Of a DNA stretch of 64,000 nucleotides, positions 1 to 64,000 are shown piece by piece. A program made the translations under genes and the position numbers. The number at the start of each line of letters is the position of its first letter. Position 1 is the first letter of the stretch. Below the pieces are notes generated by a model that was not told the DNA's origin, searched no databases, and saw only the letters and a program-made list of their open reading frames with translations. Source of the DNA: a virus (taxonomy: Duplodnaviria; Caudoviricetes); IMG/VR virus record IMGVR_UViG_3300046526_000553, positions 1 to 64,000 of that record. The stretch is one strand, 5' to 3'.

Positions 1-317
1 TCTCTTAACTCTACCTCCTGGTGCTCGTATTGATGCTCTGCCTGCACTTTATCTCGTGCAGCTTGTCGGTTCTGGCTTATCATAATCAAAGTGGCTAAAA
101 CGATAGCTTCCAGTGACAATATCATGGTCAGTAATTGATAAGGATATTTGTCAAAGGTAATATGTAAGAAATGGCTATTGATAAAGAACCAGCCACCCCA
201 CCAGATGAAGTGGACATACAGAAAGGTCATGGTTCCGGCAAAAGCTGTAATTTTATCTGCTATTTTGTCTGACAAGGACAATTTCTCCTCATGCTTTTGG
301 TACCAGTTATTATGCAT
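1..317 (-). CDS. DUF1003-family membrane protein (3' end beyond window)
   Basis: Manual translation MHNNWYQKHEEKLSLSDKIADKITAFAGTMTFLYVHFIWW...FDKYPYQLLTMILSLEAIVLATLIMISQNRQAARD matches the DUF1003 D.YP...SQNRQ signature; RBS AGGAG. Missed by the ORF track because it is truncated. Confidence 0.85.
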   Translation of the reverse strand, partial: MHNNWYQKHEEKLSLSDKIADKITAFAGTMTFLYVHFIWWGGWFFINSHFLHITFDKYPYQLLTMILSLEAIVLATLIMISQNRQAARDKVQAEHQYEHQEVELR

Positions 318-367
318 ACATCTCCTGTAAACAGAATAGCCCAAAAAAGCCATGCCTGTCTGCCCAG

Positions 368-835
368 CTATTTCTTATGTGTAACCTGGAAGTGGTTCGT
401 ATAGACAGTTTGTCTTACTGTCCTTAGACTATTTACACTATAAACTAAATCCATCCTAAGTATATATGTACCCGGTAGAACATTATCAGGGATTATCAGA
501 GCATTACTTGACTGGCTACTAGTTTTAATACAGCCTTTGATATTTGACACAGATGGATATGAAGAGACTATAACACTGGAACCTTGTAAAGCTTGCGTAG
601 CCTGCACCAAACGAACTACCACTGAGAATGGTATCGCTTCATATCCACAAAAAGTTGTATTATAATTTATCGGTTCACCAATATAAGCTGGGCTGTTAAC
701 GTGAAGGTTAATGGTATCTTGCTTGAAGGGTGTGAATAATAAGTATGCGATATAAGCAACTACACACAAGGAGATGCCCAGCATTATATAGATTATCTTT
801 ATGCCTCTCTCCAGCGTCCATATACTACGATACAT
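368..835 (-). CDS. N-terminally membrane-anchored protein with beta-sandwich domain (possibly lysis module)
   Basis: 155 aa, N-terminal hydrophobic helix, C-terminal PGTY.L motif; translationally coupled to 835..1125. Confidence 0.55.
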   Translation of the reverse strand: MYRSIWTLERGIKIIYIMLGISLCVVAYIAYLLFTPFKQDTINLHVNSPAYIGEPINYNTTFCGYEAIPFSVVVRLVQATQALQGSSVIVSSYPSVSNIKGCIKTSSQSSNALIIPDNVLPGTYILRMDLVYSVNSLRTVRQTVYTNHFQVTHKK

Positions 836-1125
836 TACTTTAACCTCAGCCCTATAGAGTAAAGCAGAGTAACTAAAACAGCTGCTAGAATGATTCCCAC
901 TGCTCCGCCCACTATTTTATAAATTGTTAATAACTTATCATTGGTTTGCTGCAAGGCATCATCCAAAGAAGATATCTTTGTATTCACATAATCTTTCGTG
1001 GCGAAGTTATTATCGAGTTTATCGGTAAGCGTATCAACCTTATGGCCGATAGTGTCTATCTTAGAATTTGTTTCGTTAAGCCGATATTCGATAAACTCTT
1101 TCTGTGTCCTTGGAGCTTCAGCCAT
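835..1125 (-). CDS. Coiled-coil plus C-terminal TM protein (holin/XhlA-like)
   Basis: 96 aa, heptad-like N-terminus and one C-terminal TM helix, downstream of tail genes. Confidence 0.5.
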   Translation of the reverse strand: MAEAPRTQKEFIEYRLNETNSKIDTIGHKVDTLTDKLDNNFATKDYVNTKISSLDDALQQTNDKLLTIYKIVGGAVGIILAAVLVTLLYSIGLRLK

Positions 1126-1134
1126 TATATCTTA

Positions 1135-1164
1135 ATTATGGCTTAAAAATATCATCGATGTCTA
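1135..1164 (-). promoter_or_regulatory. 18-bp-spacer promoter TAGACA-N18-CATAAT
   Basis: -10 element lies 9 nt before the ATG at 1125. Confidence 0.55.
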
Positions 1165-1380
1165 ACTTATAGGGGCTTTTGGAGTCAATACAAAATCTCC
1201 ATCCTCATAAGTAATAACACTTGTGCTTGCAGAACTAAATAATGAATCGAACTCTTCTTTAGATAAGTTGATTGACATATCTGCAGGTTTGCCTGGTATA
1301 TCCACTTGGATACGTTGGTCATCAGCGTCTTTAATAAGTGAAACGGTATTGTCATCATGTATAATAGCCACGTAGTTCAT
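1162..1380 (-). CDS. Hypothetical protein (start MNYVAII)
   Basis: RBS-like AAGGAAG before the ATG at 1380; follows the stop of 1388..1843. Confidence 0.6.
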   Translation of the reverse strand: MNYVAIIHDDNTVSLIKDADDQRIQVDIPGKPADMSINLSKEEFDSLFSSASTSVITYEDGDFVLTPKAPIS

Positions 1381-1387
1381 ATAAATA

Positions 1388-1843
1388 TTAACTTCCTTGC
1401 GCCGTTGTCGCTGACGTATAGGCTTTAAAGAATAAATAATAATCGTGTGAACCACTATCTAGATTCTCAAGACGTATAAAGTTATTACGGATGTTATCTA
1501 TATCACTAGAAGTAGCCCAGTCAGTCCAATTTGTAATACGACAACTTTGCTGCGCATTACTGAGCAAAGAAGTACTAGGATGACCGGCGGTTTGATTATT
1601 GGGAAACTGATATTGAAAGAATCCCTCAGAATCCGTGTTGAGACTGTCAATGCATACAGTAAAAGTAAAATTCCATATTGATAATCGCTGTTCCAGAGGA
1701 GTAGTGGTGATGTTGAAATTGGCGTTCAGTCCGGCTGGCAAGGTTATAAAAAGTGAAAAAGTATCTACAGGTGATGCAGGTATTGAGCTTGTACCTACAT
1801 AATGGTATTTTTTTATATCACGAACACCCATACTAGACAACAC
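1388..1843 (-). CDS. Putative minor tail/virion protein
   Basis: Beta-rich 151 aa ORF in the tail-tip gene run. Confidence 0.5.
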   Translation of the reverse strand: MLSSMGVRDIKKYHYVGTSSIPASPVDTFSLFITLPAGLNANFNITTTPLEQRLSIWNFTFTVCIDSLNTDSEGFFQYQFPNNQTAGHPSTSLLSNAQQSCRITNWTDWATSSDIDNIRNNFIRLENLDSGSHDYYLFFKAYTSATTAQGS

Positions 1844-1851
1844 CCGTTTTC

Positions 1852-2433
1852 TTAATTAGCCACCACCATGAACAACACGAATACATTAGCTATGTTAATC
1901 GAAGCACCACTTGTAGAATTCGCCCATAATGAAAAACTATGACTCCCTGCACCCAAGCCTGTAAATTCACCGACCAAAGGTACTGTCGAACTATAATTTG
2001 TAGCAGCGAAAGTTGCAACTGAAGCTGCTGGATTGGTCTGAGGGGTTGTGTTATCTGCAAATACTTCAATGTTCATATCGGCAAGCGTAACTGCTGCTTC
2101 CTGTAACCGTGCCTGACCAAAAAAGACAACTGTGAACCCTGATGGGACTGTGAGTGTGCATGGTGGAAAAGTCCCCGTAGAAAGAGCCGTTAATGAAGAA
2201 TGGGCAAAAGCAGATTGTTGACCCGTACCAATGATAGCTGCCGTGGCGACCCCCAAGGCTAGATTATTTGGTACTACGGAAGCATTTGCCATATGCCGTG
2301 CTACCACAACTCCATCATTCATACCGCTCATGCTATTAAATGAATTATCATTACTATTAAGAATATTCCACTTACTTACGGTGGGGGTTTCTCCACTACT
2401 GAAGGATATGGATTGGAAACCTGAACTAGACAT
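1852..2433 (-). CDS. Putative tail fibre/minor tail protein
   Basis: N-terminal SF.SGE.PT.SKWN.L..ND attachment-like motif; C-terminal beta-sandwich (GL.AGSH.F.L). Confidence 0.6.
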   Translation of the reverse strand: MSSSGFQSISFSSGETPTVSKWNILNSNDNSFNSMSGMNDGVVVARHMANASVVPNNLALGVATAAIIGTGQQSAFAHSSLTALSTGTFPPCTLTVPSGFTVVFFGQARLQEAAVTLADMNIEVFADNTTPQTNPAASVATFAATNYSSTVPLVGEFTGLGAGSHSFSLWANSTSGASINIANVFVLFMVVAN

Positions 2434-2947
2434 TTATATTGTCACCCTTCAAAGTCTTATGCCGGAATCCTTCTACGATAAGCTCACCGTCAACTTCTTC
2501 GACATTCGGTTTAAAATTTGTGGCTACAATCTTTCGCTTAATCAATGCCTCAATATGCGGTTCATCAGCAGGAATATGCGTGCTGGATTGTGTCACATAT
2601 CCTCTTTCAACTTCGCTGACACGGGTATCTGCCCCACAAATGCATTCATATCCAATAACTCCATCATGTCGTTTCCTAGTAGAAAGTAGGTTTCCGCTTA
2701 TCTCTATGCGTCGAAGCCCTAAATGATGTTTATGCATATTCTGTTTCACTTGCTGTCTGTCTAAAACCCACAAACATAGGTCTCTCTCACAGCTTTCACA
2801 TATTACAATCTGAACGAAATCATAATTATCTTTATAGAAATTTAGTATGAACTCAGCATCCTGGGTTTCGTCAGGTTCTCGTGGCTTATCAAGCATTTTT
2901 CTAATAGTTTTAGCTGTCTTTTTATCGATGTGTCCTGTGTCTTGCAT
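2426..2947 (-). CDS. Hypothetical Zn-binding protein
   Basis: CESC...CICG motifs; overlaps the next gene by 8 nt. Confidence 0.6.
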   Translation of the reverse strand: MQDTGHIDKKTAKTIRKMLDKPREPDETQDAEFILNFYKDNYDFVQIVICESCERDLCLWVLDRQQVKQNMHKHHLGLRRIEISGNLLSTRKRHDGVIGYECICGADTRVSEVERGYVTQSSTHIPADEPHIEALIKRKIVATNFKPNVEEVDGELIVEGFRHKTLKGDNINV

Positions 2948-2960
2948 ATTACATTACAAC

Positions 2961-3407
2961 CTATATATATGTAACGGTTAACGCGGGGGTGCCCGTACCA
3001 CCAGCACTGCATGTAATACCGTTAGCTGCTGGCGTTTGGAAATCAAGCATTGTACCATTAGCTATTGTCCACGAGAGAAGCCCCAAAATATTTCCTGAAG
3101 CAGCACTAGCATTGTCATAAAAGGTTAAAAAGTTCGTGCTAGTTCCTGTGCCAGCTGATGTAACTATGATTCTGCATAACCGACCAGGGCTGGCGCTGAT
3201 AATCGTAGCCGTGCCTTTTGCGGCTGTTATAGCATAGTTAGCATTCAGACCGCCAGCAGAAATTAACTGTACACCATTCGGTATTGAAGCGGTATTAGTT
3301 GTAGCATCGCCCAACATAACCACTTGGCGCAGATTGCCAGCAGTATCGGTATAGACGGCAACGTTGCTGCCGCTTCCTGGGGTGATTCCGATTGCAGATT
3401 CTGACGT
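2961..3407 (-). CDS. Putative virion protein, probable ACG start
   Basis: Frame open from an in-frame TAG at 3431; GAGGA-7nt-ACG TCA GAA TCT gives (M)SESAIGITPGSGSNVAVYTDTAGNLRQVVMLGD. The ORF track starts at an internal GTG with no RBS. Confidence 0.65.
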   Translation of the reverse strand, partial: TSESAIGITPGSGSNVAVYTDTAGNLRQVVMLGDATTNTASIPNGVQLISAGGLNANYAITAAKGTATIISASPGRLCRIIVTSAGTGTSTNFLTFYDNASAASGNILGLLSWTIANGTMLDFQTPAANGITCSAGGTGTPALTVTYI

Positions 3408-3443
3408 AAACCTATCCTCACTTTCACACTAGCTTATATTTTT

Positions 3444-3473
3444 AGCATAGCAATCACGTTTCTTATCTGACAA
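3444..3473 (-). promoter_or_regulatory. 18-bp-spacer promoter TTGTCA-N18-TATGCT
   Basis: Direct reading upstream of 3407. Confidence 0.65.
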
Positions 3474-3487
3474 GCGATGGCTGAAGA

Positions 3488-4060
3488 CTACAGGGGATTA
3501 TCGTCTTGAAGTCTTTGCATACGTTCTTTGTAGTTCTTTGCTTTATGACGATGAAATTTATTGTGACAATCATGGCACCAAGTTATTAAATTGTCTAATT
3601 TATTATTCATAAGTGTATGAGATGACATATTTCTGCCACGGTAATCTTTATGATGAACAACAAGTAATTTACGATTTGTTTCACCACAATTCTGACAGGT
3701 ATAATTATCTCGCTCAAGGACTTTTAATCTTATCATTCCCCAGCCCGTACCAGCAATTTTGCTTGTGTATTTATCCCACACATTTTTAGCAAGACGTTTT
3801 TTAGCTTCAGGGTTTGTAGCATAAAGCTTGCGAAGACTTGCGGCTCTTTTCTCGACAGCATCTCTGGGTTGTTTCTTTCCTGTTAATGAAGCACGCATCT
3901 TCTCCAGTGCTCCTGGTTTATGAACAGGATTATCTTCTAGGTTTCTCTTCTTTGTTATGGGGTTCGGGATTCCACGCATTGATTCGTAAAAACATTCACG
4001 AGAACAAAATCTATTACGAGGCGTAGGAGTAGGGTTGTCACATATTTCACATATTCGCAT
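3488..4060 (-). CDS. HNH endonuclease (homing type)
   Basis: RD.YTCQ.CG...VHH.D...N...NLITWCHDCH..H; N-terminal Zn ribbon; own promoter TTGACC-N17-TATACT, leaderless. Confidence 0.9.
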   Translation of the reverse strand: MRICEICDNPTPTPRNRFCSRECFYESMRGIPNPITKKRNLEDNPVHKPGALEKMRASLTGKKQPRDAVEKRAASLRKLYATNPEAKKRLAKNVWDKYTSKIAGTGWGMIRLKVLERDNYTCQNCGETNRKLLVVHHKDYRGRNMSSHTLMNNKLDNLITWCHDCHNKFHRHKAKNYKERMQRLQDDNPL

Positions 4061-4092
4061 GTTTTATAGTATATTAGCTTGGAGCTAATTGG

Positions 4093-6411
4093 TCAACCGG
4101 GGGCCAGAGAATCACTTCCACCAATTGTGCTTAAGCCTATCGTAAAGTAACTAGCAAGTATTTTTTCCTCCAGTTCCAATATCTGGCTCATAGGACTATC
4201 GTCAGTAAAGCTATGAGAAATACCAACGACGGTATACTCAGTATAGATAGGCAATATCTGTGGTTGAGTCAATGCTAATAATAGACCATATGGTGAATAT
4301 GAATAGGATTGTTGCTGTTGCATCAGGGCTAATAATAATCCACTAGGCATAAAAGAATAATCGGTTATATCATTAATGCCAAGGGTAACAGCATCCCCAA
4401 TCTGTAGTTGAGGAACTGGAGTTATATCAGCTACTATACGCTTGAACGGCGTTGAATAATCAGTAACTAAAACGGTTGCATTTGATTGTGCCGTGCTTGG
4501 ACTTTGTATGAGGTCATTTTCGATGAGTAATGGTTGCCCGTTATTGGTTGGGTTGCCCCCATAAAGTGCTATTGATGCTTGGTCTTGATATTCATAATTA
4601 ATTTGATAAGTAATTTTTGCCGGAGTACCCCATAATTCTAACTGAGTTATGAATACAGGCAACGAATATGTGCTAGCAAAGGTAACGAAATATTTACTAC
4701 CACTTAATGTTGCTGCACTGTCGGGCTGGTTAACAAGACTCGTACCAACTACAGAAACATATAATGGGACATTATTCCCAGAATTATCATCAGCAGTATT
4801 TGCTCTAAAGATGGATGTAGCAGGATTTGTTTGGTACCATAACGGGATTTTAACGCTTGAGACGGGGAGTACTCCAAAATCATCTTGAAAGTCTGCCTCG
4901 ATTGTTACAGTGGCACATGGTGTAGCCACAGAAGCTGAAAAGTATGTCGTCCCTGCCCAAGTATATAAATAATTGGAGGTCGTGGTTTTATTACCATCGA
5001 AATATGTGGGAGTAGCGCCAAAAGCTAACTGAACCATAACAGCATCTATGTTAACGACCTGAGATGTTGTGGGATATATTCTAATATCAAAAGATGTATG
5101 TGTGCCATCGGTTGTAAAGCTAGGCAAGCTTAATAAGTCCCAACTACTATCCAACACCACGGTGGCACTACCTAAGCTTACGGCATTTTCCACTGCTTCT
5201 ATTGTGATAACCGCACCAGGTGTACCTTGCACGCGACATTGAGCTACGTAGGCTGTATTGATTGCACAATTTATAGTAGTTGAGGCATATTGTGACGTGC
5301 CAGTTGAAGTCAAGCTAGCGAAATAAATATCGTTCCATCCCGCTCCTTCAGATGGAACAAGCGCACCGCCAGTAACTGACCAATTGATGATACTGTCAAT
5401 ATAAAATGTAGGGTTTCTGCATAAATTCGTAAAGGTCGTTGTACTATTAGGCGCAGGTACTGCTGTGGCAACAGTTTGTTCCCATATTTTTTGATTACCT
5501 TGTACAGCCCGTGGATTTGCCAATATTTGTACATCATTAATAATAGGAGTATCCTCAGGCGTTAGCTGGAACGTATCAGTTTCATCAAATGTCCATACCG
5601 GTGAATCATTGGTGATGAGATGCTGGCGATTCCAGAAGTGTGCTATACCATTTTCATCAAAAAAGAACAGAGCTTGTTCGGCTTCGCATAGGGCTTGAAT
5701 AATATCTCCAATAAATAATCCGTAAGGTGAATAGAAACCAATTTGTGACTGAGTAGACTGCTCTGCAATATATTGACTTGTAGCTAGACCGGCTTCACTT
5801 AATAAATCACCGATTATTACATTAGCATATTGATTTATGTAGCAACCATTGTTAGCTGCAGCTATTGGTCCGGCTGCTTTTGACTGAAAAGATTGTAGAA
5901 AATCGAAGAAATCAAATCCATCCAATGTTATCTGCCGATGGTCAATATCATTTTGGGGCTTGGTTGTCTGCCCGTAGAATAAGTTAACCGTCTCATCTAC
6001 GCTATTTGTGCCAGCCGTAAAACCAGTGGCAATATTTATCGGTCTACCAGTAATAATATAGTTTCCAATAACAGGGTCATAGCCTGGCATGAAAAGTAAT
6101 GTCGTGTTATTTAATTGTACCTCACTCTGGGCTCCAAATGCTCCATAAGTATATTGCCCGATGTTTCGTGTTACCGAACCACTTAACATATAAGCAGCGT
6201 AATCAGTATATTTATATTGATTGGCAAAAGATGGAGCTGTACCGGAACCAGGGATGAAATCATTGCCCCCTATCGAACTTGTGCCAATCGTAAAGAATCC
6301 ATATCCCACATTTTCCTGTTTTGTCCAACTGATATTTACACCATAAATAGGGTAGTGCAGAGTGTTATTACCGCCAGAAGAGGCTGTGAAATTTGTTGAT
6401 ACCTGTTGCAT
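4093..6411 (-). CDS. Tail tip/hub protein with inserted carbohydrate-binding-like domain
   Basis: Two genes after the TMP; IQALCEAE..LFFFDENG hub motif; central NLCRNPTF...IDAVMV..G..YFDG CBM-like jelly roll. Confidence 0.75.
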   Translation of the reverse strand: MQQVSTNFTASSGGNNTLHYPIYGVNISWTKQENVGYGFFTIGTSSIGGNDFIPGSGTAPSFANQYKYTDYAAYMLSGSVTRNIGQYTYGAFGAQSEVQLNNTTLLFMPGYDPVIGNYIITGRPINIATGFTAGTNSVDETVNLFYGQTTKPQNDIDHRQITLDGFDFFDFLQSFQSKAAGPIAAANNGCYINQYANVIIGDLLSEAGLATSQYIAEQSTQSQIGFYSPYGLFIGDIIQALCEAEQALFFFDENGIAHFWNRQHLITNDSPVWTFDETDTFQLTPEDTPIINDVQILANPRAVQGNQKIWEQTVATAVPAPNSTTTFTNLCRNPTFYIDSIINWSVTGGALVPSEGAGWNDIYFASLTSTGTSQYASTTINCAINTAYVAQCRVQGTPGAVITIEAVENAVSLGSATVVLDSSWDLLSLPSFTTDGTHTSFDIRIYPTTSQVVNIDAVMVQLAFGATPTYFDGNKTTTSNYLYTWAGTTYFSASVATPCATVTIEADFQDDFGVLPVSSVKIPLWYQTNPATSIFRANTADDNSGNNVPLYVSVVGTSLVNQPDSAATLSGSKYFVTFASTYSLPVFITQLELWGTPAKITYQINYEYQDQASIALYGGNPTNNGQPLLIENDLIQSPSTAQSNATVLVTDYSTPFKRIVADITPVPQLQIGDAVTLGINDITDYSFMPSGLLLALMQQQQSYSYSPYGLLLALTQPQILPIYTEYTVVGISHSFTDDSPMSQILELEEKILASYFTIGLSTIGGSDSLAPG

Positions 6412-6414
6412 GAA

Positions 6415-6756
6415 TCAAGCCTGTTCTATGGTGACATTCATGGTTTTTAGAAATAAGTTGCCCTTCAGGAACTCATCTTCAGCCACTAACGGATAACCGA
6501 AGAAGGTGAGACCACTGCTATGATTATGATAGGTAACACCCGCGCCTTTATTATAAAAGACAACAGAGAGGTCTAAGAATTCCGCTTGAGTAAGGGGTGG
6601 GAAAATGAGAGAGACTCTATACTTCTGAGCCATCCAATAACGATGATGTGCCCCCTTTATTGACACTCGGTCCACCACCTTCTGTGTCAGTTCTTCCTTG
6701 ACAGAACTTGGTTGCGGAAGGTCTGAAATTCCATTGAACCAAAATAGATTTGAAAT
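6415..6756 (-). CDS. Distal tail (Dit-like) protein, probable ATT start
   Basis: Immediately after the TMP; AGGAGG-8nt-ATT TCA AAT gives (M)SNLFWFNGISDLPQPSSVKEE; in-frame TAG at 6771. Confidence 0.65.
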   Translation of the reverse strand: MSNLFWFNGISDLPQPSSVKEELTQKVVDRVSIKGAHHRYWMAQKYRVSLIFPPLTQAEFLDLSVVFYNKGAGVTYHNHSSGLTFFGYPLVAEDEFLKGNLFLKTMNVTIEQA

Positions 6757-6776
6757 CTGGCTATCCTCCTAGTTTT

Positions 6777-6806
6777 ATTTTGACAAATATTGGAAGGGTC
6801 TGTCTA
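6777..6806 (-). promoter_or_regulatory. 18-bp-spacer promoter TAGACA-N18-CAAAAT
   Basis: Direct reading; weaker -10 element. Confidence 0.45.
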
Positions 6807-6834
6807 AGATAATTGGCGTTGATAATTCATGTAT

Positions 6835-9800
6835 TTAAATAGGTCGGATACCGATAGATGGTAATGAAGAAGCAGTTCCATGCTGGCGTGCTATCTGTTG
6901 AAGGGATTGATAAATAGTGGTTGCAAGCTGCTGGGCTTGTTGCTGATTCCCCATAATAGGTCCTTCGAGATGGATATGTAATTCACCGACCATTGGGGTA
7001 CCACCACTCACCTTATTACCAGAAACTGAACCTACTTGTCCAGCACCTTGTCTAACCCCCGCTGCCGTTGATACACCCAAATCAGTAGCCGTTTTTACCG
7101 CTGATTGTTTCCCGCTCATCAAACCCTTTTGGAGCCCAGCATCTATATTCTGACCAATCTCTGCAAAAATGGATGATGGCGAATGAATCCCAAGCGTATT
7201 CTTTAGCCCCCCTTGTATTGCAACCCCAATATCTTTCATCGCAGTAACCACAAAACCAGTTTCACCTCTAATACCATTAATGAGCCCAGTTATAATATCT
7301 TTACCAATTTGGGTAAATCCTGTAACGGTCTTTGCTAACATTGACTGTGAGCTATTAATGATTTGTTGCGTTTCATTGGAAGATATGACCGAACTCCCCG
7401 AGGGCAGGTTTACAAGTTCTGGGCCTTTCTCGCCAACAAGAGCCAGCCCCCCTTTAAAGTTTTCAACTCCACCAGCAAAATGAGGCGTACCTTTTTTATT
7501 AGACTGGAGATTACCGAAATTACCTTGTATAGAACCCGACATCTGCATATTCCCAACAAAGCCTGACTGAGCAAATGCACCGCCTTTACTGCCACCACCA
7601 ACCATCGCATTTAATAAGTTTAACTGAGTTGTTCCTTGTGATGCAGGACCAGATATTTTGATTCCAGTTAGTTGGGTGCCAACTTTTAAGGTAATGCCAA
7701 CGACTGGAGTAGCTTTCAACGTAGCAATTTTATCAACCATACTACCCAGTTTCTGATTAGTAGTATCTACAAGCTTATTATAATTTATCTGAGCATTACC
7801 ACTATTTTTAAGTGCATCCTTATATGCATCAGTATCAGCGTTAACTATTGATTGCTGCCTAGCCACAGCATTGAGTTTGTCGGCAGATGTCTGTGCAAGA
7901 CCATTAACTATTTGTTGTTGCTTTTGCACAATAGGGGAGTCTGCACCATATTTTTCAATATCTTTATTTAATGTATCCTGTGCTCTACTATATGCATCAG
8001 TTGCTTTTTGACTTTGACCCTGTAACTTTGTGAGTAGCTGCTGGTCATTCGTAAGCGTATTAGTGGCTTTGTCAACTGCACGATGGGCTCCTGCAAGATT
8101 TTGCGCTGCGCTAGTGGAGAAATTCATACTTCTTGCCCACTGGTCCCAACCGGGAGTGCCTGATTTGATATCTTTATTAATCCCGAGTATATGGTCTTCT
8201 GCAGGTTTTACCCACTTATTAAAAACGAAAAATGCTGTGCCCAAACCAGCTAAAGCAGCGCCCGCGATTAATGCACCCGCCCCTAGTGCGCCCAATCCTG
8301 CCGCTCCGCCAGCCTCAGCAGCAGTTGAACCAAGCAGCCCATTTGCCTCAGCAGCTAACGAGGTTGCACCTGCCGCACTTCTGCTTATTCCCACCAATGA
8401 GCCTAGGTTTCCCCCCAATTTCGTTATGGCCTTAGTAGCAAGCAAAGCTCCTTCGGCATTTTTCCCAAAGCCAAGGGCTAACTTCACTGTCATGAATAAT
8501 TCTTCAGCTTTTTTAGCTGCTATTACTGCTCCTGTAAAACCAACTATGGCTATTGTCGTGAGAATTATGGCAGCTGCCAATTTCTTGTGATAAGTTATAA
8601 AATCAGCAATAGGCTTTAATATTTCAACAAGTGCTTTAGTCATTGAAAGTAAAACAGGTATGAAGGCAGTGCCTAGCGCTATGCCAATCGTACTCAGATT
8701 TTGATGAAGCTCACTCATTTGTTGATTAAGCGTACCTTGCATTTCTTTCCAGCCAAGTACTTTATCTGTAGCTGTTCCCATAGATTTGCTAACGGCATTA
8801 ACGTTATCATTGAAGGTCTGTGTATGTGCCCCCGTTAACATTAGAGCAGTTGTTAACCCTGTGCTGCCACCAGTAGCCTTGGATAGTGCCGCTTCAAAAC
8901 TTAGTGCAGCAGGAGTACCAGCCTTTAATTGTGTATTAAATGAATGCGCCTGTGTGAAAGTGTTTTCAAATTGTTGACCAAGCGTTTCATTAGCTGGAGA
9001 CATATCACGAATAGCTTTGCGATAATCTTTCCAAGATATGGTTCCTGCTAGAAGTTCCTTAGCAACTCTTTGCAAACCATCAGGCATTACTGCCAATTCT
9101 TCCTTTAAATCTTGTGTAGCTGACACAGAATTCTGTAGAGCTTTCTGAAGAACTAAGCCTGACGGTCCCATACGGCTCAGAATAGCATCACTAAGCCTCT
9201 CTATCGTGTTAGTCAAACCTTCTTTACCAAGATTCTTTGCTACTTCCTGTGAACTAATACCAAGCTGCAACATTTCCTTTGTCTGGACATTACTTGGGTT
9301 AGACAAAGATTGTATAGTATGCCGTAAATCTTGAGTTGCCTGTTGTGCCGTCATGCCTTGCGCCGTCATGGTGGCAATAGCACCGGCAACTTGGGCAAAT
9401 GAAATACCAACTGCTGATGCGATAGGCAAAACACTCGAAAGAGATGATGAGAATAACTGTAGCGTTGTTTTACCACGTGAAACAGCAGTAATCATGCCAT
9501 TTACTACTTGAGCAGATTTATCAGCACTCAAAGCATAGGAATTTAAAACTGTACTAGCAGCATCGGTAACGGTAGTGGCGTCAGCTTGTTCATCTCTAGC
9601 GCCTTTAGCAGCAGCCATCAAAACTTTAAGACCGTTAGCACCATGAAACCCTGCCGATTCAACGTAGTACATGGCATTTGCAAGTTCAGTTGAGGCTATT
9701 CCTGTGGTTCTGGCTACATTTAGAACCCCATCTGAAACCATTTTTAGGTTTCCTTCAGATTCACCTGCCGAGGTAACAAGCTTGGTCATTAATGTTTGAA

Positions 9801-10353
9801 ATTCGGCAGCAGATTTTGTTGTTTTATATATTAAATAACCAATGCCCACACCAGCAGCAGCTACCCCCACACCCAATTTGCCCATAGACAAACCGCCAGC
9901 TTCAGCAGTGGTTGCAATCCTCCTTGTGGAGGCAGCTGCTCTATCGTTAGCTACCGCCACCTTATCTATACCACCACTGCCTTCTATGGCAGCTGCACCT
10001 AAAGCTCTTAAGCCAGTTGCTTCTTCTTTTATAGAAGCCAAAAGACCATCCACGGCAGTTGAAAGTTTGCCATTGGAAACTATTACTCTATCATTGGCTA
10101 ATGCTATTTTATCAACACCGGCACTGCCCTCTATGGCAGCCGCACCCAATGCCCTCAAACTTGTGGCTTCTATTTTTGCAGTAGCCGAAACATTTTCTAA
10201 TGATTTAGCGCTTGCTTCACTGCCTCTAGCAATCTGTGCATTGACTTCATCGCTAATTGCACCTAATGCTTTTAGCGATTCTCCAACTTTAGCTATTCCA
10301 GCACTTGCTTCATCTATTGCTCGTATGATTATATTTAACTGCGTTGTATCCAT
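6835..10353 (-). CDS. Tail tape measure protein (TP901-like core)
   Basis: 1172 aa Ala/Gly-rich helical protein; ELANAMYYVESAG; FAGG...LVGEKGPELV and LGIHSPS motifs. Confidence 0.95.
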   Translation of the reverse strand: MDTTQLNIIIRAIDEASAGIAKVGESLKALGAISDEVNAQIARGSEASAKSLENVSATAKIEATSLRALGAAAIEGSAGVDKIALANDRVIVSNGKLSTAVDGLLASIKEEATGLRALGAAAIEGSGGIDKVAVANDRAAASTRRIATTAEAGGLSMGKLGVGVAAAGVGIGYLIYKTTKSAAEFQTLMTKLVTSAGESEGNLKMVSDGVLNVARTTGIASTELANAMYYVESAGFHGANGLKVLMAAAKGARDEQADATTVTDAASTVLNSYALSADKSAQVVNGMITAVSRGKTTLQLFSSSLSSVLPIASAVGISFAQVAGAIATMTAQGMTAQQATQDLRHTIQSLSNPSNVQTKEMLQLGISSQEVAKNLGKEGLTNTIERLSDAILSRMGPSGLVLQKALQNSVSATQDLKEELAVMPDGLQRVAKELLAGTISWKDYRKAIRDMSPANETLGQQFENTFTQAHSFNTQLKAGTPAALSFEAALSKATGGSTGLTTALMLTGAHTQTFNDNVNAVSKSMGTATDKVLGWKEMQGTLNQQMSELHQNLSTIGIALGTAFIPVLLSMTKALVEILKPIADFITYHKKLAAAIILTTIAIVGFTGAVIAAKKAEELFMTVKLALGFGKNAEGALLATKAITKLGGNLGSLVGISRSAAGATSLAAEANGLLGSTAAEAGGAAGLGALGAGALIAGAALAGLGTAFFVFNKWVKPAEDHILGINKDIKSGTPGWDQWARSMNFSTSAAQNLAGAHRAVDKATNTLTNDQQLLTKLQGQSQKATDAYSRAQDTLNKDIEKYGADSPIVQKQQQIVNGLAQTSADKLNAVARQQSIVNADTDAYKDALKNSGNAQINYNKLVDTTNQKLGSMVDKIATLKATPVVGITLKVGTQLTGIKISGPASQGTTQLNLLNAMVGGGSKGGAFAQSGFVGNMQMSGSIQGNFGNLQSNKKGTPHFAGGVENFKGGLALVGEKGPELVNLPSGSSVISSNETQQIINSSQSMLAKTVTGFTQIGKDIITGLINGIRGETGFVVTAMKDIGVAIQGGLKNTLGIHSPSSIFAEIGQNIDAGLQKGLMSGKQSAVKTATDLGVSTAAGVRQGAGQVGSVSGNKVSGGTPMVGELHIHLEGPIMGNQQQAQQLATTIYQSLQQIARQHGTASSLPSIGIRPI

Positions 10354-10361
10354 CTTATTTT

Positions 10362-10391
10362 AGTATGGCAGTTTGGGATGATATTTGTCAC
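10362..10391 (-). promoter_or_regulatory. 18-bp-spacer promoter GTGACA-N18-CATACT (near-leaderless TMP mRNA)
   Basis: -10 element ends 8 nt before the TMP ATG; no Shine-Dalgarno sequence. Confidence 0.6.
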
Positions 10392-10437
10392 GAAACGTGT
10401 TATAATCAATTTCATAAAAGGGTTAATAAGGAGATAT

Positions 10438-10767
10438 ATGGCTTTTCCTGTCACAAAAACACTCAAACTGGATTATTTAGGTCAAGGGTGGGAGGATGCT
10501 TATTTAAATTTAAGCGGTTTGTCATTTAAAGAAATGCGGATTTTCGCAAAAATGGGGGCTGAATTCGACAAAGAAAATCCTGAGAGTGATAAAAATTTAG
10601 ACCTAACTGTTGAGTTGATTGAAGACCATTTCATTGGCGGCAAGGCTTGGAACGGCAGTGAACTGGTTGATTTGAAAAAAGAAGATATACCTGACTTGCC
10701 CGTAGAAGTCCTGACCCGAGCCATCCAACTATTAGCTGGAACCGACCAAAATTTAGCACAGACCTAG
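10438..10767 (+). CDS. Tail assembly chaperone (gpG-like), inverted orientation
   Basis: RBS AAGGAG, 109 aa acidic protein between tube and TMP, with in-frame slippery heptamer A AAT TTA just before the stop. Confidence 0.8.
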   Translation: MAFPVTKTLKLDYLGQGWEDAYLNLSGLSFKEMRIFAKMGAEFDKENPESDKNLDLTVELIEDHFIGGKAWNGSELVDLKKEDIPDLPVEVLTRAIQLLAGTDQNLAQT

Positions 10768-10997
10768 AAGAGGTCATATTAATTGGTTTTGAACCTAAGT
10801 TAGCCGACACCAACTATTGGATATGTCGGAATCGGCTAAGAACAGAATTCAGTTTGAGTGCCAAAGAAGCAGATGAAGAACCGTATGATGAAGCTTTGAT
10901 ACATTTTCAGATTTGGAAATTACAAGCTGATAAGCAAGAAAGAGAGCAACGGAGAGCGGAATTGAAGAATCAGTCAGGGATGCAAAGGAATATATAA
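10749..10997 (+). CDS. -1 frameshift extension of the tail chaperone (gpGT-like)
   Basis: XXXYYYZ site AAATTTA at 10749-10755; the -1 frame is open to TAA at 10997 (STDLEEVILIGFEPK...EEPYDEALIHFQIWKLQADKQERE) and has no start of its own. Confidence 0.8.
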   Translation, partial: KFSTDLEEVILIGFEPKLADTNYWICRNRLRTEFSLSAKEADEEPYDEALIHFQIWKLQADKQEREQRRAELKNQSGMQRNI

Positions 10998-11007
10998 GAT
11001 ATAGGCT

Positions 11008-11970
11008 TCAATTATCGAGTAAAGTCTTAACTAAGATTTTCTCTATATTTTTTTCTTCTATATATGGGATGCGTAGCAGGTCCCAGCCATTATCTTTTGC
11101 CCATTGAGTTTTATGGGCATCATTAGCTTTCAGGCGTTTAAATGCTTTTTCCCCTCCAAAATTAGATGACGGTTTAAAATGTTGTGTTCCATCATATTCA
11201 ACTAGCAATCTGTGCTCGGGTATGCAAAAATCATATCGTAATAAGCTTATACCATCGTTTTTAGATTTAAGTGTGGGGAAACTTTTTTCAAATGTGTGAA
11301 AGATATCATTATCTTTTAACCATCTATCAATTCTCTGGACGTTTTTTGAAAATAATAAAGTTACACATTTTCGACAACCTTTTTCCCTGAGATGATTAGT
11401 GGGTGTAACATAAAATTCGCCATGTTTGTTACAGATAACCGTAACTTTTTTATGAGCACCTTTGTATAGAGCCTCTGAGTAATCATATCTATCTTTTCCG
11501 TGAATAAATTGAGCCTGCTTAATAAATGTTTGTGTGGATTTTCTTAAAACGTCACCTCCCCTTTTGGCACTACATTTAGGGCATCCGTGACCTTTATAAA
11601 GTGTAACTGGGGGAGCATAAAATATTCCATGTAATTTACATATAACTTTAACTTTAGAATGATTGTTAATATAAACCGCTAAAGAGAAGTCGTACTTTTC
11701 TATTCCATGTACAGACATAACACATTGTAGAAAATTATTGGCTGACTCCAGCCTCTTTTTATCATTCCTATTGGCATCTGCACACAACGGGCACCCACGC
11801 TTCCTTAGATGATTGTTAGGGATTTGTCCCCACGTCCCATGTATACGACATTTTATAATAACTTTGGAATAATTATTTTTATACTTCACTTGCGAATAAT
11901 CATATCTATCGCTACCATGAATTAGTTTTGCCTTGGCGATAAAATCTTGCGTGTTTGATTTAGATGACAT
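11008..11970 (-). CDS. Homing-type endonuclease with repeated Zn-ribbon (DUF723-like) units and C-terminal PD-(D/E)XK domain
   Basis: 3x YDYS..Y.....KV.I.C..HG...GCP.C; RYDF...LVEYDG.QH; promoter TTGATA-N17-TATAAT, leaderless ATG at 11970. Confidence 0.85.
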   Translation of the reverse strand: MSSKSNTQDFIAKAKLIHGSDRYDYSQVKYKNNYSKVIIKCRIHGTWGQIPNNHLRKRGCPLCADANRNDKKRLESANNFLQCVMSVHGIEKYDFSLAVYINNHSKVKVICKLHGIFYAPPVTLYKGHGCPKCSAKRGGDVLRKSTQTFIKQAQFIHGKDRYDYSEALYKGAHKKVTVICNKHGEFYVTPTNHLREKGCRKCVTLLFSKNVQRIDRWLKDNDIFHTFEKSFPTLKSKNDGISLLRYDFCIPEHRLLVEYDGTQHFKPSSNFGGEKAFKRLKANDAHKTQWAKDNGWDLLRIPYIEEKNIEKILVKTLLDN

Positions 11971-12012
11971 ATAAACATTATACACCAGCAATAAAGAAAT
12001 ATCAATAGACAA

Positions 12013-13017
12013 TCAAGATGCAGGAGCTGCGAGATAAGAACTTACCAATGAAGTGTGAGCAATACTCAAACCATAACCAAAATCAAGGCTATAAACAGAT
12101 TGGAAAGTTATCGATTGCTTGACGAGGCCGTCCAAACTCTGTTCATTTTTCCAGTCAGTCAAATAACAAACAGGCATAGTAAATGTTATGGTCGGATGAG
12201 CAGCGACACCAATTGTTACACGAGAGTTTGTGATAGTTACTTGAACATATTGTGATGAATTATTAAAGCGTAATGTTTTATATGTTTGGGAATCATACAC
12301 TAAAGTTATTTCACCAGTAATAGTCGTACTTTGAGCATAAATATTGCTCGGAGATAATGACCCAATAACAAAATATGGCGTAACATTATTATTGACAGTA
12401 AGTTTAAAACTTTCTGCAGGGATAGATGCAGCCGAACCAATACCACTAGCCTGATTAGCGAATTTACAAACTAAATCGCGTGCAATGAATTCTTCTTCTG
12501 TAACATATCCCCTAGTAGTTGATGTCACTGTTGAAGGTAATGATATGAAATTGGACACATGTCTAACAAAATCTCCAGCTTTTGCATCAACCTCGAATGT
12601 ATTAACAAGAGCCCCAGGGAATTGTTCATCAACATTGGGGTCTTGACGAGTTATAGTTATACTTTGTAGCTGGTTGTTCTGGCTTTCCGTATATGTATGG
12701 TCGAAAACTATTGTCTCACCTGCATGGGTGACTTTTGAATAAGCCCCCTGCAAACCATAAAGAATTACACCGATAGCACGGTCTGTGACTTTTCCCGCAA
12801 TCTGTCCCTCAGCCCATTGCTCAGTAAGTTCAGCCCCTGAATCAGCGTTAAGAACACCTAATGCTGACTTATTAAGTAAAGTCGTACCTTTGTCTTCAAA
12901 ATCGGCTGTTTCCCAACGGAGATTATACCATGGTGCAACAGGCGTATTGTGAACCGCTTCGATAGCCACACCATATTCAACGTTTCGGCCGGTAAAACTA
13001 CCACTATTTAACGCCAT
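12013..13017 (-). CDS. Major tail tube protein
   Basis: 334 aa; N-terminal G.A.E...TP motif, GA.V..FE; position upstream of chaperone and TMP; RBS GGAGG. Confidence 0.85.
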   Translation of the reverse strand: MALNSGSFTGRNVEYGVAIEAVHNTPVAPWYNLRWETADFEDKGTTLLNKSALGVLNADSGAELTEQWAEGQIAGKVTDRAIGVILYGLQGAYSKVTHAGETIVFDHTYTESQNNQLQSITITRQDPNVDEQFPGALVNTFEVDAKAGDFVRHVSNFISLPSTVTSTTRGYVTEEEFIARDLVCKFANQASGIGSAASIPAESFKLTVNNNVTPYFVIGSLSPSNIYAQSTTITGEITLVYDSQTYKTLRFNNSSQYVQVTITNSRVTIGVAAHPTITFTMPVCYLTDWKNEQSLDGLVKQSITFQSVYSLDFGYGLSIAHTSLVSSYLAAPAS

Positions 13018-13070
13018 GCTCTATCCTCCAAAAAAATTGTGTCATCAAAAGTTATTTACCCTATAGTTTC

Positions 13071-13100
13071 ATCATAAAGATAGACTGATATATCTGACAA
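13071..13100 (-). promoter_or_regulatory. 18-bp-spacer promoter TTGTCA-N18-TATGAT
   Basis: Direct reading upstream of the tube gene. Confidence 0.7.
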
Positions 13101-13113
13101 GTATTTTAAAATA

Positions 13114-13569
13114 CTAACCATTATCTTGGTCCACCGAAACTTTGGCAGTGACAGTCACTAAACAATCCAAAAGCGCACCAACACTAGATTGGACAACACT
13201 CCACGTGGATGGCGCAGGAACTACTATTTGACCGGTACCATCCAAACTGTTAGAATTATCTACTGCATCAAGTACACTATCCACCAAAATTCGTCCTTGT
13301 GAAAAAGCACTTTCATAGCCACCATTATCTGTCCCGAGTGGCACAAGAATATCTATGTGGAAAGTATAACTACGAAGGTTCTGAACGGTTGTCAAATATG
13401 TAGAGGGGCTATCTGATGGCGATACGGTAGCCAATGGATAGCCATCGGTAGATTCAACCGTGGGATATTCTACAATTTCAACAAAAGCGTCGCTGCCTTC
13501 CTGCTGTATATTTTGTAAGACATTAACTATAGCCGCACTTATAGTTGTGAAATTGCCCGCCTGACTCAT
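13114..13569 (-). CDS. Tail terminator/completion protein
   Basis: 151 aa acidic protein with YP...V.P and sLdG motifs, directly upstream of the tube gene. Confidence 0.75.
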   Translation of the reverse strand: MSQAGNFTTISAAIVNVLQNIQQEGSDAFVEIVEYPTVESTDGYPLATVSPSDSPSTYLTTVQNLRSYTFHIDILVPLGTDNGGYESAFSQGRILVDSVLDAVDNSNSLDGTGQIVVPAPSTWSVVQSSVGALLDCLVTVTAKVSVDQDNG

Positions 13570-13575
13570 AGTCTA

Positions 13576-13605
13576 AATGTACCTAATCCAAATGCAATCT
13601 GTCAC
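13576..13605 (-). promoter_or_regulatory. 18-bp-spacer promoter GTGACA-N18-TACATT (leaderless)
   Basis: -10 element 6 nt before the ATG at 13569. Confidence 0.6.
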
Positions 13606-13628
13606 TTTCTATAAAAAACCTAGGCAAC

Positions 13629-13657
13629 TTGACATTTTCCTAATGTTGGTGTAAGAT
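13629..13657 (+). promoter_or_regulatory. sigma70 promoter TTGACA-N17-TAAGAT for the large ncRNA
   Basis: Perfect -35, 17-bp spacer, no credible downstream CDS. Confidence 0.75.
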
Positions 13658-13662
13658 GAGTT

Positions 13663-14178
13663 GTGTTGGCTGATTGATTATTGATAATCAATATAAATCA
13701 GTTGATGCACCTTACCCCCCTAACTAACAAATGTTAGATTGTCATGGATTGTGCCATTAAAGTTGTTACCCTCACTTCTGAAATGCGCTTTTTTCCTTAC
13801 AGAGGTTTCGAAAAACCCTGGGTTTCGACCTTGGGATGAACGAAGTAGTTGTTGCCAACCACGTTCGGTGCGAGCGATAGCATAAAGTGCGTCCCCACAT
13901 GTGCTTTTGGCAAGCCATACATGTGCGAAAGGTGTCTTCATTGACACGGGTGGCTAGAAGCCCGATACTTTTGGTTTGGGCAGTTCACCTCTTTTACCCT
14001 CAGAGATAAGGATGCATTCCATGGCAGACTAATCCCTTCAATTTTTATTTTTACTCCCTGCCCGGAATAGTAAAAATTAGCATACGTTGTGTTATCCAAG
14101 AATTGAAGGGTGTAGAAAGCCTTCTAGTATATGGTCAAGATGCCCACCCTCTTGGCTGGTAGCTAGAAGGCTTTTATG
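13663..14178 (+). ncRNA. Candidate large structured ncRNA (~515 nt), unclassified
   Basis: Promoter, more than 10 helices including long-range 13734-13748/14018-14032 and 14034-14046/14098-14110, G-U pairs favouring the + strand, terminal hairpin plus U-tract. Confidence 0.7.
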
Positions 14179-14920
14179 TTTGAGCGTTATTCATTTCATA
14201 CCGAGTCTGTATACGAACATAACCACCATCTATCCCGTGGTCGGCTTCAATAGCAAGTTCATTATCTCCAGGCACAATAGCCCAAAAGCTACTGTCATTA
14301 ATATATTTGAGCAAACTATTCCCGATAACTTCATGGCTATACATATCTACCACGATTTCATGGTCGGCAGGTATTACGCAACTCAAACCAATAAAGGAAT
14401 GTACCGTATTATTCTCAAGCCGTGGATAATCTAATGGTCCTTGGAAGCTAACTTCAATATACATATCCTTTGTTTCATAATTTTTATAGCTTATTTCTTG
14501 TTTGTATTGGTCGAGCTTTTCAGGCATTTCGAAAGAAATGGTATAATCATGTGACATTGAATGCCGTTTTATTTTTTCAAGCGTAGGCGAATAACCATAG
14601 CCTGTCATTTCACCGTTAATTTTATCTTGTAATAACTTTTTGTCTTGCTTAGATTTTTTAGCTATTTCTTTCTGCCAGGCAATATACCGTTCGTTCATTA
14701 ATCTATTTGTCACCTGAGCGCTGTATGCATACATATAAGGCCAGTAATCATGGTCTTTGAAGTCTTCATTCTTTAAAGCCTTAGCTCCATGTTTTTTTTC
14801 TGGTTTAACTTTACGAACAAATAAATAAGTTTTGCAGTTTATATATTTTATGGGGATATTTCTTGTATTTATAGAGAATAAGTCTAATTGTGAATCAGTT
14901 GTTTTATATAACCCCATCAA
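14174..14920 (-). CDS. Hypothetical protein with C-terminal siphovirus Dit-like segment
   Basis: C-terminal IVVD...FWAIVPGDNEL resembles phage tail-component C-termini; own TTGATT-N17-TATAAA promoter. Confidence 0.5.
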   Translation of the reverse strand: MMGLYKTTDSQLDLFSINTRNIPIKYINCKTYLFVRKVKPEKKHGAKALKNEDFKDHDYWPYMYAYSAQVTNRLMNERYIAWQKEIAKKSKQDKKLLQDKINGEMTGYGYSPTLEKIKRHSMSHDYTISFEMPEKLDQYKQEISYKNYETKDMYIEVSFQGPLDYPRLENNTVHSFIGLSCVIPADHEIVVDMYSHEVIGNSLLKYINDSSFWAIVPGDNELAIEADHGIDGGYVRIQTRYEMNNAQT

Positions 14921-14991
14921 TAATAATTTATAGCATAGGCTAACATATTAATCAATTTTATTGCACTGTTGGTGAATAAATAATTTATACA

Positions 14992-15831
14992 TCATTCTGA
15001 AATATTTATTTTAATAGGTGTGGGGTCACTTTCATAACGCCAATTCTCACCAGACTCTCTATACCAAATACCAACTGTTGTATATTCAGATGGTATGATA
15101 TTTTTACCATTTTCTAATAAATGCGTACAGGCGATTGACCAATCTATAACAACCCTGTACCCTGCCTTACGTTGGTCATATGCATACACAACATCAGGAC
15201 CTAGGCTCTCAGCTTCATACCTATAATGAGCAGCTTTATATGATGAGGTGTACGTCACATAACAATACCAGCCACAGCCATCAACTTCACGTATGCCCCA
15301 TTTCTTATAACGTATACTGGTAATTTTATTTGGATGTTCTAATGGCTCAATCATCCATGCACCAATAATCGGAGATGTCCAGCGACCCACTTCTACCCCA
15401 CTAGATACAGCTATATCATCGTCAGCCGTCAAATTTTCCATTAATTTAGAAAAAGCATTCGGCGGTGCGATAGTATCATCTTCCAAACAAAACACAAAAG
15501 CCGTCTTAGATAATAACTCTTTACTTTTTTCTTTCATCATACAGATTCGTTCACGGCGGTATGATACATCTGCGAATTCACCAGGATATGATTTACCGGA
15601 TTGGTATAACTTAGCACCATTAAATTCCTGCCCGTGGTCATTCATCCAGTTGCTAAGTATAAGCTGCAGGTCGTCATCGTTCGTGTCATTCAAAAAAATT
15701 ATTTCCATCGATTGTCGAGGTAATATCATAGTTTCTAAGCTTTTTAAGAATGGTTCGGCACACCAAAGTCGAGTAAAGGGGACAAATAGTGAGTAGCTAG
15801 GGTCATTAGGATATTTGACAATTTTTAGCAT
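14992..15831 (-). CDS. Glycosyltransferase, GT-A fold (GT2-like)
   Basis: LEDD (DxD-like), VDGCGWYC, LGPDV, C.H motifs. Confidence 0.85.
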   Translation of the reverse strand: MLKIVKYPNDPSYSLFVPFTRLWCAEPFLKSLETMILPRQSMEIIFLNDTNDDDLQLILSNWMNDHGQEFNGAKLYQSGKSYPGEFADVSYRRERICMMKEKSKELLSKTAFVFCLEDDTIAPPNAFSKLMENLTADDDIAVSSGVEVGRWTSPIIGAWMIEPLEHPNKITSIRYKKWGIREVDGCGWYCYVTYTSSYKAAHYRYEAESLGPDVVYAYDQRKAGYRVVIDWSIACTHLLENGKNIIPSEYTTVGIWYRESGENWRYESDPTPIKINISE

Positions 15832-15929
15832 TAAATAAATAACTCCTTAGTGTCATCTTAACAGTCTGTGAATGAGCCTGCAATGAGAAGAGGTTGCATT
15901 CATGACTTTTTTGCCATACAATAGCTCCT

Positions 15930-16256
15930 ATGGACGTTGCAGACGATTTTCACGACCATGATGATGACTCGCTAGACCACGAGTGTGAATGCCCGTGCCA
16001 TGATGGTGGTAAACATGAATATCGCCTGATGAGGGGTTATGATATCGAAGGCATCAGTATACGGGAAGTCGTCTGTGATAAGAACGATAAGATAGTTGGT
16101 TGGGCATCTCCTGAATTGATGCCGACAGCGACTATCAAAGAAGCTAAGGAAAACTTAGAATATACCATTGATGATTTGATGGATATGCATACCGCTTTTG
16201 ATAAGCCAATCCTTGATGAAGTAAAGCTGGAAGCTGAATTAGAAGTTAACGATTAA
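15930..16256 (+). CDS. Hypothetical acidic protein with His/Asp/Cys-rich N-terminus
   Basis: DDFHDHDDD..HECECPCH; promoter TTGCAT-N17-TACAAT, 7 nt to ATG. Confidence 0.7.
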   Translation: MDVADDFHDHDDDSLDHECECPCHDGGKHEYRLMRGYDIEGISIREVVCDKNDKIVGWASPELMPTATIKEAKENLEYTIDDLMDMHTAFDKPILDEVKLEAELEVND

Positions 16257-16258
16257 TT

Positions 16259-16429
16259 ATGGTAGATGCCAAGCAAGTTATTGCCAAGCTAAAAATCATT
16301 GAGGGTATGGCACCTGAGGTTAGTGTCAAAGAACTCTGTAAAGTTATGGAAGAATTTATTGAGAATGATAATAAATCTGATATTGGGTTTATCAATGGCG
16401 AAGCAGATAAATCAAAAACTAAATCTTAG
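16259..16429 (+). CDS. Small hypothetical protein (56 aa)
   Basis: MVDAKQVIAKLKIIEGMAPEVSVKELCKVMEEF... fills the gap between flanking genes exactly. Confidence 0.65.
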   Translation: MVDAKQVIAKLKIIEGMAPEVSVKELCKVMEEFIENDNKSDIGFINGEADKSKTKS

Positions 16430-16432
16430 ATT

Positions 16433-16897
16433 ATGGCAATAGAACATACTAAAGTTAAAATGCTTCATAACGCTGTTAAAGAAGACATGAACATATTAGA
16501 TTACAGTTATGATAATAAAAATAACGCTATCTTCTTTGATAAGCTGACCGAAGGAAATGCTAAGATTATTTCTGCCAATCCTAACATGCGAATCTCAGCT
16601 ATCAAAAGATTGTTCGAAGATACCCATATAGATATAGTTCACATTCATGCGAATAATGAGACACCAGTTTTCCTTGCCATGGTGAAAGCTATGCTGAGAA
16701 GAGACCACCCGATTGTTTTTGTATCGATTGATAGAAAAAAAATCAAACCATCATATGACACCTTTATCGATTATGTGAAAAGTTTTATGGTATCGGTCGG
16801 GTATAGAAGCATGTATATCGGTCGAAGCCCCGGCATGGAGACACCATCTGATTATGTTTTTACTTATGAATATCATCCTAGCAAGGTTATTTTATGA
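16433..16897 (+). CDS. Degenerate FkbM-like methyltransferase domain
   Basis: IDIVHIH...E..V..AM...L.R.HPIVF resembles the FkbM C-terminal half; no SAM motif I. Confidence 0.45.
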   Translation: MAIEHTKVKMLHNAVKEDMNILDYSYDNKNNAIFFDKLTEGNAKIISANPNMRISAIKRLFEDTHIDIVHIHANNETPVFLAMVKAMLRRDHPIVFVSIDRKKIKPSYDTFIDYVKSFMVSVGYRSMYIGRSPGMETPSDYVFTYEYHPSKVIL

Positions 16898-17871
16898 AGA
16901 TTTCATATGTATCCAACATTACCAATTTGGCGAGCGACGGGAAATCTTTTAATACAGAATTTCATGTTGGTAAAACTCTTGAGAAATTAGGTCACGAAGT
17001 AAATTTTATTCAGGAGAATTTGATAGCTGGTGGCGAGCTACCAAAACTTATTGCAGGTTCAGATTTATTTCTCTGGACTAGAACATGGCCCGATATCGTC
17101 ACCAAAGAAGACCTGAAAGCTATCGAAGCCATGGGAATCCCTACGGTCAGTTTTCATCTAGACCTTTATTCCAATATTGCCAGAGATGGTGGGCTAGGTA
17201 TAAAAAGCACATTCTGGGATACACAATATATATTTTCACCCGAAGGCAGCATCCAATCACAAAGAACTTTTAGACAAAAGGGCATCAACCAATTTTATTT
17301 GCCACCAGCAGTTTTTGAAGAAGATTGCTACATTACTAAGCCGGTTGAGAAATTTAACTTTGACGTGGTATTTGTTGGAGGTGGGGTAGACTATGGTCAC
17401 CCGGAATGGAGACCTTATAGAACTAGATTAGTCAATTTCTTAAGAGAAAATTATGGAGATAAATTTGGTAAATTCGGGCACCCAGAACCAACTATTCGAG
17501 GACACGAATTAAATCAATTATATTCCTCCTGCAAAATAGTGATTGGCGATAGTCTATGTAAGGATTTTACCGATTATGATTATTTTTCGGATAGAATGTT
17601 CGAAGTTACTGGACGGGGAGGTATGATTCTAATGCCCTATATTCCTCATGTTAGTGATTTTTTCAGGGATAGAGAAGAAGCGGTATTCTATGCGTTCAAC
17701 AATTGGGTACAACTGAAAAATCTAATTGATTATTATCTCACCCCAGAAAATGAAGCTGAGAGAGAAGCTATTCGCAAGGCTGGTCACGAAAGGACTAAAC
17801 GTGAAAATACCTATACGCAACGTATGGAAAAAATGTTAAGAATTTTAAAAGGAGAAGGAGCTATAAAGTGA
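16894..17871 (+). CDS. Glycosyltransferase GT-B (CgeB/YkvP-like)
   Basis: DVVFVG, SDRMFE..G.G, AIRKAGHER...HTY-like motifs. Confidence 0.9.
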   Translation: MKISYVSNITNLASDGKSFNTEFHVGKTLEKLGHEVNFIQENLIAGGELPKLIAGSDLFLWTRTWPDIVTKEDLKAIEAMGIPTVSFHLDLYSNIARDGGLGIKSTFWDTQYIFSPEGSIQSQRTFRQKGINQFYLPPAVFEEDCYITKPVEKFNFDVVFVGGGVDYGHPEWRPYRTRLVNFLRENYGDKFGKFGHPEPTIRGHELNQLYSSCKIVIGDSLCKDFTDYDYFSDRMFEVTGRGGMILMPYIPHVSDFFRDREEAVFYAFNNWVQLKNLIDYYLTPENEAEREAIRKAGHERTKRENTYTQRMEKMLRILKGEGAIK

Positions 17872-18335
17872 AAACAAAATTGAATCTTGGTGCCGGTCTA
17901 CAGCCAAAGACGGGTGAAGAATGGATTAACCTTGATATCGTACCTCTGCCCAATATAGACATGGTATACAATTTAGTCTTTTTGCCATACCCATTCGAGA
18001 ATGAGCAGTTCGAATTTATAATGGGGGAAGATATCCTTGAACATTTGCCACATTTCACAACCGACTGGAGACCATTCATCCCAGTTTTCATGGAAGAAAT
18101 GTACCGCATACTGAAACCAAACGGAGCGATGTATTTCCGTAGCCCGAGTGTCAATGCTAAGTTCGCTTGGACCGACCCGAGCCATACTAGAACTTTCACC
18201 AAAGATAGCATGGGTTTCTTCGACCCAGATAATGAATTCGGCGTCGCATCGGGCTTTATATCCACGGCTCGTTTCCATGTGAAAGCTGAAGAAACTGAGA
18301 ATGGGAATCTTATTTTTAATATGGTAAAAATATGA
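17868..18335 (+). CDS. Class I SAM-dependent methyltransferase
   Basis: LNLGAG, WINLD, ILEHL, EMYRILKPNG, DPSH. Confidence 0.9.
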   Translation: MKTKLNLGAGLQPKTGEEWINLDIVPLPNIDMVYNLVFLPYPFENEQFEFIMGEDILEHLPHFTTDWRPFIPVFMEEMYRILKPNGAMYFRSPSVNAKFAWTDPSHTRTFTKDSMGFFDPDNEFGVASGFISTARFHVKAEETENGNLIFNMVKI

Positions 18336-18351
18336 GTCGTGGAGATAGGCA

Positions 18352-19854
18352 ATGGGCAAAGCACTAGACTTAACTGGCATGCAGGTTGGTAGGCTTACTG
18401 TAATCGAGAAGTCACAACTTAAGATTTGGCCAGGAGGCGCGCGGGTTTGGTACTGGAAGTGTAGATGCAGTTGTGGCAATTATGTTGAAGTTTCTAGGTC
18501 AAACCTACGTAATAAGAGAACACAGTCATGCGGTTGTATTACGCGCGAGAGGATGCATGAACAGGGTCAAAGCTTAGCTAAGTCCAGAAGCCCTGAGCGC
18601 GATATTTTTAGTCACATGCGAAGTTCAGCCAAGAAGAGAGGATTGGCTTTTGAGTTGAGTTTTGAGCAAGTGGCAGCTCTTATTATGATGCCCTGTAAAT
18701 ATTGTGATCGCATAGGTGTCAGAACGTATTTATACAAGGGAAGGTTACAGGAACAGGCTGTGCGATACAATGGCATTGACCGTCGTGATAATTCACTTGG
18801 GTATACAGAAATAAACAGTGTTCCATGCTGCTGGGATTGTAATAGGTCAAAAGGTGCCCTCGATGAAGCAGCATTCCTGGAACATTGCCAGCGAATGGCT
18901 GTAAACGCCAAGGTGCTCGTGCTTGGTGGTTCGGGATATTTGGGCGGTGTATTAACGACATACTTAGGTTCCCGTCAAGTTAGAGTATATGACTCACTTC
19001 TATATGAAGACGAATACCTCAAACCTGTTCCGTTTGTATATGGTGATGTTAGAGATTATGAGAAGCTGAAACAACAGCTTGATTGGGCTGATGCTGTGAT
19101 AATATTATCGGCTATCGTGGGAGATGGAGCCTGCGCATTAAACCCGCTGACTACTGTTGAAGTTAATTATGACTCGGTAAAGTTTATAACAGATAATTTT
19201 GATGGTCGGATTATCTTTTGCTCGACGGCCAGTGTCTACGGTGCTCAGGACGGATTGCTTACTGAGGACTCACCGACTAACCCGTTGTCGTTATATGCTA
19301 GTACAAAGTTAAAGGCGGAGATACTCTTAAATAATAAGAACGCTATAATATTCCGCCTTGGTACTCTATTCGGACTGGGCGACCGCTACTCTCGTATGCG
19401 TTTAGACCTAGTAGTTAATACACTGACTGCTAGGGCGGCTTCTGGGCAACCGCTTAAGATATTTGGCGGGGAACAATATCGTCCATTACTACATGTTAAA
19501 GATGCTGCCTTTGCTATTATTAAGGCCCTAAGTGTAAACTCTAGCACTGGCGTGTTTGATACGGGTATATTTAATCTTTGTCAAACAAACATGAAGATTA
19601 TAGATTTAGCCTATGAGGTTCAGCATCTTGTCCAAGACACTGAGTTGGAGATTATAAACACAAAATTTGAAGACGCCCGCAATTACAAGATGAGTACCAA
19701 AAAAGCTGTTGATACTTTTGGATTTGCCCCAGAGGTTACCGTTAGACAAGCCATTTATGATATACGGGATATTGTTGAGGCCGGTCGTATCAAGAATATT
19801 GATAATCCTCGCTATACTAATCAGGGATTTCTCACAAATCTGGGTAATTATTGA
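18352..19854 (+). CDS. HNH-type endonuclease domain fused to NAD-dependent NDP-sugar epimerase/dehydratase
   Basis: N-terminal GRLTV..WKCRCSCG..SCGC and CKYC..NGIDRRDN..CC..CN..KG; C-terminal GGSGYLG, YASTK. Confidence 0.85.
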   Translation: MGKALDLTGMQVGRLTVIEKSQLKIWPGGARVWYWKCRCSCGNYVEVSRSNLRNKRTQSCGCITRERMHEQGQSLAKSRSPERDIFSHMRSSAKKRGLAFELSFEQVAALIMMPCKYCDRIGVRTYLYKGRLQEQAVRYNGIDRRDNSLGYTEINSVPCCWDCNRSKGALDEAAFLEHCQRMAVNAKVLVLGGSGYLGGVLTTYLGSRQVRVYDSLLYEDEYLKPVPFVYGDVRDYEKLKQQLDWADAVIILSAIVGDGACALNPLTTVEVNYDSVKFITDNFDGRIIFCSTASVYGAQDGLLTEDSPTNPLSLYASTKLKAEILLNNKNAIIFRLGTLFGLGDRYSRMRLDLVVNTLTARAASGQPLKIFGGEQYRPLLHVKDAAFAIIKALSVNSSTGVFDTGIFNLCQTNMKIIDLAYEVQHLVQDTELEIINTKFEDARNYKMSTKKAVDTFGFAPEVTVRQAIYDIRDIVEAGRIKNIDNPRYTNQGFLTNLGNY

Positions 19855-20291
19855 TGGAACCAGAACTAATCATTGGTGATATTGCGGTTGATGATAGAGG
19901 TCAAATCAGTTTCGTTAATGATTTTAAGTTCAAAGATATCAAACGGTTTTATATCGTATCGAATCATAAAGCAGGCTTCATTAGAGCTTGGCACTCGCAT
20001 TTGCATGAACCAAAATATGTCATGGCTATAAATGGAACTGCTTTAGTAGGGGCTGTCAGAATCGATGACTTTGATAACCCAGACCCTCATGCGTATGTTA
20101 ATCAGTATATTTTATCAGATAAGAAGCCAACCATTTTGTATATACCAACTGGGTTTGCAAACGGCTCAATGTCTTTAACGGACAACATGCAACTCATGTA
20201 TTTTGCCACCACAACTTTAGGAGAGACTACTAAAGATGACCAACGTTATCCCTATGATTATTGGGATATCTGGAAAGATAATCCACGGTGA
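19851..20291 (+). CDS. RmlC-like cupin (NDP-4-keto-6-deoxyhexose epimerase/isomerase)
   Basis: DDRG, IRAWH.H..E, LYIP.GFANG. Confidence 0.85.
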   Translation: MMEPELIIGDIAVDDRGQISFVNDFKFKDIKRFYIVSNHKAGFIRAWHSHLHEPKYVMAINGTALVGAVRIDDFDNPDPHAYVNQYILSDKKPTILYIPTGFANGSMSLTDNMQLMYFATTTLGETTKDDQRYPYDYWDIWKDNPR

Positions 20292-21139
20292 GTAAAACAA
20301 ATGTAGTTTGCTTCGGACGTAACGGAATGCTCGCAAGCATGATTATAAAAGTATTATCTGAAGACCCTGCTTTGAACGTAACAATTATAGATAGAAATTT
20401 TATTAATGCACGCACGGCTGATATACCAGAAATTGGTCAGGCTTTGAGTAAAGTTCAGCCAAAATGGATTATTAATTCAATAGGAATAATCAAGCCAAAA
20501 ATTAAATTTACCGAAGAGGCGATTCAGGTTAATTCGTTGTTCCCGTATAGGCTAAATGAAATTGCAAAAGTCACTAATGCCAAAGTTATCCAGATAGCCA
20601 CTGATTGTGTATATTCCGGCAGAAACGGCAACTATGTCGAATCCGACTCTCATGATGCATTGGATGTTTATGGCAAAACCAAGAGTCTGGGCGAAGTTGA
20701 AGCTAATAACTTCTATAACTTACGCTGTTCAATCATCGGTCCTGAACAAAAATCTCACCTTTCATTAATGGATTGGCTGCTCGGTCAACCGAATAGTGCA
20801 GAAGTGGATGGGTATATTAATCATTATTGGAATGGCATAACTAATTATCAATTCGCTAAAATATGTCAGGGCATTATTAAACATAATATTGAACTACCGA
20901 ATGTGCAACATATCGTTCCTGCTAATTCAATAACAAAAGCTGAGTTATTAAAAATCATATCGCATCTGTTTGACCGGAAAGATATAACTATCAACGATAT
21001 AGAATCTCCAACCAATGTATATCGAACTTTGTCCACCGACGATTGGTCAATGAATGAAAAGCTATGGGATAATGCAGGATATATCAACATCCCCACAGTG
21101 GGGGAGATGGTAAAGGAACTGGCGGAGTATACAAAATGA
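20288..21139 (+). CDS. rfbD: dTDP-4-dehydrorhamnose reductase-like
   Basis: G.NGML, IATDCVYSG, YGKTK..GE, LR.SIIG. Confidence 0.85.
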   Translation: MSKTNVVCFGRNGMLASMIIKVLSEDPALNVTIIDRNFINARTADIPEIGQALSKVQPKWIINSIGIIKPKIKFTEEAIQVNSLFPYRLNEIAKVTNAKVIQIATDCVYSGRNGNYVESDSHDALDVYGKTKSLGEVEANNFYNLRCSIIGPEQKSHLSLMDWLLGQPNSAEVDGYINHYWNGITNYQFAKICQGIIKHNIELPNVQHIVPANSITKAELLKIISHLFDRKDITINDIESPTNVYRTLSTDDWSMNEKLWDNAGYINIPTVGEMVKELAEYTK

Positions 21140-21894
21140 AAATTCAAATGGTTATTCCCTATCTAAATTTCCAATGGTGTCTGGAAGATATGTTGGAATC
21201 GTTCGGGCAGAGTGATATCCCAATATTGATTGTGGATAATTCACCGAATCATGATTTATCTCAACCCAAATTTACCATACCCCCAAATGTTACTATTCAG
21301 CCCACAAGACATAACATCGGCGTGGCTGCATCATGGAATTTAGGTCTTCGGTTAGAGGCTGACCAAACAGTTATCTGTTCACAATGGGTTCGGTTCGCAC
21401 CTTCAGAAATAGAACAACGCCCCGCAAACTGGGGGTTAAATCATGTTGCCAGAATTATGAATGAAAACCCCAATGAATGGGGATATAATTTCGGTGACCA
21501 GGGCTTTCATTTAATCTCGATAGGTAGAAAAACAGTAGAAACCATTGGTTATTTTGACGAGAACTTTAACCCGTGCTTTGGGGAAGATGATGATTTCATG
21601 TTCAGGATGCAACTTGCAGACCCCCCTATTATGATGGGAGGCTTTCCTAATTGGTCGGCCTTAGGCATTCATTCCATTGCTTTCAGTGTTCATAAACGTG
21701 ATGGCACTGTTAATATTGATACACGAGCATTAGATTATTATTCCCACAAATGGTGTAGTGTGTTTAAAGATTATCCTGGCAATTTTACACGACCGTTTAA
21801 TAATCCAAGCAATCCTCTCGCATACTGGCCTGAAGTCAGGGGTGGTTCAGGTAAAAATTGGAACGATGTTCCGACATACGAAGGAGGCATATAA
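21136..21894 (+). CDS. Glycosyltransferase GT2-like (paralog 1)
   Basis: LIVDNS, N.GVAASWN.G, IGYFDENF...EDDD. Confidence 0.85.
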   Translation: MKIQMVIPYLNFQWCLEDMLESFGQSDIPILIVDNSPNHDLSQPKFTIPPNVTIQPTRHNIGVAASWNLGLRLEADQTVICSQWVRFAPSEIEQRPANWGLNHVARIMNENPNEWGYNFGDQGFHLISIGRKTVETIGYFDENFNPCFGEDDDFMFRMQLADPPIMMGGFPNWSALGIHSIAFSVHKRDGTVNIDTRALDYYSHKWCSVFKDYPGNFTRPFNNPSNPLAYWPEVRGGSGKNWNDVPTYEGGI

Positions 21895-22659
21895 ATGGCT
21901 ATAAAATGGCAAGCCGTATTACCCTTCGTACATCGCCCATATATGGAAGCATGTGTTGCCACTATGTCAGAGGAATTCATAAAGCATACCTTAATTGTGG
22001 ATAATTCTGATTTGAATAATAATATTGGCTGCATGGCAGCTCATAATCTTGGTATTGAAGAAATGAGAAATAATGATGCAGAATGGTTGATAATATTGTC
22101 ACCAGTGATTAGATTCGGCAAACCTGGTGGGATGGATTTTGTGCAAGTATTGGCAGAACATATGAACCATTATATTATTCATGCTGCTAGTTATGAGGTT
22201 ACCGGTGGTCTTCAGCACAAACCTGAAGTACCAAACGAAGTTAACAAAATCAAAGGGTGGCATGCCACAGCTTTTCGTAATTCCCTGTTTGATAACATAG
22301 GTACTTTCGACAATAATTTCGCCCCATATAGTTTGGATGATATCGATTTAAGCTTAAGGGTTCAGAAATTTTATAAAGGAATGTTTGGTTGGAATACTTA
22401 TCCTTGTGATATTGATGATATTGGCCCTATGGGACACAGCATAAATCTAGCCGGTGTAAAAGCAACCTATGCTCCTAGAGAAAGTTACTTTAAGCGTAAA
22501 TGGGGGCGTGGAGGCGCTGACCCAACCATGGGTTATGAACATCCATTTAATGACCCGTCAAAACCTTTAAGCTATTGGCCTGAATCAGACGATGAATTAT
22601 CCATATGGCAGAATGAATACAAATCAGGTATGATTGGATATACCTATACAGGAGAATAA
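21895..22659 (+). CDS. Glycosyltransferase GT2-like (paralog 2)
   Basis: LIVDNS, NIG...HN.G, IGTFD.NF...DD.D. Confidence 0.85.
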   Translation: MAIKWQAVLPFVHRPYMEACVATMSEEFIKHTLIVDNSDLNNNIGCMAAHNLGIEEMRNNDAEWLIILSPVIRFGKPGGMDFVQVLAEHMNHYIIHAASYEVTGGLQHKPEVPNEVNKIKGWHATAFRNSLFDNIGTFDNNFAPYSLDDIDLSLRVQKFYKGMFGWNTYPCDIDDIGPMGHSINLAGVKATYAPRESYFKRKWGRGGADPTMGYEHPFNDPSKPLSYWPESDDELSIWQNEYKSGMIGYTYTGE

Positions 22660-23439
22660 ATGATGGCTTACGGCGATACGCATGATGTGCAATGGAAAAA
22701 TGCAAAAATACTTAAGACCGATGACTTACCCCATCCTGAAGGGACTTGGAGGTATGAAGTAATCCTGCCTGATTTTCTGGCTGATTGGGATGTCCTCGCT
22801 TCTTGGGAGGCTGAGCGTACTGTTAGCATGGAAAAGAATCTCAAAAAGGGAGATATACTCTACGATGTGGGAACCGAAAAAGCTTGGCAGAGTGCAGTCT
22901 ACGCACAATTCGTAGGTGGGGCACAGAATATGGTTCTGATTGAACCGAGCAAAGTATATTGGCCGAATATAAAACAAATATTCGAAAACAATAAACTTGG
23001 TATGCCGAGGGCATGTTGGGTTGGACTGGTTGGAAATGAAATTGAAGGCAATATAAAAGGTTTAACTATTAATGAATGGCCTGATATATCAAACGGCGAA
23101 CTATATGATGGATTAACTTATGAATATATCCATGAACATAGTAAGCATACTAGCCAACTGACCATTGATGAACTCGTTCTTCTGACCGGAGCCATTCCTG
23201 ATGCTATAACTTGTGATATTGAAGGGGCTGAAATTGTTATGGTTAAGGGAGCTGAACAAACATTGAAAAAATATCATCCTAAAGTATGGCTAAGTCTTCA
23301 CGATGAAATCGCAATACGTGATGGCTATGGAGATGTTCAAAACGTCCATGATTTCATGAAAGAAATGGGCTATCCTCAAGGTTTACATTTAGCAACGGAC
23401 CACGAGTCTCACTGGTATTGGCATTATGGATTGGGATAA
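22660..23439 (+). CDS. FkbM-family methyltransferase
   Basis: LYDVG, IEP, CDIEGAE..V.GA..TL...P. Confidence 0.9.
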
Positions 23440-23956
23440 GATAGGTATCAAATATGGCTGCGATAAAGCCAGTAGCCACCATGGTTATCTAGATGTCTAT
23501 CAAGATATATTGAAAGACCATAAAGTAGATAAACTATTAGAACTCGGTGTAGCTCATGGCAAATCTTTATTTATGTGGAGCGAAATATTCCCCGAAGCAT
23601 TAATAGTCGGAGTAGATAACGAGCCTGAATGCCGCATGCATCAACGCCGTAATATTGATGTTGTTATCGCTGATAGTACCGACCCTTCAAAAATGGCAGC
23701 CGTGTCACAATTATACGGTCCATTCGATATCATCATAGATGATTGTATACATGAAATGCAGCCAGTGAATATGGCATTCGGTGAATTATGGTGGCGACTT
23801 GAGCCGGGAGGTATATATATCATTGAAGATTTGGATGGAGCTGACGAAGAAGTACAGAAATTCTTAGAGTTATGGGATGCCAAATTCCTTGCATGTGAGG
23901 ATAGGGTCGGATATACCAAAAAACCGGGACTTATCGTGGTAGAGAAACTGAAATGA
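23426..23956 (+). CDS. Class I SAM-dependent (sugar O-)methyltransferase
   Basis: YG.DK...[29 protein letters not shown]. Confidence 0.9.
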
Positions 23957-24678
23957 AATATGTGATGTGCCTGCCATATATCTATAAACCTTACGCTGAT
24001 GCATGTATCAATTCGATGGATGCTGAACTCAGAAACAATCTACTGGCTATAGACAACACCATAGACAATAAAGGAGTGGCAAAATCCTGGAATCTTGGCA
24101 TAGATAAGGTGAGGGAAGAGAATGCTGACTGGTTAATAGTTATAAGCGCGGCCATGCGATTTGGTAATTCGGGTGGTAAAGATATGATTATATGGTTAAA
24201 TTATCGTCCAGCCGCACAGGTAATACATTTTGCGGAGAAACAAACATCTGAACAACGGTACGTTCGTGGAATGAGCCCAGATGGTATCCATGGAATAAGC
24301 CCAGGTTATCAGGATGGTATGTTTGGGTGGCATTGTACTGCTCTAAGAAGGGATGTAATTGATATGGTTGGCTACTTTGACCCCAATACATTTGAAGATT
24401 TGGATTATGACCTTAGAATCAATAAAGCTTTTCCTGCTATTTTTTGGGTAATACTGCCCATAATTGCACATAGCGAAAGCCTGAATCATGGTATAAGATT
24501 AGGGAATGCCAAAATGCCTTCTGCCAATTCTCAGGTTACTTATTTTATCGATAAATGGGGTGCTGGTGGTAGCGATTGGTCGAACGGCTGGCAAAATCTT
24601 ACCTTCGACCATCCATTTAATAACCCTGAAAATAGCTTAACACACATACTTAGTGATAAAGAGCATGGAAATGATTAA
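23953..24678 (+). CDS. Glycosyltransferase GT2-like (paralog 3)
   Basis: IDNT, N.GVA.SWN.G, VGYFD...ED.D. Confidence 0.85.
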
Positions 24679-26395
24679 GATTCCAGTTATACATTTAAGC
24701 TATGATAATAAGATACCATCTGGTCTCAACCGTGATTATTGGGACGGAGGTATGGTACGTGATTTGCTCGAAAACAAATGGTGGGATACAGGTTATGAGT
24801 TTGTTCACTCCGAAAGAGTTGATGGGGATGAAGTATTAATAATACCTGCAGATATCGATGGTGCTATTATTGTTCTCCCTGCTCGCAACCAAACAGAATA
24901 CATAGATAGGCTCAATGAAGATATTGCACAGCTTAAATGGGTAATATTGATGGTTATGGGAGATGAAGAGAATAGTTTTCCGGTAGAGCAAATTAGACAC
25001 AATAATATAAAAATCTGGGTGATGTCCCCTCGTCCCGGTCGCCATGAAAAATACGATAAACTTGGTACCGGATACCCGCATCATATGCATAAATATATAC
25101 CTAAGCGAGCACCCGATAAACCACTTGACTTTTTCTTTGCCGGGCAAATCACACATCCCAGACGTGAACTGTGCAGACAAGCATTAGAATTTATATTAAA
25201 ACATGTTGTAGCCAATGAGCTTAAAGGCGAAGCTTATTATTCTGAGGGATTCACCCAAGGCTTAACTCATAGTGAATATTTTTCTAAAATGCTATCAGCT
25301 AAGAGCGGGGTTGCCCCAAGCGGTCCTCAGACCCCTGACAGTTTTAGAATTTTTGAATTATTAGAAGCAGGTTGCGTACCGGTAGCCGATACATTCACTG
25401 ATAAAGATGATTTCCAAGACGATTACTGGGCATTTTTCTTCGATGAGTTTCCGCCATTCCTTATTTTAAGAGACTACGATAGCCTATTACATTGGTTTAC
25501 GTATGCTAAGGATAATTATCCAGCTTTGAATAATAAAGTGTTTGCTTGGTGGCAAGGGAAAAAAAGAAAAGCTGCCCTAAAAATTAGAGACCAGATTCAT
25601 GAGTTAAGTGGTATCGCTCCAGAAGTCACGGTGGATAATCAAATCACTGTATTAATACCGACAAGTTACGCACAGCTGCATCCATCGACTGGAGATATTG
25701 AAATAACCATAGATACTGTTAGGGGGCATTTGCCAGATAGCCCAATTTTTATCATGATAGATAGCCTACGTCCTGAATTGGAATCAAAGAAAGAAGTTTA
25801 TGAAGAATATCAGCGTCAACTCATTTGGTTATGCACCCATAAATATCATAATGTGTTACCCATCCGTTATGAGGAATTCAGCCATCAATCAGGTATGACG
25901 AAAAAAACATTACCTATGGTTGAGACACCATATATATTGTATGTTGAACATGATACTCCTTTGACCCCTGACCGACCGATTGAATGGGATAAACTGATAG
26001 CAACTATCAGTGAAGGCGATGCTAACGTTATCCGACTAAATCATGAAGCCCTCATTTTGCCAGACCATGAACATCTTATGATAGGTGAGCCAGAGTTGGT
26101 GGGTTCATTAAAGGCTCGGATGCGTAAAACATTCCAATGGAGTGGTAGACCGCATCTTGCATCGACCGCTTTCTACAGAGACATGTTAGATAGATATTTT
26201 TCTGAACACCCACAGTCATTTATTGAAGATAGGGTGTATGGCTTCCTAAATCAAGCCTATGAGACGGAAGGGACGATGGGATGGAATTTATGGCGTGTGT
26301 TCGTATATACACCTGAAGGTGAAAGTATCTTAAGGTCGTATCATCTAGATTCAAGACAGGGAGAAAATAAATTTGATGAAATTCAAAAATTTTAG
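24671..26395 (+). CDS. Bifunctional glycosyltransferase: exostosin/GT47-like plus GT-A domain
   Basis: N-terminal FFFAGQ...APSG...SFRIFE.LEAGC.PV; C-terminal ITVLIPT...TPYILYVEHD...HLD.R. Confidence 0.75.
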   Translation: MIKIPVIHLSYDNKIPSGLNRDYWDGGMVRDLLENKWWDTGYEFVHSERVDGDEVLIIPADIDGAIIVLPARNQTEYIDRLNEDIAQLKWVILMVMGDEENSFPVEQIRHNNIKIWVMSPRPGRHEKYDKLGTGYPHHMHKYIPKRAPDKPLDFFFAGQITHPRRELCRQALEFILKHVVANELKGEAYYSEGFTQGLTHSEYFSKMLSAKSGVAPSGPQTPDSFRIFELLEAGCVPVADTFTDKDDFQDDYWAFFFDEFPPFLILRDYDSLLHWFTYAKDNYPALNNKVFAWWQGKKRKAALKIRDQIHELSGIAPEVTVDNQITVLIPTSYAQLHPSTGDIEITIDTVRGHLPDSPIFIMIDSLRPELESKKEVYEEYQRQLIWLCTHKYHNVLPIRYEEFSHQSGMTKKTLPMVETPYILYVEHDTPLTPDRPIEWDKLIATISEGDANVIRLNHEALILPDHEHLMIGEPELVGSLKARMRKTFQWSGRPHLASTAFYRDMLDRYFSEHPQSFIEDRVYGFLNQAYETEGTMGWNLWRVFVYTPEGESILRSYHLDSRQGENKFDEIQKF

Positions 26396-26401
26396 GATAC
26401 T

Positions 26402-27502
26402 ATGAAAGTCGCACAAATTGTTTGCTCAACTAAAACCGGTCTAGGTATCCAGGGTAAGTCATTTTATGATAACTTTCACCCTGATTCTGTAATGGTTGTG
26501 GATATTGGTGAGCTCAATGGTTATGAACAACACCCTGAATGGTATCCTGATGGTTATTTTGTTAAAGGATTGCAGCTTGACGATGAAATTCGTCACTTTA
26601 TCGATGGGCAAAAAATGGATATAATCTTTGTAACCGAAAGTGCCTATTCTTTTTATGTCTACGACTATGCTCGTTATAGGAATGTACGTGTGATTAATCA
26701 ACAAAATTACGAATTTAACGATTATATTGCTAATCCTCAGATGACTCCACGTCCCGACGCTTTTATCTCTCCATCAATGTGGCATTATGATGATGTACAA
26801 AACTATTGCGATAGATATAATATCCCTCACACCTATCTTCATTGTCCTGTAGATAGAAAACAATTTCCATTTCGGGAAATAAGACAAGCTAAGACATTTA
26901 TCCATAGTGGTGGTCGGAGCGCTATACATGATAGAGCTGGTACATACGGCGTTATAGATGCTTCACGTTATGTTAAGTCTAATGTTAAAATAATTGTTCA
27001 TTTTCAAGGCAATCAAGGTCTAGCGCATCAGTTAACCTCAACAACTAATGACTACGTTGAGTATGCCAAAAAGTATGGTGATATGAATAAATTAGAATTT
27101 GTCATGAAAGATTTTGAGAATCAAGCCGATATATATCAGTTGGGAGATGTTTATATTATGCCTCGTCGTTATGGTGGCAACAACTTACCTATGGGTGAAG
27201 CGTTATCCTCCGGTCTACCTGTGATTATGACGAATATCAGTCCTAATCGAGATTTTCTACCCAGCTATTGGTTAATTCCTGCAAAGAAGATAGACACCTT
27301 CACACCTCGAACGACTATTGATATTTACGAAGCAGACGTAAAAGAACTCGCCAAAAAGATAGACGAATTTGCCACCGTAGATTCTGCAGATATGCTACGA
27401 GAGAATAAAAAAGCTGACTTTCTTGCTGAAAGTATTTCTTGGACATCTTTATTGCCACGATATCGTTCATTCTTTGAAGGTGTTATTAATCATAAAGCTT
27501 GA
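26402..27502 (+). CDS. Glycosyltransferase GT4-like
   Basis: DVYIMP...G..LP..EALSSGLPVI.T. Confidence 0.9.
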   Translation: MKVAQIVCSTKTGLGIQGKSFYDNFHPDSVMVVDIGELNGYEQHPEWYPDGYFVKGLQLDDEIRHFIDGQKMDIIFVTESAYSFYVYDYARYRNVRVINQQNYEFNDYIANPQMTPRPDAFISPSMWHYDDVQNYCDRYNIPHTYLHCPVDRKQFPFREIRQAKTFIHSGGRSAIHDRAGTYGVIDASRYVKSNVKIIVHFQGNQGLAHQLTSTTNDYVEYAKKYGDMNKLEFVMKDFENQADIYQLGDVYIMPRRYGGNNLPMGEALSSGLPVIMTNISPNRDFLPSYWLIPAKKIDTFTPRTTIDIYEADVKELAKKIDEFATVDSADMLRENKKADFLAESISWTSLLPRYRSFFEGVINHKA

Positions 27503-27575
27503 TTCTATTTTAATTGTAACCTATATTTTTTTGATAACATAGGTGATTTTTGTCACTAGCAATGTGACTTGTTGC

Positions 27576-28112
27576 TTATTTGCCAGTAGCTTCTTTGATA
27601 AGTAGTTGTCGGGCTTCGGCAAATGTCATTCTAACAATCGGGAAGGCTAAATCCCTACCTTTTTTCATAAAATGAGTTGCCCTCTGACCTTGTTGCTTTG
27701 TCCCGATTATGAAATATCCACCTCTGTTAGATGAACCCCAACCAGGATTAATTTTTGTAGCCATAACTTGTTTAGCTATTGGTCTGATATATGTTGAGGC
27801 ACCTGATTGATTCGGATTGCCACTTGACTTTTCTCCGTGCAAGCCAGTTCCTTCTTCGACAGCCCATGCATACGATAATTTCGGGTCAACAAAAACAACC
27901 GCTGTATTTTTTTTAATGACATATCGTATAGATTGTCGTAACTTGCCTGTCCTAACCGGAACCTGACTCATCACAAGACCCTGTGTCTGTATAGCAGCCT
28001 TTTCAAGCGTCTTCTGGATTATAACATCATATCTAGCAGGGGCTACACCAAAATGCTCTGCAATGTCCAGTAAATTGGGCATATCTATATATAAAGGCAT
28101 AGCAACAGGCAT
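27576..28112 (-). CDS. HK97 gp10-like tail completion/neck protein
   Basis: PVRTGKLRQSI, YA..VE.GT, G..A.HFM. Confidence 0.9.
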   Translation of the reverse strand: MPVAMPLYIDMPNLLDIAEHFGVAPARYDVIIQKTLEKAAIQTQGLVMSQVPVRTGKLRQSIRYVIKKNTAVVFVDPKLSYAWAVEEGTGLHGEKSSGNPNQSGASTYIRPIAKQVMATKINPGWGSSNRGGYFIIGTKQQGQRATHFMKKGRDLAFPIVRMTFAEARQLLIKEATGK

Positions 28113-28114
28113 GA

Positions 28115-28447
28115 TTAGGTAACAGGTGCTTTCTTCATTTCTTCCGTCAGCAGAAATGTTACATGTGGTACATTAAAACCATAATTTCTATTCAGGCTTC
28201 CTGTCACCTGATAACTCTGACCATCTTGGTCAACAACTTTATCCCCTATCTGCATATCAGTGGGATATTGTGTAATACAGAAATAGGATGAATCGAATAC
28301 CATACCTGTTTTGGCTGCAAACTCGGCAGTTATGGGCTGAATTAGACAGGGATAATCAGTCAGATTTGTAGTATACTCATTCCTAATACCTGCTGTCGTC
28401 TGTAGGCGGGAAGTTGTAATGGTGTGCTGTAATACATCGGGTGGCAT
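28115..28447 (-). CDS. Head closure/stopper protein
   Basis: 110 aa, D.QIGD.V....Y.V; position between adaptor and gp10-like gene. Confidence 0.75.
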   Translation of the reverse strand: MPPDVLQHTITTSRLQTTAGIRNEYTTNLTDYPCLIQPITAEFAAKTGMVFDSSYFCITQYPTDMQIGDKVVDQDGQSYQVTGSLNRNYGFNVPHVTFLLTEEMKKAPVT

Positions 28448-28450
28448 TGC

Positions 28451-29416
28451 TTAAGAAGATATACGATATCTCTTCCAGATATTTAATAAGTTCAATGAAT
28501 CGGGGTGGTCTTGTAATTGACGGCGCAAAGTCAAGTCAAATTGAATCTGGTAATCTCCAGCTTTCTCCATATGTAATCCGCCTGCTCGGCGAAGATTATA
28601 CATGATAGCACAGATATCCAATGTAGCTAATTGAATATCGGCTGGGACTCCAATATAACCATAGTAATAAGAAACTAGAATTGTTTGATAACCGGCAGCT
28701 ATCGACCCGTAAAATGAATTATCATTATCACCAGAATACGCTGCCGAATCATATGAATTGAAGTATGCTCCACCCAAAATTATACGTCCGTCATCCCTTG
28801 GTACATATTGTGTGTGGTCAAGTAATACAGGCTGGGCAATATTCCGCAGACCAATATATAATGTATCCACACTCCGTAAATCGGTATTCGGAGTAAAGAT
28901 AGTTTTACCCACCAACCCGTCAAACTGCTTCTGTTTCACATATTTATAGTTCTGGACATAATTACCAATATAGCCTAGATAGGTACTACCTCCAGCTGGC
29001 AGGGCTTGGGTGTTTGTGGGGGATAGCGTTCCTTTAGAAACACTAGTATCAACCGTAACCTGAGTCGGTGTTAGCACATTAACTATTTTAAAGACACCAT
29101 TGAATGAGGGATTGTTGAACCCGAAGCAACTGATATTCTGGTTCAGGACAAATGGAATAGCCCCCATGGTCGTGACTGTTAATAACGAACCTGAAACCGA
29201 AAAGTTTATAACTGCTATATTATCTGAATTAGAATAGTCGGTATCAGGGCTATCACCGGGGTCTCCCCAGCCGAAACTTCGTTGCGTGAAAGTGTCAACA
29301 AAACGCTGAACGCCTGATATTAAAGTTGTCAAATAGACATCTTGACTGTTATCGCTATCAGATAATTTTAAATAAGATTTTAGTGTGGATAAATCAGTAT
29401 ATTGTGCTTGTGCCAT
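28451..29416 (-). CDS. Head-tail adaptor (gp6/gp15-like) with inserted beta domain
   Basis: YT.L..LK.YL....D..L..LI; Y..GY..VP.DI..A; GDY. Confidence 0.85.
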   Translation of the reverse strand: MAQAQYTDLSTLKSYLKLSDSDNSQDVYLTTLISGVQRFVDTFTQRSFGWGDPGDSPDTDYSNSDNIAVINFSVSGSLLTVTTMGAIPFVLNQNISCFGFNNPSFNGVFKIVNVLTPTQVTVDTSVSKGTLSPTNTQALPAGGSTYLGYIGNYVQNYKYVKQKQFDGLVGKTIFTPNTDLRSVDTLYIGLRNIAQPVLLDHTQYVPRDDGRIILGGAYFNSYDSAAYSGDNDNSFYGSIAAGYQTILVSYYYGYIGVPADIQLATLDICAIMYNLRRAGGLHMEKAGDYQIQFDLTLRRQLQDHPDSLNLLNIWKRYRISS

Positions 29417-29439
29417 TCTAGATAATGCCCTCTATCCCA

Positions 29440-29469
29440 ATTGTAGAGAGTTTCCACTACCTTTGTCAC
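29440..29469 (-). promoter_or_regulatory. 18-bp-spacer promoter GTGACA-N18-TACAAT
   Basis: Direct reading upstream of the adaptor gene. Confidence 0.7.
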
Positions 29470-29478
29470 CTCTAATGA

Positions 29479-29901
29479 CTAATTCTTACGAGGTCGCCCA
29501 CGCCCACGCTTTTCAGTAGAGTCAACTTTATCGTCTGATGCAGTCAATACTTTTTCAAACTCAGTGGTTGGCTCTTCGCCTTTCGGTGTGGCGATAGTTT
29601 CGACATCTTCCTCATAATCTTCTTCATCAGCTAGTTCAGGGTGCAAGCGAAACAATAGCTTCTGTTTTTCCTCATCGTTCAATGTGCCATTGACGAGCTG
29701 TAAGTGTTCATCCCCCGCTTGGTTATATAACCGTACTTTCGGATAGAAAACTTGCCCGAATTCATCTTGCATATTAACATTCAATAGTTTTCTAGCAATG
29801 TCTTCTGGAACTTGAAATATTTCATTAGCTCTATAAGGACGTAATATTTCAGTTGTCACTAATGTAACCATTTTTGGTTTCGATTTAGAACGTGCTGCCA
29901 C
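29479..29901 (-). CDS. Capsid-associated small protein with acidic tail and C-terminal AT-hook-like motif
   Basis: GTG start with GGAGG; ends KRGRGRPRKN. Confidence 0.65.
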   Translation of the reverse strand: MAARSKSKPKMVTLVTTEILRPYRANEIFQVPEDIARKLLNVNMQDEFGQVFYPKVRLYNQAGDEHLQLVNGTLNDEEKQKLLFRLHPELADEEDYEEDVETIATPKGEEPTTEFEKVLTASDDKVDSTEKRGRGRPRKN

Positions 29902-30022
29902 GTGTTTACCCTCCGTTATGTTGTAAAGGGCATTGTATACTCAATCGGAAATAAAATCAAATTTATTTAATAGTTGGCAATTATCCCTTGACGACATATA
30001 TAATGGGCGTATAATAAGAGGT

Positions 30023-30526
30023 ATGAACGACAAATTTACTGTAAGACAATTCAATTATCGCTTTCCAACAGAGGACGCATGCTTAGAAGAATTGAAGGTA
30101 AAACGCTTTGGTGAACGGCTGAATTGTCCAAAATGTGGTAAAAATAGTCCATTTTATAAAGTCAAAGGTCGCAAATCTTATCAATGCCCATACTGCCGTC
30201 ATCAAATTTACCCGACTGCCGGTACAATATTTCACAAGAGTACGACGCCATTAAAAGACTGGTATTACGCTATCTACCTGATGACGCAAACACGCTCCGG
30301 TATGAGCGCAAAACAGCTCGAACGTATGCTTGGCGTCACATACAAAACTGCTTTTCGTATGTATCATCAAATCCGTAAGGTTATGGGCGATGACGGTGAG
30401 TTGCTAAGTGGCGAAGTCGAGATTGACGAAATGTACGTCGGCCCAACTCCAAGTCGCCGTTCAACTGCTAAGGCTTGGCAAAAAGAAATAGTGTTTGGCG
30501 CTGTCGAGCGCGGCAGTCTTAAATGA
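30023..30526 (+). pseudogene. Truncated IS1595 transposase
   Basis: CPKCG..YQC..C, TAGTIFH.S, LGVTYKTA, VEIDE.Y, FG.VER, then stop; lacks the remaining catalytic D and E. Confidence 0.9.
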
Positions 30527-30551
30527 CCAACTCATAGTAGTTAAGGTTCAT

Positions 30552-30658
30552 AAAGAAAACTGCCCCGCAGCGATAGCAACGGAGCAAGTTTTAGAATAGA
30601 TTTTATGGCTACTTGTGCTAGGCAACGAGTAGCTATTTTAATGTCCCACGATTAAGAC
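30552..30658 (-). ncRNA. Candidate ~105-nt three-hairpin RNA inside the IS
   Basis: TTGACA-N17-TATTCT (30690-30662); hairpins GTCTTA/TGGGAC and GCTACT/AGTAGC, then a GC-rich hairpin plus U-tract. Confidence 0.5.
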
Positions 30659-30676
30659 ACTAGAATAGCAACTTGT

Positions 30677-30805
30677 TTACTTCTTGTCAATATTCTTAGC
30701 AGCTTTATTAAGCACCTTATCAAAATCAGCTTTGGCTCCGCTGCGGCCGCCAGCTTTTATAAACAACTTTAATTTCTTGTCGGTTAACTTTTTAGTTCCA
30801 GCCAT
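30677..30805 (-). CDS. Small basic IS passenger protein (42 aa)
   Basis: RBS GAGGG; MAGTKKLTDKKLKLFIKAGGRSGAKADFDKVLNKAAKNIDKK. Confidence 0.6.
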   Translation of the reverse strand: MAGTKKLTDKKLKLFIKAGGRSGAKADFDKVLNKAAKNIDKK

Positions 30806-31007
30806 ATAGTTACCCTCTTCCTATATGCCATTTGTCGCGAAAAGTAGATGTGTGTACATGTACGGATTACGTAACCTTACGTTAAACGTACATTAACTTA
30901 AGTATACACACGCCCTGCAAACAGCACAAGCATTATCACTATGTAAGTTTATTAGCATTAAAACGACACTAACGTATTACTTATATATGTTCTGAAGGTA
31001 CAATTGC

Positions 31008-31337
31008 CTAATAGTTTGTTTCTTTATCTCTTAGAAGGTCTATCTCCTCCATGGTGAGATGCTTCACGGGCAATACTTCTCCGAATTCAATTTTTTCGAA
31101 TAATTCATGAGCAAAAACAAAGAAAGCATCTTGACTTTCTGGAGAATAATAAGCCGTTATAAATATTGAATTAGGTGGAATCCCATCCATAACTTCCAAT
31201 CTCGAAGAGCCACTTGGTCGTAATAACTGACGTGCAATCACTTCTATATCGACCGGTACCCTGACCAATCGGCGCTGACCAACTAATAACTTTCTTCTAT
31301 CCGGTTTTGGTTTCCTTGGGTATGCATTGTCGTTCAT
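31008..31337 (-). CDS. Hypothetical protein
   Basis: 109 aa, leaderless after TATGAT; the IS is inserted in its stop codon. Confidence 0.65.
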   Translation of the reverse strand: MNDNAYPRKPKPDRRKLLVGQRRLVRVPVDIEVIARQLLRPSGSSRLEVMDGIPPNSIFITAYYSPESQDAFFVFAHELFEKIEFGEVLPVKHLTMEEIDLLRDKETNY

Positions 31338-31394
31338 TCATACATCATAGCATGAAAACTTGACGACGGCTATTCGGTTTGTTAGTGTATCTCA

Positions 31395-31578
31395 ATGGGG
31401 GTACTTAATGGCAACCGTCGGGTCCTTAAGCCGCTTAATAAATAACGGGTTATAACTGTTACTTAGTCCCATGGTACTTGAGCTTTTCAGGCCAACTAGC
31501 TCAAGGCTCGTAAATGGAAAAGCCGAGGATAACATCGAACCCTGCTGGGAGACTTCATGGTTGGATGCCTCGGCTTTT
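31395..31578 (+). ncRNA. Candidate ~185-nt structured RNA upstream of the mom-like gene
   Basis: TTGACG-N17-TAGTGT; multibranch ATGGG/CCCAT, CTTGAGCT/AGCTCAAG, terminal AAAAGCCGAGG/CCTCGGCTTTT. Confidence 0.55.
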
Positions 31579-31595
31579 GTGTTAATATTAAATAC

Positions 31596-32537
31596 ATGAG
31601 CGGTAGTGATGTAATAGAAGCATTGTCCTTATTCCATGAGGAAAGTGGCGGTGCAAATCCGACCTTACCGCACCAAAACGGATATGATAAAGCTTATAGC
31701 TGGCAGTATGCAATAAGATTAGCCAATAGAGAGGCTGATTTATTCTGGTCTGGTTTAACGAAAGAATATACTCAGACCTTAACGACAAAAGATTTTATAT
31801 TTAAAACCCTATCGACCGATGCACAAAAGAAACAAGCTATAAATTTTATCAAAAATCATGAATGGTTGGGTAACATATCTCAGTTCACAACCCATTGGTT
31901 CGGAGCTTATCATAAAAATATCCTAGCTGGTGTCATTTTAATGAATATGCCGAATGCATTCAGCAAATTGATGGGAGAAGATACCCGTAAGATTGAAAGG
32001 TTAATTAGCCGAGGCGCTTGTATATCTTGGTCGCCACCCAATTTAGCTAGTAATTTTATGATGTGGTGTATAGGTTATATGGCAAAGAATACCCCATATA
32101 GGTTATTTACAGCTTATGCAGACATAGAAGCTAAAGAGCTTGGGACAATTTATCAAGCCTGTAACTTTTATTATCTAGGGAAAAACGCTGGTACCTCCAC
32201 TAGATATATCAATCCTTATACCGGTAAGATTGTATCTGACAGGTTCTTTAGAGTGAGGAGTGCTTATAAGAAATATGCTCAGGAATTAAAGATAACTTGG
32301 CAGAAGAACTGGAGTAATGACCAACGGATGTTATGGGAGAATATACCAGATGATATCGAAAAACAATTACGGGATTTTAGTAAGATGAAACAGTTAGGGG
32401 CTGAAAAGATTGTTATGCCCTCTAAGCATAAATATGCTTATGTGTTAGGGGCGAATAGGAAAGAGACTAAACTTTTGAGGGAAATGTTTCTGGAGCGGAA
32501 TCGGGTTTACGAATATCCGAAGGTTCGGGGGAGTTAA
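31596..32537 (+). CDS. Mom-like (GNAT-fold) DNA modification protein
   Basis: FI..H.WLG, GA.....LAGV, E..R.A......NLAS, AYAD....GTIYQA.NF.YLG, K.KY.Y.L; likely start MSGSD. Confidence 0.8.
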   Translation: MSGSDVIEALSLFHEESGGANPTLPHQNGYDKAYSWQYAIRLANREADLFWSGLTKEYTQTLTTKDFIFKTLSTDAQKKQAINFIKNHEWLGNISQFTTHWFGAYHKNILAGVILMNMPNAFSKLMGEDTRKIERLISRGACISWSPPNLASNFMMWCIGYMAKNTPYRLFTAYADIEAKELGTIYQACNFYYLGKNAGTSTRYINPYTGKIVSDRFFRVRSAYKKYAQELKITWQKNWSNDQRMLWENIPDDIEKQLRDFSKMKQLGAEKIVMPSKHKYAYVLGANRKETKLLREMFLERNRVYEYPKVRGS

Positions 32538-32578
32538 AATCATTATATAGTTTTAATGCTCTTACCTTGGCAGGAAGA

Positions 32579-32821
32579 TTAACGTATTGCAGTTTTATCA
32601 AAACTCATTATTATCTTCCCTATGTTGATGTTTTTGGGGTCAAGCGGGTTAAATGGTCTATGAAATAATACATCCATCGATTCTTTAACTTCAAATGCAG
32701 GTCTACATGGACAATTCAAAGATGTAATGTGGTCTAGACCACTACCCGCATCTGGAGGGATTAACTCAAATACATCACTTTCAATCGTTCCGTCTTCTAA
32801 AATTCTAACGTTGCCTACCAT
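32579..32821 (-). CDS. Small hypothetical metal-binding protein
   Basis: H....CPC.P...H; RBS GGAG. Confidence 0.6.
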   Translation of the reverse strand: MVGNVRILEDGTIESDVFELIPPDAGSGLDHITSLNCPCRPAFEVKESMDVLFHRPFNPLDPKNINIGKIIMSFDKTAIR

Positions 32822-32823
32822 TA

Positions 32824-33402
32824 TTATTCTCCTCTCCTATTCTTTTCCCATTGTTCGAATTCTGGATAAGTTTCTAAAGGTTTTGTGGGACGGCCTAAAA
32901 ACCAACCACGCTGTCTATTTAATTCATTATGTAGTTTGATATGTTCTGAACGGGTCATGACTTGTAGGTTACGTTCATCATTATCTGTTTTGATTTCATT
33001 TTTATGGTGAACAACCTCATCAGGATTTAATTTACGACCAATCATTTGTTCGGCAATAACTATATGTTCAGGTGTGTATTTACCATTCACCTTTATTTCT
33101 TTATAGCCTTTACTGTTCAAAAACCATCCTCTTTTGTAGACCCAAGGGGAGCCTTCTCCCTGTCTATCTATACTCTGTTGTTTATACATATGTTCACTGG
33201 AACAATATACTTTTTTATGCTTTAACCTACTGGGGATACATTCCCCCTCAATACCACAATAGGCACAGTTGAATTTAACTTTGTTTCTTTTTACTAATCC
33301 CATGCATTTAGTTGAACATGTTTTAGCGTCAAGACGATTATACCAAGGGTGGAATGGCTCATTACATCCTTCACAAATATTCCAAATCTCAGCTCGTCTC
33401 AT
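32824..33402 (-). CDS. HNH endonuclease with Zn ribbons
   Basis: EH..IAE..IGR.L...EVVHHKNE.K.DN...NL. Confidence 0.9.
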   Translation of the reverse strand: MRRAEIWNICEGCNEPFHPWYNRLDAKTCSTKCMGLVKRNKVKFNCAYCGIEGECIPSRLKHKKVYCSSEHMYKQQSIDRQGEGSPWVYKRGWFLNSKGYKEIKVNGKYTPEHIVIAEQMIGRKLNPDEVVHHKNEIKTDNDERNLQVMTRSEHIKLHNELNRQRGWFLGRPTKPLETYPEFEQWEKNRRGE

Positions 33403-34316
33403 TTATCGGCTCCATTCCAGCGACCAGCTTTTTTAACATTGCCATAATGTAATTTTGTATGGTCAGCCTTACTGAGAACTATCAGATTATTGATATCGTT
33501 GTTAAGCTTATCACCATCAAGATGGTGTACTTCTTCGTTTTTAGCAAGCTTACGACCAAGATGTTGTTCCATAATATAACGATGTTCAAGGTACTTTTTC
33601 CTATCAACCGTTATAACCTTATAGCCATTACTATCAATATAACCTCCCTTATACCAGGGGGTGCCTGCACCACGGCGTTCTTCGCTGAATTTTTTATACT
33701 TACATTCATTTGAACAAAATCTAACATTATGACTTTTAGCTTCACTGGTCTTTACCTCAAACTTCTTACCACAAGTATCACAGATAAATCCTATATATGT
33801 TCTCTTGGCTACCCCAGCACATGCCACAGAACAATAGATTGCCTTTGCTTTTTTGGGAAAAAATTCTTTACCACATTCATCATTTTGGCATATATGTGGC
33901 TGTTTATGATGTATGTATTTCATCTCTGCTATCTTACGAGCCTCTACAGCTTCCTCAAGTATTTTAAAACTACCAAGCTGGATTACTTCACCATTCACCT
34001 CAATTTTAGATAAGAACCTATCATAGTTGTGGGCATGTGTAACACCAACGATACCTGTTTTATTGAGAATCGAAGGTGTATTTCTCTTCGACCGTCTTAT
34101 AGGATGTATGTTTTCCCAATTGGGGATATCATTATATCGTGGATTTTTATGATATTTTTTAGCACTATGATTCCAAGCGATAGCTGCATCTAATTCAGTA
34201 TCATATGTACCAATATTTAACTTTCTACCATTATTAATAGTCATGGATGATTCATAACCATCACTATTATGAGCTTTTCTTACGCCTTTCCACTTACTTT
34301 TGATTGCCATATACAA
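33399..34316 (-). CDS. AP2-domain plus HNH endonuclease
   Basis: IG.YDTE.DAAIAWN and LGSF...EEAV.AR AP2 units; EHRYIME..LGR.L...EEVHH.DG.K.NN. Confidence 0.9.
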   Translation of the reverse strand: MYMAIKSKWKGVRKAHNSDGYESSMTINNGRKLNIGTYDTELDAAIAWNHSAKKYHKNPRYNDIPNWENIHPIRRSKRNTPSILNKTGIVGVTHAHNYDRFLSKIEVNGEVIQLGSFKILEEAVEARKIAEMKYIHHKQPHICQNDECGKEFFPKKAKAIYCSVACAGVAKRTYIGFICDTCGKKFEVKTSEAKSHNVRFCSNECKYKKFSEERRGAGTPWYKGGYIDSNGYKVITVDRKKYLEHRYIMEQHLGRKLAKNEEVHHLDGDKLNNDINNLIVLSKADHTKLHYGNVKKAGRWNGADK

Positions 34317-34333
34317 CCTTTTCTTATTGAGAT

Positions 34334-34390
34334 GGTCGTATGAATGCTCTATACTTGAGATATAGAGCGCTGCTACGACCAGCGCTCTTT
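34334..34390 (-). promoter_or_regulatory. Two-state structured 5' leader of the HNH operon
   Basis: AGAGCGCTG/CAGCGCTCT hairpin versus GGTCGTA..GCTCTATA/TATAGAGC..TACGACC; follows TTGACA-N17-TACAAT. Confidence 0.55.
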
Positions 34391-34560
34391 TAATTTACCT
34401 TTTAATTGTACATGAGTGGGGCAACAATGTCAAGTACTTATTTAAATTAAGCTATAAAAGTTGTATTTTTATCAATTCGCTCACAACACTTCTAGTGCTA
34501 GAACGGTTAATTTTTTATGACAATTTTCACTAATTTTTACATTATTTTGAGTCATTGTAT

Positions 34561-34594
34561 AAAAAATAAGGCTCCTTATTTTGAGAAGCCTTAT
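34561..34594 (-). terminator. Intrinsic terminator after the major capsid gene
   Basis: ATAAGGCTTCT-loop-AGGAGCCTTAT-TTTTT. Confidence 0.85.
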
Positions 34595-34615
34595 CTGTTA
34601 TTTCTATATTATATA

Positions 34616-35734
34616 CTAAACAGTCACTGCTGTCAACTGGGCAAACCCATCCACCGCGCTGAGCTGACCATCTAAACGTTCACCCACCTTGACAGCTGCC
34701 CTGTGTTGGGCAAACGATGTACCTTCCTGCGTTGATATCTCCGAGAAAATCTCTTCACGGTCACCAATCACATAGTAATTAAGGTCACCGAAGTAAACTT
34801 CCGAAGCAGTTCCACCAACACCAAGGTTAGTAGGAATATCATTCTGCACAAGCACTGGTACACCAAGTAAATTAGGTGTTCCACCCGGAGTACGGAATGC
34901 CATACCGTAACCATCTTGGTATAGGTATTGGTTTTGGCTATCTTTCAGCTTACGAACAATTGCCAGTGTCAGGTCATTAAACAACCACACAGGATTGCCC
35001 TGTACACGATACTGATATGGAAGTGCATGGTAAAGTGTAATCAAGTCATCACCTGTTAGGTGAGCACCTGCCTGAACATTCGTGTGTGTATAGGTATATT
35101 GTCGAAGACCTTTCGGCTGACCAGCACCAGAACCTGTCATGAATGCTGAATCTTCAACCCGTCCAATGCTCTTTGCAAACCGTTGCATAACGAGGTCTGT
35201 TAGACCGACGTTAATGGCGGAGTCAAGTAGCAACTGGCGTGACATTCTAGAAATGCCGATAAGGTTGTTCACAGCCAATACGATTTGGCTAAAGACCATA
35301 TCACTCTGTGTAATAGTGGCAAGTTCAGCTGTCCAGTTAGCAGTTACCGTAGCAGCTTCAACTGGTACTTCCATCTTATCGCTCGACATCGGAAGTACAG
35401 TACAATTCGGTCGGATGACTGGAAGCTTATATAGAAGCTCAATCAGCGTTCCAGAGAATTCTAGAGGCGTTAGGAAACCACCAGCTGAGTTTGTACCTTC
35501 ACTGAGGTCTTTAGTATATTGTGCACCTTTGCCTTCCGAAATATTAACCAAATCAGCTAAGAAGCCACCAATGACTTGTTTAGCTTGCGGGTTTGAACGG
35601 TGTGGGGCATCGGATAGGTGTTTGTCAAAAATAGCTTTGCGTTCAGCCTCATCAGCACCTGATTTTTCGGCTTCACGGGCTTCAAGAGCTGCACTAACAG
35701 CAGCCTTCTTGAGCTCTTCAAGAGTCTGTCCCAT
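34616..35734 (-). CDS. Major capsid protein (HK97 fold)
   Basis: GGFL.P, W.AE, F.TG.G.GQPKG, LKD..QYL, LLG.PV, FGD..Y, R.DG. Confidence 0.97.
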   Translation of the reverse strand: MGQTLEELKKAAVSAALEAREAEKSGADEAERKAIFDKHLSDAPHRSNPQAKQVIGGFLADLVNISEGKGAQYTKDLSEGTNSAGGFLTPLEFSGTLIELLYKLPVIRPNCTVLPMSSDKMEVPVEAATVTANWTAELATITQSDMVFSQIVLAVNNLIGISRMSRQLLLDSAINVGLTDLVMQRFAKSIGRVEDSAFMTGSGAGQPKGLRQYTYTHTNVQAGAHLTGDDLITLYHALPYQYRVQGNPVWLFNDLTLAIVRKLKDSQNQYLYQDGYGMAFRTPGGTPNLLGVPVLVQNDIPTNLGVGGTASEVYFGDLNYYVIGDREEIFSEISTQEGTSFAQHRAAVKVGERLDGQLSAVDGFAQLTAVTV

Positions 35735-35761
35735 TATAATTTCCTTAAAGTAGTAATTTTA

Positions 35762-38080
35762 TTATTTAGCTGAAGGTGCCAGTGCGTCATTAACGGCGCG
35801 AACAATTTCTTCAGCCTCTTCATCAGACAGATTGTCTGGGTCAACCATGGTGTCATCGGTCAGTTTAGGTTTCGATTCAGTAGTTTTTTCGTCTACAGCC
35901 TTATCAACAGTTGCCTTGCCATCTTCTGGTTTATCCTCTTCAGGATTTCCTTCGGGCGACTCTTGAGTGGTTGCATCCTTAGTTACTGTATCTTTATCAT
36001 CGCTGACCTTTTCAACTTTTTCGTCTACTGATGCTTTGCTCTGGTCTGCACCGTCAGTCGGATTTTCCTCTGACTTAACCTCGCCTTTAGCTTTCGTATC
36101 AGTAGCCTGTTCGGTTGGTTCAGGCGTATCTAATGAACTTGTTGATTCGTTGTCTGGAGATTTCTGCACGTCCAGTTGCTTACTGTCATTTTCAGAAGCG
36201 GGTTTCTTCGGTTTGCTTATACCATCATCACCAGGACCATCAGCTTTCGTAACGACATCTGAAATGGATTTAATATGTGAGTCCAGCCCTTTGGATTGCT
36301 TTGCAAGCATGTCTGCGTGAGCCTTCATGGTTTGCGCATGACCGCCCAAAGCGTCGGTGTGCATATCCAGTAGAGATTTCGTATCACTCAAATAATCTTG
36401 CACTGCTTTGAGGTGTGCCATTTGCGTTGGTGTCAATGCACCACCGCTATTACCCTCTGCTAAGTCTTTTTTCCCCATAAGTACATTGTCCTTTCGAAGC
36501 GCTTTACCTGTCAACACTTTTACCATAAACTGGGCAAATCGTAATTTTGCTTGAGGAGTATTCAAACTGCGAAGATTGGTCTGGACATATTCTCCATCCT
36601 GATTGTCTCCGTTTCCCTCATCATCGTCTTCATCATTGTATGTTCCGGCAGCCACTTTTTGTAGTAATGAAATAGTTTCAGATAATAATGAACCAAAATC
36701 ATCTGGTGATGTATCTTCGTCAAAATAGACATCACAGAATGCCCAGACAATTTCGAAGAAATCATTCATCTTACCCTGCTTCTCATCTTGGGCTGCATCT
36801 TCAGCTAATTCTTCTGCCACGCTACCTTTGGTATTGGATTCGTCTTTGACCTTAGATTCTGTCTTCACTTCGCTCTCCATTTCTTCAATGGCTTTTAGCT
36901 CAATTTCTAAATCTTCAACAGATTTCAACGGAGGAGCTGTTTCACCAAATTTCTTATAATATTTCTTCACCTGCGTATATACAGCTTGGCGGTCAGTACC
37001 TTGGACACCACCACGAGCCCCATTCAAAACACCCATAATAGCTTTGACAGCATTCCAGACAGCCACTAGCTTGTCATCACTGACAGTTGCAAACGGTAAT
37101 TTATAATCCCCCTGCTTGTCACCAGCACCATCGGCAACCCACATGAAAGCTTTCTTATACTTGCCAAAATCTATCTCACCATCTGCATTACTTGCCCATT
37201 TTTTTACTGCCGAAACAGCTGCGCCCTTATCCCAGGCAGTACCTTTATCTGCTAACGGCAGGCTAGATGAAATAGCGCCTTTGATTTCTTTATCGGTAGT
37301 GTCTTCTTTCTTATTCATAGCTTTCTCTACCGCTCCTTCAATCAGGTCATTTAACATATCTAATGATTGCTGAGTTGATGTAACTTTTTCAGGAGCTTTT
37401 GAAGCCACCTCAGCTACGACATCTTCGCCTCCTTCTACTGATTTATTCATATCCATGATTTCTTCTAGATTAGCAATCGTTTTCTGGAGCTTATGTTTTA
37501 ATTGTTTAGCATGACGGATATCCATATCGCCCATCTTATATGCCAACATCAAAGCTTGCGGATTAGCCGGTACGACAACAGCAGAAATCTCTAGTAATTC
37601 ACATTCTTTGAATGTATTGTTATCTATTTCAGCAGGCAAAAACCCCACTGAGAATGCAAACATGTATTGATTGCGGTAAAAATTCCAGATTAAATCTGCA
37701 AATTCGTACATACCTTGAGGGGGTGCTTGGTAAGTAAACTTCAGCACCCCATCTATTACACCTATCTCTACAGCTCTACCGACTGGTGGTTGGTAATAAT
37801 CATGTGCCCATGGGATAACCGGATTATTCTTGAAATTATTTAAATCCCATGTAGCCTGGTCAACTACCTCGCCCGCCCTATCTACAATCGCTGTTGAAGC
37901 AATTGCTGTGAAAGTACGGTTCTTATCATCAAAACTACCAAGATTGAAATTGATAGTCTGCATGATTTTACCGTGTGTATTCGGCACAGCTACCGGAGAA
38001 TCAACAGTTTTTTCCCACCAATTGCCAGCATCTTGCTGACGTGGCTTCACTACTGTTGATTCTAATACGGCTTTCGACAT
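35762..38080 (-). CDS. HK97-type prohead protease with long C-terminal extension
   Basis: AST...DR.GE, NPVI.W.H...PVG, FSVGF, LLEISAV.VPANP.A; then a DYKLPFA..GARGG domain and an acidic tail. Confidence 0.92.
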   Translation of the reverse strand: MSKAVLESTVVKPRQQDAGNWWEKTVDSPVAVPNTHGKIMQTINFNLGSFDDKNRTFTAIASTAIVDRAGEVVDQATWDLNNFKNNPVIPWAHDYYQPPVGRAVEIGVIDGVLKFTYQAPPQGMYEFADLIWNFYRNQYMFAFSVGFLPAEIDNNTFKECELLEISAVVVPANPQALMLAYKMGDMDIRHAKQLKHKLQKTIANLEEIMDMNKSVEGGEDVVAEVASKAPEKVTSTQQSLDMLNDLIEGAVEKAMNKKEDTTDKEIKGAISSSLPLADKGTAWDKGAAVSAVKKWASNADGEIDFGKYKKAFMWVADGAGDKQGDYKLPFATVSDDKLVAVWNAVKAIMGVLNGARGGVQGTDRQAVYTQVKKYYKKFGETAPPLKSVEDLEIELKAIEEMESEVKTESKVKDESNTKGSVAEELAEDAAQDEKQGKMNDFFEIVWAFCDVYFDEDTSPDDFGSLLSETISLLQKVAAGTYNDEDDDEGNGDNQDGEYVQTNLRSLNTPQAKLRFAQFMVKVLTGKALRKDNVLMGKKDLAEGNSGGALTPTQMAHLKAVQDYLSDTKSLLDMHTDALGGHAQTMKAHADMLAKQSKGLDSHIKSISDVVTKADGPGDDGISKPKKPASENDSKQLDVQKSPDNESTSSLDTPEPTEQATDTKAKGEVKSEENPTDGADQSKASVDEKVEKVSDDKDTVTKDATTQESPEGNPEEDKPEDGKATVDKAVDEKTTESKPKLTDDTMVDPDNLSDEEAEEIVRAVNDALAPSAK

Positions 38081-38107
38081 AGAAATAATACTCTTCCCAA
38101 ATCCCGA

Positions 38108-38488
38108 TTAGCTTACGACACTAACAAGGTTCCAACGAGTACCATCACTAACAAATGAAGCTTGGCTCCATCGACTAGCAAGTGAATATCCTACACCTAT
38201 ATTCAAAGTACCTGATACAGTAACAGTACCGTTACCCGTGTCAACTTTTTCAACCCGTACCATTTGACCAACATTCCCAGTTTGACCAGCTGTACTTTGG
38301 TCAGGACGCATAGTTGAAGCGTTAAAGCTTCCTGCCGCTACCGGCGCTGGAAGTGTTACGACAATAACACTCGTACCTGTAGTTACTTGTACCAACTGGT
38401 CTTGTGGTGTCACAGTATAATTCGCAGAAATTGCTGTCACATTTAAATACTCTTCGCCATTCACAGCGCTTGACGCAATATTAGCCAT
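38108..38488 (-). CDS. Putative capsid decoration protein
   Basis: RBS AGGAG, start MANIASS; VTLP.P...SDGT.W; first gene of the protease-capsid unit. Confidence 0.6.
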   Translation of the reverse strand: MANIASSAVNGEEYLNVTAISANYTVTPQDQLVQVTTGTSVIVVTLPAPVAAGSFNASTMRPDQSTAGQTGNVGQMVRVEKVDTGNGTVTVSGTLNIGVGYSLASRWSQASFVSDGTRWNLVSVVS

Positions 38489-38525
38489 AATATATCTCCT
38501 AAAAATTACTTGTTGTTCTATTTTA

Positions 38526-38555
38526 AGATTATCCGATGTAAATAACATCTGACAA
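38526..38555 (-). promoter_or_regulatory. 18-bp-spacer promoter TTGTCA-N18-TAATCT
   Basis: Drives the decoration-protease-capsid unit. Confidence 0.7.
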
Positions 38556-38651
38556 TAGAGATTGCAAAAAACAAGTAAAATATGTATACTATGCTTCAGA
38601 GGTATCAAAAAAGATACCCCTTGAGTGACTAAGCTACAAAGGAGTATCTAT

Positions 38652-39140
38652 ATGGATAGTGTAACACAAATATGTTCTATGGATGGGTGTGAAAATCTCA
38701 GTGGAAGCTCTGATATTAAAAAATATGAATTACACGGTAGCAGAAATAGTTCTGAATATAAAATCTGGTGTAATATAAAACAGCGTTGTTATAATTCAAA
38801 CAGTACAAGATATAAAGATTACGGCGGTAGAAGTATTGTTATGTCTGATGCGTGGCATGATTCATTCATTGCATTCTATAAAGATATGGGCAAAAGACCA
38901 TCTAATAAACATTCAATTGAAAGAAAAGATAATGATAAGGGCTATACGCCGGAAAATTGTATTTGGGCTACGGATAAAGAACAAAGTACAAATAAGCGCA
39001 CTAATGTATGGATTACTTATGCTGATTTGACCATGACAATATCTCAATGGGCGCAATATAGAGGCATAAACCATAGTACTTTAAGAATGCGCCTTCATCG
39101 TAATAAATGGTCGATTGGTAAAATCCTTGGCTATTATTAA
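38652..39140 (+). CDS. HNH-like homing endonuclease
   Basis: EY.IW..IKQRC.N, YGGR.I, SIER.DND.GY.PENC.WAT; promoter TTGCAA-N17-TATACT. Confidence 0.85.
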   Translation: MDSVTQICSMDGCENLSGSSDIKKYELHGSRNSSEYKIWCNIKQRCYNSNSTRYKDYGGRSIVMSDAWHDSFIAFYKDMGKRPSNKHSIERKDNDKGYTPENCIWATDKEQSTNKRTNVWITYADLTMTISQWAQYRGINHSTLRMRLHRNKWSIGKILGYY

Positions 39141-39230
39141 CTAAATATCCCATGCCACATATAATATTTTCGTAGGGTAAATAACCATAATTATAGTGTC
39201 ATCTATCGAAGAAGATGAATATTGATTCAT
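39141..39230 (-). CDS. Possible 29-aa peptide
   Basis: GGGAG-6nt-ATG; MNQYSSSSIDDTIIMVIYPTKILYVAWDI. Confidence 0.35.
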   Translation of the reverse strand: MNQYSSSSIDDTIIMVIYPTKILYVAWDI

Positions 39231-39244
39231 GGCGTACTCCCATC

Positions 39245-39796
39245 TCAGCTAACCCTTTGAGTCATGGCTGGGTATACAATAACCTCACCGTACCTAATCG
39301 ATACCAACTTATTATTAGTATCAACCAGCCGTAAATCATAGAAAAATGAACCCGGCTCTATATTGCTATATGAATTCGGTATACTAACGACAGTTAAACC
39401 TTGGAGTGGCTGTATATGGCTAGTAATGGGTGGCAATGCTATCAAAGCTTCTGTATCAGGCACTACTTCCAAATCTTCTTTCACCGTAAAATACAAAGTA
39501 TACCCAGTAATATTAACGACAGCAAAATATTGTATTGGTCTCGTATCGGTTGTTGTCGCCGGAGTAGCTAGTATTAAATGGTTATAATCTGTAACTGAAA
39601 CAATCGTGTTCATAATCCCAGTTGGGAATGTTATATTGCATCCAGCCATCGATACATCCCAGAAGGTATTACTACCCACCAAAATTGTGCTACCATTAGT
39701 TCTAGTGGCATAACCGGATTGAGTAATTGTAACTGTATAAACTAAATCATCTCCCTGTACGAACGATATCGTTGGTGCTAGTGGTAATGTCGCCAT
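39245..39796 (-). CDS. BppU-N-like Ig-fold adaptor protein
   Basis: QGDD..Y.V.I...NITGYT..FTVK...G.FFYDL...G.V.V.P..T. Confidence 0.65.
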   Translation of the reverse strand: MATLPLAPTISFVQGDDLVYTVTITQSGYATRTNGSTILVGSNTFWDVSMAGCNITFPTGIMNTIVSVTDYNHLILATPATTTDTRPIQYFAVVNITGYTLYFTVKEDLEVVPDTEALIALPPITSHIQPLQGLTVVSIPNSYSNIEPGSFFYDLRLVDTNNKLVSIRYGEVIVYPAMTQRVS

Positions 39797-39816
39797 TTGC
39801 TTCCTTTTCTCTTATA

Positions 39817-39846
39817 AGTGTATATAATCTGTTAAGCCTCGGGCAA
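39817..39846 (-). promoter_or_regulatory. 18-bp-spacer promoter TTGCCC-N18-TACACT
   Basis: Direct reading. Confidence 0.55.
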
Positions 39847-39849
39847 TTT

Positions 39850-42800
39850 TTACTTTGGACGCCTTTTGATAAAGATGACGATATTATCAATGGATGCCCG
39901 AATCATGGATATATTGATATGGCGTGGCGGAAATCTGAACCGTATCAATGATTTGAAGAAATTGGTGCTGAAAGTCAGTTGAGCACCAAAATTTCCAAAC
40001 TTTGGATGACCGCCTGCTACTGCACCGGCAAAACTCAATACAGCACTAACTAACCTATGAGTGATAGCACGAGTTGTACGTCCTGAGAAACTTAAGCCAG
40101 CTTGGAAAGCGTTGGTCAAGCGTCTAATTAATGATGTGGTAAAGCTTAAGGTCGCTGCGAATAGTCTAATCGCACTTTTTCTGAATACCCCCGTGAAGGA
40201 TAATGTACTTGTTAATGATGCCAATAATTGACCACCACCGATAAATGTACCAGCAAAACTCAATGCAGCCGTCATGGCTGATTTTCGAATTGCCCGCAGG
40301 AACGAACCTGCAAATGTTAATGCAGCACTCAGCGGATATTGTATCGATTTTACAAATGTACCAGTAAACGATAATACTGCTGCCAACGGTTTTCCAATCT
40401 GATGTACAAAACTGGCTATTGTTAGGTTAAGTGTGGCTGCAAATGTTTTTTTAGCAGTCTTAGTAAACATACCTGCAAAACTTAACACTGCTACAGGCAG
40501 TGCCCGAACTGTTTTCTTTGCCGTTGTTCCAGCAAATGTCAGGCTACCCGTTAACGAAACGAACATAGAATGGAATGAAGATATAACAAGTGTTCCGACC
40601 GGTGATAGTGCAGCTGTAAATCTATGAACAATAGCTCTGACTTGTTTGCCAGTAAAGCTCAAAGTCCCTGTTAATGTTTGCAATAATTGTCCACCTCCCA
40701 AAAATACTCCCGTAAAGCTAAGCGTGGCAGTCAAGGCTTTGGGCATAGCAGTTTTTATAAAGATTCCGACGAAATTTAATGCAGCCGTGAAACCATGTAC
40801 CATACTACGTAATGATGCTGTTGTAAAGTTCAACGTAGCTGCGAATATCTTTATACTCGATTTGACGAATACTCCCGTAAAGCTAAGCGTGGCAGCAAAG
40901 ATTGCCCGAATGGTAGTTTTCAATAATATACCGACAAATGATAGTGTAGCCGTGAAATGGTGGGTTAGATTTCGAACAAACGAACCGGAGAAAGAAAGCA
41001 TGGACAACAAACCTCGAACTAGGAAACGGGTGATAGAGCCTGAGAAACTTAACGTAGCTGTCAAAAACGGACGCGCTCTTTTTGTGAAGGAGCCACTGAA
41101 ACTCAGTGTTCCCGTCAAAATATGTGTCGTTGGCACGGAAATAATTATTGCACCAACGAAACTTAATGCTCCTGTTAATGCACGAGCAATATTCCTAGAT
41201 AGCAACGCTCCGACAAAACTCAAGGTAGCAATAAATTTATGTGTGATAATTTTTATCAATGAACCCGACATATTGACGGTAGCTGTAAATTTCCGATTAG
41301 TCTGTTTAAGCAAATCATCGATTGTTCCAACCCCAAACTGGTTTCCACCACTACCGAACATACCACTACCGAAAGTATAATTTATGAAATTAAGTGTAGC
41401 AGTTAGCGCTGTTGTAATCGGTCTGATAAATATAATTGTAAAGTTAAGAACGGCTGTAAAAGCACGACTGAAATTTCTGCCAAAAACACCATGGAAGCTT
41501 AAGGCTGCAGTCAGGTTAGAAAAACTTGTACCTGGGTGTGTAGCCAAACCACTAAATGACAGTGATGATAACATGCCATGTATCCATTTCTTTGGTAAAC
41601 TTCCCGCAAACGATACAGCCCCAGTGAAAGCTCGGGTAATATTCCTTGTGATTGCTCCTGAGAATGAAAGCGCAGCCGTGAAGAATTTCTGATTTATCCG
41701 ACTGATTAAAGCTCCAACAAAAGAAACGGCAGCAGTAATCCTATGATTGGTTGACTTCTTAAATGAAACTGCGGAAGGTGCAGCCTGAAAAGCAGCGACC
41801 AACGAACCGGCTGAATTCGAACCTGTCCAGTTGGCTGTATCCGTAAAATTAGTCAATGTCGTTGTAGATAGATACTCACCGCAGAAAAAGTTCCTATTAA
41901 AGCCATTGATATTTGTACCGATTAAAGTGTTTGTAGCCCAGCTTGGAGCACTTAAACCGCCAGCACTCATAAGACTGAATACTAGGTCATTAGTATATGA
42001 GGTTGTGATAAGAGGTGTCGTATATATTGTGACGGAACTGGCAGTATTTTGGGCGGCTGCCGTTCCGTCTAATAGGATAGGGTTACCGTTTCCCGTATAT
42101 TCAAAGATATCTAAAACACTAATACCACCATTTGTATTAGTGCCGGTGATATTTGTTTCCGAACCAGTCGCTATCTTGTAATGGATGGAGATGTCCCCAT
42201 TCACGCCCGTAGCCGTTCCTTCGATTAACTTTGTCCAACCAGTGATAGAATTATTCAGTACATTAGAATTTGTAAGAAAGGCAGCAATCAAAAGGTTTCC
42301 GGGTGTTGTTGCGCCAGGATAGGCAACAGTAACTGAGGTTGAGCCTGCATTACCGGTAGCATCTTGAGAAGTTATTCTTGAGATACTACCAGGATGAGTT
42401 GTAGCCGTCACATTTAATACTCCTGAAAAACTATGAATAAACTTTTTAAATGTGCTACCAACAAAGGATAACGTAGCAGCTAGCGCATGAGTTAATGCTC
42501 GTATATTGGAGCCCACGAATGATAATATAGCAACAATCTTATGGTTGGTTGCTTTTATAAAGCCAGTTGTACCAGCTCCGGCCTTAAACGCCACTATAGC
42601 GGAAGATACGGTTTGACCGCCCCCTGTCCAGCTTGCAGTATCGTTATAATTCGTCTGAGTAGTACTAGCAATGAGTTGACCACAGATTGTTTCCATAAAA
42701 CTTGTACCAGTGTAACCAAAGACTGTCGCCCCACTACTCCAAGTTATTACGCCGGGCGAAGCTGTGCCCTTACCGATGAAATAGAATATTAAATCATTTG

Positions 42801-45800
42801 CATTTGTGGTTGTTATATTCGGAGTTATTTTTGTAGTAACCAGAGAACCATTGCTGGTGTTAACTGCTGCTGTGCCATCCGTTATCGAAGTAGTGACATT
42901 GCCAGTATATTCAAAGATACTAATGCCAATAGCATTTACAGCACCGCCCACACTTGCGTTTACTGTGGTTTCAGTACCATCAGCTATTTTGTAATACAAA
43001 GCTACCTGATTATTAGCGCCTATACTTGCGCCACCGGCTATAGCTAAGTTCCAGCCAGCCGTTGTGACGGTTGGGACCTGACCTGTATTGCCCAATGATG
43101 ATACTGCAGCAATCAACAAATTATTAGTTGTAGTTGCTCCAGGATAAGATACACTTGTTGAGCTAGCAGATGCACCGTTGCTTGCATCTTGACCAGTAAT
43201 TCTAGAAATTGATGCTGTTTTATCAACTATGAAGCTCAATATTCCAACCAATGCCTTCAAATATGCACGACCGGTAGAAATTGCCCCGGCAAATGACAGA
43301 CTCGCAGCCACCAAACCCTTAACTAGTCTTTTCACTAAACTACCAACGAAGGCTAAAGTACCGGTAATATTGTGACTAGTTTGTTTTATAAAACCATTAG
43401 CACCAGAGGCTGGCGTAGTAAATGTTGCAACAGCTACAACAGAAGTACCGGTCAAACTACTTATACCAAACGTGGCTGTTTGTGCACCAATAGAGCTGAC
43501 GATATTATCCTCCATGGCAACTTGCTGGCTACCCGTTTCACTATCACGTTTCGTGACGATATTGCCATATCCAGCTCCAGCACTGACAGTGACGGAAGAA
43601 GTTGCGGTTGCAAAACCAATCATACCGACTACTAACTCGGAGGCTTGAGATGTTGTGGCTGTAGCATTAGAAGTAGGTGAAGTTGTCGTGCCATTATCGT
43701 TTATCTGTTTTACGTCTAATGGAGCACTAGATAAACCTGCATATTCTCTTACGATGATGGCAGCTACTACACCAAAGCTAAAACTGACAGTTATCGTATT
43801 GGTCGTTCCGCCTGTTACATTAGGTGCATATGCAAAATCAACGACAATATTAGATGTGGCATGTTTATGGTCTTTATAAATAAAACTGTATGTATTACCG
43901 CCTTCAGTATCAGATGCAGAACTGACGGCCGCTGAACTTTGCAAGTAATATACGACAATAACATATAAACTACCAGATGTTGTATTAGATGCAAATGTAG
44001 CTGAAACAGAACTCGAACCTGCTCCATTATTGCCAGAAGCTGTCTGTAATAGAGTCGGGGAAGGTGTACCGGTCGATACACTTAAATTTAGGATACCTGT
44101 TAAGCTTTTTAGCCTGCGGTATATAGACGCAAGATTACCAACAAAGGATAACGTAGCAGAAGCCAGTTTCTTTGCTAATGATTTTATAAATGTGCTCGTG
44201 AAAGATAAGGTAGCTGCAGCCAATCCTTTTGTAAGTGTTCTGACGTTCAAGCCAACAAAAGATAATATTGCAGCCAATATATGAACTATAGCTCTGGAGA
44301 TTATAGAACCAACAAAAGATAATACACCTGAAAGTAATTTTCTATCAGCTTTAGCATTTGCACCTGCAAATGATAATGCGCCTGCGTTTGAACCCGTGAA
44401 ACCAGTCCCCAAAATCCAGTTGCCAGTATTGGATACTAGAGTAGAATTATGTCCAGCAAACCAGGTTTTGGTAGCATTTGGCAGTGAATCCTTAAGAGAC
44501 AAGTAGTCACAATTAATAAGACCAGTGCCAGTAAATGACAGAGTGGCTCCGGTTCCAGGAGTATTAGAATCGATAGTAACCGTATACCCTGATGTGCCAC
44601 TCGGAAAATTACCTGTAAAAATATAAGTTGCAGGTGCATTAAACCGAATAAAGGCTGCTGCAGTAGCATTTAATGTATGTATCGTACTCGTAGAGGCAGT
44701 TGTAAAGGACACAATTCCCGTACCGCCTGATACAGTGACATCGTATAATGGCTGGTTTGTCGCACGACCGATACTCTTTGCAGAAGATGAAGTGTCTGTA
44801 ATAGCTAGGATACTTGTACCGACATTAAGTGTCAGATTAGTTCCTGTAGTAGTAGACCAAACTACTCCCGTTCCTGTAAGCGTCCAGGTACCTGCCCCCA
44901 TATTTATGGTACGAGTTAACGAAGAATTGGACGTAAAAGTTGAAGCAGTAAAATTAAACCCATTAGCATCAAAAGTACCAATGTTGTTTGTATTTGATGT
45001 TGAACCCATAAGAGTTGAGAAATTACATGCAGCAGTTGTTGTCAAATTACTCGCTAATTTTAATGATGAACTCGACTTATCTATTAAGCCCACAGCACTG
45101 GTAATTGAAACACCATTCGTATTTATAGACTGGTCAACTGAATCATTAAGGAAAGCTAATGATGTTGTGCCCGAGGCTGTCATACCTGACTTTAAGATTA
45201 AATCACCAAAAAATACATTAAATCCATTAGTATTTGTGAAGGCAACTGTTGGATTATTAAGAACATTTGAAAAATCTAATGTGGGGACACCCTGCCAACC
45301 TATGGTCATTGTTTTACTGCTTGATGTAATAGAGCCTGAATCAATAATGATTGTATCTTGAGGCATAGGAGGATTATTACCAGTAGCACCACTTGAACTA
45401 ATTAAGCTCCAAGTTGATGTACTAGCATACGTCGTAGAGTTGTTAACCCAATAAAGTGTGCGTGGGCTCGATAATGTCATGCCTGAATTATTACCACCAT
45501 CACCCGTAAAGGTTGTGGCGTATGGTGTGCCAGAACCCGATATAGCTATATCTTTTAAAATAACATTCCCTATAGTTGGCGTATTTGATACAGTTAAAGT
45601 TCTTTGCGTGCCACTTGTTATACTGGCACAAATCGGAACATTAATAGATGGGGTTGCGACTGAGCTACTGCCTATGGTCAATAATCCAGTCACTATAAAA
45701 CTATCACCCATCATTAAGCGGGCTTGGTTACCACCTGAGAGCGTTAAGTTATTGAACGATGAACCTGTCCCTGATATCGTACTCGAACCATTACTATAAA

Positions 45801-47289
45801 TTACGTTAACATTATAGTATGTATTATTATTTCCAAAAGCCAAGCCGGAATTACCATTGTTTATATTTATGTTTGAGGTACCAGCATTTAATGTAAAATT
45901 TGCAGTATTGCTAAATTGAACACCACTGTTACCATTAAAGTTAAAAGTAAGCGTTGATGAGCCTAGTGACAAATTACAGACAGCACTACCACTCGAAAAT
46001 ATACCGACTGCTATCAGATTAAAGTTACCAGTTGATAAACTGCCAGCTGTAAGCGTTAACTTTGATGAAACCATCGATATATTATCACCAAAAATCCAGG
46101 AGCCACCGACACCATTAAACGTCAATGTTGGCATTACGAGGCTACCTGAAGTTACTGTTTGCTGGGTTGCAGATGTTGAAACAAAATTGAATATTGATGT
46201 AGTCGTGCTTCCTATAGAAAATACCATGCCATGAGTATTATCTCCTTGAAAAGCAACATTATTATTTCCTGCGGTCGAGCTACCTATCGATAGTGTTATG
46301 CTAGATGGGAGAGTTAGTGTATTTCTGAATCCAAAACAATTCAAGCTATTGCATGGTGTATTCGTATCAATTGTCAAATTTCCGTAACTGTTCCAATCTA
46401 AGAAAACATCATCAGTGCTAACCGGCACACTTGCTCCAGGCGTTCCTCCAGAGGTGGTAGCCCACGATGATGTGCTGCTCCAGTTGCTACTTCCCGCCCC
46501 GACAAAATACCTACCGGGAGCCGTAGAAGTAGGGACAATAGGTGTAGCAGGAGTATATGGGTGATGTTCGGCTTTGGCAAAACGTCTTATCCAGGTTTTG
46601 CCGGGATTCATAATCCCAAATCCAGTGATTGGAGCTGCTATTGATGCTGGCGCAAAAGATGCCACAGATTGCGATATTTGGTTATTTACACTACCAGATG
46701 TTGTCCAGCCCATAGTTTGGTTTCCCGCAGGAGATACGGCAGCGTTTGTATCTTCCAGACCACCGATACCGGTTATTGATAATGTTACCAATCCTCTTTG
46801 TGTTTCATCGGCAGCCATGCTCCCAGCACCAGATAACGTAGCTGCAGATACCACCCAGCAATTGTCACTTACGGTATTCAAAGAAAGAGTTTGGTCTGCA
46901 TTACCACTACCAGTACCACCTGTTACTGCGTCAGCAGTATCGGATTGCTGAGCGCCAGTATACGAGACACTATTACCACATGCAGTTGGTGAAATACCAT
47001 TGAAAGTACAGTTTACACTGACTTGATTTGTGCCAGTTGCGGGAGCGTGTAAAAACCATATGCTCGTTTCTGATACATGAGAGCCCGTACTATTAGCATC
47101 AGAGCGAACCTTATTCATGCTGACACCGTTATATGTCACAGAGTCAGCAGTCGGAGGTGTTAAACCAGCATTTGTTAAATGAACCGAAACTATTAATAAT
47201 ACATTAGAGCCAGTGCATGTATGGTTCCATGTTATTGGGCTAGAGGTTTGGCTGGTGGATGATGCGGTGGCGTCAAGAGAGATAGCCAT
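39850..47289 (-). CDS. Giant 2479-aa Ser/Thr/Gly-rich fibre/adhesin-like protein with tandem ~21-aa repeats
   Basis: Beta-sandwich and beta-helix-like N-terminal half; dozens of (L/F)TA(T/A)LSF(T/S/V)G repeats with inserted domains. Confidence 0.85.
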   Translation of the reverse strand: MAISLDATASSTSQTSSPITWNHTCTGSNVLLIVSVHLTNAGLTPPTADSVTYNGVSMNKVRSDANSTGSHVSETSIWFLHAPATGTNQVSVNCTFNGISPTACGNSVSYTGAQQSDTADAVTGGTGSGNADQTLSLNTVSDNCWVVSAATLSGAGSMAADETQRGLVTLSITGIGGLEDTNAAVSPAGNQTMGWTTSGSVNNQISQSVASFAPASIAAPITGFGIMNPGKTWIRRFAKAEHHPYTPATPIVPTSTAPGRYFVGAGSSNWSSTSSWATTSGGTPGASVPVSTDDVFLDWNSYGNLTIDTNTPCNSLNCFGFRNTLTLPSSITLSIGSSTAGNNNVAFQGDNTHGMVFSIGSTTTSIFNFVSTSATQQTVTSGSLVMPTLTFNGVGGSWIFGDNISMVSSKLTLTAGSLSTGNFNLIAVGIFSSGSAVCNLSLGSSTLTFNFNGNSGVQFSNTANFTLNAGTSNININNGNSGLAFGNNNTYYNVNVIYSNGSSTISGTGSSFNNLTLSGGNQARLMMGDSFIVTGLLTIGSSSVATPSINVPICASITSGTQRTLTVSNTPTIGNVILKDIAISGSGTPYATTFTGDGGNNSGMTLSSPRTLYWVNNSTTYASTSTWSLISSSGATGNNPPMPQDTIIIDSGSITSSSKTMTIGWQGVPTLDFSNVLNNPTVAFTNTNGFNVFFGDLILKSGMTASGTTSLAFLNDSVDQSINTNGVSITSAVGLIDKSSSSLKLASNLTTTAACNFSTLMGSTSNTNNIGTFDANGFNFTASTFTSNSSLTRTINMGAGTWTLTGTGVVWSTTTGTNLTLNVGTSILAITDTSSSAKSIGRATNQPLYDVTVSGGTGIVSFTTASTSTIHTLNATAAAFIRFNAPATYIFTGNFPSGTSGYTVTIDSNTPGTGATLSFTGTGLINCDYLSLKDSLPNATKTWFAGHNSTLVSNTGNWILGTGFTGSNAGALSFAGANAKADRKLLSGVLSFVGSIISRAIVHILAAILSFVGLNVRTLTKGLAAATLSFTSTFIKSLAKKLASATLSFVGNLASIYRRLKSLTGILNLSVSTGTPSPTLLQTASGNNGAGSSSVSATFASNTTSGSLYVIVVYYLQSSAAVSSASDTEGGNTYSFIYKDHKHATSNIVVDFAYAPNVTGGTTNTITVSFSFGVVAAIIVREYAGLSSAPLDVKQINDNGTTTSPTSNATATTSQASELVVGMIGFATATSSVTVSAGAGYGNIVTKRDSETGSQQVAMEDNIVSSIGAQTATFGISSLTGTSVVAVATFTTPASGANGFIKQTSHNITGTLAFVGSLVKRLVKGLVAASLSFAGAISTGRAYLKALVGILSFIVDKTASISRITGQDASNGASASSTSVSYPGATTTNNLLIAAVSSLGNTGQVPTVTTAGWNLAIAGGASIGANNQVALYYKIADGTETTVNASVGGAVNAIGISIFEYTGNVTTSITDGTAAVNTSNGSLVTTKITPNITTTNANDLIFYFIGKGTASPGVITWSSGATVFGYTGTSFMETICGQLIASTTQTNYNDTASWTGGGQTVSSAIVAFKAGAGTTGFIKATNHKIVAILSFVGSNIRALTHALAATLSFVGSTFKKFIHSFSGVLNVTATTHPGSISRITSQDATGNAGSTSVTVAYPGATTPGNLLIAAFLTNSNVLNNSITGWTKLIEGTATGVNGDISIHYKIATGSETNITGTNTNGGISVLDIFEYTGNGNPILLDGTAAAQNTASSVTIYTTPLITTSYTNDLVFSLMSAGGLSAPSWATNTLIGTNINGFNRNFFCGEYLSTTTLTNFTDTANWTGSNSAGSLVAAFQAAPSAVSFKKSTNHRITAAVSFVGALISRINQKFFTAALSFSGAITRNITRAFTGAVSFAGSLPKKWIHGMLSSLSFSGLATHPGTSFSNLTAALSFHGVFGRNFSRAFTAVLNFTIIFIRPITTALTATLNFINYTFGSGMFGSGGNQFGVGTIDDLLKQTNRKFTATVNMSGSLIKIITHKFIATLSFVGALLSRNIARALTGALSFVGAIIISVPTTHILTGTLSFSGSFTKRARPFLTATLSFSGSITRFLVRGLLSMLSFSGSFVRNLTHHFTATLSFVGILLKTTIRAIFAATLSFTGVFVKSSIKIFAATLNFTTASLRSMVHGFTAALNFVGIFIKTAMPKALTATLSFTGVFLGGGQLLQTLTGTLSFTGKQVRAIVHRFTAALSPVGTLVISSFHSMFVSLTGSLTFAGTTAKKTVRALPVAVLSFAGMFTKTAKKTFAATLNLTIASFVHQIGKPLAAVLSFTGTFVKSIQYPLSAALTFAGSFLRAIRKSAMTAALSFAGTFIGGGQLLASLTSTLSFTGVFRKSAIRLFAATLSFTTSLIRRLTNAFQAGLSFSGRTTRAITHRLVSAVLSFAGAVAGGHPKFGNFGAQLTFSTNFFKSLIRFRFPPRHINISMIRASIDNIVIFIKRRPK
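40703..40895. repeat. Exact 28-bp direct repeat within the repeat array
   Basis: AATACTCCCGTAAAGCTAAGCGTGGCAG at 40703-40730 and 40868-40895. Confidence 0.9.
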
Positions 47290-47388
47290 GAGGAATTATC
47301 TCCCTCCGGCTACTTCATACCGTAGCTAGTTAAATGGCTAGTATAACTTTGGAAAAGCTCGAATATCTTAGGGAATATGCTTATCATT

Positions 47389-47967
47389 TTAATTTTCACC
47401 ATACAACTTGATAGTTTCCATCTGGATAAGATTAGCACCATTAGATGTTCCACAAGCTACGCTTACAAATAAGTAATATGTGACAGAATTATCTACTGTA
47501 GTTACCGTGAAAGCCGTGTTGTCTGTAGGAATTGTGCCCGCGAATGGAGATGCCAATGCAGTAGGTCCACTAACTTTCCCCAAACAAGCGACCGTGCTAG
47601 CCCCACCAATAGATAATGTCTTTAGGGTTATTTCGGCATCCATCTCCCAAACAGCTAATGTTTTAGTTGTACCACCTGTTAGAGCTGCCGTAGAGCCCAA
47701 TAGGATACCCGCAGCTGACCAAGTTGTGGAGGTAAGAAGCCTAATCGACCACGTGAATGTCGGGGCACTCGTCGTACCTAATCTTCCCTGGGCATGTAAT
47801 CGTAGAGCTTTAAATTGTTGACTTGGATTTAAGAAAAAACCAGCTGGAATAATTACCGGTGGATAGGTTTTCTGTAAATTATCTTCAGTGGTAAATGTAT
47901 TTAACTGTGTGCTGGTGGCTACATAGTCATATATTATTTCTGATTGGGTTCCCGTCAAGAAGGACAC
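47389..47967 (-). CDS. Putative virion structural protein
   Basis: GTG start with AGGAG; Thr-rich beta protein. Confidence 0.7.
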   Translation of the reverse strand: MSFLTGTQSEIIYDYVATSTQLNTFTTEDNLQKTYPPVIIPAGFFLNPSQQFKALRLHAQGRLGTTSAPTFTWSIRLLTSTTWSAAGILLGSTAALTGGTTKTLAVWEMDAEITLKTLSIGGASTVACLGKVSGPTALASPFAGTIPTDNTAFTVTTVDNSVTYYLFVSVACGTSNGANLIQMETIKLYGEN

Positions 47968-47992
47968 TGGTAAACTCTCCTATTATGTTTTC

Positions 47993-48022
47993 ATTGTTAC
48001 AGATAAGAACTGTACCTGACAA
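47993..48022 (-). promoter_or_regulatory. 18-bp-spacer promoter TTGTCA-N18-AACAAT
   Basis: Direct reading. Confidence 0.55.
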
Positions 48023-48028
48023 TAAGTA

Positions 48029-49258
48029 TCATCTAATAAGCTGAAAAAAATCTCCAGTGGTAGGACTTGAAACTGGAATATATTGCAAGACCCCCATATG
48101 AACACCGTTAGTATCAGGAGCCGGAGTACCAGTCTCAGACGATTGTAGACTTATTAAACTTGTTTGTCCTAGCCCGACAGTTTGACCCGTTATATTTCCC
48201 GTAACTGCTGCACCAGTGAACGAAACATTAAGGTCAGAATTAACTCCATTCCTACGGATATTAAATGTTCTGGTAGTCACACCGCCTGGAGCAGTACCAA
48301 GCAATACGTAAAATGATTTCAACATACATGCACCAGGGATGACTTGACGACTAGCTTCTGATGTATAGCTGCCGCCTCCATTGCCCAGAGGAAACTCATA
48401 AACAGTGGAAGTAGTTGACGGTGCAGTAGATGTCCCAAACCCAAAGAAAGTCTCACCAACATTAGTTGGTGTAAATTGTAATGCCCATGAAATATTCCTA
48501 CTAGTTGGCGTACCAGTTGGTGTGGCAGCCATAGATAAAGTGTCTCCAGCAGCTACGGTAATAGAATGAGTAATATCGTTGGCAGTCGTTGCTGAAGCGC
48601 CAGATATTGAAGCTGATAAGGCAGTGACAGTACCATTTTGTGTCAACCCCATTGCCCAAGTATTATTAGTGCCAGCTACCCCATTAGCCTTAACGTATAA
48701 ATTATTTAGGGTTCCTGCGCAAGGGCAAACCATTGTTACTAAAGCTTCGGCTGTGTTAAACTGTGTCCCTGTGGATGAGCCTGTCAATTGTGCATACGTT
48801 ACCGAAGCTGTTGAGAGCCCAGTACTTGAATGATTTCCCCCCACTATTGGAGAGAAATGAGTTCCGCCAGAATTGCATTGTAAATTCCAACTTGTAAGTG
48901 TTGGTGCGGTCGGTGTTCCTGTTGGCGTAATGCCTATAGTAATTAGGTCCCCAGCTGCGAAACTTATTCCCGCACCGTTATATGTACCACTTGTGGCTGT
49001 TTCAAAGATTGTTATGGTAGCAGCCGTATCTACTTGATTCTTGCGTATAGTAAAAACATACTGTTTACCCGAGCTGGCAGCCCCTGGTGCAGTGTTAACT
49101 GTTACATAAAAATTACTGACCGTAAAAGCCGCTGGTAATAGTTGAAATCTAGAAGTTTCGGTAGCAGTCGGGGTGTCATTAACAGAAAGTACTGGAATAT
49201 AATTCACGGCTGATGTTGATGGTAAGCCACTGGTTGAACCGAATAAATTTGCGAGCAT
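48029..49258 (-). CDS. Putative virion protein with three tandem jelly-roll repeats
   Basis: 3x P.A..(V/L).(N/S)(F/L)YV...APG....F...NG...AGD.(I/L) units. Confidence 0.7.
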   Translation of the reverse strand: MLANLFGSTSGLPSTSAVNYIPVLSVNDTPTATETSRFQLLPAAFTVSNFYVTVNTAPGAASSGKQYVFTIRKNQVDTAATITIFETATSGTYNGAGISFAAGDLITIGITPTGTPTAPTLTSWNLQCNSGGTHFSPIVGGNHSSTGLSTASVTYAQLTGSSTGTQFNTAEALVTMVCPCAGTLNNLYVKANGVAGTNNTWAMGLTQNGTVTALSASISGASATTANDITHSITVAAGDTLSMAATPTGTPTSRNISWALQFTPTNVGETFFGFGTSTAPSTTSTVYEFPLGNGGGSYTSEASRQVIPGACMLKSFYVLLGTAPGGVTTRTFNIRRNGVNSDLNVSFTGAAVTGNITGQTVGLGQTSLISLQSSETGTPAPDTNGVHMGVLQYIPVSSPTTGDFFQLIR

Positions 49259-51025
49259 TCAGATTACCGCTACACAGCGCCAAGCATTAGAGACCGTGTT
49301 CCATGCGAAACCAACATCAAGACGGCTTGTACCAGATGTTGTGGTAGGTAAAGTTGCAGTGCTGCTTTCAAAACTCGCTCCCCAGGTAATCGCTCGTGAG
49401 GCAGTTCCAGTAATGGCTATCCACAATGGTTGGTTTTCAGTCGGGGTACCAGTCAAATTGGTCGTGAAAGATGTTACATCGACTGCTTGAGCCGTTAATG
49501 AATAGAAATCAACATTATCTGTATTTATCGTTGGTGTAGCACTTGATGTTGTCGTGCCTGTACGTTTGGTAACTCGTTTATTGGTTAATTTTTGAGTATC
49601 ATTAATGCCAACATAAGTGCTGGTCGGTGAATCATAGCCAATATTGCCATTGCTATTTTGGATAGTACCGCTATTTGGCAAAGAAACCGACCCATAGCTA
49701 CCAGTTGAAACGACAATATAGTTATCTTTAAGTGACTGGACTTGAGCAGCACTTATACGCACAGCCCCAGAAGTACCTGCAGTCGTATTATCTCCAACAT
49801 AATTATTCTCTATATAGATATTCTTTATGGCGGTCGGTTCAGTAGTATCTCCGAAGAAACCTATAGCACCTTCAATAGACCCTATCCATGAATAAATCGC
49901 ATTATCACGGACAAAAATATATTGGATATCCAAAGTAACGCCAGATGATGTATTTGGACCGATTCTGATAGGAGCTTTCAGGCAATTGTAGAACTTATTA
50001 TTTGAAATGGTTATATATTTGAAGTTCATATTAACACTTGTTGAAGTAATACTTTTTATGCCATAAAACACATTTGTGAATGTATTACCTGAAAAATCCA
50101 AATTATATGAATTGGGATGTAGCAGGGTATGACCGTCTCGACCAACATTATCATCTTGAAAATCTATGCCATCACCTTGCCCCGTATCATAAAGGGTTAT
50201 ATTGTTGTTGCAAACCTTTGAATTAATTGTATTCCTAATATCAAGCGCAGTAGCATTTGGAATAGTGGTGCTGGTAAAAGTGTTATTCATTATATCTATC
50301 TGGTCGCAGTTTGCGGTATGTACTGCACCCTGACTCCAATTGAGATGAATATTTTCACTGTACCGGCAATTTACATTAAAACTATAGAATGAGACTTCAC
50401 GAGTACTTGAGGTGGCGTTGTTTTCAAACTTATTATGATGGAAAAAACTATCTCGCACATTTGGTAGTAATATTACCTCAAAAGTACCGCAGGATAAATT
50501 ATAAAATAAATTATTGTAAACATGGCAATTATACGAAGCTGACCCAGGAAGGTCTGCATCAACGACATTACCGAAACGCAACGCCCAATGAGAATGAGAA
50601 TTATCGCATCCCATATTTAGAAACTCGCAGTCGTGGATTTCTATTTCTTGAACAGTAGTAGCACAGTTAATCAAACCCTTCATTGCCGATTGTGCATCAA
50701 GAGTGACATGACATACTTCAAAGTTAAGAAGTGTGCCACTACCGGAAGTAATCATATTTGATGCAGCGGGTGTGGTAGTGAAATTAAATAAAGTTTTTTG
50801 TTTGCCCGCACCAACCAAAGAAACATAGCTTTTAGGTGTAATTGTATTATTGAGTATATATGTGCCTTCCCTAAATTGGACGATTCCACCACCACCAGCA
50901 TTCACGGCTGTTACTGCGGCATTGATTTCTACATCATCATTTGTGCCATCACAGATATAGTCAGCTTCTTGCCCCGTTACTCCAACCGTTAGTTTCACAT
51001 TTCGACTTTTAGTTTTATATGACAT
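49259..51025 (-). CDS. Right-handed beta-helix (tailspike/depolymerase-like) protein
   Basis: ADYICDGT.DDVEINAA....GGG.V...EGTY; Asn-ladder I.NN.F repeats. Confidence 0.8.
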   Translation of the reverse strand: MSYKTKSRNVKLTVGVTGQEADYICDGTNDDVEINAAVTAVNAGGGGIVQFREGTYILNNTITPKSYVSLVGAGKQKTLFNFTTTPAASNMITSGSGTLLNFEVCHVTLDAQSAMKGLINCATTVQEIEIHDCEFLNMGCDNSHSHWALRFGNVVDADLPGSASYNCHVYNNLFYNLSCGTFEVILLPNVRDSFFHHNKFENNATSSTREVSFYSFNVNCRYSENIHLNWSQGAVHTANCDQIDIMNNTFTSTTIPNATALDIRNTINSKVCNNNITLYDTGQGDGIDFQDDNVGRDGHTLLHPNSYNLDFSGNTFTNVFYGIKSITSTSVNMNFKYITISNNKFYNCLKAPIRIGPNTSSGVTLDIQYIFVRDNAIYSWIGSIEGAIGFFGDTTEPTAIKNIYIENNYVGDNTTAGTSGAVRISAAQVQSLKDNYIVVSTGSYGSVSLPNSGTIQNSNGNIGYDSPTSTYVGINDTQKLTNKRVTKRTGTTTSSATPTINTDNVDFYSLTAQAVDVTSFTTNLTGTPTENQPLWIAITGTASRAITWGASFESSTATLPTTTSGTSRLDVGFAWNTVSNAWRCVAVI

Positions 51026-51042
51026 TATACTTCATCACCTCT

Positions 51043-53589
51043 CTAAACTATTTTCCAGTTAGCATTATCACTGATGACAGTTATGCTGTCGTATTGCACC
51101 CCCATCACCTGCGTAGTAGCTCCGTCAATTGTCTGAGAGGATGTCGTTGCTACCGTGATAGTGCCCGTTCCCGAATTCTTAATTGTGTATTGTCTTCCAG
51201 TTATCCCAATTGCCGTAGGCAGTGTAACGGTGAAGGTTCCTGACGTGCAGTCTATTATTGAATCACCGAGGGCAACAGAATATGTAGTAGTAACAGCTGT
51301 GTAAGCTGTCGCTATCGAGCCACCGAATATCGTCGGGTTATCTACCGGGGTTCCACTGGTCTGGAAGTTATTGGTGACAACGTCTGTCAATGCTAAAGGA
51401 GTTGTAGACACAGTGCCATTATTAAGACTGTTCTGAATGATGGGCTCTAATATACCGGTATTACCCGAAATGATATGCTGATATCTTGAATCTAAATAAA
51501 AGGTAGCTACGCTAGGTCCGGAACCCATAATCGTATTATTCTTAAATACATTAGGAACTAGCGAGTAACCACCCGCCCCCAGTTCGTCAAAGATATATGA
51601 TAAGCCATTATTTGTATTATTCGTTGTCGGGGCAACTATACCTAGCCCTGAATCAGCCAAATTATCTGTATATGTGGTTGAACTATTGTTCCTAATAGTA
51701 AATATATATGCCTGTGTTCCGTTTACACCTCCGGCAGCAGTTCTGTAGACATTTCTAAAAACTGTGCCAGCTGGCCCTAATGGGATATTGGTCAGATTAA
51801 CCTGTTGATTCACGGGTGATACCGAATTTGATGCAGAACTGGCAGCCGTTTCATTACCCATCGGTGTTACAAATGTAATCTTATATGTATACGCTCCATT
51901 CAAATTGCCTGCGGTTGCATTAATTGCAGCCGTCGGAGCTGAAGCCGGATTTGTTAATGGGTTATCGTTATATATAAAATTATCTTGATAAACATTACCG
52001 CCATCCTCTATCTGAAAAATTGCAAGCTCACCGGCAGATGAAGCTAATCTTGGATTCATGCCACAGTTGATAAATGAATTTCCTATATATGATGAAGCCA
52101 CGTGCCAACCATAGCCACCCATGAAAGTGCCATGGTCGAAGTTGAAGAATAAGTTGTTGGAATATATACCTGCAGTATGACCGTCAGGGTCTGAAAAACG
52201 GTGGCAATTCATGGCACTATTATTCGAGAATATCCAGCCACGAGATTCTGCGCTTGACGGGTCTTTTGGTGTGCCAGTATTAGATAGCCCAGGTGCTATT
52301 ACAGTACAACTATATTTGAATGTACAACTATCAACAATAAACCCATCTGAATGATATACTGTCATGTTATAATATTGACCAATCGCATTGTTGGCTTGTA
52401 ACGGCCAGCTTGTCGGTAATGATTCAAAATTACAATTAGTAATCTTTAAGCCATCCCATCCAGCAGCTACACTATCACTAATGTCCGCCAATGAGCTTCC
52501 GAAATAATTATTAGCATATGTACCAACTGTATTATAAAAATCACAATTATCGATTACCCAATCACGCCTTAGACGAGCTGGAGTACCACCTACAGTTTGG
52601 ATGGTATTTCCAAATGTATTTTTAAATGTACAGCTTAATATTCGTACATTACTAATATTGTAGGAAGTAAATAGTATTGAATTAGCCGTTACATTACTAG
52701 AATTTGTGCTTACAGCATCCCTGAAAATACAATTGCTAATTCTAAGGTCACTCAAAGCCCCAGATACACCTGAATACTGTCCATTAATTCTGAGCGAGCC
52801 TGTTGAGCCTGTGTTATCTGGCCCCCTGTTATAAAATTCACACTTCTCAACTACTAAATTTGTAGCGGTATTTGCAGCAGACGTAGGCGCTTGCCAGTGG
52901 ATTCCGATTGTACCCATGTAATTATGGTTTATGGATAAGTTGCTTACACTAATATTGCTCACAGGAGTCGTACCGTCAGGAGAACGGAAAGATAAGATTC
53001 CAAAATTTGTATTTTCCCCACCAGGCGAACCATCATAACAACTTACCATTACGCTACTTTGTATGCCCGCACCAGTTACATTGACCTTGCTATAGTTAGC
53101 TAAGATATGGGCACCAATACCATAGAAACCGGGAGGTAAGTAAACTTGACCACCCTGTGCTTGACCTGCAGCAATAATAGCATTTGTTATAGCCGTTTTA
53201 TCATTTGTTGCTACGAATACTTGGGCACCCGAAACGGTATTGGCGGCAGTTGCAGCTAAAGTCGCTGATGTACCTGAGCCAACAGAAGATATTGTTGTTA
53301 ATAACATATTAGATGTGCCCACGGCACCAGCTCCAAATACGGTCACTAGTTTACCCACATCACCGCTCGTAAATGCAGCAGTAGAACTTGTTAGTGTAGC
53401 TGATGCACTCGTCATAGCTCCATCATTTACGGTTCTGCCATCTGCCTTGGCACCATAATCCATGACGTTATAAACAACCGGTAAGCTTGCATTTATTAGC
53501 TTTCTTCCAGCTATATCTAAAGTGGATGACCCTGTTGGGCTGGAAACTTTATCTGCCTTGATTTCACTGTCGCCAAAGTATAATGCCAT
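51043..53589 (-). CDS. Beta-helix (pectate-lyase-3-like) spike protein with FN3-like insert
   Basis: YNVMDYGAKADG, GG.VYLP.G.Y; YKITFV..GNET..S. Confidence 0.8.
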   Translation of the reverse strand: MALYFGDSEIKADKVSSPTGSSTLDIAGRKLINASLPVVYNVMDYGAKADGRTVNDGAMTSASATLTSSTAAFTSGDVGKLVTVFGAGAVGTSNMLLTTISSVGSGTSATLAATAANTVSGAQVFVATNDKTAITNAIIAAGQAQGGQVYLPPGFYGIGAHILANYSKVNVTGAGIQSSVMVSCYDGSPGGENTNFGILSFRSPDGTTPVSNISVSNLSINHNYMGTIGIHWQAPTSAANTATNLVVEKCEFYNRGPDNTGSTGSLRINGQYSGVSGALSDLRISNCIFRDAVSTNSSNVTANSILFTSYNISNVRILSCTFKNTFGNTIQTVGGTPARLRRDWVIDNCDFYNTVGTYANNYFGSSLADISDSVAAGWDGLKITNCNFESLPTSWPLQANNAIGQYYNMTVYHSDGFIVDSCTFKYSCTVIAPGLSNTGTPKDPSSAESRGWIFSNNSAMNCHRFSDPDGHTAGIYSNNLFFNFDHGTFMGGYGWHVASSYIGNSFINCGMNPRLASSAGELAIFQIEDGGNVYQDNFIYNDNPLTNPASAPTAAINATAGNLNGAYTYKITFVTPMGNETAASSASNSVSPVNQQVNLTNIPLGPAGTVFRNVYRTAAGGVNGTQAYIFTIRNNSSTTYTDNLADSGLGIVAPTTNNTNNGLSYIFDELGAGGYSLVPNVFKNNTIMGSGPSVATFYLDSRYQHIISGNTGILEPIIQNSLNNGTVSTTPLALTDVVTNNFQTSGTPVDNPTIFGGSIATAYTAVTTTYSVALGDSIIDCTSGTFTVTLPTAIGITGRQYTIKNSGTGTITVATTSSQTIDGATTQVMGVQYDSITVISDNANWKIV

Positions 53590-56492
53590 TATGCTAACCC
53601 CATTAATCTAAATCGTTCTAGCCAATTCACACCGTCCCATTGACATCTGATTGTATCAATCGTGTTTGCGCCTGTGGATAAAGTTAATGTACCACCGGCT
53701 TTCTTGAAGTTTGCCGGCCACGTTACGGTTCTTGAACCTGTACTATCCTGTGTTAAAGTCAAGGTCATCTCCTGCCCGACATAATCACCTGCCCCGAATG
53801 TAACTGTTATATTACCTGTTAAGGTCGCACTTATTGTTTCTCCGTTGACAATATCGAAGGTCGTAGCTCCTGTAACACTTCCCTGATTGTAGGGAATCTT
53901 CTCTATAATACTCGTGGTACTGTTACTTATAGCAGTCGGAGTACCGAATACCAGTGATGCTCCGCTCACAGTTGTCCCGGCATTCGTGTTTAGTGTTACC
54001 TGTGTTGCTGAGGTAAATGAACTTATAAGACCATAATAGAGTCCACCAGATGCTGCTGCTCCTATGATATAAACAGACTTACCTACGTCGCCCGAAACAA
54101 ATCCAGCAGTTGAGGACGTTAGGATAGCAGCACCACTAGTTATGGCTGCATCAGTAGTACGTTTATATACAGAAAAATGCCCATTTGATAAATTATTCCG
54201 GTTTATTCTTGCATAACTTGAATTATATAAAACCGGCACTGGAATGCCATAGAATTTATTATTCTCAAATATGTTAGGTATTCCAGCCGATAAACCGCCC
54301 GAAGTTTCATAGAACCCGTATACTGCTATACTGTGAGTTGTATTAATCGTCGGTAGAGCAGCCCCCGCCACTAGTGTCGAAGCTGGCTGCGTCCACACCA
54401 TAGCACCGTTAGTCAAAGGATAGCCGGAAGATTCTTGTTCATTCTGCCATGAGGTATTCATGAAGTCTTGTAAGGTTTCAGTATTGGTGGTCGTGCTTAT
54501 GTATATATTCACCTTTTTTGCACCGGATGGAGGAACTTGAGCGCTTCCTAGCCAGTCCGAATATGTAGGGTGTGTGACTTTTAATAATTGTAAATCAGTC
54601 AATGCTAAACTAGCTTCGCTTGATGGTGCAGTTTCCCCAGAATCATTAACCCATGTATATTTAACAAAATAAGTTCTGGCTCCCAAGCCTGTAGATGCCG
54701 ATGATACAGCCGTTAATGATGGTGCTGTAGTTGGTGTTGGTAAAGCCCTATCATCAATAAAGGTATTGTTATTGATTTCAATACCGCCGGGGGTAAACTG
54801 TAATGCTGCTACATTTATATCTGCATTATTCGGAGAAGTGGGAGCTGTTGGACAGTTATATACCGTATTATTTGTCCACTTAGACGGCCATTGCCTTGAA
54901 TATGCCCCTAATCCACCAGCAATCTGAAGCTCCCATAATATATTATGGTCAAAATTACCAAATATTGAAGCATCATGGTCAGCTATATTGAAGCATTTAT
55001 AGACCAAATTATAGCTGAAATCATAGAACATGCTCGGGGCTAAACCTAAGCTAGTATTGTGCTGACCAATAGATAGGATTGTTTTAAATTTCCAGAATAT
55101 ATTGTGATGTAATTTTACGCCCCATGATTCATGGATATTTATGAAATAATGTTCAGAGGTTGAGACGGCTCCATCCACAAAACAATGGTCAATCTCTAAG
55201 CCACGCAGACCATTTTTCGATACATCCTGTATCATTCCTATAGTTGAATTTAATGTGAGCATATTATTGTTAAAATAACAATGAGATAGCTGCCAATCCT
55301 CGTTTGAACGGATGCTAGTATTAAGGCTCGCCGAAGATTCACCTGTTGTATTCCATGCAATACAACCTCCCTGCGAGTTAATAAATCGACAATAACTCCA
55401 TTTCACACTACTGCAGTTTTGACCATTCACATAGAAATGATATTTCACGCTGCCATCAAATATACAATTAGTCATGGTAATATCTGATACCGGTCCTCTA
55501 TCCGTTGAGCCTCGACCAGAATATATTTGTACTAATCCCTGGTCTGGTACCCCCAAATTAGCTAGATATACTTTGCTTATATCAATAGTTTTAACATAAT
55601 CACCATTAGAGAATGTACCACCCTTAATGACTATTGCACCCTGATTACCATTTTGGTTAGCACAATCAATCTTCAAATCTCTAAAGGAAATATTCTCGAT
55701 GCCTTTGGTGCTGGTTGCATCAATGTTAAATGGAGAAATAGTATTTGTCGCAGCGATTACCTGCGATTTTTTATAACCCAATCCTGTAACAATTACATTC
55801 GAGCTATTCAAATTAATGTTCGCAGTGACTAAAGATACTCCTGGTATGAATAATGTACCGCCTCCAGCGCTGTTTAAGGCGGTTACACAGTTATTTATAG
55901 CCGATTGGTCACCGGAACCATATACATAAATTCCATTACTTATTGCCCAGTCAGCAGCTACGGACAAAGTTATATTGTGAGCATCAACGAATGTTATCGT
56001 TCCATTCAGTGGTATGCCACCTATCGTTAAGGTTGCAGAGCTAACTGTAGTACTTGCATTTACCGCTATTATTACATGCGTGCTGTCCGTGTATGAGGTA
56101 ATAGTGGTAGTAAGATTAGCTCCCGCTACTCCAGCTCCATTTATTGTTATTGGGTTACCTACATCATAGTTTTGGAAGTTTGAACCTGTTAAAGTGTTCG
56201 TACCTGATGTTATTGCACCAGCTGCTGATGTTGTTCTATGCAAGCCATCCTGTAATATGAATCTTTTACCTGTATCGGCAGATGTAAATGTAGCTGATGT
56301 TGACTGTAGATTAGTTCCGCCTGCGCTTACAACTGCATCAGTAAGTGTAATGCCATCACATTTAGCGCCATAGTCCATTACATTATAAATGGATAAATTA
56401 TTTATGACAGTGTTAGTAGAATTATGCGCTGATGCATGGTTTGTAAGCATGACCGTATTATCGGCATAATTCGTAGGCAGAGGATATGTCAT
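53589..56492 (-). CDS. Beta-helix spike protein, paralog of 51043..53589
   Basis: YNVMDYGAKCDG, GGTLFIPG; YFVKYTWV..SGET..S; C-terminal QD.TGSRTVTWP..D....WDG.NW. Confidence 0.8.
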   Translation of the reverse strand: MTYPLPTNYADNTVMLTNHASAHNSTNTVINNLSIYNVMDYGAKCDGITLTDAVVSAGGTNLQSTSATFTSADTGKRFILQDGLHRTTSAAGAITSGTNTLTGSNFQNYDVGNPITINGAGVAGANLTTTITSYTDSTHVIIAVNASTTVSSATLTIGGIPLNGTITFVDAHNITLSVAADWAISNGIYVYGSGDQSAINNCVTALNSAGGGTLFIPGVSLVTANINLNSSNVIVTGLGYKKSQVIAATNTISPFNIDATSTKGIENISFRDLKIDCANQNGNQGAIVIKGGTFSNGDYVKTIDISKVYLANLGVPDQGLVQIYSGRGSTDRGPVSDITMTNCIFDGSVKYHFYVNGQNCSSVKWSYCRFINSQGGCIAWNTTGESSASLNTSIRSNEDWQLSHCYFNNNMLTLNSTIGMIQDVSKNGLRGLEIDHCFVDGAVSTSEHYFINIHESWGVKLHHNIFWKFKTILSIGQHNTSLGLAPSMFYDFSYNLVYKCFNIADHDASIFGNFDHNILWELQIAGGLGAYSRQWPSKWTNNTVYNCPTAPTSPNNADINVAALQFTPGGIEINNNTFIDDRALPTPTTAPSLTAVSSASTGLGARTYFVKYTWVNDSGETAPSSEASLALTDLQLLKVTHPTYSDWLGSAQVPPSGAKKVNIYISTTTNTETLQDFMNTSWQNEQESSGYPLTNGAMVWTQPASTLVAGAALPTINTTHSIAVYGFYETSGGLSAGIPNIFENNKFYGIPVPVLYNSSYARINRNNLSNGHFSVYKRTTDAAITSGAAILTSSTAGFVSGDVGKSVYIIGAAASGGLYYGLISSFTSATQVTLNTNAGTTVSGASLVFGTPTAISNSTTSIIEKIPYNQGSVTGATTFDIVNGETISATLTGNITVTFGAGDYVGQEMTLTLTQDSTGSRTVTWPANFKKAGGTLTLSTGANTIDTIRCQWDGVNWLERFRLMGLA

Positions 56493-56501
56493 TCTACTCT
56501 A

Positions 56502-56531
56502 ATTGTAAGAAGTGAAGCTTGGGTTTGGCAA
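56502..56531 (-). promoter_or_regulatory. 18-bp-spacer promoter TTGCCA-N18-TACAAT
   Basis: -10 element 9 nt before the ATG at 56492. Confidence 0.65.
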
Positions 56532-56538
56532 TGTTGGG

Positions 56539-57246
56539 CTAAATACTGTCGGCTATTATATTATGTGAACCACAGTCAGCGCATTTGAAAACTGCTCCTT
56601 TACCGTGCTTACCAGAGCGTAACTGTAGATTACTTATATCATTATTCTGCTTATTACCATCTTTATGATGAACCGTCTCATGAGTTTCAAGCTTACGTCC
56701 TAAAAATTCTGACATGACTGCTCGGTGTTCCATCATCTGCCCAGATTGTCGGTCGGAATATTCAGGTCTATAAATTATTATATAACCACCGTTATCCACT
56801 CTTTTCTGCCTATTCTTATCATGGTGTTCGATATAACACGACCGAGTACAAAAACGTTGCGTTTTATTTTTCTTTGGATGAAAACTATTGCCACAATTAA
56901 CACAATCTCTATCTGCATACGTTCGTGGCTTACCTGGCACACATTCGGAGCTACAGTATTTAGAAGATTTTCGCCAAGGGGCAAACATCTTACCGCAAGT
57001 TGAGCATGCTCGTTCAGGCATTCTAGGTCGATGTTCACCTGCGCATTTTCGTGTACAAAACATTGTATCTTTATTCCTAGGATGAAACATAATGCCACAA
57101 CCAGGGCATCTCTTATCTTCTAGCTTCCTTGGTTTGCCACCAGGCCAGCATTCACGACTACAGTACCTAGCAAATTTATTAGGTGGTCTAAATAATTCGT
57201 CACATGTCTCACATTTCTTATCTTCTAATGTTCTCGGTCTAGCCAT
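56539..57246 (-). CDS. HNH endonuclease with four Zn-ribbon repeats
   Basis: 4x C..C...F.P.....(Y/F)C(S/T)..C; EHR.VM...LGR.L...ETVHHKDG.K.NN; promoter TTGACT-N17-TATACT. Confidence 0.9.
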   Translation of the reverse strand: MARPRTLEDKKCETCDELFRPPNKFARYCSRECWPGGKPRKLEDKRCPGCGIMFHPRNKDTMFCTRKCAGEHRPRMPERACSTCGKMFAPWRKSSKYCSSECVPGKPRTYADRDCVNCGNSFHPKKNKTQRFCTRSCYIEHHDKNRQKRVDNGGYIIIYRPEYSDRQSGQMMEHRAVMSEFLGRKLETHETVHHKDGNKQNNDISNLQLRSGKHGKGAVFKCADCGSHNIIADSI

Positions 57247-57362
57247 TCAATATTCTCCTTCAACTTTATCATTTACATTGAAGAGTATATCAAATTATAT
57301 TTAATAAGTCAATACCCAAATGACTGTAAACTCTGTACCTCACACGCATTGACGTTTATAGC

Positions 57363-57391
57363 AAAAAGAAAAAGGAACCTTTCGGCTCCTT
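57363..57391 (-). terminator. Intrinsic terminator
   Basis: GGAGCC-GAAA-GGTTCC-TTTTTCTTTTT. Confidence 0.85.
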
Positions 57392-57436
57392 CATCTTACC
57401 CTTATCAGTTATATACTTTACAATATATTTGACAAT

Positions 57437-58312
57437 TTACCCATTTGAGTTTATCGTGAGTGAGTAAGTAAACTGAATGCTATCACTTGCGTTGACATTG
57501 ATGGCCGAGAATACTTTGTGGTCCCACATAATAGGACGTATAGTATAAGCCTCGGTAGTACCAGGTGTTGCCCCAGCCGTACCATCGGCATCTTTATACC
57601 AAGCCACAATAGTAAATACTGAGGTAGTATTCGATGTGACAAATCCCCATACAGTTGTAGTACCGGCTTCAACAATGTGTTGTTGCTGTCCTTGCACGGT
57701 TGTAGAACTTGCTGTCAAAGGCGTACCTGTTACAGTCCCCGAAGTAGCGCTTGTAGCAGTAAACGGAGTACCTGTAGTTGCTGAAACTGTTGACTGTGTA
57801 ATCAGACACCATTCAGTAACCGCTTCAGAACCCGTATAGCTGATTGTTGCAACTGTCTGATACTTCTGTAGTACTGCACCAGATACAAGGCTTTGTGTTC
57901 CTGCTATAGGAGTCTGGCCGCCTTGTGCGGAAATTGTATTAACCTTGTAATCAAATTGCGTAGCTGCTGTTGCGCTTGTTCCTGTAAAATGCCAGTTAGC
58001 TAGTTTCAATGTATTAATAGCTGCAGCTGAAGGAGAAGCTAGGTTCCAGTCATTAGCTAATGCCAATACTCCCACGTTGGTTACAACACCAGGTCCTAGG
58101 TCAATTTCAGTATCTTTACCAATACGATAATTGTCCAGCCAGTTCAAGCTCATCACCTTAGTAGCAGGTATTGCCTCACCGTTACGAATGACCTTAGCTT
58201 TAAGGTTTGTCTCAAAGAAACTACCTGCGCTGAATCCACGTCCAGCTGAACCGAACCGTGAAGTTGCTACACCAAGCTGACCTAAGAAAGGCAGATTGAA
58301 TATTTTACCCAT
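57437..58312 (-). CDS. Putative fibre-attachment/collar structural protein
   Basis: VTN.G...AVTE...F.AINV...DSIQFTY.L, resembling tail-collar fibre proteins. Confidence 0.6.
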   Translation of the reverse strand: MGKIFNLPFLGQLGVATSRFGSAGRGFSAGSFFETNLKAKVIRNGEAIPATKVMSLNWLDNYRIGKDTEIDLGPGVVTNVGVLALANDWNLASPSAAAINTLKLANWHFTGTSATAATQFDYKVNTISAQGGQTPIAGTQSLVSGAVLQKYQTVATISYTGSEAVTEWCLITQSTVSATTGTPFTATSATSGTVTGTPLTASSTTVQGQQQHIVEAGTTTVWGFVTSNTTSVFTIVAWYKDADGTAGATPGTTEAYTIRPIMWDHKVFSAINVNASDSIQFTYSLTINSNG

Positions 58313-58544
58313 TATTTTCCTCCTCTGCTACTGCAGCTACTTCTTCAGGAGCAGTTGGCTCTTCTGCCGGAACTTCACCCCCAGACTCATCAGTTACTTC
58401 GACCAAGCCAGGGTAATTTGCAAGAACAACAGGCGGATGATAATCCGTTGTTACACTTAGCTGTTCACCTGGTTTTACGTCACCAATCCCAACAATCGAT
58501 AGTGCTTTTGAACCCGTATTTTTATAAATCCTTGTGGTTGCCAT
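58305..58544 (-). CDS. Small protein with acidic tail
   Basis: RBS GAGGG; overlaps the next gene by 8 nt. Confidence 0.7.
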   Translation of the reverse strand: MATTRIYKNTGSKALSIVGIGDVKPGEQLSVTTDYHPPVVLANYPGLVEVTDESGGEVPAEEPTAPEEVAAVAEEENNG

Positions 58545-58579
58545 AAATTACCCTCAAAATTATCTATGCTTCTATTAAA

Positions 58580-58609
58580 AGAGTACATAAGGAGTGTAAT
58601 ATCTGACAA
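58580..58609 (-). promoter_or_regulatory. 18-bp-spacer promoter TTGTCA-N18-TACTCT
   Basis: Direct reading. Confidence 0.65.
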
Positions 58610-58674
58610 TAGATAAAATGCGGAAATGTGTTCGAGGAGTTGATTTTTGGATGGTGTTGGTGTATAATTAGTTT

Positions 58675-58825
58675 ACTGCTTTCAGAAGTGAAGTTTAGGC
58701 TTCCATGCGAGGAATAGCAGGCGCGTCAAGTCGCGTCCAGACGTGTTGCGTTGAGGCGAGTCATGTCTTGCCCCGGCAAGTCAACCAACTTATACAGGGA
58801 ATCGTGAGAAATTGCGGTTCTCTAT
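58675..58825 (+). ncRNA. Candidate ~150-nt GC-rich structured RNA
   Basis: TTGATT-N17-TATAAT; CTGCT/AGCAG three-way junction, GCGCG/CGCGT, GGCGAG/CTTGCC, GGAATCGTG/TGCGGTTCT. Confidence 0.55.
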
Positions 58826-58827
58826 AA

Positions 58828-61368
58828 TTATCCAACGACTTCAGATAAATCCTTAAGCTTAAATGGGATAACAGCGCATCGACCGTGCGGATGCTCTTCT
58901 GGAAAATCACCCGGAGATTGACGAACCATGTCAGCATAAGGAATACATTTCGGACAAGGGTCGCTAGCTGTTTTCCATATATAACTATCTACCATACCAC
59001 TATCTTGCCATACGGCAAAATTACTGTATTGTAATGCCCTATTAGCTTCGGTTATTGCTATTCTTTCAGCTCTATATCCAATGGCAGCTCCATAAACATT
59101 CTCTACTCTATCAGCCAATTCTTGTGTTGTTTCAGAAGCATTAATACCTTCATTCAGGGAAGCACGCAGTTGTTTCGTTGTTTCTGAATCAACGCCTTCA
59201 AAGACAATATCCGTGTGCTGCTGGAAATATTTATCAACCTTACCGGTTACATCTCTATAATCCACAGGTTCTGCTGGGGCAGGAGCATTATAACCATATC
59301 CTTCCGGGTCATTTATGAGTTTTGCCCCCAGACTGCCTCCACTAGTGGTAGTGCCTTTATAAATTGGAACCATATCCTTTTTCCAAGCAGCTAAACTTGC
59401 AACAGGGTCAAATAAATCATTTAATTTATTCTTATTTTCTTTCTTAGTTGCCTTCTGTAAGGCTTTTGTGCCGAACATAAATCTGGCAGACACATTATTC
59501 AGAACTTCACCTTTTTGTTGTTCAAATCTTAGCTTCGAAGCTCGCATAAATCTAACTTCGAACACATCTGCAGTATGTTGACGTTCTTTTAGATAGTTTT
59601 CAGTAACAAATTGTTTGGTAAATAATAATGTATATTTTGGCTTGGGTTTATTGGCTTGAGCCTTTTCTGGCTCAGTGACTAAAAAATCGCTATCGCCTCG
59701 ACTTTCTACCTGTGCTATCGGTTTAGGAAAAGCAGGTAATGAATCAACTTTGACTTTTTCAACTGGTTTTGATATGCTCCGAACTGCACTTGTGGCATCA
59801 GATGCGGCTGAACCACTGTCTGGCACGCCTGTAGATAAGCCTGTACTCGTCGTACTCCCAGCCGTATCTTGCGCATCTGGTGTATCTCCCCCTTCATCAG
59901 ACTCTTCCATTTCATTGCTGGTTTCTCTTGCCTCCGAAGGGTCTTCCTGCACATCTGCAGGTCTTCCTGATGGTACTGGCTGGGCTGAGACAGCTCCTAA
60001 AGGCAACAAATTAGCTGGTACGAATATCTGATTTCCTCCCGCAACAGGGAGGTCACCTCGTCGAGCTCTGATTTCGTTTATGGTTGCAAAACCAGGATTA
60101 TTTGTCGTCCCCAGAGAAGAAACATTGTCTTTCAATACTTGAGCCGTATCCTGTGGCACTGGGTCAGTAAAGCTAACCAATAGATTTTCACCATTTTCAT
60201 AGTCTGGAGCCAAATCCATCGTAATTCTATTGACAAGTCGCTGCATTCGTATTCTAATTCTCTTGCTGAAAATATATTCGGCCGTGTCTGCGTTGGCTCT
60301 GCTCATGCTTTCATCAAATCCAGCCAATGACTTAGGCACGCCGAACAAAGATAGAATCATATCCCTGTTGAAATTACGTCCTTTCAGGAACTCCATATCC
60401 CGCTGATTAATCTGAAGATTTTTAAACTGCAGACCTCCAGATAGAATAGCTGTACGATGTGAATTAACAGCCCCACCATAAGTATTCATCCACTCATCTT
60501 TCAACCTTTTGAAAACTTTCTCATCAATCTGTTCATCAGTCGTTAAGAACCCATCAGGCATTGCCGTGTTATAAAAGAATCTTTGATTGAAAATGGCTGC
60601 ATGGGTGTCTCCATCAATGGTGGTAGAGCCTGCCATAACCGCACTGTAGCCATGCCTGAAGTCCATAGGATTACCGTATTTGTGGTGAACAACATCTTCA
60701 GGATTTAAAGGGATTTGCTTGCCATTTGTAGTATAAACATAACCAACTATAAAGTGCTTTTGGTCAGGCACCACAGCTACCAGGTTTGGTAGTAACGGCC
60801 ATAATTCAATTGGTTTCTTTTTCTTATCTCTGACCACGAACCAATAGGCATTACCCGTTAATTCCAGATGCAAAAAACATATTTCTAGGAACTCGTTTTT
60901 GCTCATACTGGCATTTGGATTATTTAGCAAATCCAAAAGCGGATGATTATCTAGTTCTTCAAGTGCCGTCACGCCTTTCTGAATCTTAATCTGTCCACCT
61001 TTAGTTTCAAGGTAAGTCACCTTTTTATTAGCATAGAGAGCAGCTTCCTTGGGAAATTCAATTAATTTCTGGCTTAAAGCCATATTATTTAATTTGCCTC
61101 GATTCAAAAATAACCGTAGGTCTATAGCTGCCGATTGGTCAGCCACCATCTTGGCAGCAATATATACCCAATCCCGATAAGCCATTAATTGCTGTCGTTC
61201 ATTATTAAAACTGGAGAAAGCTGGATTCCATGAATTAGCCCCCATAATGGAGCTTGCTGCATCACTCGGGGTCGTATAATCCTTGTTTTGAAGATTGGGA
61301 AGCGTTGTTGATTTGTGGTCTACTCGTTCATAACCGAAATTTGTGAGTGCTTTATCGAAAAATCCCAT
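58828..61368 (-). CDS. HK97-type portal protein fused to a MuF/SPP1 gp7-like domain
   Basis: HPL..LL..PN, LTGNAY, G.S, FGVP, TINEIR; C-terminal RAERIA.TE...W.TA.DPCP.C...HPHGRC. Confidence 0.93.
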   Translation of the reverse strand: MGFFDKALTNFGYERVDHKSTTLPNLQNKDYTTPSDAASSIMGANSWNPAFSSFNNERQQLMAYRDWVYIAAKMVADQSAAIDLRLFLNRGKLNNMALSQKLIEFPKEAALYANKKVTYLETKGGQIKIQKGVTALEELDNHPLLDLLNNPNASMSKNEFLEICFLHLELTGNAYWFVVRDKKKKPIELWPLLPNLVAVVPDQKHFIVGYVYTTNGKQIPLNPEDVVHHKYGNPMDFRHGYSAVMAGSTTIDGDTHAAIFNQRFFYNTAMPDGFLTTDEQIDEKVFKRLKDEWMNTYGGAVNSHRTAILSGGLQFKNLQINQRDMEFLKGRNFNRDMILSLFGVPKSLAGFDESMSRANADTAEYIFSKRIRIRMQRLVNRITMDLAPDYENGENLLVSFTDPVPQDTAQVLKDNVSSLGTTNNPGFATINEIRARRGDLPVAGGNQIFVPANLLPLGAVSAQPVPSGRPADVQEDPSEARETSNEMEESDEGGDTPDAQDTAGSTTSTGLSTGVPDSGSAASDATSAVRSISKPVEKVKVDSLPAFPKPIAQVESRGDSDFLVTEPEKAQANKPKPKYTLLFTKQFVTENYLKERQHTADVFEVRFMRASKLRFEQQKGEVLNNVSARFMFGTKALQKATKKENKNKLNDLFDPVASLAAWKKDMVPIYKGTTTSGGSLGAKLINDPEGYGYNAPAPAEPVDYRDVTGKVDKYFQQHTDIVFEGVDSETTKQLRASLNEGINASETTQELADRVENVYGAAIGYRAERIAITEANRALQYSNFAVWQDSGMVDSYIWKTASDPCPKCIPYADMVRQSPGDFPEEHPHGRCAVIPFKLKDLSEVVG

Positions 61369-61404
61369 TATGCCCCTATTTGTCCTTCTAGTATATCTGC
61401 ATTT

Positions 61405-61434
61405 ATAATAGCTTACTCCTTACACTGTTGTCCA
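61405..61434 (-). promoter_or_regulatory. 18-bp-spacer promoter TGGACA-N18-TATTAT
   Basis: Direct reading upstream of the portal gene. Confidence 0.55.
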
Positions 61435-61507
61435 AAATTCGAGTTGCAATTTGAATAAATTAATGTTTCAATGGGAAAACAGTATATTTTTTAACAAGAG
61501 GGAAGGT

Positions 61508-61783
61508 ATGAGAATTCCTATTACACCATTGAAAGACCAGGTTCTAACCAAGGCAAAAGAAAAACAAACAAAAACCGCCAGCGGTTTGTATATCCCTGAC
61601 AGCGCTGCAAAAGATTCTTCAACAGCTGAAGTTTTAGCTGTGGGTGAAGATGTGAAAGGCATTGAAGTTGGTGATTATGTTATTTACACCAAAGAATATG
61701 ATACTACTGAAATTGAGATTGAGACCGAAAAATACAAACTCATAAAAGCCGAAAATATAATAGCAAAGGTTGAGGGGAATTAA
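61508..61783 (+). CDS. groES: Co-chaperonin GroES
   Basis: PL.D.V, KTASGLYIPDSA, VLAVG, VGD.V, ENIIA. Confidence 0.95.
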   Translation: MRIPITPLKDQVLTKAKEKQTKTASGLYIPDSAAKDSSTAEVLAVGEDVKGIEVGDYVIYTKEYDTTEIEIETEKYKLIKAENIIAKVEGN

Positions 61784-61787
61784 ATAC

Positions 61788-63407
61788 ATGAGCGGTAAAA
61801 AGATTTTCTATGGCGATGATGCACGCCAACGAGTACTTGCAGGAGCCAAAATCGTCCACGATACAATAGCAGGAACATTGGGTCCCCGTGGGCAGAATGT
61901 CTTACTCGGAAAACATGGTAGCGCACCCATAATTACTAAGGATGGCATAAATGCAGTTAAGTCTATCACTATCGATGACATTGACGATGAAACCCTTGGG
62001 TATAACGTCGGTATTGAACTAGTTAAAAGTGCTTCAGGGTCAATGGACAAGGTTGGTGATGGCTCAACGACTGTTGCCATCTTAACCTACCACATACTGA
62101 ACGAAGCTAATAAATTAATCGCAGCAGGCTATAATCCAGTCGAACTTCGTAAGGGAATTGAAAAGATTTCTGAATCCCTAATAAAAAGATTGGATAAATA
62201 TAGCGAAGATATCAGTGATAACTCAGAGAAAGTAGCCCAGATTGCCACTATTTCATCAGGTGACGCCGAGGTAGGTAAGCTTATCGCTAATGTCATTAAA
62301 AGCATTGGTGCTGATGGTACAGTCACTGTCGAACCCGGCCAAGGCTTTGGCATGGAACATGAGATAACTGAAGGCTACACCTTTAACAAAGGTTATGCCA
62401 GCCCATTTATGGCTACTAATCAAACCACGATGGAAGCTTCCTATAAAAATGTTCCTGTTTTGGTAACTGATGCAAAGATAACTTCAGCTCAAGATATTAT
62501 TCCTCTACTTGAGTCCATGAATTCCGAAGGCAAACATGACCTCGTTATTATTGCTGAAGATATTTCTGGAGACGCCCTTGGAATGCTGATTTTTAATAAA
62601 GCTAAGGGAGCCTTTAACACGGTTGTTATCAAAGCGCCTTCATTTGGAGACCGTCGCCAACAACTACTCGATGATATAGCTATCATTACGGGTGCCACCT
62701 TCATCTCATCCGAACGTGGTCAATTGCTATCTAAGGCTGAAATATCTGATTTGGGTACCGCCAAGCAGGTTATTGTATCAGCAGATAAAACGACTATCAT
62801 TGATGGTCAGGGTGCGCCAGAAGACATTCAGAACAGAAGCGATGAGCTCGATGCTCTTGTCAAAAAAGCAGGCAGTGACTATGATAAAGAATTCCATGAA
62901 CACCGTCGTTCCTCATTACATGGTAAAGTAGCTATCATCAGGGTTGGCGGTACCACCGAAACAGAGATTGAAGAGAAGAAATTCCGAGTTGACGATGCTG
63001 TTGCAGCAGCTAAAGCAGCAGTGAAAGGCGGTATTGTACCCGGAGGAGCCATCACGCTTGTCAATGTTGCCTCAGATTATGTTGATACAAGCATAAATGA
63101 AACTACTGAAGACCGTATCGTGCTAAATGCAGTTGAGCAACCATTCCGTATCCTACTGCAGAATGCAGGATTTAATCCAGATATTTGGCTACAACAAGTC
63201 AAAGAAAAACGTGGCTGGGGTGTAGACGTTAGGGATTTAGGCGTTTTAGTAAACATGAAATCCGCAGGGATTATAGACCCAACCGATGTAACTCGTAATG
63301 CACTACAATTTGCAACTTCAATAGCAGCCACCGCTATCACCACAGGTAGTATGATTGTGGATATCCCTGAAAAAGAAGAGCTTAACCCACAAGCTCAACT
63401 GGCTTAA
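61788..63407 (+). CDS. groEL: Chaperonin GroEL (divergent)
   Basis: TLGPRG.NV, ITKDG, GDGSTT, KAPSFGDRR, GGIVPGG, GIIDP..V. Confidence 0.97.
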   Translation: MSGKKIFYGDDARQRVLAGAKIVHDTIAGTLGPRGQNVLLGKHGSAPIITKDGINAVKSITIDDIDDETLGYNVGIELVKSASGSMDKVGDGSTTVAILTYHILNEANKLIAAGYNPVELRKGIEKISESLIKRLDKYSEDISDNSEKVAQIATISSGDAEVGKLIANVIKSIGADGTVTVEPGQGFGMEHEITEGYTFNKGYASPFMATNQTTMEASYKNVPVLVTDAKITSAQDIIPLLESMNSEGKHDLVIIAEDISGDALGMLIFNKAKGAFNTVVIKAPSFGDRRQQLLDDIAIITGATFISSERGQLLSKAEISDLGTAKQVIVSADKTTIIDGQGAPEDIQNRSDELDALVKKAGSDYDKEFHEHRRSSLHGKVAIIRVGGTTETEIEEKKFRVDDAVAAAKAAVKGGIVPGGAITLVNVASDYVDTSINETTEDRIVLNAVEQPFRILLQNAGFNPDIWLQQVKEKRGWGVDVRDLGVLVNMKSAGIIDPTDVTRNALQFATSIAATAITTGSMIVDIPEKEELNPQAQLA

Positions 63408-63414
63408 TAGATAA

Positions 63415-63615
63415 TTATTTGATATTTTTTAGGACAGGCATCCCGGTCCTGGCCGTTTGGTACACTTCCTTACCATCCGGTAAATCACATGATGTATCAG
63501 GCCTCAAATCCCTAGAGAAATAATATATAACAGAAGTTTTCCCGTTCTTAAGTTGAATCTGTTTAGAGTTGAGGTGGTATTCTACACCTTTTGTATTCGT
63601 GTAAGTGTAAGCCAT
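63415..63615 (-). CDS. Small hypothetical protein
   Basis: MAYTYTNTKG..Y.L...IYYF...DLP...G.PVLK; RBS AAGGAG. Confidence 0.75.
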   Translation of the reverse strand: MAYTYTNTKGVEYHLNSKQIQLKNGKTSVIYYFSRDLRPDTSCDLPDGKEVYQTARTGMPVLKNIK

Positions 63616-63789
63616 GTTTTTCTCCTTATTAACTGATTATTCCTATAGCCTACCAATAAACATGGGATAATGCAAGTATCTCCCTTGCAAAATAGCCAAT
63701 GATGGTGTATACTCAAACAATGACATATAAATATGGTGAACGATATATACAGCGGTGGACACTATTCTCCAACCCCTATGCATACAATA

Positions 63790-63986
63790 AAATGCACAGT
63801 AGAATAAAGAATAAACTGAATAGCTACTCAGGGTTATTCACTCAAATAGGTATTTTTATTTTGGGTATATACCTATTCTTTGCCTTTCTATTCATGCCCA
63901 TGATTGCGCTTGCATACACGGTCAGCACTCCCATATGCGGAGAACATTGCCAAGTTCATAAAGCCAGTTCATTCATCATGAATTGA
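63790..63986 (+). CDS. Possible small membrane protein (start uncertain)
   Basis: One hydrophobic segment and a C..HC motif. Confidence 0.4.
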
Positions 63987-64000
63987 AGCAAGCTATAAGG

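Follow-up and report, generated by a model that had tools for sequence, protein, structure and literature searches.

Organisation of the locus

The stretch of DNA analysed here (the window) comprises the first 64 kb of an IMG/VR virus record that is 143,778 bp long and has an estimated completeness of 94%. The phage genome has a G+C content of 39.6% and carries 17 tRNA genes. A gap at 13570-14173 is flanked by two minus-strand genes, those for the tail terminator and a 248-aa Dit-like protein, and the tail module around it is of the siphovirus type and encoded on the minus strand. A glycosyltransferase island lies beyond the Dit-like gene. The genes and features at the locus are as follows.

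6835-10353, minus strand: tape measure
11008-12012, minus strand: HNH endonuclease
12013-13017, minus strand: tail tube
13114-13569, minus strand: tail terminator
13629-13657, plus strand: predicted promoter TTGACA-N17-TAAGAT, from a consensus scan, with the start predicted near 13664
13664-14180, plus strand: RNA unit of about 517 nt
14174-14920, minus strand: 248-aa Dit-like gene, with a weak C-terminal match to SPP1 Dit

The initial annotation saw no credible coding sequence in the gap, and we agree: its largest open reading frames are at most 75 aa long and match nothing in Pfam or PHROG. No family match was obtained for the frames at 13720-13947 and 13938-14099 (minus strand) or at 13739-13885 and 13887-14009 (plus strand), the first of which had been singled out for a possible coding signal. 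These small frames sit in sequence that is absent from related phages.

The RNA unit is bounded by the predicted promoter, which is present as first described, and by a likely terminator. The TTGAC and TAnnnT boxes of the promoter are kept in two related phage contigs, L003 and L004. At the other end, a terminal hairpin of 13 bp plus 9 bp (14116-14174, with the outer strands at 14116-14128 and 14162-14174) is followed by the U-tract UUUUAUGUUU, again as annotated, and reaches into the stop codon of the 248-aa gene that converges on it. The plus strand of this unit folds at -175.5 kcal/mol with a z-score of -6.32, a level that none of 100 shuffles reached, and the minus strand at -146.6 kcal/mol with a z-score of -2.64. 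The minimum-energy fold contains nearly all helices that had been proposed by inspection. These include the 5' rod (13665-13706), the nested pairings GGUUU/AAACC, GGGAUG/CGUCCC, CACAUGUG/UACAUGUG and GUGUC/GACAC, and a closing helix at 14034-14046/14098-14110 that agrees exactly. The proposed long-range helix also exists in this fold, although its position was about 6 nt off and is 13740-13748/14018-14026. The motif TTACCC is indeed present three times (13712, 13766 and 13994), and TTACCCTCA twice.

No catalogued RNA family accounts for the unit. Searched against Rfam 15, the whole window gives no match at gathering score, and relaxing the threshold to E values of up to 10 over 13300-14500 yields chance-level matches only; L003 and L004 likewise match no Rfam model. 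The covariance models for GOLLD, ROOL, HEARO, OLE, raiA, 6S and SRP RNAs find nothing in the window. ARAGORN detects no tRNA or tmRNA, and the Rfam models for RNase P and group I and II introns are unmatched, in keeping with the earlier remark that no tmRNA, RNase P or intron signature is visible. The original claim of a large, structured non-coding RNA gene on the plus strand is thus upheld by the folding score, the independent boundaries and the lack of a match to any catalogued family.

Parts of the RNA

The RNA can be divided into the following parts, all on the plus strand and named after the bacterial family described below.

13665-13706, plus strand: P1, the 5' hairpin (rod) of the minimum-energy fold
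13707-13723, plus strand: J1, a single-stranded C-rich junction GCACCUUACCCCCC, aligned to the family block ACCUUaUAcCCCC
13724-13737, plus strand: P3, the hairpin CUAAC-AAAU-GUUAG, then AUUG
13740-13752, plus strand: P4 5' strand, paired with 14014-14026 in the minimum-energy fold
13760-13777, plus strand: P5, a hairpin with the conserved loop UGUUACCCUC, corresponding to the family block AAGUUGUUACCCUCCACUU
13780-14012, plus strand: insert of about 230 nt within P4, nested hairpins in the single-sequence fold
14014-14026, plus strand: P4 3' strand, a weak in-order match to the family block gcgcUCUAaaaCAaACUAA
14027-14042, plus strand: junction GACUAAU, then the helix B 5' strand CCCUUCAAU (14034-14042)
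14043-14101, plus strand: reduced 3' domain, two hairpins in the minimum-energy fold
14102-14110, plus strand: helix B 3' strand AUUGAAGGG, paired with 14034-14042 over 9 bp
14116-14182, plus strand: terminal hairpin with the 9-nt loop UGCCCACCC (14141-14149), then a U-tract

Forcing P3, P4, P5 and helix B to form together costs 4.5 kcal/mol. The terminal hairpin is likely both the terminator and the carrier of the family's conserved C-rich loop. Two of the three TTACCC copies are conserved C-rich elements of the family, the first lying in J1 after P1 and the second in the P5 loop, which is one C shorter than its bacterial counterpart. The third copy, TTACCCUCA (13994-14002), belongs to the phage-specific insert. 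This insert is found only in the window phage, being absent from L003 and L004 as well as from the bacterial members, which carry a variable hairpin of 20-60 nt at the same site; neither the family profile nor Rfam matches it. The structures given for the insert and for the reduced 3' domain are single-sequence folds.

Related phages

L003 and L004 were found as tail-tube relatives, their tail tubes being 66% and 63% identical to that of the window phage. Both have the order Dit-like gene, gap (504 or 983 nt), tail terminator and tail tube, and a third contig with a related tail tube has a gap of 330 nt. The more distant relatives L005-L007 show the standard order of neck, terminator and tube genes, and both the island and the gap are absent. 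The gaps of the window, L003 and L004 can be aligned across the promoter boxes and roughly 200 nt of 5' sequence. P4 is formed by UGUCAUGGA with UCCAUGGCA in the window, by UGCUAUAGUCGC with GCGACUAUAGUA in L003 and by UGCCUUGGA with UCCAGGGCA in L004, so that compensatory changes are seen among all three; covariation in the phages was counted by eye in these three copies.

Further phage copies proved scarce. Searches of IMG/VR with single flanking proteins found no close relatives, and a tail-terminator profile matched one distant contig from which the RNA is absent. No match was obtained by blastn against 50,697 GenBank phages. A strict motif scan of IMG/VR for additional full-length phage copies returned none, and the single match of a relaxed scan was rejected as chance, lying in a high-GC coding region and having no match to the 5'-domain model R1 described below. 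Full-length copies are therefore known from three phage contigs of one clade and from L325, an IMG/VR contig of unclear nature.

An RNA family between dprA and pth in Saccharibacteria

A search motif derived from the three phage copies, CTAAC-N3-6-GTTAGRTTG-N15-26-GTTACCCTC, matches 116 contigs, each once, in a collection of prokaryotes with one genome per species. Nearly all of these contigs are labelled Candidatus Saccharibacteria, Saccharimonadales or Saccharimonadia, and the same motif is found in at least 120 metagenome contigs. In 210 of 216 extracted matches at least one of topA, dprA, pth and der adjoins the RNA, and L003 and L004 are the only ones with phage neighbours. The bacterial units are 310-450 nt long, and each genome has one, preceded by topA and dprA (both divergent) and followed by pth and der (both convergent), so that it lies between dprA and pth. 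They have a terminator hairpin and an extended -10 promoter, TGcTAaaAT, placed as the promoter is in the window. Two members fold with z-scores of -8.5 and -7.5, and Rfam 15 has no model that matches either. A literature search found no published description of this dprA-pth RNA.

Of 121 genomes sampled from the class Saccharimonadia, 30 have a match to the 5'-domain model R1, as do 6 of 151 genomes of a phylum-wide sample, all six of them Saccharimonadia; with the strict filters applied, these counts are lower bounds. Known identities were considered for the bacterial RNA and set aside. It is neither tmRNA nor RNase P RNA, both of which are located elsewhere in five host genomes. Nor is it assigned to SRP or 6S RNA, for which the Rfam 6S, small-SRP and large-SRP models find nothing in five host genomes, the RNA having neither a GNRA-capped helix-8 motif nor a rod-with-bubble shape.

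The secondary structure of the family is supported by covariation. Across 82 sequences, 94.4% of the cells belonging to the four 5'-domain helices are paired, compared with 28-50% when the partners are slid, and both sides have changed at 14 pairs, a value reached by none of 500 shuffles. The hairpin at the P1 position carries compensatory changes, seven pairs of P4 have changed on both sides, and the P5 stem swaps A-U for C-G around a loop that is invariant in all 82 sequences. The P3 stem is invariant in 82 of 82. In the 3' part, CCCUUUAAs, directly after ACUAA, pairs with the distant sUUrAAGGG to form helix B, whose end pair is C:G in 152 members, G:C in 39, A:U in three and U:A in one. A reduced bacterial clade has a second compensatory pair at the opposite end of helix B (CGCC with GGC). 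Helix B encloses 100-170 nt arranged as a covarying four-way junction, the hairpins of which give the top mutual-information pairs, all Watson-Crick swaps; most of this junction is missing from the reduced clade. For the 3' part, alifold pairs GGGG with a local CCCC instead of the pseudoknot between the 5' C-run and GGGGUGGG that was considered. Four near-invariant elements are predicted to be single-stranded: ACCUUAUACCCCC, the P5 loop GUUACCCUCC, ACUAA and the terminal loop GCGGUGCCCACCCCCUC.

Homology of the phage RNA to the bacterial family

The annotation of the RNA as an orphan does not stand, as its 5' domain matches the bacterial family. The bacterial profile (A4) aligns to 13698-13795 of the window with an nhmmer E value of 3.9e-12, and is continued by weaker matches, likewise in order, at 13985-14041 (the junction and helix B 5' strand) and 14103-14205 (the helix B 3' strand and terminal hairpin). 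With R1, L004 obtains 88.9 bits, L003 88.1 bits and the window 39.2 bits (E 2.2e-6), and this last score understates the match because the global alignment cannot bridge the insert. According to R1 the RNA is present as a single copy in the phage genome; a candidate second copy at 30660-30720 (nhmmer E 1) was rejected, being a complement of a ribosome-binding site together with a promoter-like stretch.

In the 5' domain, P3 of the window is identical to the P3 of L003 and L004 and to the invariant bacterial stem, and P4 and P5 are able to form. The junction and the helix B 5' strand correspond to the family block ACUAAyCCCUUUAAs by a profile match. Helix B of the window has U:A as its end pair and C-G where the bacteria have U-G, two compensatory differences from the bacterial consensus. 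L003 also shows compensatory differences in this helix, formed there by CCCCUUCAUC with GAUGGAGGGG, and L004 does not have it in the same form. All three phage copies retain the 5' domain; the window and L003 also have the helix-B clamp and what is probably the C-rich terminal loop.

The 3' domain has been remodelled. The bacterial four-way junction is absent from the window, where the strands of helix B enclose 59 nt folded as two hairpins, and L003 has only about 40 nt in its place. The window has its terminal hairpin at the position expected for the family. The terminal loop of L003 has one mismatch to the family loop; that of the window has three in 15, and 37 of 100 shuffles contain a match as good as this somewhere in the window. 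The bacterial synteny is also absent, the flanking genes being those of the phage tail.

Taken together, these observations make it very probable that 13664-14180 (plus strand) is a real non-coding RNA gene, homologous to a family of the Saccharibacteria host, borne by a phage and enlarged there. What is new is a full-length, expanded and remodelled phage homologue of an uncatalogued Saccharibacteria RNA. It does not found a new class of large phage RNA, as had been suggested, given that the family is chromosomal and syntenic in Saccharibacteria.

Link to the presumed host

The RNA gene, with its host-type promoter, is the main link of this 144-kb phage to Saccharimonadia. Relatives of the tail tube occur in 3 of 401 Saccharimonadia genomes and were rejected as evidence of the host, being too distant at 23-28% identity. 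In one of these three genomes a single contig carries RNase P RNA, the dprA-linked RNA and, 23 kb from the latter, such a tail-tube gene; siphovirus-type prophage genes therefore occur in Saccharimonadia. The RNA offers a host-range handle by connecting an uncultured siphovirus-like phage with Saccharibacteria, tiny epibionts whose known phages are very few. The dprA-pth family is itself one of the few large, deeply conserved RNAs of the candidate phyla radiation.

The terminal-loop hairpin in other phages

The 15-mer GGTGCCCACCCCCTC, an exact copy of the terminal loop of the family, is found in 86 IMG/VR contigs, a number about equal to the chance expectation by a rough estimate for a collection of some 5x10^10 bases. 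In 50 of the 86 it forms the loop of a hairpin of at least 6 bp whose stems differ in sequence from one contig to another. These 50 contigs are all of moderate G+C content (about 40-60%), and the other 36, which include all contigs of highest G+C content (about 70%), have no such hairpin. The hairpin lies outside open reading frames of 120 aa or more in 43 of the 50, and the contexts checked are phage genes, recurrently a portal-like gene with a 270-aa gene after it, or a position downstream of an endolysin. The loop hairpin is thus a module that phages use by itself. Only one of the 50 contigs (L325) has the full RNA, and the clade of the window phage is unusual in carrying it whole. Together with this phage, the loop hairpins of about 50 phage contigs point to a host factor repeatedly exploited by phages.

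Proposed role and alternative explanations

The RNA unit appears self-contained, with a host-type promoter and its own terminator on the strand opposite to the late tail genes, an arrangement from which we infer that it is transcribed independently of them, as an RNA 'moron'. Host RNA polymerase would carry out this transcription regardless of the activity of the late tail operon. The phage RNA may then serve as a mimic of, or substitute for, the host RNA. Its conserved C-rich single-stranded elements would be offered to a shared host partner, either a protein or a G-rich RNA such as ribosome-binding sites, and the role of the host RNA would be diverted or taken over during infection. The elements kept by the phage copies coincide with the invariant, unpaired ones of the host RNA, and this suggests contact with a partner. 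Mimicry of the host RNA toward a common partner is the preferred reading, a serious possibility that falls short of being probable. The fuller scenario is offered a little more tentatively still: large Saccharibacteria phages would have captured and remodelled the host RNA and retained nothing but the partner-binding core (the C-rich loops together with P3 and the P4/helix-B scaffold) as a mimic, hijacking a host factor that also recognises the loop hairpin of some 50 other phage contigs.

The window RNA itself may not bind the host partner, to judge from a terminal loop that differs at 3 of 15 positions and a P5 loop that lacks one C. A protein partner that reads the loops is an alternative to an RNA partner and would fit the hairpin-only modules in phage operons. 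If capture and mimicry are the right reading, the phage copies represent a natural deletion map of what is functional in the host RNA. Phage versions can dispense with the four-way junction and accommodate 230 additional bases in P4, which offers guidance on the elements to mutate, or to take as bait, before others. Should the phage RNA be unexpressed or have no effect, it would amount to an inconsequential captured host gene.

Pairing with ribosome-binding sites is a specific form of this mechanism and is compatible with homology to the host family. As an explanation, a regulator of the RNAIII or RsaE/RoxS type, whose C-rich loops (UUACCCUC twice, ACCCCCC and CCCACCC) pair with G-rich ribosome-binding sites to tune or block translation of some phage or host mRNAs, is rather unlikely, though it is the best placed of the alternatives. 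In the 143.8-kb genome the word TTACCCTC occurs seven times, always on the plus strand. Besides the two copies in the RNA, three are exact complements of the ribosome-binding sites of minus-strand genes (at 29913, 30817 and 58555), all with the layout GAGGGUAA-N3-4-start. The GUAA extension of this word is not complementary to the usual 16S tail, and one C-rich loop caps the terminator hairpin, as in RNAIII. Against this, GAGGGTAA outnumbers its reversed control only about 2.3-fold in three host genomes, as any Shine-Dalgarno-like word would, and five genomes show no enrichment of the 10-12-nt complements of the two conserved loops. Moreover, loops of 15-17 nt that are near-invariant across the class go beyond what short Shine-Dalgarno pairing needs.

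A further alternative is that the phage sequence is a pseudogene of the host RNA, a piece of host DNA that is decaying and functionless. The window does score below L003 and L004 on the family model (39 against 88 bits), has lost the four-way junction and has a diverged terminal loop. Nevertheless, the low score comes largely from the insert that the global alignment leaves unbridged. The RNA occupies the same position in three diverged phages with its promoter boxes intact; compensatory changes maintain P4 in the window, L003 and L004 and helix B in the window and L003; and the fold has a z-score of -6.3. Decay is therefore improbable.

Still further from the evidence is a phage-specific orphan class like GOLLD and ROOL, in which TTACCC would be a multimerisation or protein-binding repeat. 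The large size and ornate fold, the absence of a matching Rfam family and the reality of the TTACCC repeat would all suit it, and yet the clear homology to a chromosomal, syntenic RNA and the restriction of full-length copies to one phage clade and L325 leave it with hardly any standing. Just as improbable is an attachment site (attP) targeting the host RNA gene for integration: temperate phages often integrate into small RNA genes, and the phage and host copies share stretches of up to about 20 identical nt, but the gene is complete with its own promoter and is no 3' fragment, it lies in the middle of the tail module, a search for tyrosine integrases (serine recombinases being outside its scope) found none in the 94%-complete genome, and the divergence between the copies is compensatory, a pattern that selection for DNA identity would not yield.

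Comparison with known systems

GOLLD and ROOL, ornate RNAs that are frequent in prophages and phages, resemble the window RNA in being large, highly structured, phage-carried and of unknown function. They differ in that their Rfam models are unmatched here and in that the window RNA has a single-copy, syntenic counterpart in its presumed host. Host-type RNA genes on large phages are otherwise familiar from tRNAs and tmRNA-like genes. Unlike those near-identical copies, the window copy has been remodelled, and its host counterpart has no known function.

RNAIII and RsaE/RoxS share with the window RNA the possession of several C-rich loops, one of which caps the terminator hairpin, and RNAIII is also about 0.5 kb long. 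The 8-nt complementarity of the window RNA to three phage ribosome-binding sites may be a further likeness. There is no similarity to these RNAs in sequence or at the level of models, however, and loop conservation in the window family reaches far past the Shine-Dalgarno complement.

The closest comparison is with the dprA-pth RNA of Saccharibacteria. The phage RNA differs from it in its genomic context, in having about 230 nt more within P4, in the two small hairpins that stand for the covarying four-way junction, and in the divergence of its terminal and P5 loops. The two RNAs nevertheless share a core, alike in order and sequence, that runs from P1 through the C-rich junction and the CUAAC/GUUAG hairpin to a P4 enclosing the hairpin with the GUUACCCUC(C) loop, followed by the ACUAA junction and helix B; each then ends in a hairpin whose CCCACCC loop is probably the same element. 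Each has its own sigma-70-type promoter and terminator, and each is convergent with the gene downstream.

Ribosome-binding sites complementary to the C-rich word of the RNA

Three minus-strand genes of the window share the ribosome-binding layout GAGGGUAA-N3-4-start. The sites are as follows, and genome position 70663 is listed alongside them.

29906-29913, minus-strand mRNA: ribosome-binding site of a 140-aa gene (start 29901)
30810-30817, minus-strand mRNA: ribosome-binding site of a basic 42-aa ORF (start 30805)
58548-58555, minus-strand mRNA: ribosome-binding site of a small ORF (start ~58544)

All seven occurrences of TTACCCTC in the 143.8-kb phage genome are on the + strand; the minus strand has none.

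The locus in the phage and its relatives

One further gene is present in the tail region of the window.

11008-12012, minus strand: HNH or treble-clef homing endonuclease gene

It is flanked directly by the tail tube gene on one side and by the tail chaperone and tape-measure genes on the other. The related phage contig L004 has a related insertion following its own tube gene. In L004, the gap bearing the RNA is 983 nt long, and the ~720 nt past the conserved 5' domain (L004:3711-4430, minus strand of the locus) give a fold z of -3.8. This segment holds no ORF longer than 84 aa and has no Rfam match, and helix B, the long-range helix enclosing the 3' domain, was not seen there in its usual form. 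A second related contig, L003, encodes three tRNAs (7718-7961). The genome under study carries a cluster of 17 tRNA genes outside the window (66558-72215), all on the minus strand.

Bacterial genomes

Each of the five Saccharibacteria genomes (G001-G005) yielded both RNase P RNA and tmRNA, and a quick first-look search with Rfam models returned 6S RNA, small SRP RNA and large SRP RNA in none of them. The missing RNAs are either too divergent for these models or were overlooked by the quick search. A Saccharimonadia chromosome contig (G301:C1), which also bears RNase P RNA, encodes a distant, prophage-like tail-tube homologue 23 kb from a dprA-linked copy of the RNA.

G301:C1 288807-289793: tail-tube homologue
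G301:C1 311949-312095: dprA-linked RNA

One genome match of the RNA motif lies in a 4.4-kb contig (L167, DATHYB010000089.1) labelled Candidatus Limnocylindrales rather than Saccharibacteria, a label that is probably a binning error.

The bacterial family and its terminal loop in other viral contigs

With an nhmmer score of 226 bits, a full-length member of the bacterial family lies at ~7950-8360 (+) of L325 (IMGVR_UViG_3300049064_000004). Its loop recurs in another hairpin of this contig, on the opposite strand, at 6863-6877 (-). L325 is classed as viral and may be a phage, a prophage edge or a host fragment. The exact host-RNA loop, GCGGUGCCCACCCCCUC, also forms the loop of a hairpin in approximately 50 IMG/VR phage contigs (within L253-L338), examples being L259 (2840-2960), L278, L281, L289, L295, L306, L307, and L309. 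In at least eight of the contigs with this hairpin, it sits inside a larger conserved unit, GUUGAU-hairpin-ACCAGC-N4-GCUGGC, with a portal-like gene on one side and a 270-aa gene on the other. The unit may be a small phage RNA motif in its own right.

Follow-up and report, generated by a model that had tools for sequence, protein, structure and literature searches.

Virion glycosylation by phage-encoded enzymes is best described in mycobacteriophages. The virions of Che8 are glycosylated by the phage's own glycosyltransferases (GTs) (Freeman et al., 2023, as summarised in PMC12363180), and mycobacteriophage virion glycosylation is described for Che8, Corndog and Myrna (Freeman et al., 2023, as summarised in PMC12363180, PMC12619734 and PMC13313380). 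The Che8 GTs (gp108-110) are located at the right genome end just ahead of the terminase gene, and those of Corndog (gp35-38) inside the head module. In the chlorovirus PBCV-1, cytoplasmic viral GTs and O-methyltransferases (A064R, A061L, A075L) produce a methylated rhamnose-type capsid glycan without host ER or export machinery (PMC9614988, PMC11571054). A sugar-nucleotide trio, Cj1427/Cj1430/Cj1428, is described for capsular heptose modification in Campylobacter jejuni (PMC10680097, PMC7949155).

We analysed a 64,000-nucleotide window (the whole stretch, positions 1 to 64,000 of IMG/VR record IMGVR_UViG_3300046526_000553) of an uncultured 143.8-kb phage genome, in which 15 soluble sugar-handling genes are placed between neck and tail genes (Table 1). 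Fourteen of them, mostly overlapping, run on the plus strand (15930-27502) and one on the minus strand. The first-pass annotation had rightly placed this island between the neck and tail-terminator genes; a Dit-like gene and an RNA gene also separate it from the latter. The locus resembles the mycobacteriophage systems in its soluble phage-encoded GTs, in the methyltransferases found in relatives, in a gene position as in Che8 and Corndog, and in having cassette relatives in Mycolicibacterium and Nocardia. Unlike them, the cassette phages carry five to eight GT domains rather than two to four, including an exostosin-like two-domain GT, and this phage adds sugar-nucleotide enzymes of its own. 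By sequence, the cassette GTs are not significantly similar to Che8 gp108-110 or Corndog gp35-38.

Table 1. Features of the island and its flanks
Feature	Position	Strand	Evidence
Tail-terminator-like gene (left flank)	13114..13569	-	atlas feature score 0.95-0.96; TM 0.73-0.77 to tail-terminator clusters
Dit-like gene	14174-14920		lies between tail-terminator-like gene and island
GT2-like glycosyltransferase (core gene GT2)	14992..15831	-	PF00535 4e-4 (weak)
Promoter-like site TTGCAT-N17-TACAAT	15894..15922	+	direct reading, regex; consensus match only
Acidic protein, 108 aa	15930..16256	+	His/Asp/Cys-rich N-terminus
Protein, 154 aa, faintly like a GT4 N-terminal domain	16433..16897	+	PF13439 1.4e-3, PF13477 2.5e-3, both below cut-off
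GT-B glycosyltransferase, Glyco_trans_1_2 type (core gene GTB1)	16894..17871	+	PF13524 3.1e-21
Small probable SAM methyltransferase	17868..18335	+	PF08241 (Methyltransf_11) 5.8e-4
HNH-endonuclease-like domain	18352..18897	+	Cys clusters; motif GIDRRDNSLGY...CCWDCNRSKG in translation
Nucleotide-sugar short-chain dehydrogenase (SDR), C4 oxidase or dehydratase; trio enzyme 1	18898..19854	+	PF01370 8e-28
Cupin 3,5-epimerase-like enzyme (RmlC/FdtA type)	19851..20291	+	PF00908 4.7e-9, 36.6 bits, above cut-off
RmlD-like 4-keto reductase	20288..21139	+	PF04321 5.6e-16, 58.9 bits, above cut-off
GT-A glycosyltransferase, paralogue 1 of 3	21136..21894	+	phrog_29879 'galactosyl transferase' 3.4e-15
GT-A glycosyltransferase, paralogue 2 of 3	21895..22659	+	AF2 model pLDDT 82, GT-A fold
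FkbM-family methyltransferase (core gene)	22660..23439	+	PF05050 1.2e-8
Class I SAM methyltransferase (Methyltransf_24)	23426..23956	+	PF13578 4e-8
GT-A glycosyltransferase, paralogue 3 of 3	23953..24678	+	blastp 2.6e-39 to paralogue 2
Two-domain glycosyltransferase (core gene FUS)	24653..26395	+	N-terminal GT47/exostosin-like GT-B, C-terminal GT-A domain
GT-B glycosyltransferase, GT1/GT4 type (core gene GTB2)	26402..27502	+	PF13692 6.6e-6, PF00534 3e-5 (weak)
Terminator-like hairpin	27552..27568	+	pattern scan and sequence; consensus match only
HK97-gp10-like/Neck1 tail-completion gene (right flank)	27576..28112	-	PF04883 8.5e-7, phrog_5 9e-13

The core cassette and its setting

Five island genes, GTB1, the FkbM methyltransferase, FUS, GTB2 and GT2, form a core cassette of which FUS is the signature gene; their wide conservation as a unit had been missed by the first-pass annotation. 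In 80 viral loci FUS is accompanied, in fixed order, by GTB2 (73-75 loci, immediately 3' of FUS), GTB1 (62-63 loci, identity up to 66%), the FkbM methyltransferase (53-54 loci) and GT2 (35 loci, at most 43% identical and directly 3' of GTB2). FUS was found in 170 IMG/VR stretches and, using tblastn, in none of 50,697 GenBank phages; hundreds of uncultured phages carry the cassette and isolated phages lack it. A Mycolicibacterium moriokaense prophage-like locus, Nocardia prophage-like loci and Saccharibacteria MAGs contain full-length copies, and the cassette has the same composition across carrier phages whose assigned hosts differ widely (Actinomycetota, Saccharibacteria and others). The large terminase gene lies 3' of the core on the same strand in 47 of 77 related loci, at a median distance of 2.6 kb from FUS, and portal and capsid genes usually come next. 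The same slot upstream of terminase holds DNA methylases (N6/N4) in some relatives, so that position alone is no proof of a structural role.

In GC and GC3 content the island equals the remaining genome, and for every core gene the nearest relatives occur in phage contexts. This supports the view that the phage has long carried the island, whose composition is native, and did not recently and passively capture a host O-antigen locus, an origin that the first-pass annotation had set against its own reading. The promoter-like site lies within a 98-bp divergent gap, its end 7 nt 5' of the ATG at 15930, and is without the extended -10 element GYGTATAnT characteristic of the 65-140 kb region; the promoter resemblance, from which expression timing would be predicted, is weak. 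The terminator-like hairpin sits in a 73-bp convergent gap ahead of the neck gene. The 108-residue protein has no match in Pfam, PHROG or NCBIfam, and neither it nor the 154-residue protein has a homologue in the related loci.

Glycosyltransferases of the island

The seven GT genes with eight GT domains counted at first pass were all recovered. FUS, for which the database gene call begins 6 codons later than 24653, has 440 homologues with 31-55% identity across the full length (709 cluster representatives at E<=1e-30), and 23-25 of 30 family members match PF03016 or PF24785 (Exostosin_GT47 or RXYLT1_C). Its predicted model (pLDDT 88, pTM 0.90) comprises two domains, and the top Foldseek matches are EXT1/EXT2 and EXTL3 (1.7e-12 to 3e-10), well above the single-domain matches (~3e-6), with K4 chondroitin polymerase also among the matches. 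EXT1, EXT2 and EXTL3 are GT47 plus GT64 heparan sulfate polymerases, and FUS, like them, places a GT47-like GT-B domain ahead of a GT-A domain that has a DxD-type motif. FUS might therefore act as a co-polymerase, like EXT1/EXT2 or K4CP, with the other GTs possibly providing the primer, and the cassette would then make a long repeating polysaccharide instead of a short, defined glycan, either unattached inside the cell or linked to a virion protein as a 'phage proteoglycan'. We consider this quite unlikely, as TM-scores are only ~0.3 with a different relative domain orientation, each FUS domain alone is equally like many non-polymerising GTs, several relatives encode the two halves separately, and a free polymer would have no export route. 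Identity to the exostosins is below 12%. Compared by predicted fold, the C-domain is closer to B4GALNT1 (Z 16.8) and ppGalNAc-Ts than to GT64, and, unlike the exostosins, FUS has no membrane anchor. Natural fusions join FUS to GTB2 (P0132, P0186, P0213), to FkbM (P0256) and also to GTB1.

The FUS N-domain matches PBCV-1 A075L, a GT47-like GT-B enzyme (Z 14.5, rmsd 3.9 over 232 residues, 15% identity), although unrelated GT-B enzymes match equally well and the sequence profile reaches an E-value of only 0.027; PBCV-1, a giant virus of eukaryotes, also differs in its N-linked glycans and in having scattered genes rather than a cassette. T4 alpha-glucosyltransferase is likewise among the GT-B fold matches (Z 13.3). 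T-even phages, and others with multi-sugar DNA glycans, glycosylate modified DNA bases to evade restriction, and the island GTs could in principle do the same, given a Mom-like DNA modification gene 4 kb away (31557-32537; phrog_1384, 8e-17) and the methylases that adjoin the cassette in some relatives. However, this seems highly improbable. Dozens of unrelated GT-B enzymes match as well as the T4 enzyme does, searches of this genome and of five small cassette phages, four of which have a completeness of at least 94%, gave no thymidylate-synthase-type hydroxymethylase, and eight GT domains with O-methyltransferases and an epimerase/reductase trio are far more than DNA glycosylation systems are known to contain.

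GTB1 is a true homologue of a GT of nine Streptomyces phages (e.g., Lizz gp31; 26% identity, family HMM 4e-64), which in Lizz lies at the late-operon end and adjoins a methyltransferase (gp31-33: GT, nucleotidyltransferase, methyltransferase); in contrast to the cassette phages, the Streptomyces phages were found to have neither FUS nor GTB2, and function there is likewise putative. GT2, the sole island gene sharing its orientation with the tail genes, has invariant E117/D119 (alignment A2) and weak PDB profile matches to RmlT and SpsA. The three GT-A enzymes are mutual paralogues (blastp 1e-11 to 1e-39). The second, 54% identical to its homologue in locus L009 and with invariant D149/D151 (alignment A4), matches GT2-type enzymes in Foldseek (8e-7 to 2e-5), with TarS, TarP, ppGalNAc-T2 and SpsA at ~1e-6.

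Methyl transfer and sugar-nucleotide conversion

Three of the four methyltransferase-like genes previously claimed are supported, and no fourth was found within 14992-27502. Beside the FkbM enzyme, the Methyltransf_24 protein has a 57% identical homologue in L009 and a weak match to rhamnosyl O-methyltransferase/CmcI (PF04989, 1e-3). The small methyltransferase scores 20.9 bits, just below the PF08241 cut-off of 21.2, and its homologues (50% identical) come after GTB1 in six loci (L008, L009, L037 and L050 among them).

The adjacent trio, originally listed as epimerase/RmlC/RmlD, holds up as an oxidoreductase, a 3,5-epimerase and a 4-reductase, and agrees in kind and gene order with both the C. 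jejuni trio and the RmlB/C/D dTDP-rhamnose pathway (SDR, cupin 3,5-epimerase, SDR 4-reductase). The SDR, to which the HNH-like domain is fused in frame with no stop codon ahead of the Rossmann motif VLVLGG, has homologues of 56-67% identity, two named Saccharibacteria/Saccharimonadales and one fused to a cupin epimerase. Its best PDB match is 6vo6 (1.6e-33), which we take to be the C4 dehydrogenase Cj1427 and so not a 4,6-dehydratase, and the phage SDR is not demonstrably a 4,6-dehydratase. The cupin matches PDB RmlC entries at ~1e-4 and the reductase PDB dTDP-4-dehydrorhamnose reductases at 8e-8 to 5e-4; the latter is below the NCBIfam rmlD equivalog cut-off, and, unlike RmlB/C/D, the whole trio falls far below such cut-offs. 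The trio may equally well make an epimerised, non-deoxy sugar as the deoxy-sugar proposed at first. The phage encodes no RmlA-type nucleotidyltransferase; it must therefore obtain NDP-sugar and SAM from its host, and the island is not 'self-contained'.

Candidate targets of the glycan

The earlier description of soluble enzymes with no export machinery was confirmed: island proteins contain no membrane-helix-type hydrophobic 19-mer, no protein in the 143.8-kb genome has more than four membrane segments, and no flippase, polymerase, initiating phosphoglycosyl transferase, O-acetyltransferase or export machinery is encoded anywhere in it. Among core-cassette proteins of relatives, 1 of 311 has a membrane segment. 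A missing flippase had been read as pointing to cytoplasmic glycosylation of virion proteins, but it is not exclusive to this reading, because cytoplasmic GTs of O-antigen and wall teichoic acid (WTA) pathways are also without membrane segments. Extension of lipid- or wall-linked polymers is likewise known for soluble GT-A and GT-B enzymes, and prophage TarP is a soluble GT-A enzyme that modifies Staphylococcus aureus WTA. The island GTs might similarly decorate or extend a host polymer (teichoic-acid-like, arabinogalactan-like or an S-layer glycan) using a host primer and exporter, thereby blocking superinfection or preventing the adsorption of progeny to debris. For the GT-A domains, matches to TarS, TarP and the WTA rhamnosyltransferase RmlT are about as good as those to any other GT, copies reside in Mycolicibacterium and Nocardia chromosomes, and the SDR is similar to chromosomal Saccharibacteria enzymes. 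We nevertheless regard envelope remodelling as unlikely. A search of this phage and of four cassette phages at least 94% complete gave no tyrosine or serine integrase, so lysogenic conversion is not the conserved role; most carriers look virulent and would have little to gain by altering the surface of their host. The initiating, flipping, polymerising and acetylating enzymes are all missing, the cassette is constant across hosts whose wall polymers differ, and it heads packaging and structural genes rather than occupying a prophage end.

We therefore favour glycosylation of the phage's own virion proteins over host-envelope or DNA modification, since integrase, hydroxymethylase, flippase and polymerase were not found. 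With a probability of about 0.55, the cassette would attach a methylated sugar chain to these proteins in the infected-cell cytoplasm. This reading best fits a single block in which overlapping genes encode eight GT domains, three methyltransferases and the sugar-nucleotide trio, and a membrane-free core that is conserved as a unit and naturally fused. Chloroviruses offer a parallel, with soluble viral GTs, the GT47-like A075L among them, and methyltransferases that make methylated, rhamnose-capped capsid glycans (PMC11571054, PMC9614988). By analogy, it would also best fit the full-length copies in Mycolicibacterium and Nocardia, the host group of proven virion glycosylation, and the core position upstream of terminase, where Che8 keeps its GTs. 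Against it, fold matches to TarS, TarP and RmlT equal those to protein-modifying GTs, and most of the island lies on the strand opposite the structural genes, which excludes their co-transcription for most of the island in this phage.

While virion-protein glycosylation as first proposed stands as the best-fitting reading, the deoxy-sugar and the acceptors among its details are unsupported or overstated. The Ser/Thr-rich proteins at 39-58 kb, named as obvious acceptors, have an ordinary fibre composition (S+T 20-28%) without mucin-like tracts, and this fibre block, expected to co-occur with the island, is shared with only one related cassette phage. Unlike in mycobacteriophages, capsid and tube-like proteins here have no obvious Ser/Thr-rich C-terminal tails, nor do capsids of related cassette phages. 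A 'shield' role, borrowed from mycobacteriophages, would be overstated.

In the favoured virion-protein scheme, NDP-hexose and SAM would come from the host, and the SDR, cupin epimerase and RmlD-like reductase would act on part of the NDP-sugar pool to give, via a 4-keto intermediate, an epimerised sugar of L-type, possibly 6-deoxy. The eight GT domains would build an oligosaccharide or short repeating chain stepwise on Ser/Thr of freshly synthesised virion proteins, the three methyltransferases would O-methylate it, and the glycan would exit the cell on the particle, making a flippase or exporter unnecessary. Its benefit might lie in masking, stability or adsorption. The best explanation for the island is a conserved phage glycosylation cassette, here enlarged and in part inverted.

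Gene content and conservation of the island

The island (14992-27502) comprises 15 ORFs between the HK97-gp10/Neck1 gene and the tail genes of a 143,778-bp virus record, estimated by CheckV to be 94% complete; the window covers its first 64 kb. The structural genes on either side are all on the minus strand, as is GT2, a GT2-like glycosyltransferase gene, while the remaining fourteen genes (15930-27502), tightly packed and mostly overlapping, are on the plus strand, which leaves most of the island antisense to the structural genes. No meaningful inverted repeats that could have caused an inversion were found at the island borders. The position between neck and tail-terminator genes proposed in the first-pass annotation was borne out, with the addition that a gene for a Dit-like (distal tail) protein and an RNA gene also intervene. 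This Dit-like gene sits far from the usual place of Dit after the tape measure, and free-standing HNH genes occur within the structural operons.

Coordinates and supporting matches of the features discussed
Feature	Position	Strand	Match or remark
Tape measure	6835-10353	-	
HNH, free-standing	11008-12012		
Tube-like	12013-13017	-	
Tail-terminator-like	13114-13569	-	
Dit-like	14174-14920	-	Pfam SPP1_Dit C-domain 2e-7; Atlas score 0.93
GT2, GT2-like glycosyltransferase	14992-15831	-	4e-4
108-aa protein	from 15930	+	
56-codon ORF	16259-16430	+	
GTB1, GT-B glycosyltransferase	16894-17871	+	PF13524, 3e-21
Small Methyltransf_11-like methyltransferase	17868-18335	+	
HNH-endonuclease-like domain	18352-18897	+	
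SDR, nucleotide-sugar enzyme	18898-19854	+	trio
Cupin 3,5-epimerase-like	19851-20291	+	trio; Pfam 36.6 bits, over domain cut-off
RmlD-like reductase	20288-21139	+	trio; Pfam 58.9 bits, over domain cut-off
GT-A paralogue	21136-21894	+	blastp 1e-11 to 1e-39 among the three
GT-A paralogue	21895-22659	+	as above
FkbM methyltransferase	22660-23439	+	
Methyltransf_24 methyltransferase	23426-23956	+	weak match to rhamnosyl O-methyltransferase family
GT-A paralogue	23953-24678	+	as above
FUS, two-domain glycosyltransferase	24653-26395	+	
GTB2, GT-B glycosyltransferase	26402-27502	+	PF13692/PF00534, about 1e-5
HK97-gp10/Neck1	27576-28112	-	
Head-tail adaptor	28451-29416	-	
Mom-like DNA modification	31557-32537	+	phrog_1384, 8e-17
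HNH, free-standing	32824-33402		
HNH, free-standing	33399-34316		
Major capsid	34616-35734	-	
Portal	58828-61368	-	
GT2-like ORF outside the island	67136-67645 (genome)	-	PF00535, 3.5e-7, over cut-off

FUS, a two-domain exostosin-like enzyme, is the signature gene of a conserved five-gene cassette. It has 440 full-length homologues (31-55% identity) in a set of 5.8 billion proteins; a profile retrieved 3,449 representatives among 1.84 billion, 709 of them at E<=1e-30, and FUS is encoded in 170 IMG/VR stretches. When ORFs were called and clustered in the 80 best loci, FUS was accompanied by GTB2 in 73-75, GTB1 in 62-63, FkbM in 53-54 and GT2 in 35. The gene order is fixed as GTB1 > FkbM > FUS > GTB2 > GT2, complete in 25 loci and without GT2 in 18. 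A large-terminase gene follows downstream on the same strand in 47 of 77 loci, at a median of 2.6 kb after FUS, and beyond it there usually come the genes for portal, scaffold/protease and capsid. Two of the carriers, both with terminal repeats, are complete genomes of 35 kb; in one of these (L010) the cassette ORFs sum to about 6.4 kb, 18% of its length. Neither FUS nor GTB2 gave a tblastn match in 50,697 GenBank phage records. Homologues in that set are limited to those of GTB1, which occur in nine Streptomyces phages, where the late operon ends with the GTB1 homologue, a nucleotidyltransferase and a methyltransferase.

The island is a version of this conserved cassette that differs in four respects: it has gained an epimerase/reductase pair, it has also gained two more GT-A paralogues, an HNH-like domain is fused to the short-chain dehydrogenase (SDR), and the GTB1...GTB2 block is inverted, GT2 keeping the orientation of the structural genes. 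In four related loci (L008, L009, L037, L050), nine or ten of the island's 15 genes recur with their order preserved, among them the small methyltransferase, a GT-A paralogue, Methyltransf_24 and an SDR, and in a quick maximum-likelihood tree the FUS of the window groups with those of L006, L008 and L009 (SH-aLRT 99). For the phage as a whole, megablast of the island against GenBank phages gave no match, and a viral-contig scan with the head-tail adaptor as query found no relative. The GC content and GC3 of the island (0.396 and 0.350) are the same as in the remainder of the sequence (0.396 and 0.348), which rules out a recent capture from a host; the recent passive acquisition of a syntenic host locus considered in the first-pass annotation is therefore not borne out.

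The plus-strand genes begin with a 108-aa acidic protein rich in His, Asp and Cys and a 56-codon ORF, neither of which has detectable relatives. A promoter-like TTGCAT-N17-TACAAT, the single such site for the island, stands 7 nt before the first ATG in a leaderless-like arrangement. It lacks the GYGTATAnT element typical of 65-140 kb and is not statistically distinctive, as TTGNNN-N16-18-TACAAT occurs 14 times versus 7.7 in shuffles; this excess is too weak to date expression, and a late-promoter argument for the island was dropped. Across the whole genome, 27 of 33 sites of the extended -10 GYGTATAnT, often preceded by TTGACA, lie beyond 64 kb. The element is characteristic of the non-structural part (65-140 kb) and almost lacking in the structural one, which suggests two promoter classes.

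Enzymes of the cassette and the two-domain FUS

Pfam matches, paralogy in blastp and predicted structures agree with the earlier count of seven glycosyltransferase (GT) genes with eight GT domains. PDB profile searches with GTB1, GTB2, GT2 and the GT-A paralogues returned weak generic GT matches, and a profile comparison of the GT2 and GT-A paralogue alignments was not significant. The AlphaFold model of a GT-A paralogue (pLDDT 82) has a GT-A fold and matches TarS, TarP, ppGalNAc-T2, SpsA and a Leptospira GT at about 1e-6. Outside the island, 3 kb past the window end, lies another GT2-like ORF (170 aa). Four methyltransferase-like genes had been proposed, of which three are supported by Pfam and the fourth was looked for and not found.

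The HNH-like domain is joined in frame to SDR with no stop codon between them, and contains Cys clusters and the motif GIDRRDNSLGY...CCWDCNRSKG; the database gene call starts the HNH-SDR protein at residue 68. The cupin and the reductase score far below the NCBIfam equivalog cut-offs (26.6 against 155.75 and 51.1 against 224), and SDR scores alike to GalE (1e-14) and dTDP-glucose dehydratase (2e-13), both far under their equivalog cut-offs. The best PDB match of SDR is 6vo6 (1.6e-33), annotated there only as a putative epimerase/dehydratase, which we take to be the C. jejuni C4 dehydrogenase Cj1427; thus, although the epimerase/RmlC/RmlD trio of the first-pass annotation is present, its product may be an epimerized sugar and not a 6-deoxy one. 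Cj1427 works together with a 3,5-epimerase and a 4-reductase (PMC10680097). No RmlA-type nucleotidyltransferase (PF00483) was found in the 143.8-kb genome, compared with matches in 14 of 14 control genomes.

The predicted structure of FUS (pLDDT 88, pTM 0.90) consists of two domains. Residues 26-309 form a GT-B domain, for which PBCV-1 A075L (Z 14.5) is level with other GT-B enzymes, and residues 319-560 form a GT-A domain closest to B4GALNT1 (Z 16.8), with ppGalNAc-Ts at about 14. The best full-length Foldseek matches are the exostosins EXT1/EXT2 and EXTL3 (GT47+GT-A; 1.7e-12 to 3e-10), which share with FUS both the order of GT-B before GT-A and the acidic motif in the GT-A domain; its putative metal-binding residues E426 and D428 are invariant in the FUS alignment. 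PF03016 reaches 25.3 bits in the FUS of the window, below the cut-off of 33.4, but 23 of 30 relatives carry it (best 2.3e-8). FUS appears to represent a new bacterial-virus branch of a family whose known members come chiefly from eukaryotes and giant viruses; no publication describing exostosin-like GTs from bacteriophages turned up in the literature searched. In five natural fusions of 826-967 aa (P0132, P0186, P0213, P0205, P0256) FUS is joined to GTB2-like, GTB1-like or FkbM domains, while in L102, L105-L107, L109, L111 and L112 its halves are separate genes. Both arrangements are compatible with a single pathway assembled from catalytic modules that can be separated.

Candidate targets of glycosylation

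We infer, with a probability of roughly 0.55, that the cassette directs cytoplasmic glycosylation of virion proteins, as had been proposed from the first reading. This is favored because the enzymes are soluble and no export route is present, because the cassette is kept as a unit ahead of packaging and structural genes, and because Mycolicibacterium and Nocardia harbor relatives. The failure to find integrase and hydroxymethylase genes, described below, points the same way, whereas a search for an acceptor signature gave none. The analysis establishes gene content, folds, conservation and synteny, together with the lack of membrane, integrase and hydroxymethylase genes; acceptor, sugar, timing and benefit are inferred. 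Hydropathy detected no membrane-helix-like segment in any island protein and, extending the earlier observation to the whole genome, no polytopic membrane protein and no protein with more than four segments, those with membrane segments being the tape measure and small holin-like proteins.

Whether an enzyme acts on proteins or on lipid-linked or wall polymers cannot be told from a GT-A or GT-B fold, and soluble GTs might instead remodel the host envelope. We regard this as unlikely, since a scan by hydropathy revealed no initiating phosphoglycosyl transferase, flippase/ABC exporter or polymerase, all of them polytopic membrane proteins, of the kind found in O-antigen, CPS or WTA loci. Furthermore, no tyrosine or serine integrase was found in this phage or in four near-complete carriers, which speaks against lysogenic conversion being the role that is conserved. 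Glycosylation of the phage DNA by these GTs is highly improbable, as a search for a thymidylate-synthase-family hydroxymethylase (PF00303) came up empty here and in five small cassette phages. Between the head and neck genes, a Mom-like gene for DNA modification is inserted in antisense; though separate from the island, it matters for any reading that involves DNA modification.

Virion-protein glycosylation has precedents in the mycobacteriophages Che8 and Corndog. Che8 gp108-110 lie directly upstream of terminase and portal, in the same slot as the cassette in relatives of the island, and Corndog gp35-38 lie in the head module; the island, between neck and tail genes, likewise follows the Che8-type placement of GTs beside packaging or structural genes. 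However, there is no significant homology between the cassette GTs and Che8 gp110/Corndog gp38, which are needed for capsid glycosylation: against the Che8 and Corndog GTs, family HMMs and hhalign returned only a generic GT-A motif of 26-36 residues (E 0.005-0.13). In phages beyond a few mycobacteriophages, the primary paper (Freeman 2023) reportedly found little evidence of virion glycosylation. Two secondary sources report that the GTs encoded by Che8 and Corndog themselves glycosylate the capsid and tail tube of these phages, and mention experimentally shown phage-particle glycosylation for only a few mycobacteriophages (PMC12363180, PMC12619734). Chloroviruses offer a mechanistic parallel, in which soluble virus GTs, including the GT47-like A075L, together with two O-methyltransferases build a methylated, rhamnose-capped glycan on the capsid protein (PMC9614988, PMC11571054).

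The acceptors suggested first, the Ser/Thr-rich proteins at 39-58 kb, contain 20-28% Ser+Thr, which is usual for fibers, and the expected co-occurrence of this block with the cassette was found in one related phage only, L015. On this 29-kb contig, homologues of window 49259-51025 and 48029-49258 (11442-14649) directly follow the portal, the same placement as in the window. Ser/Thr-rich C-terminal tails were found on no capsid or tube-like protein here or in relatives, and collagen-like tracts are missing from this genome. A subgroup of cassette phages encodes, just after the head genes, collagen-like proteins of 303-1032 aa with long Gly-Asp-Thr/Gly-Glu-Thr runs (L040:18434-20296, L071:18185-21283, L072:18382-21480, L078:10397-11308). 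Because the Gly-x-Thr collagen repeats of BclA, in the Bacillus exosporium, carry O-glycans, these proteins are candidate acceptors in that subgroup.

It is tempting to speculate that an EXT-like enzyme makes a polymerizing, proteoglycan-like product, which would overlap with virion-protein glycosylation if the polymer were anchored on the virion; given the likeness of FUS to exostosins we mention it as an improbable reading. In its explicit and similarly doubtful form, GT-B/GT2 enzymes would prime a virion protein and FUS would polymerize a repeating methyl-capped disaccharide chain, yielding a "phage proteoglycan". In that case the particles of many uncultured Actinomycetota and Saccharibacteria phages would have a polysaccharide coat, and EXT-type, glycosaminoglycan-style synthesis would have a viral, cytoplasmic counterpart.

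Bacterial copies and significance

In a survey of species-representative genomes, full-length FUS was detected on five contigs binned as Saccharibacteria, in three Nocardia genomes, in several Actinomycetota MAGs and in a few others. Homologues of SDR are 56-67% identical; some lie on contigs of up to 713 kb, and two of the homologues are named Saccharibacteria/Saccharimonadales. Only four matches at 1e-40 were present in a sample of 151 genomes of the Saccharibacteria phylum, which rules out SDR as a phylum-wide host gene. These data are compatible with, though no proof of, a Saccharibacteria host. Mycolicibacterium moriokaense DSM 44221 carries the order GTB1 > FkbM > FUS > GTB2 > GT2 > terminase > portal, followed by a scaffold-capsid fusion (L091; QQBJ01000015.1, 38459-60081). 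As cassette, terminase and portal lie inside a 151-kb scaffold, this locus is prophage-like, and as it belongs to a cultured, tractable mycobacterial strain, the function of the cassette can be tested at the bench.

While phage GT islands in structural modules were already known, this cassette is defined, widespread and unstudied, its signature enzyme is unusual, and it can be approached through a cultured strain: five genes, well delimited, that are widespread in uncultured phages, with FUS and GTB2 unmatched in isolated GenBank phages. If the cassette glycosylates virions, particle glycosylation would be a common trait in soil and water, which would matter for how particles adsorb, how stable they are, how the immune system recognizes them in phage therapy and how "auxiliary metabolic" sugar genes are read.
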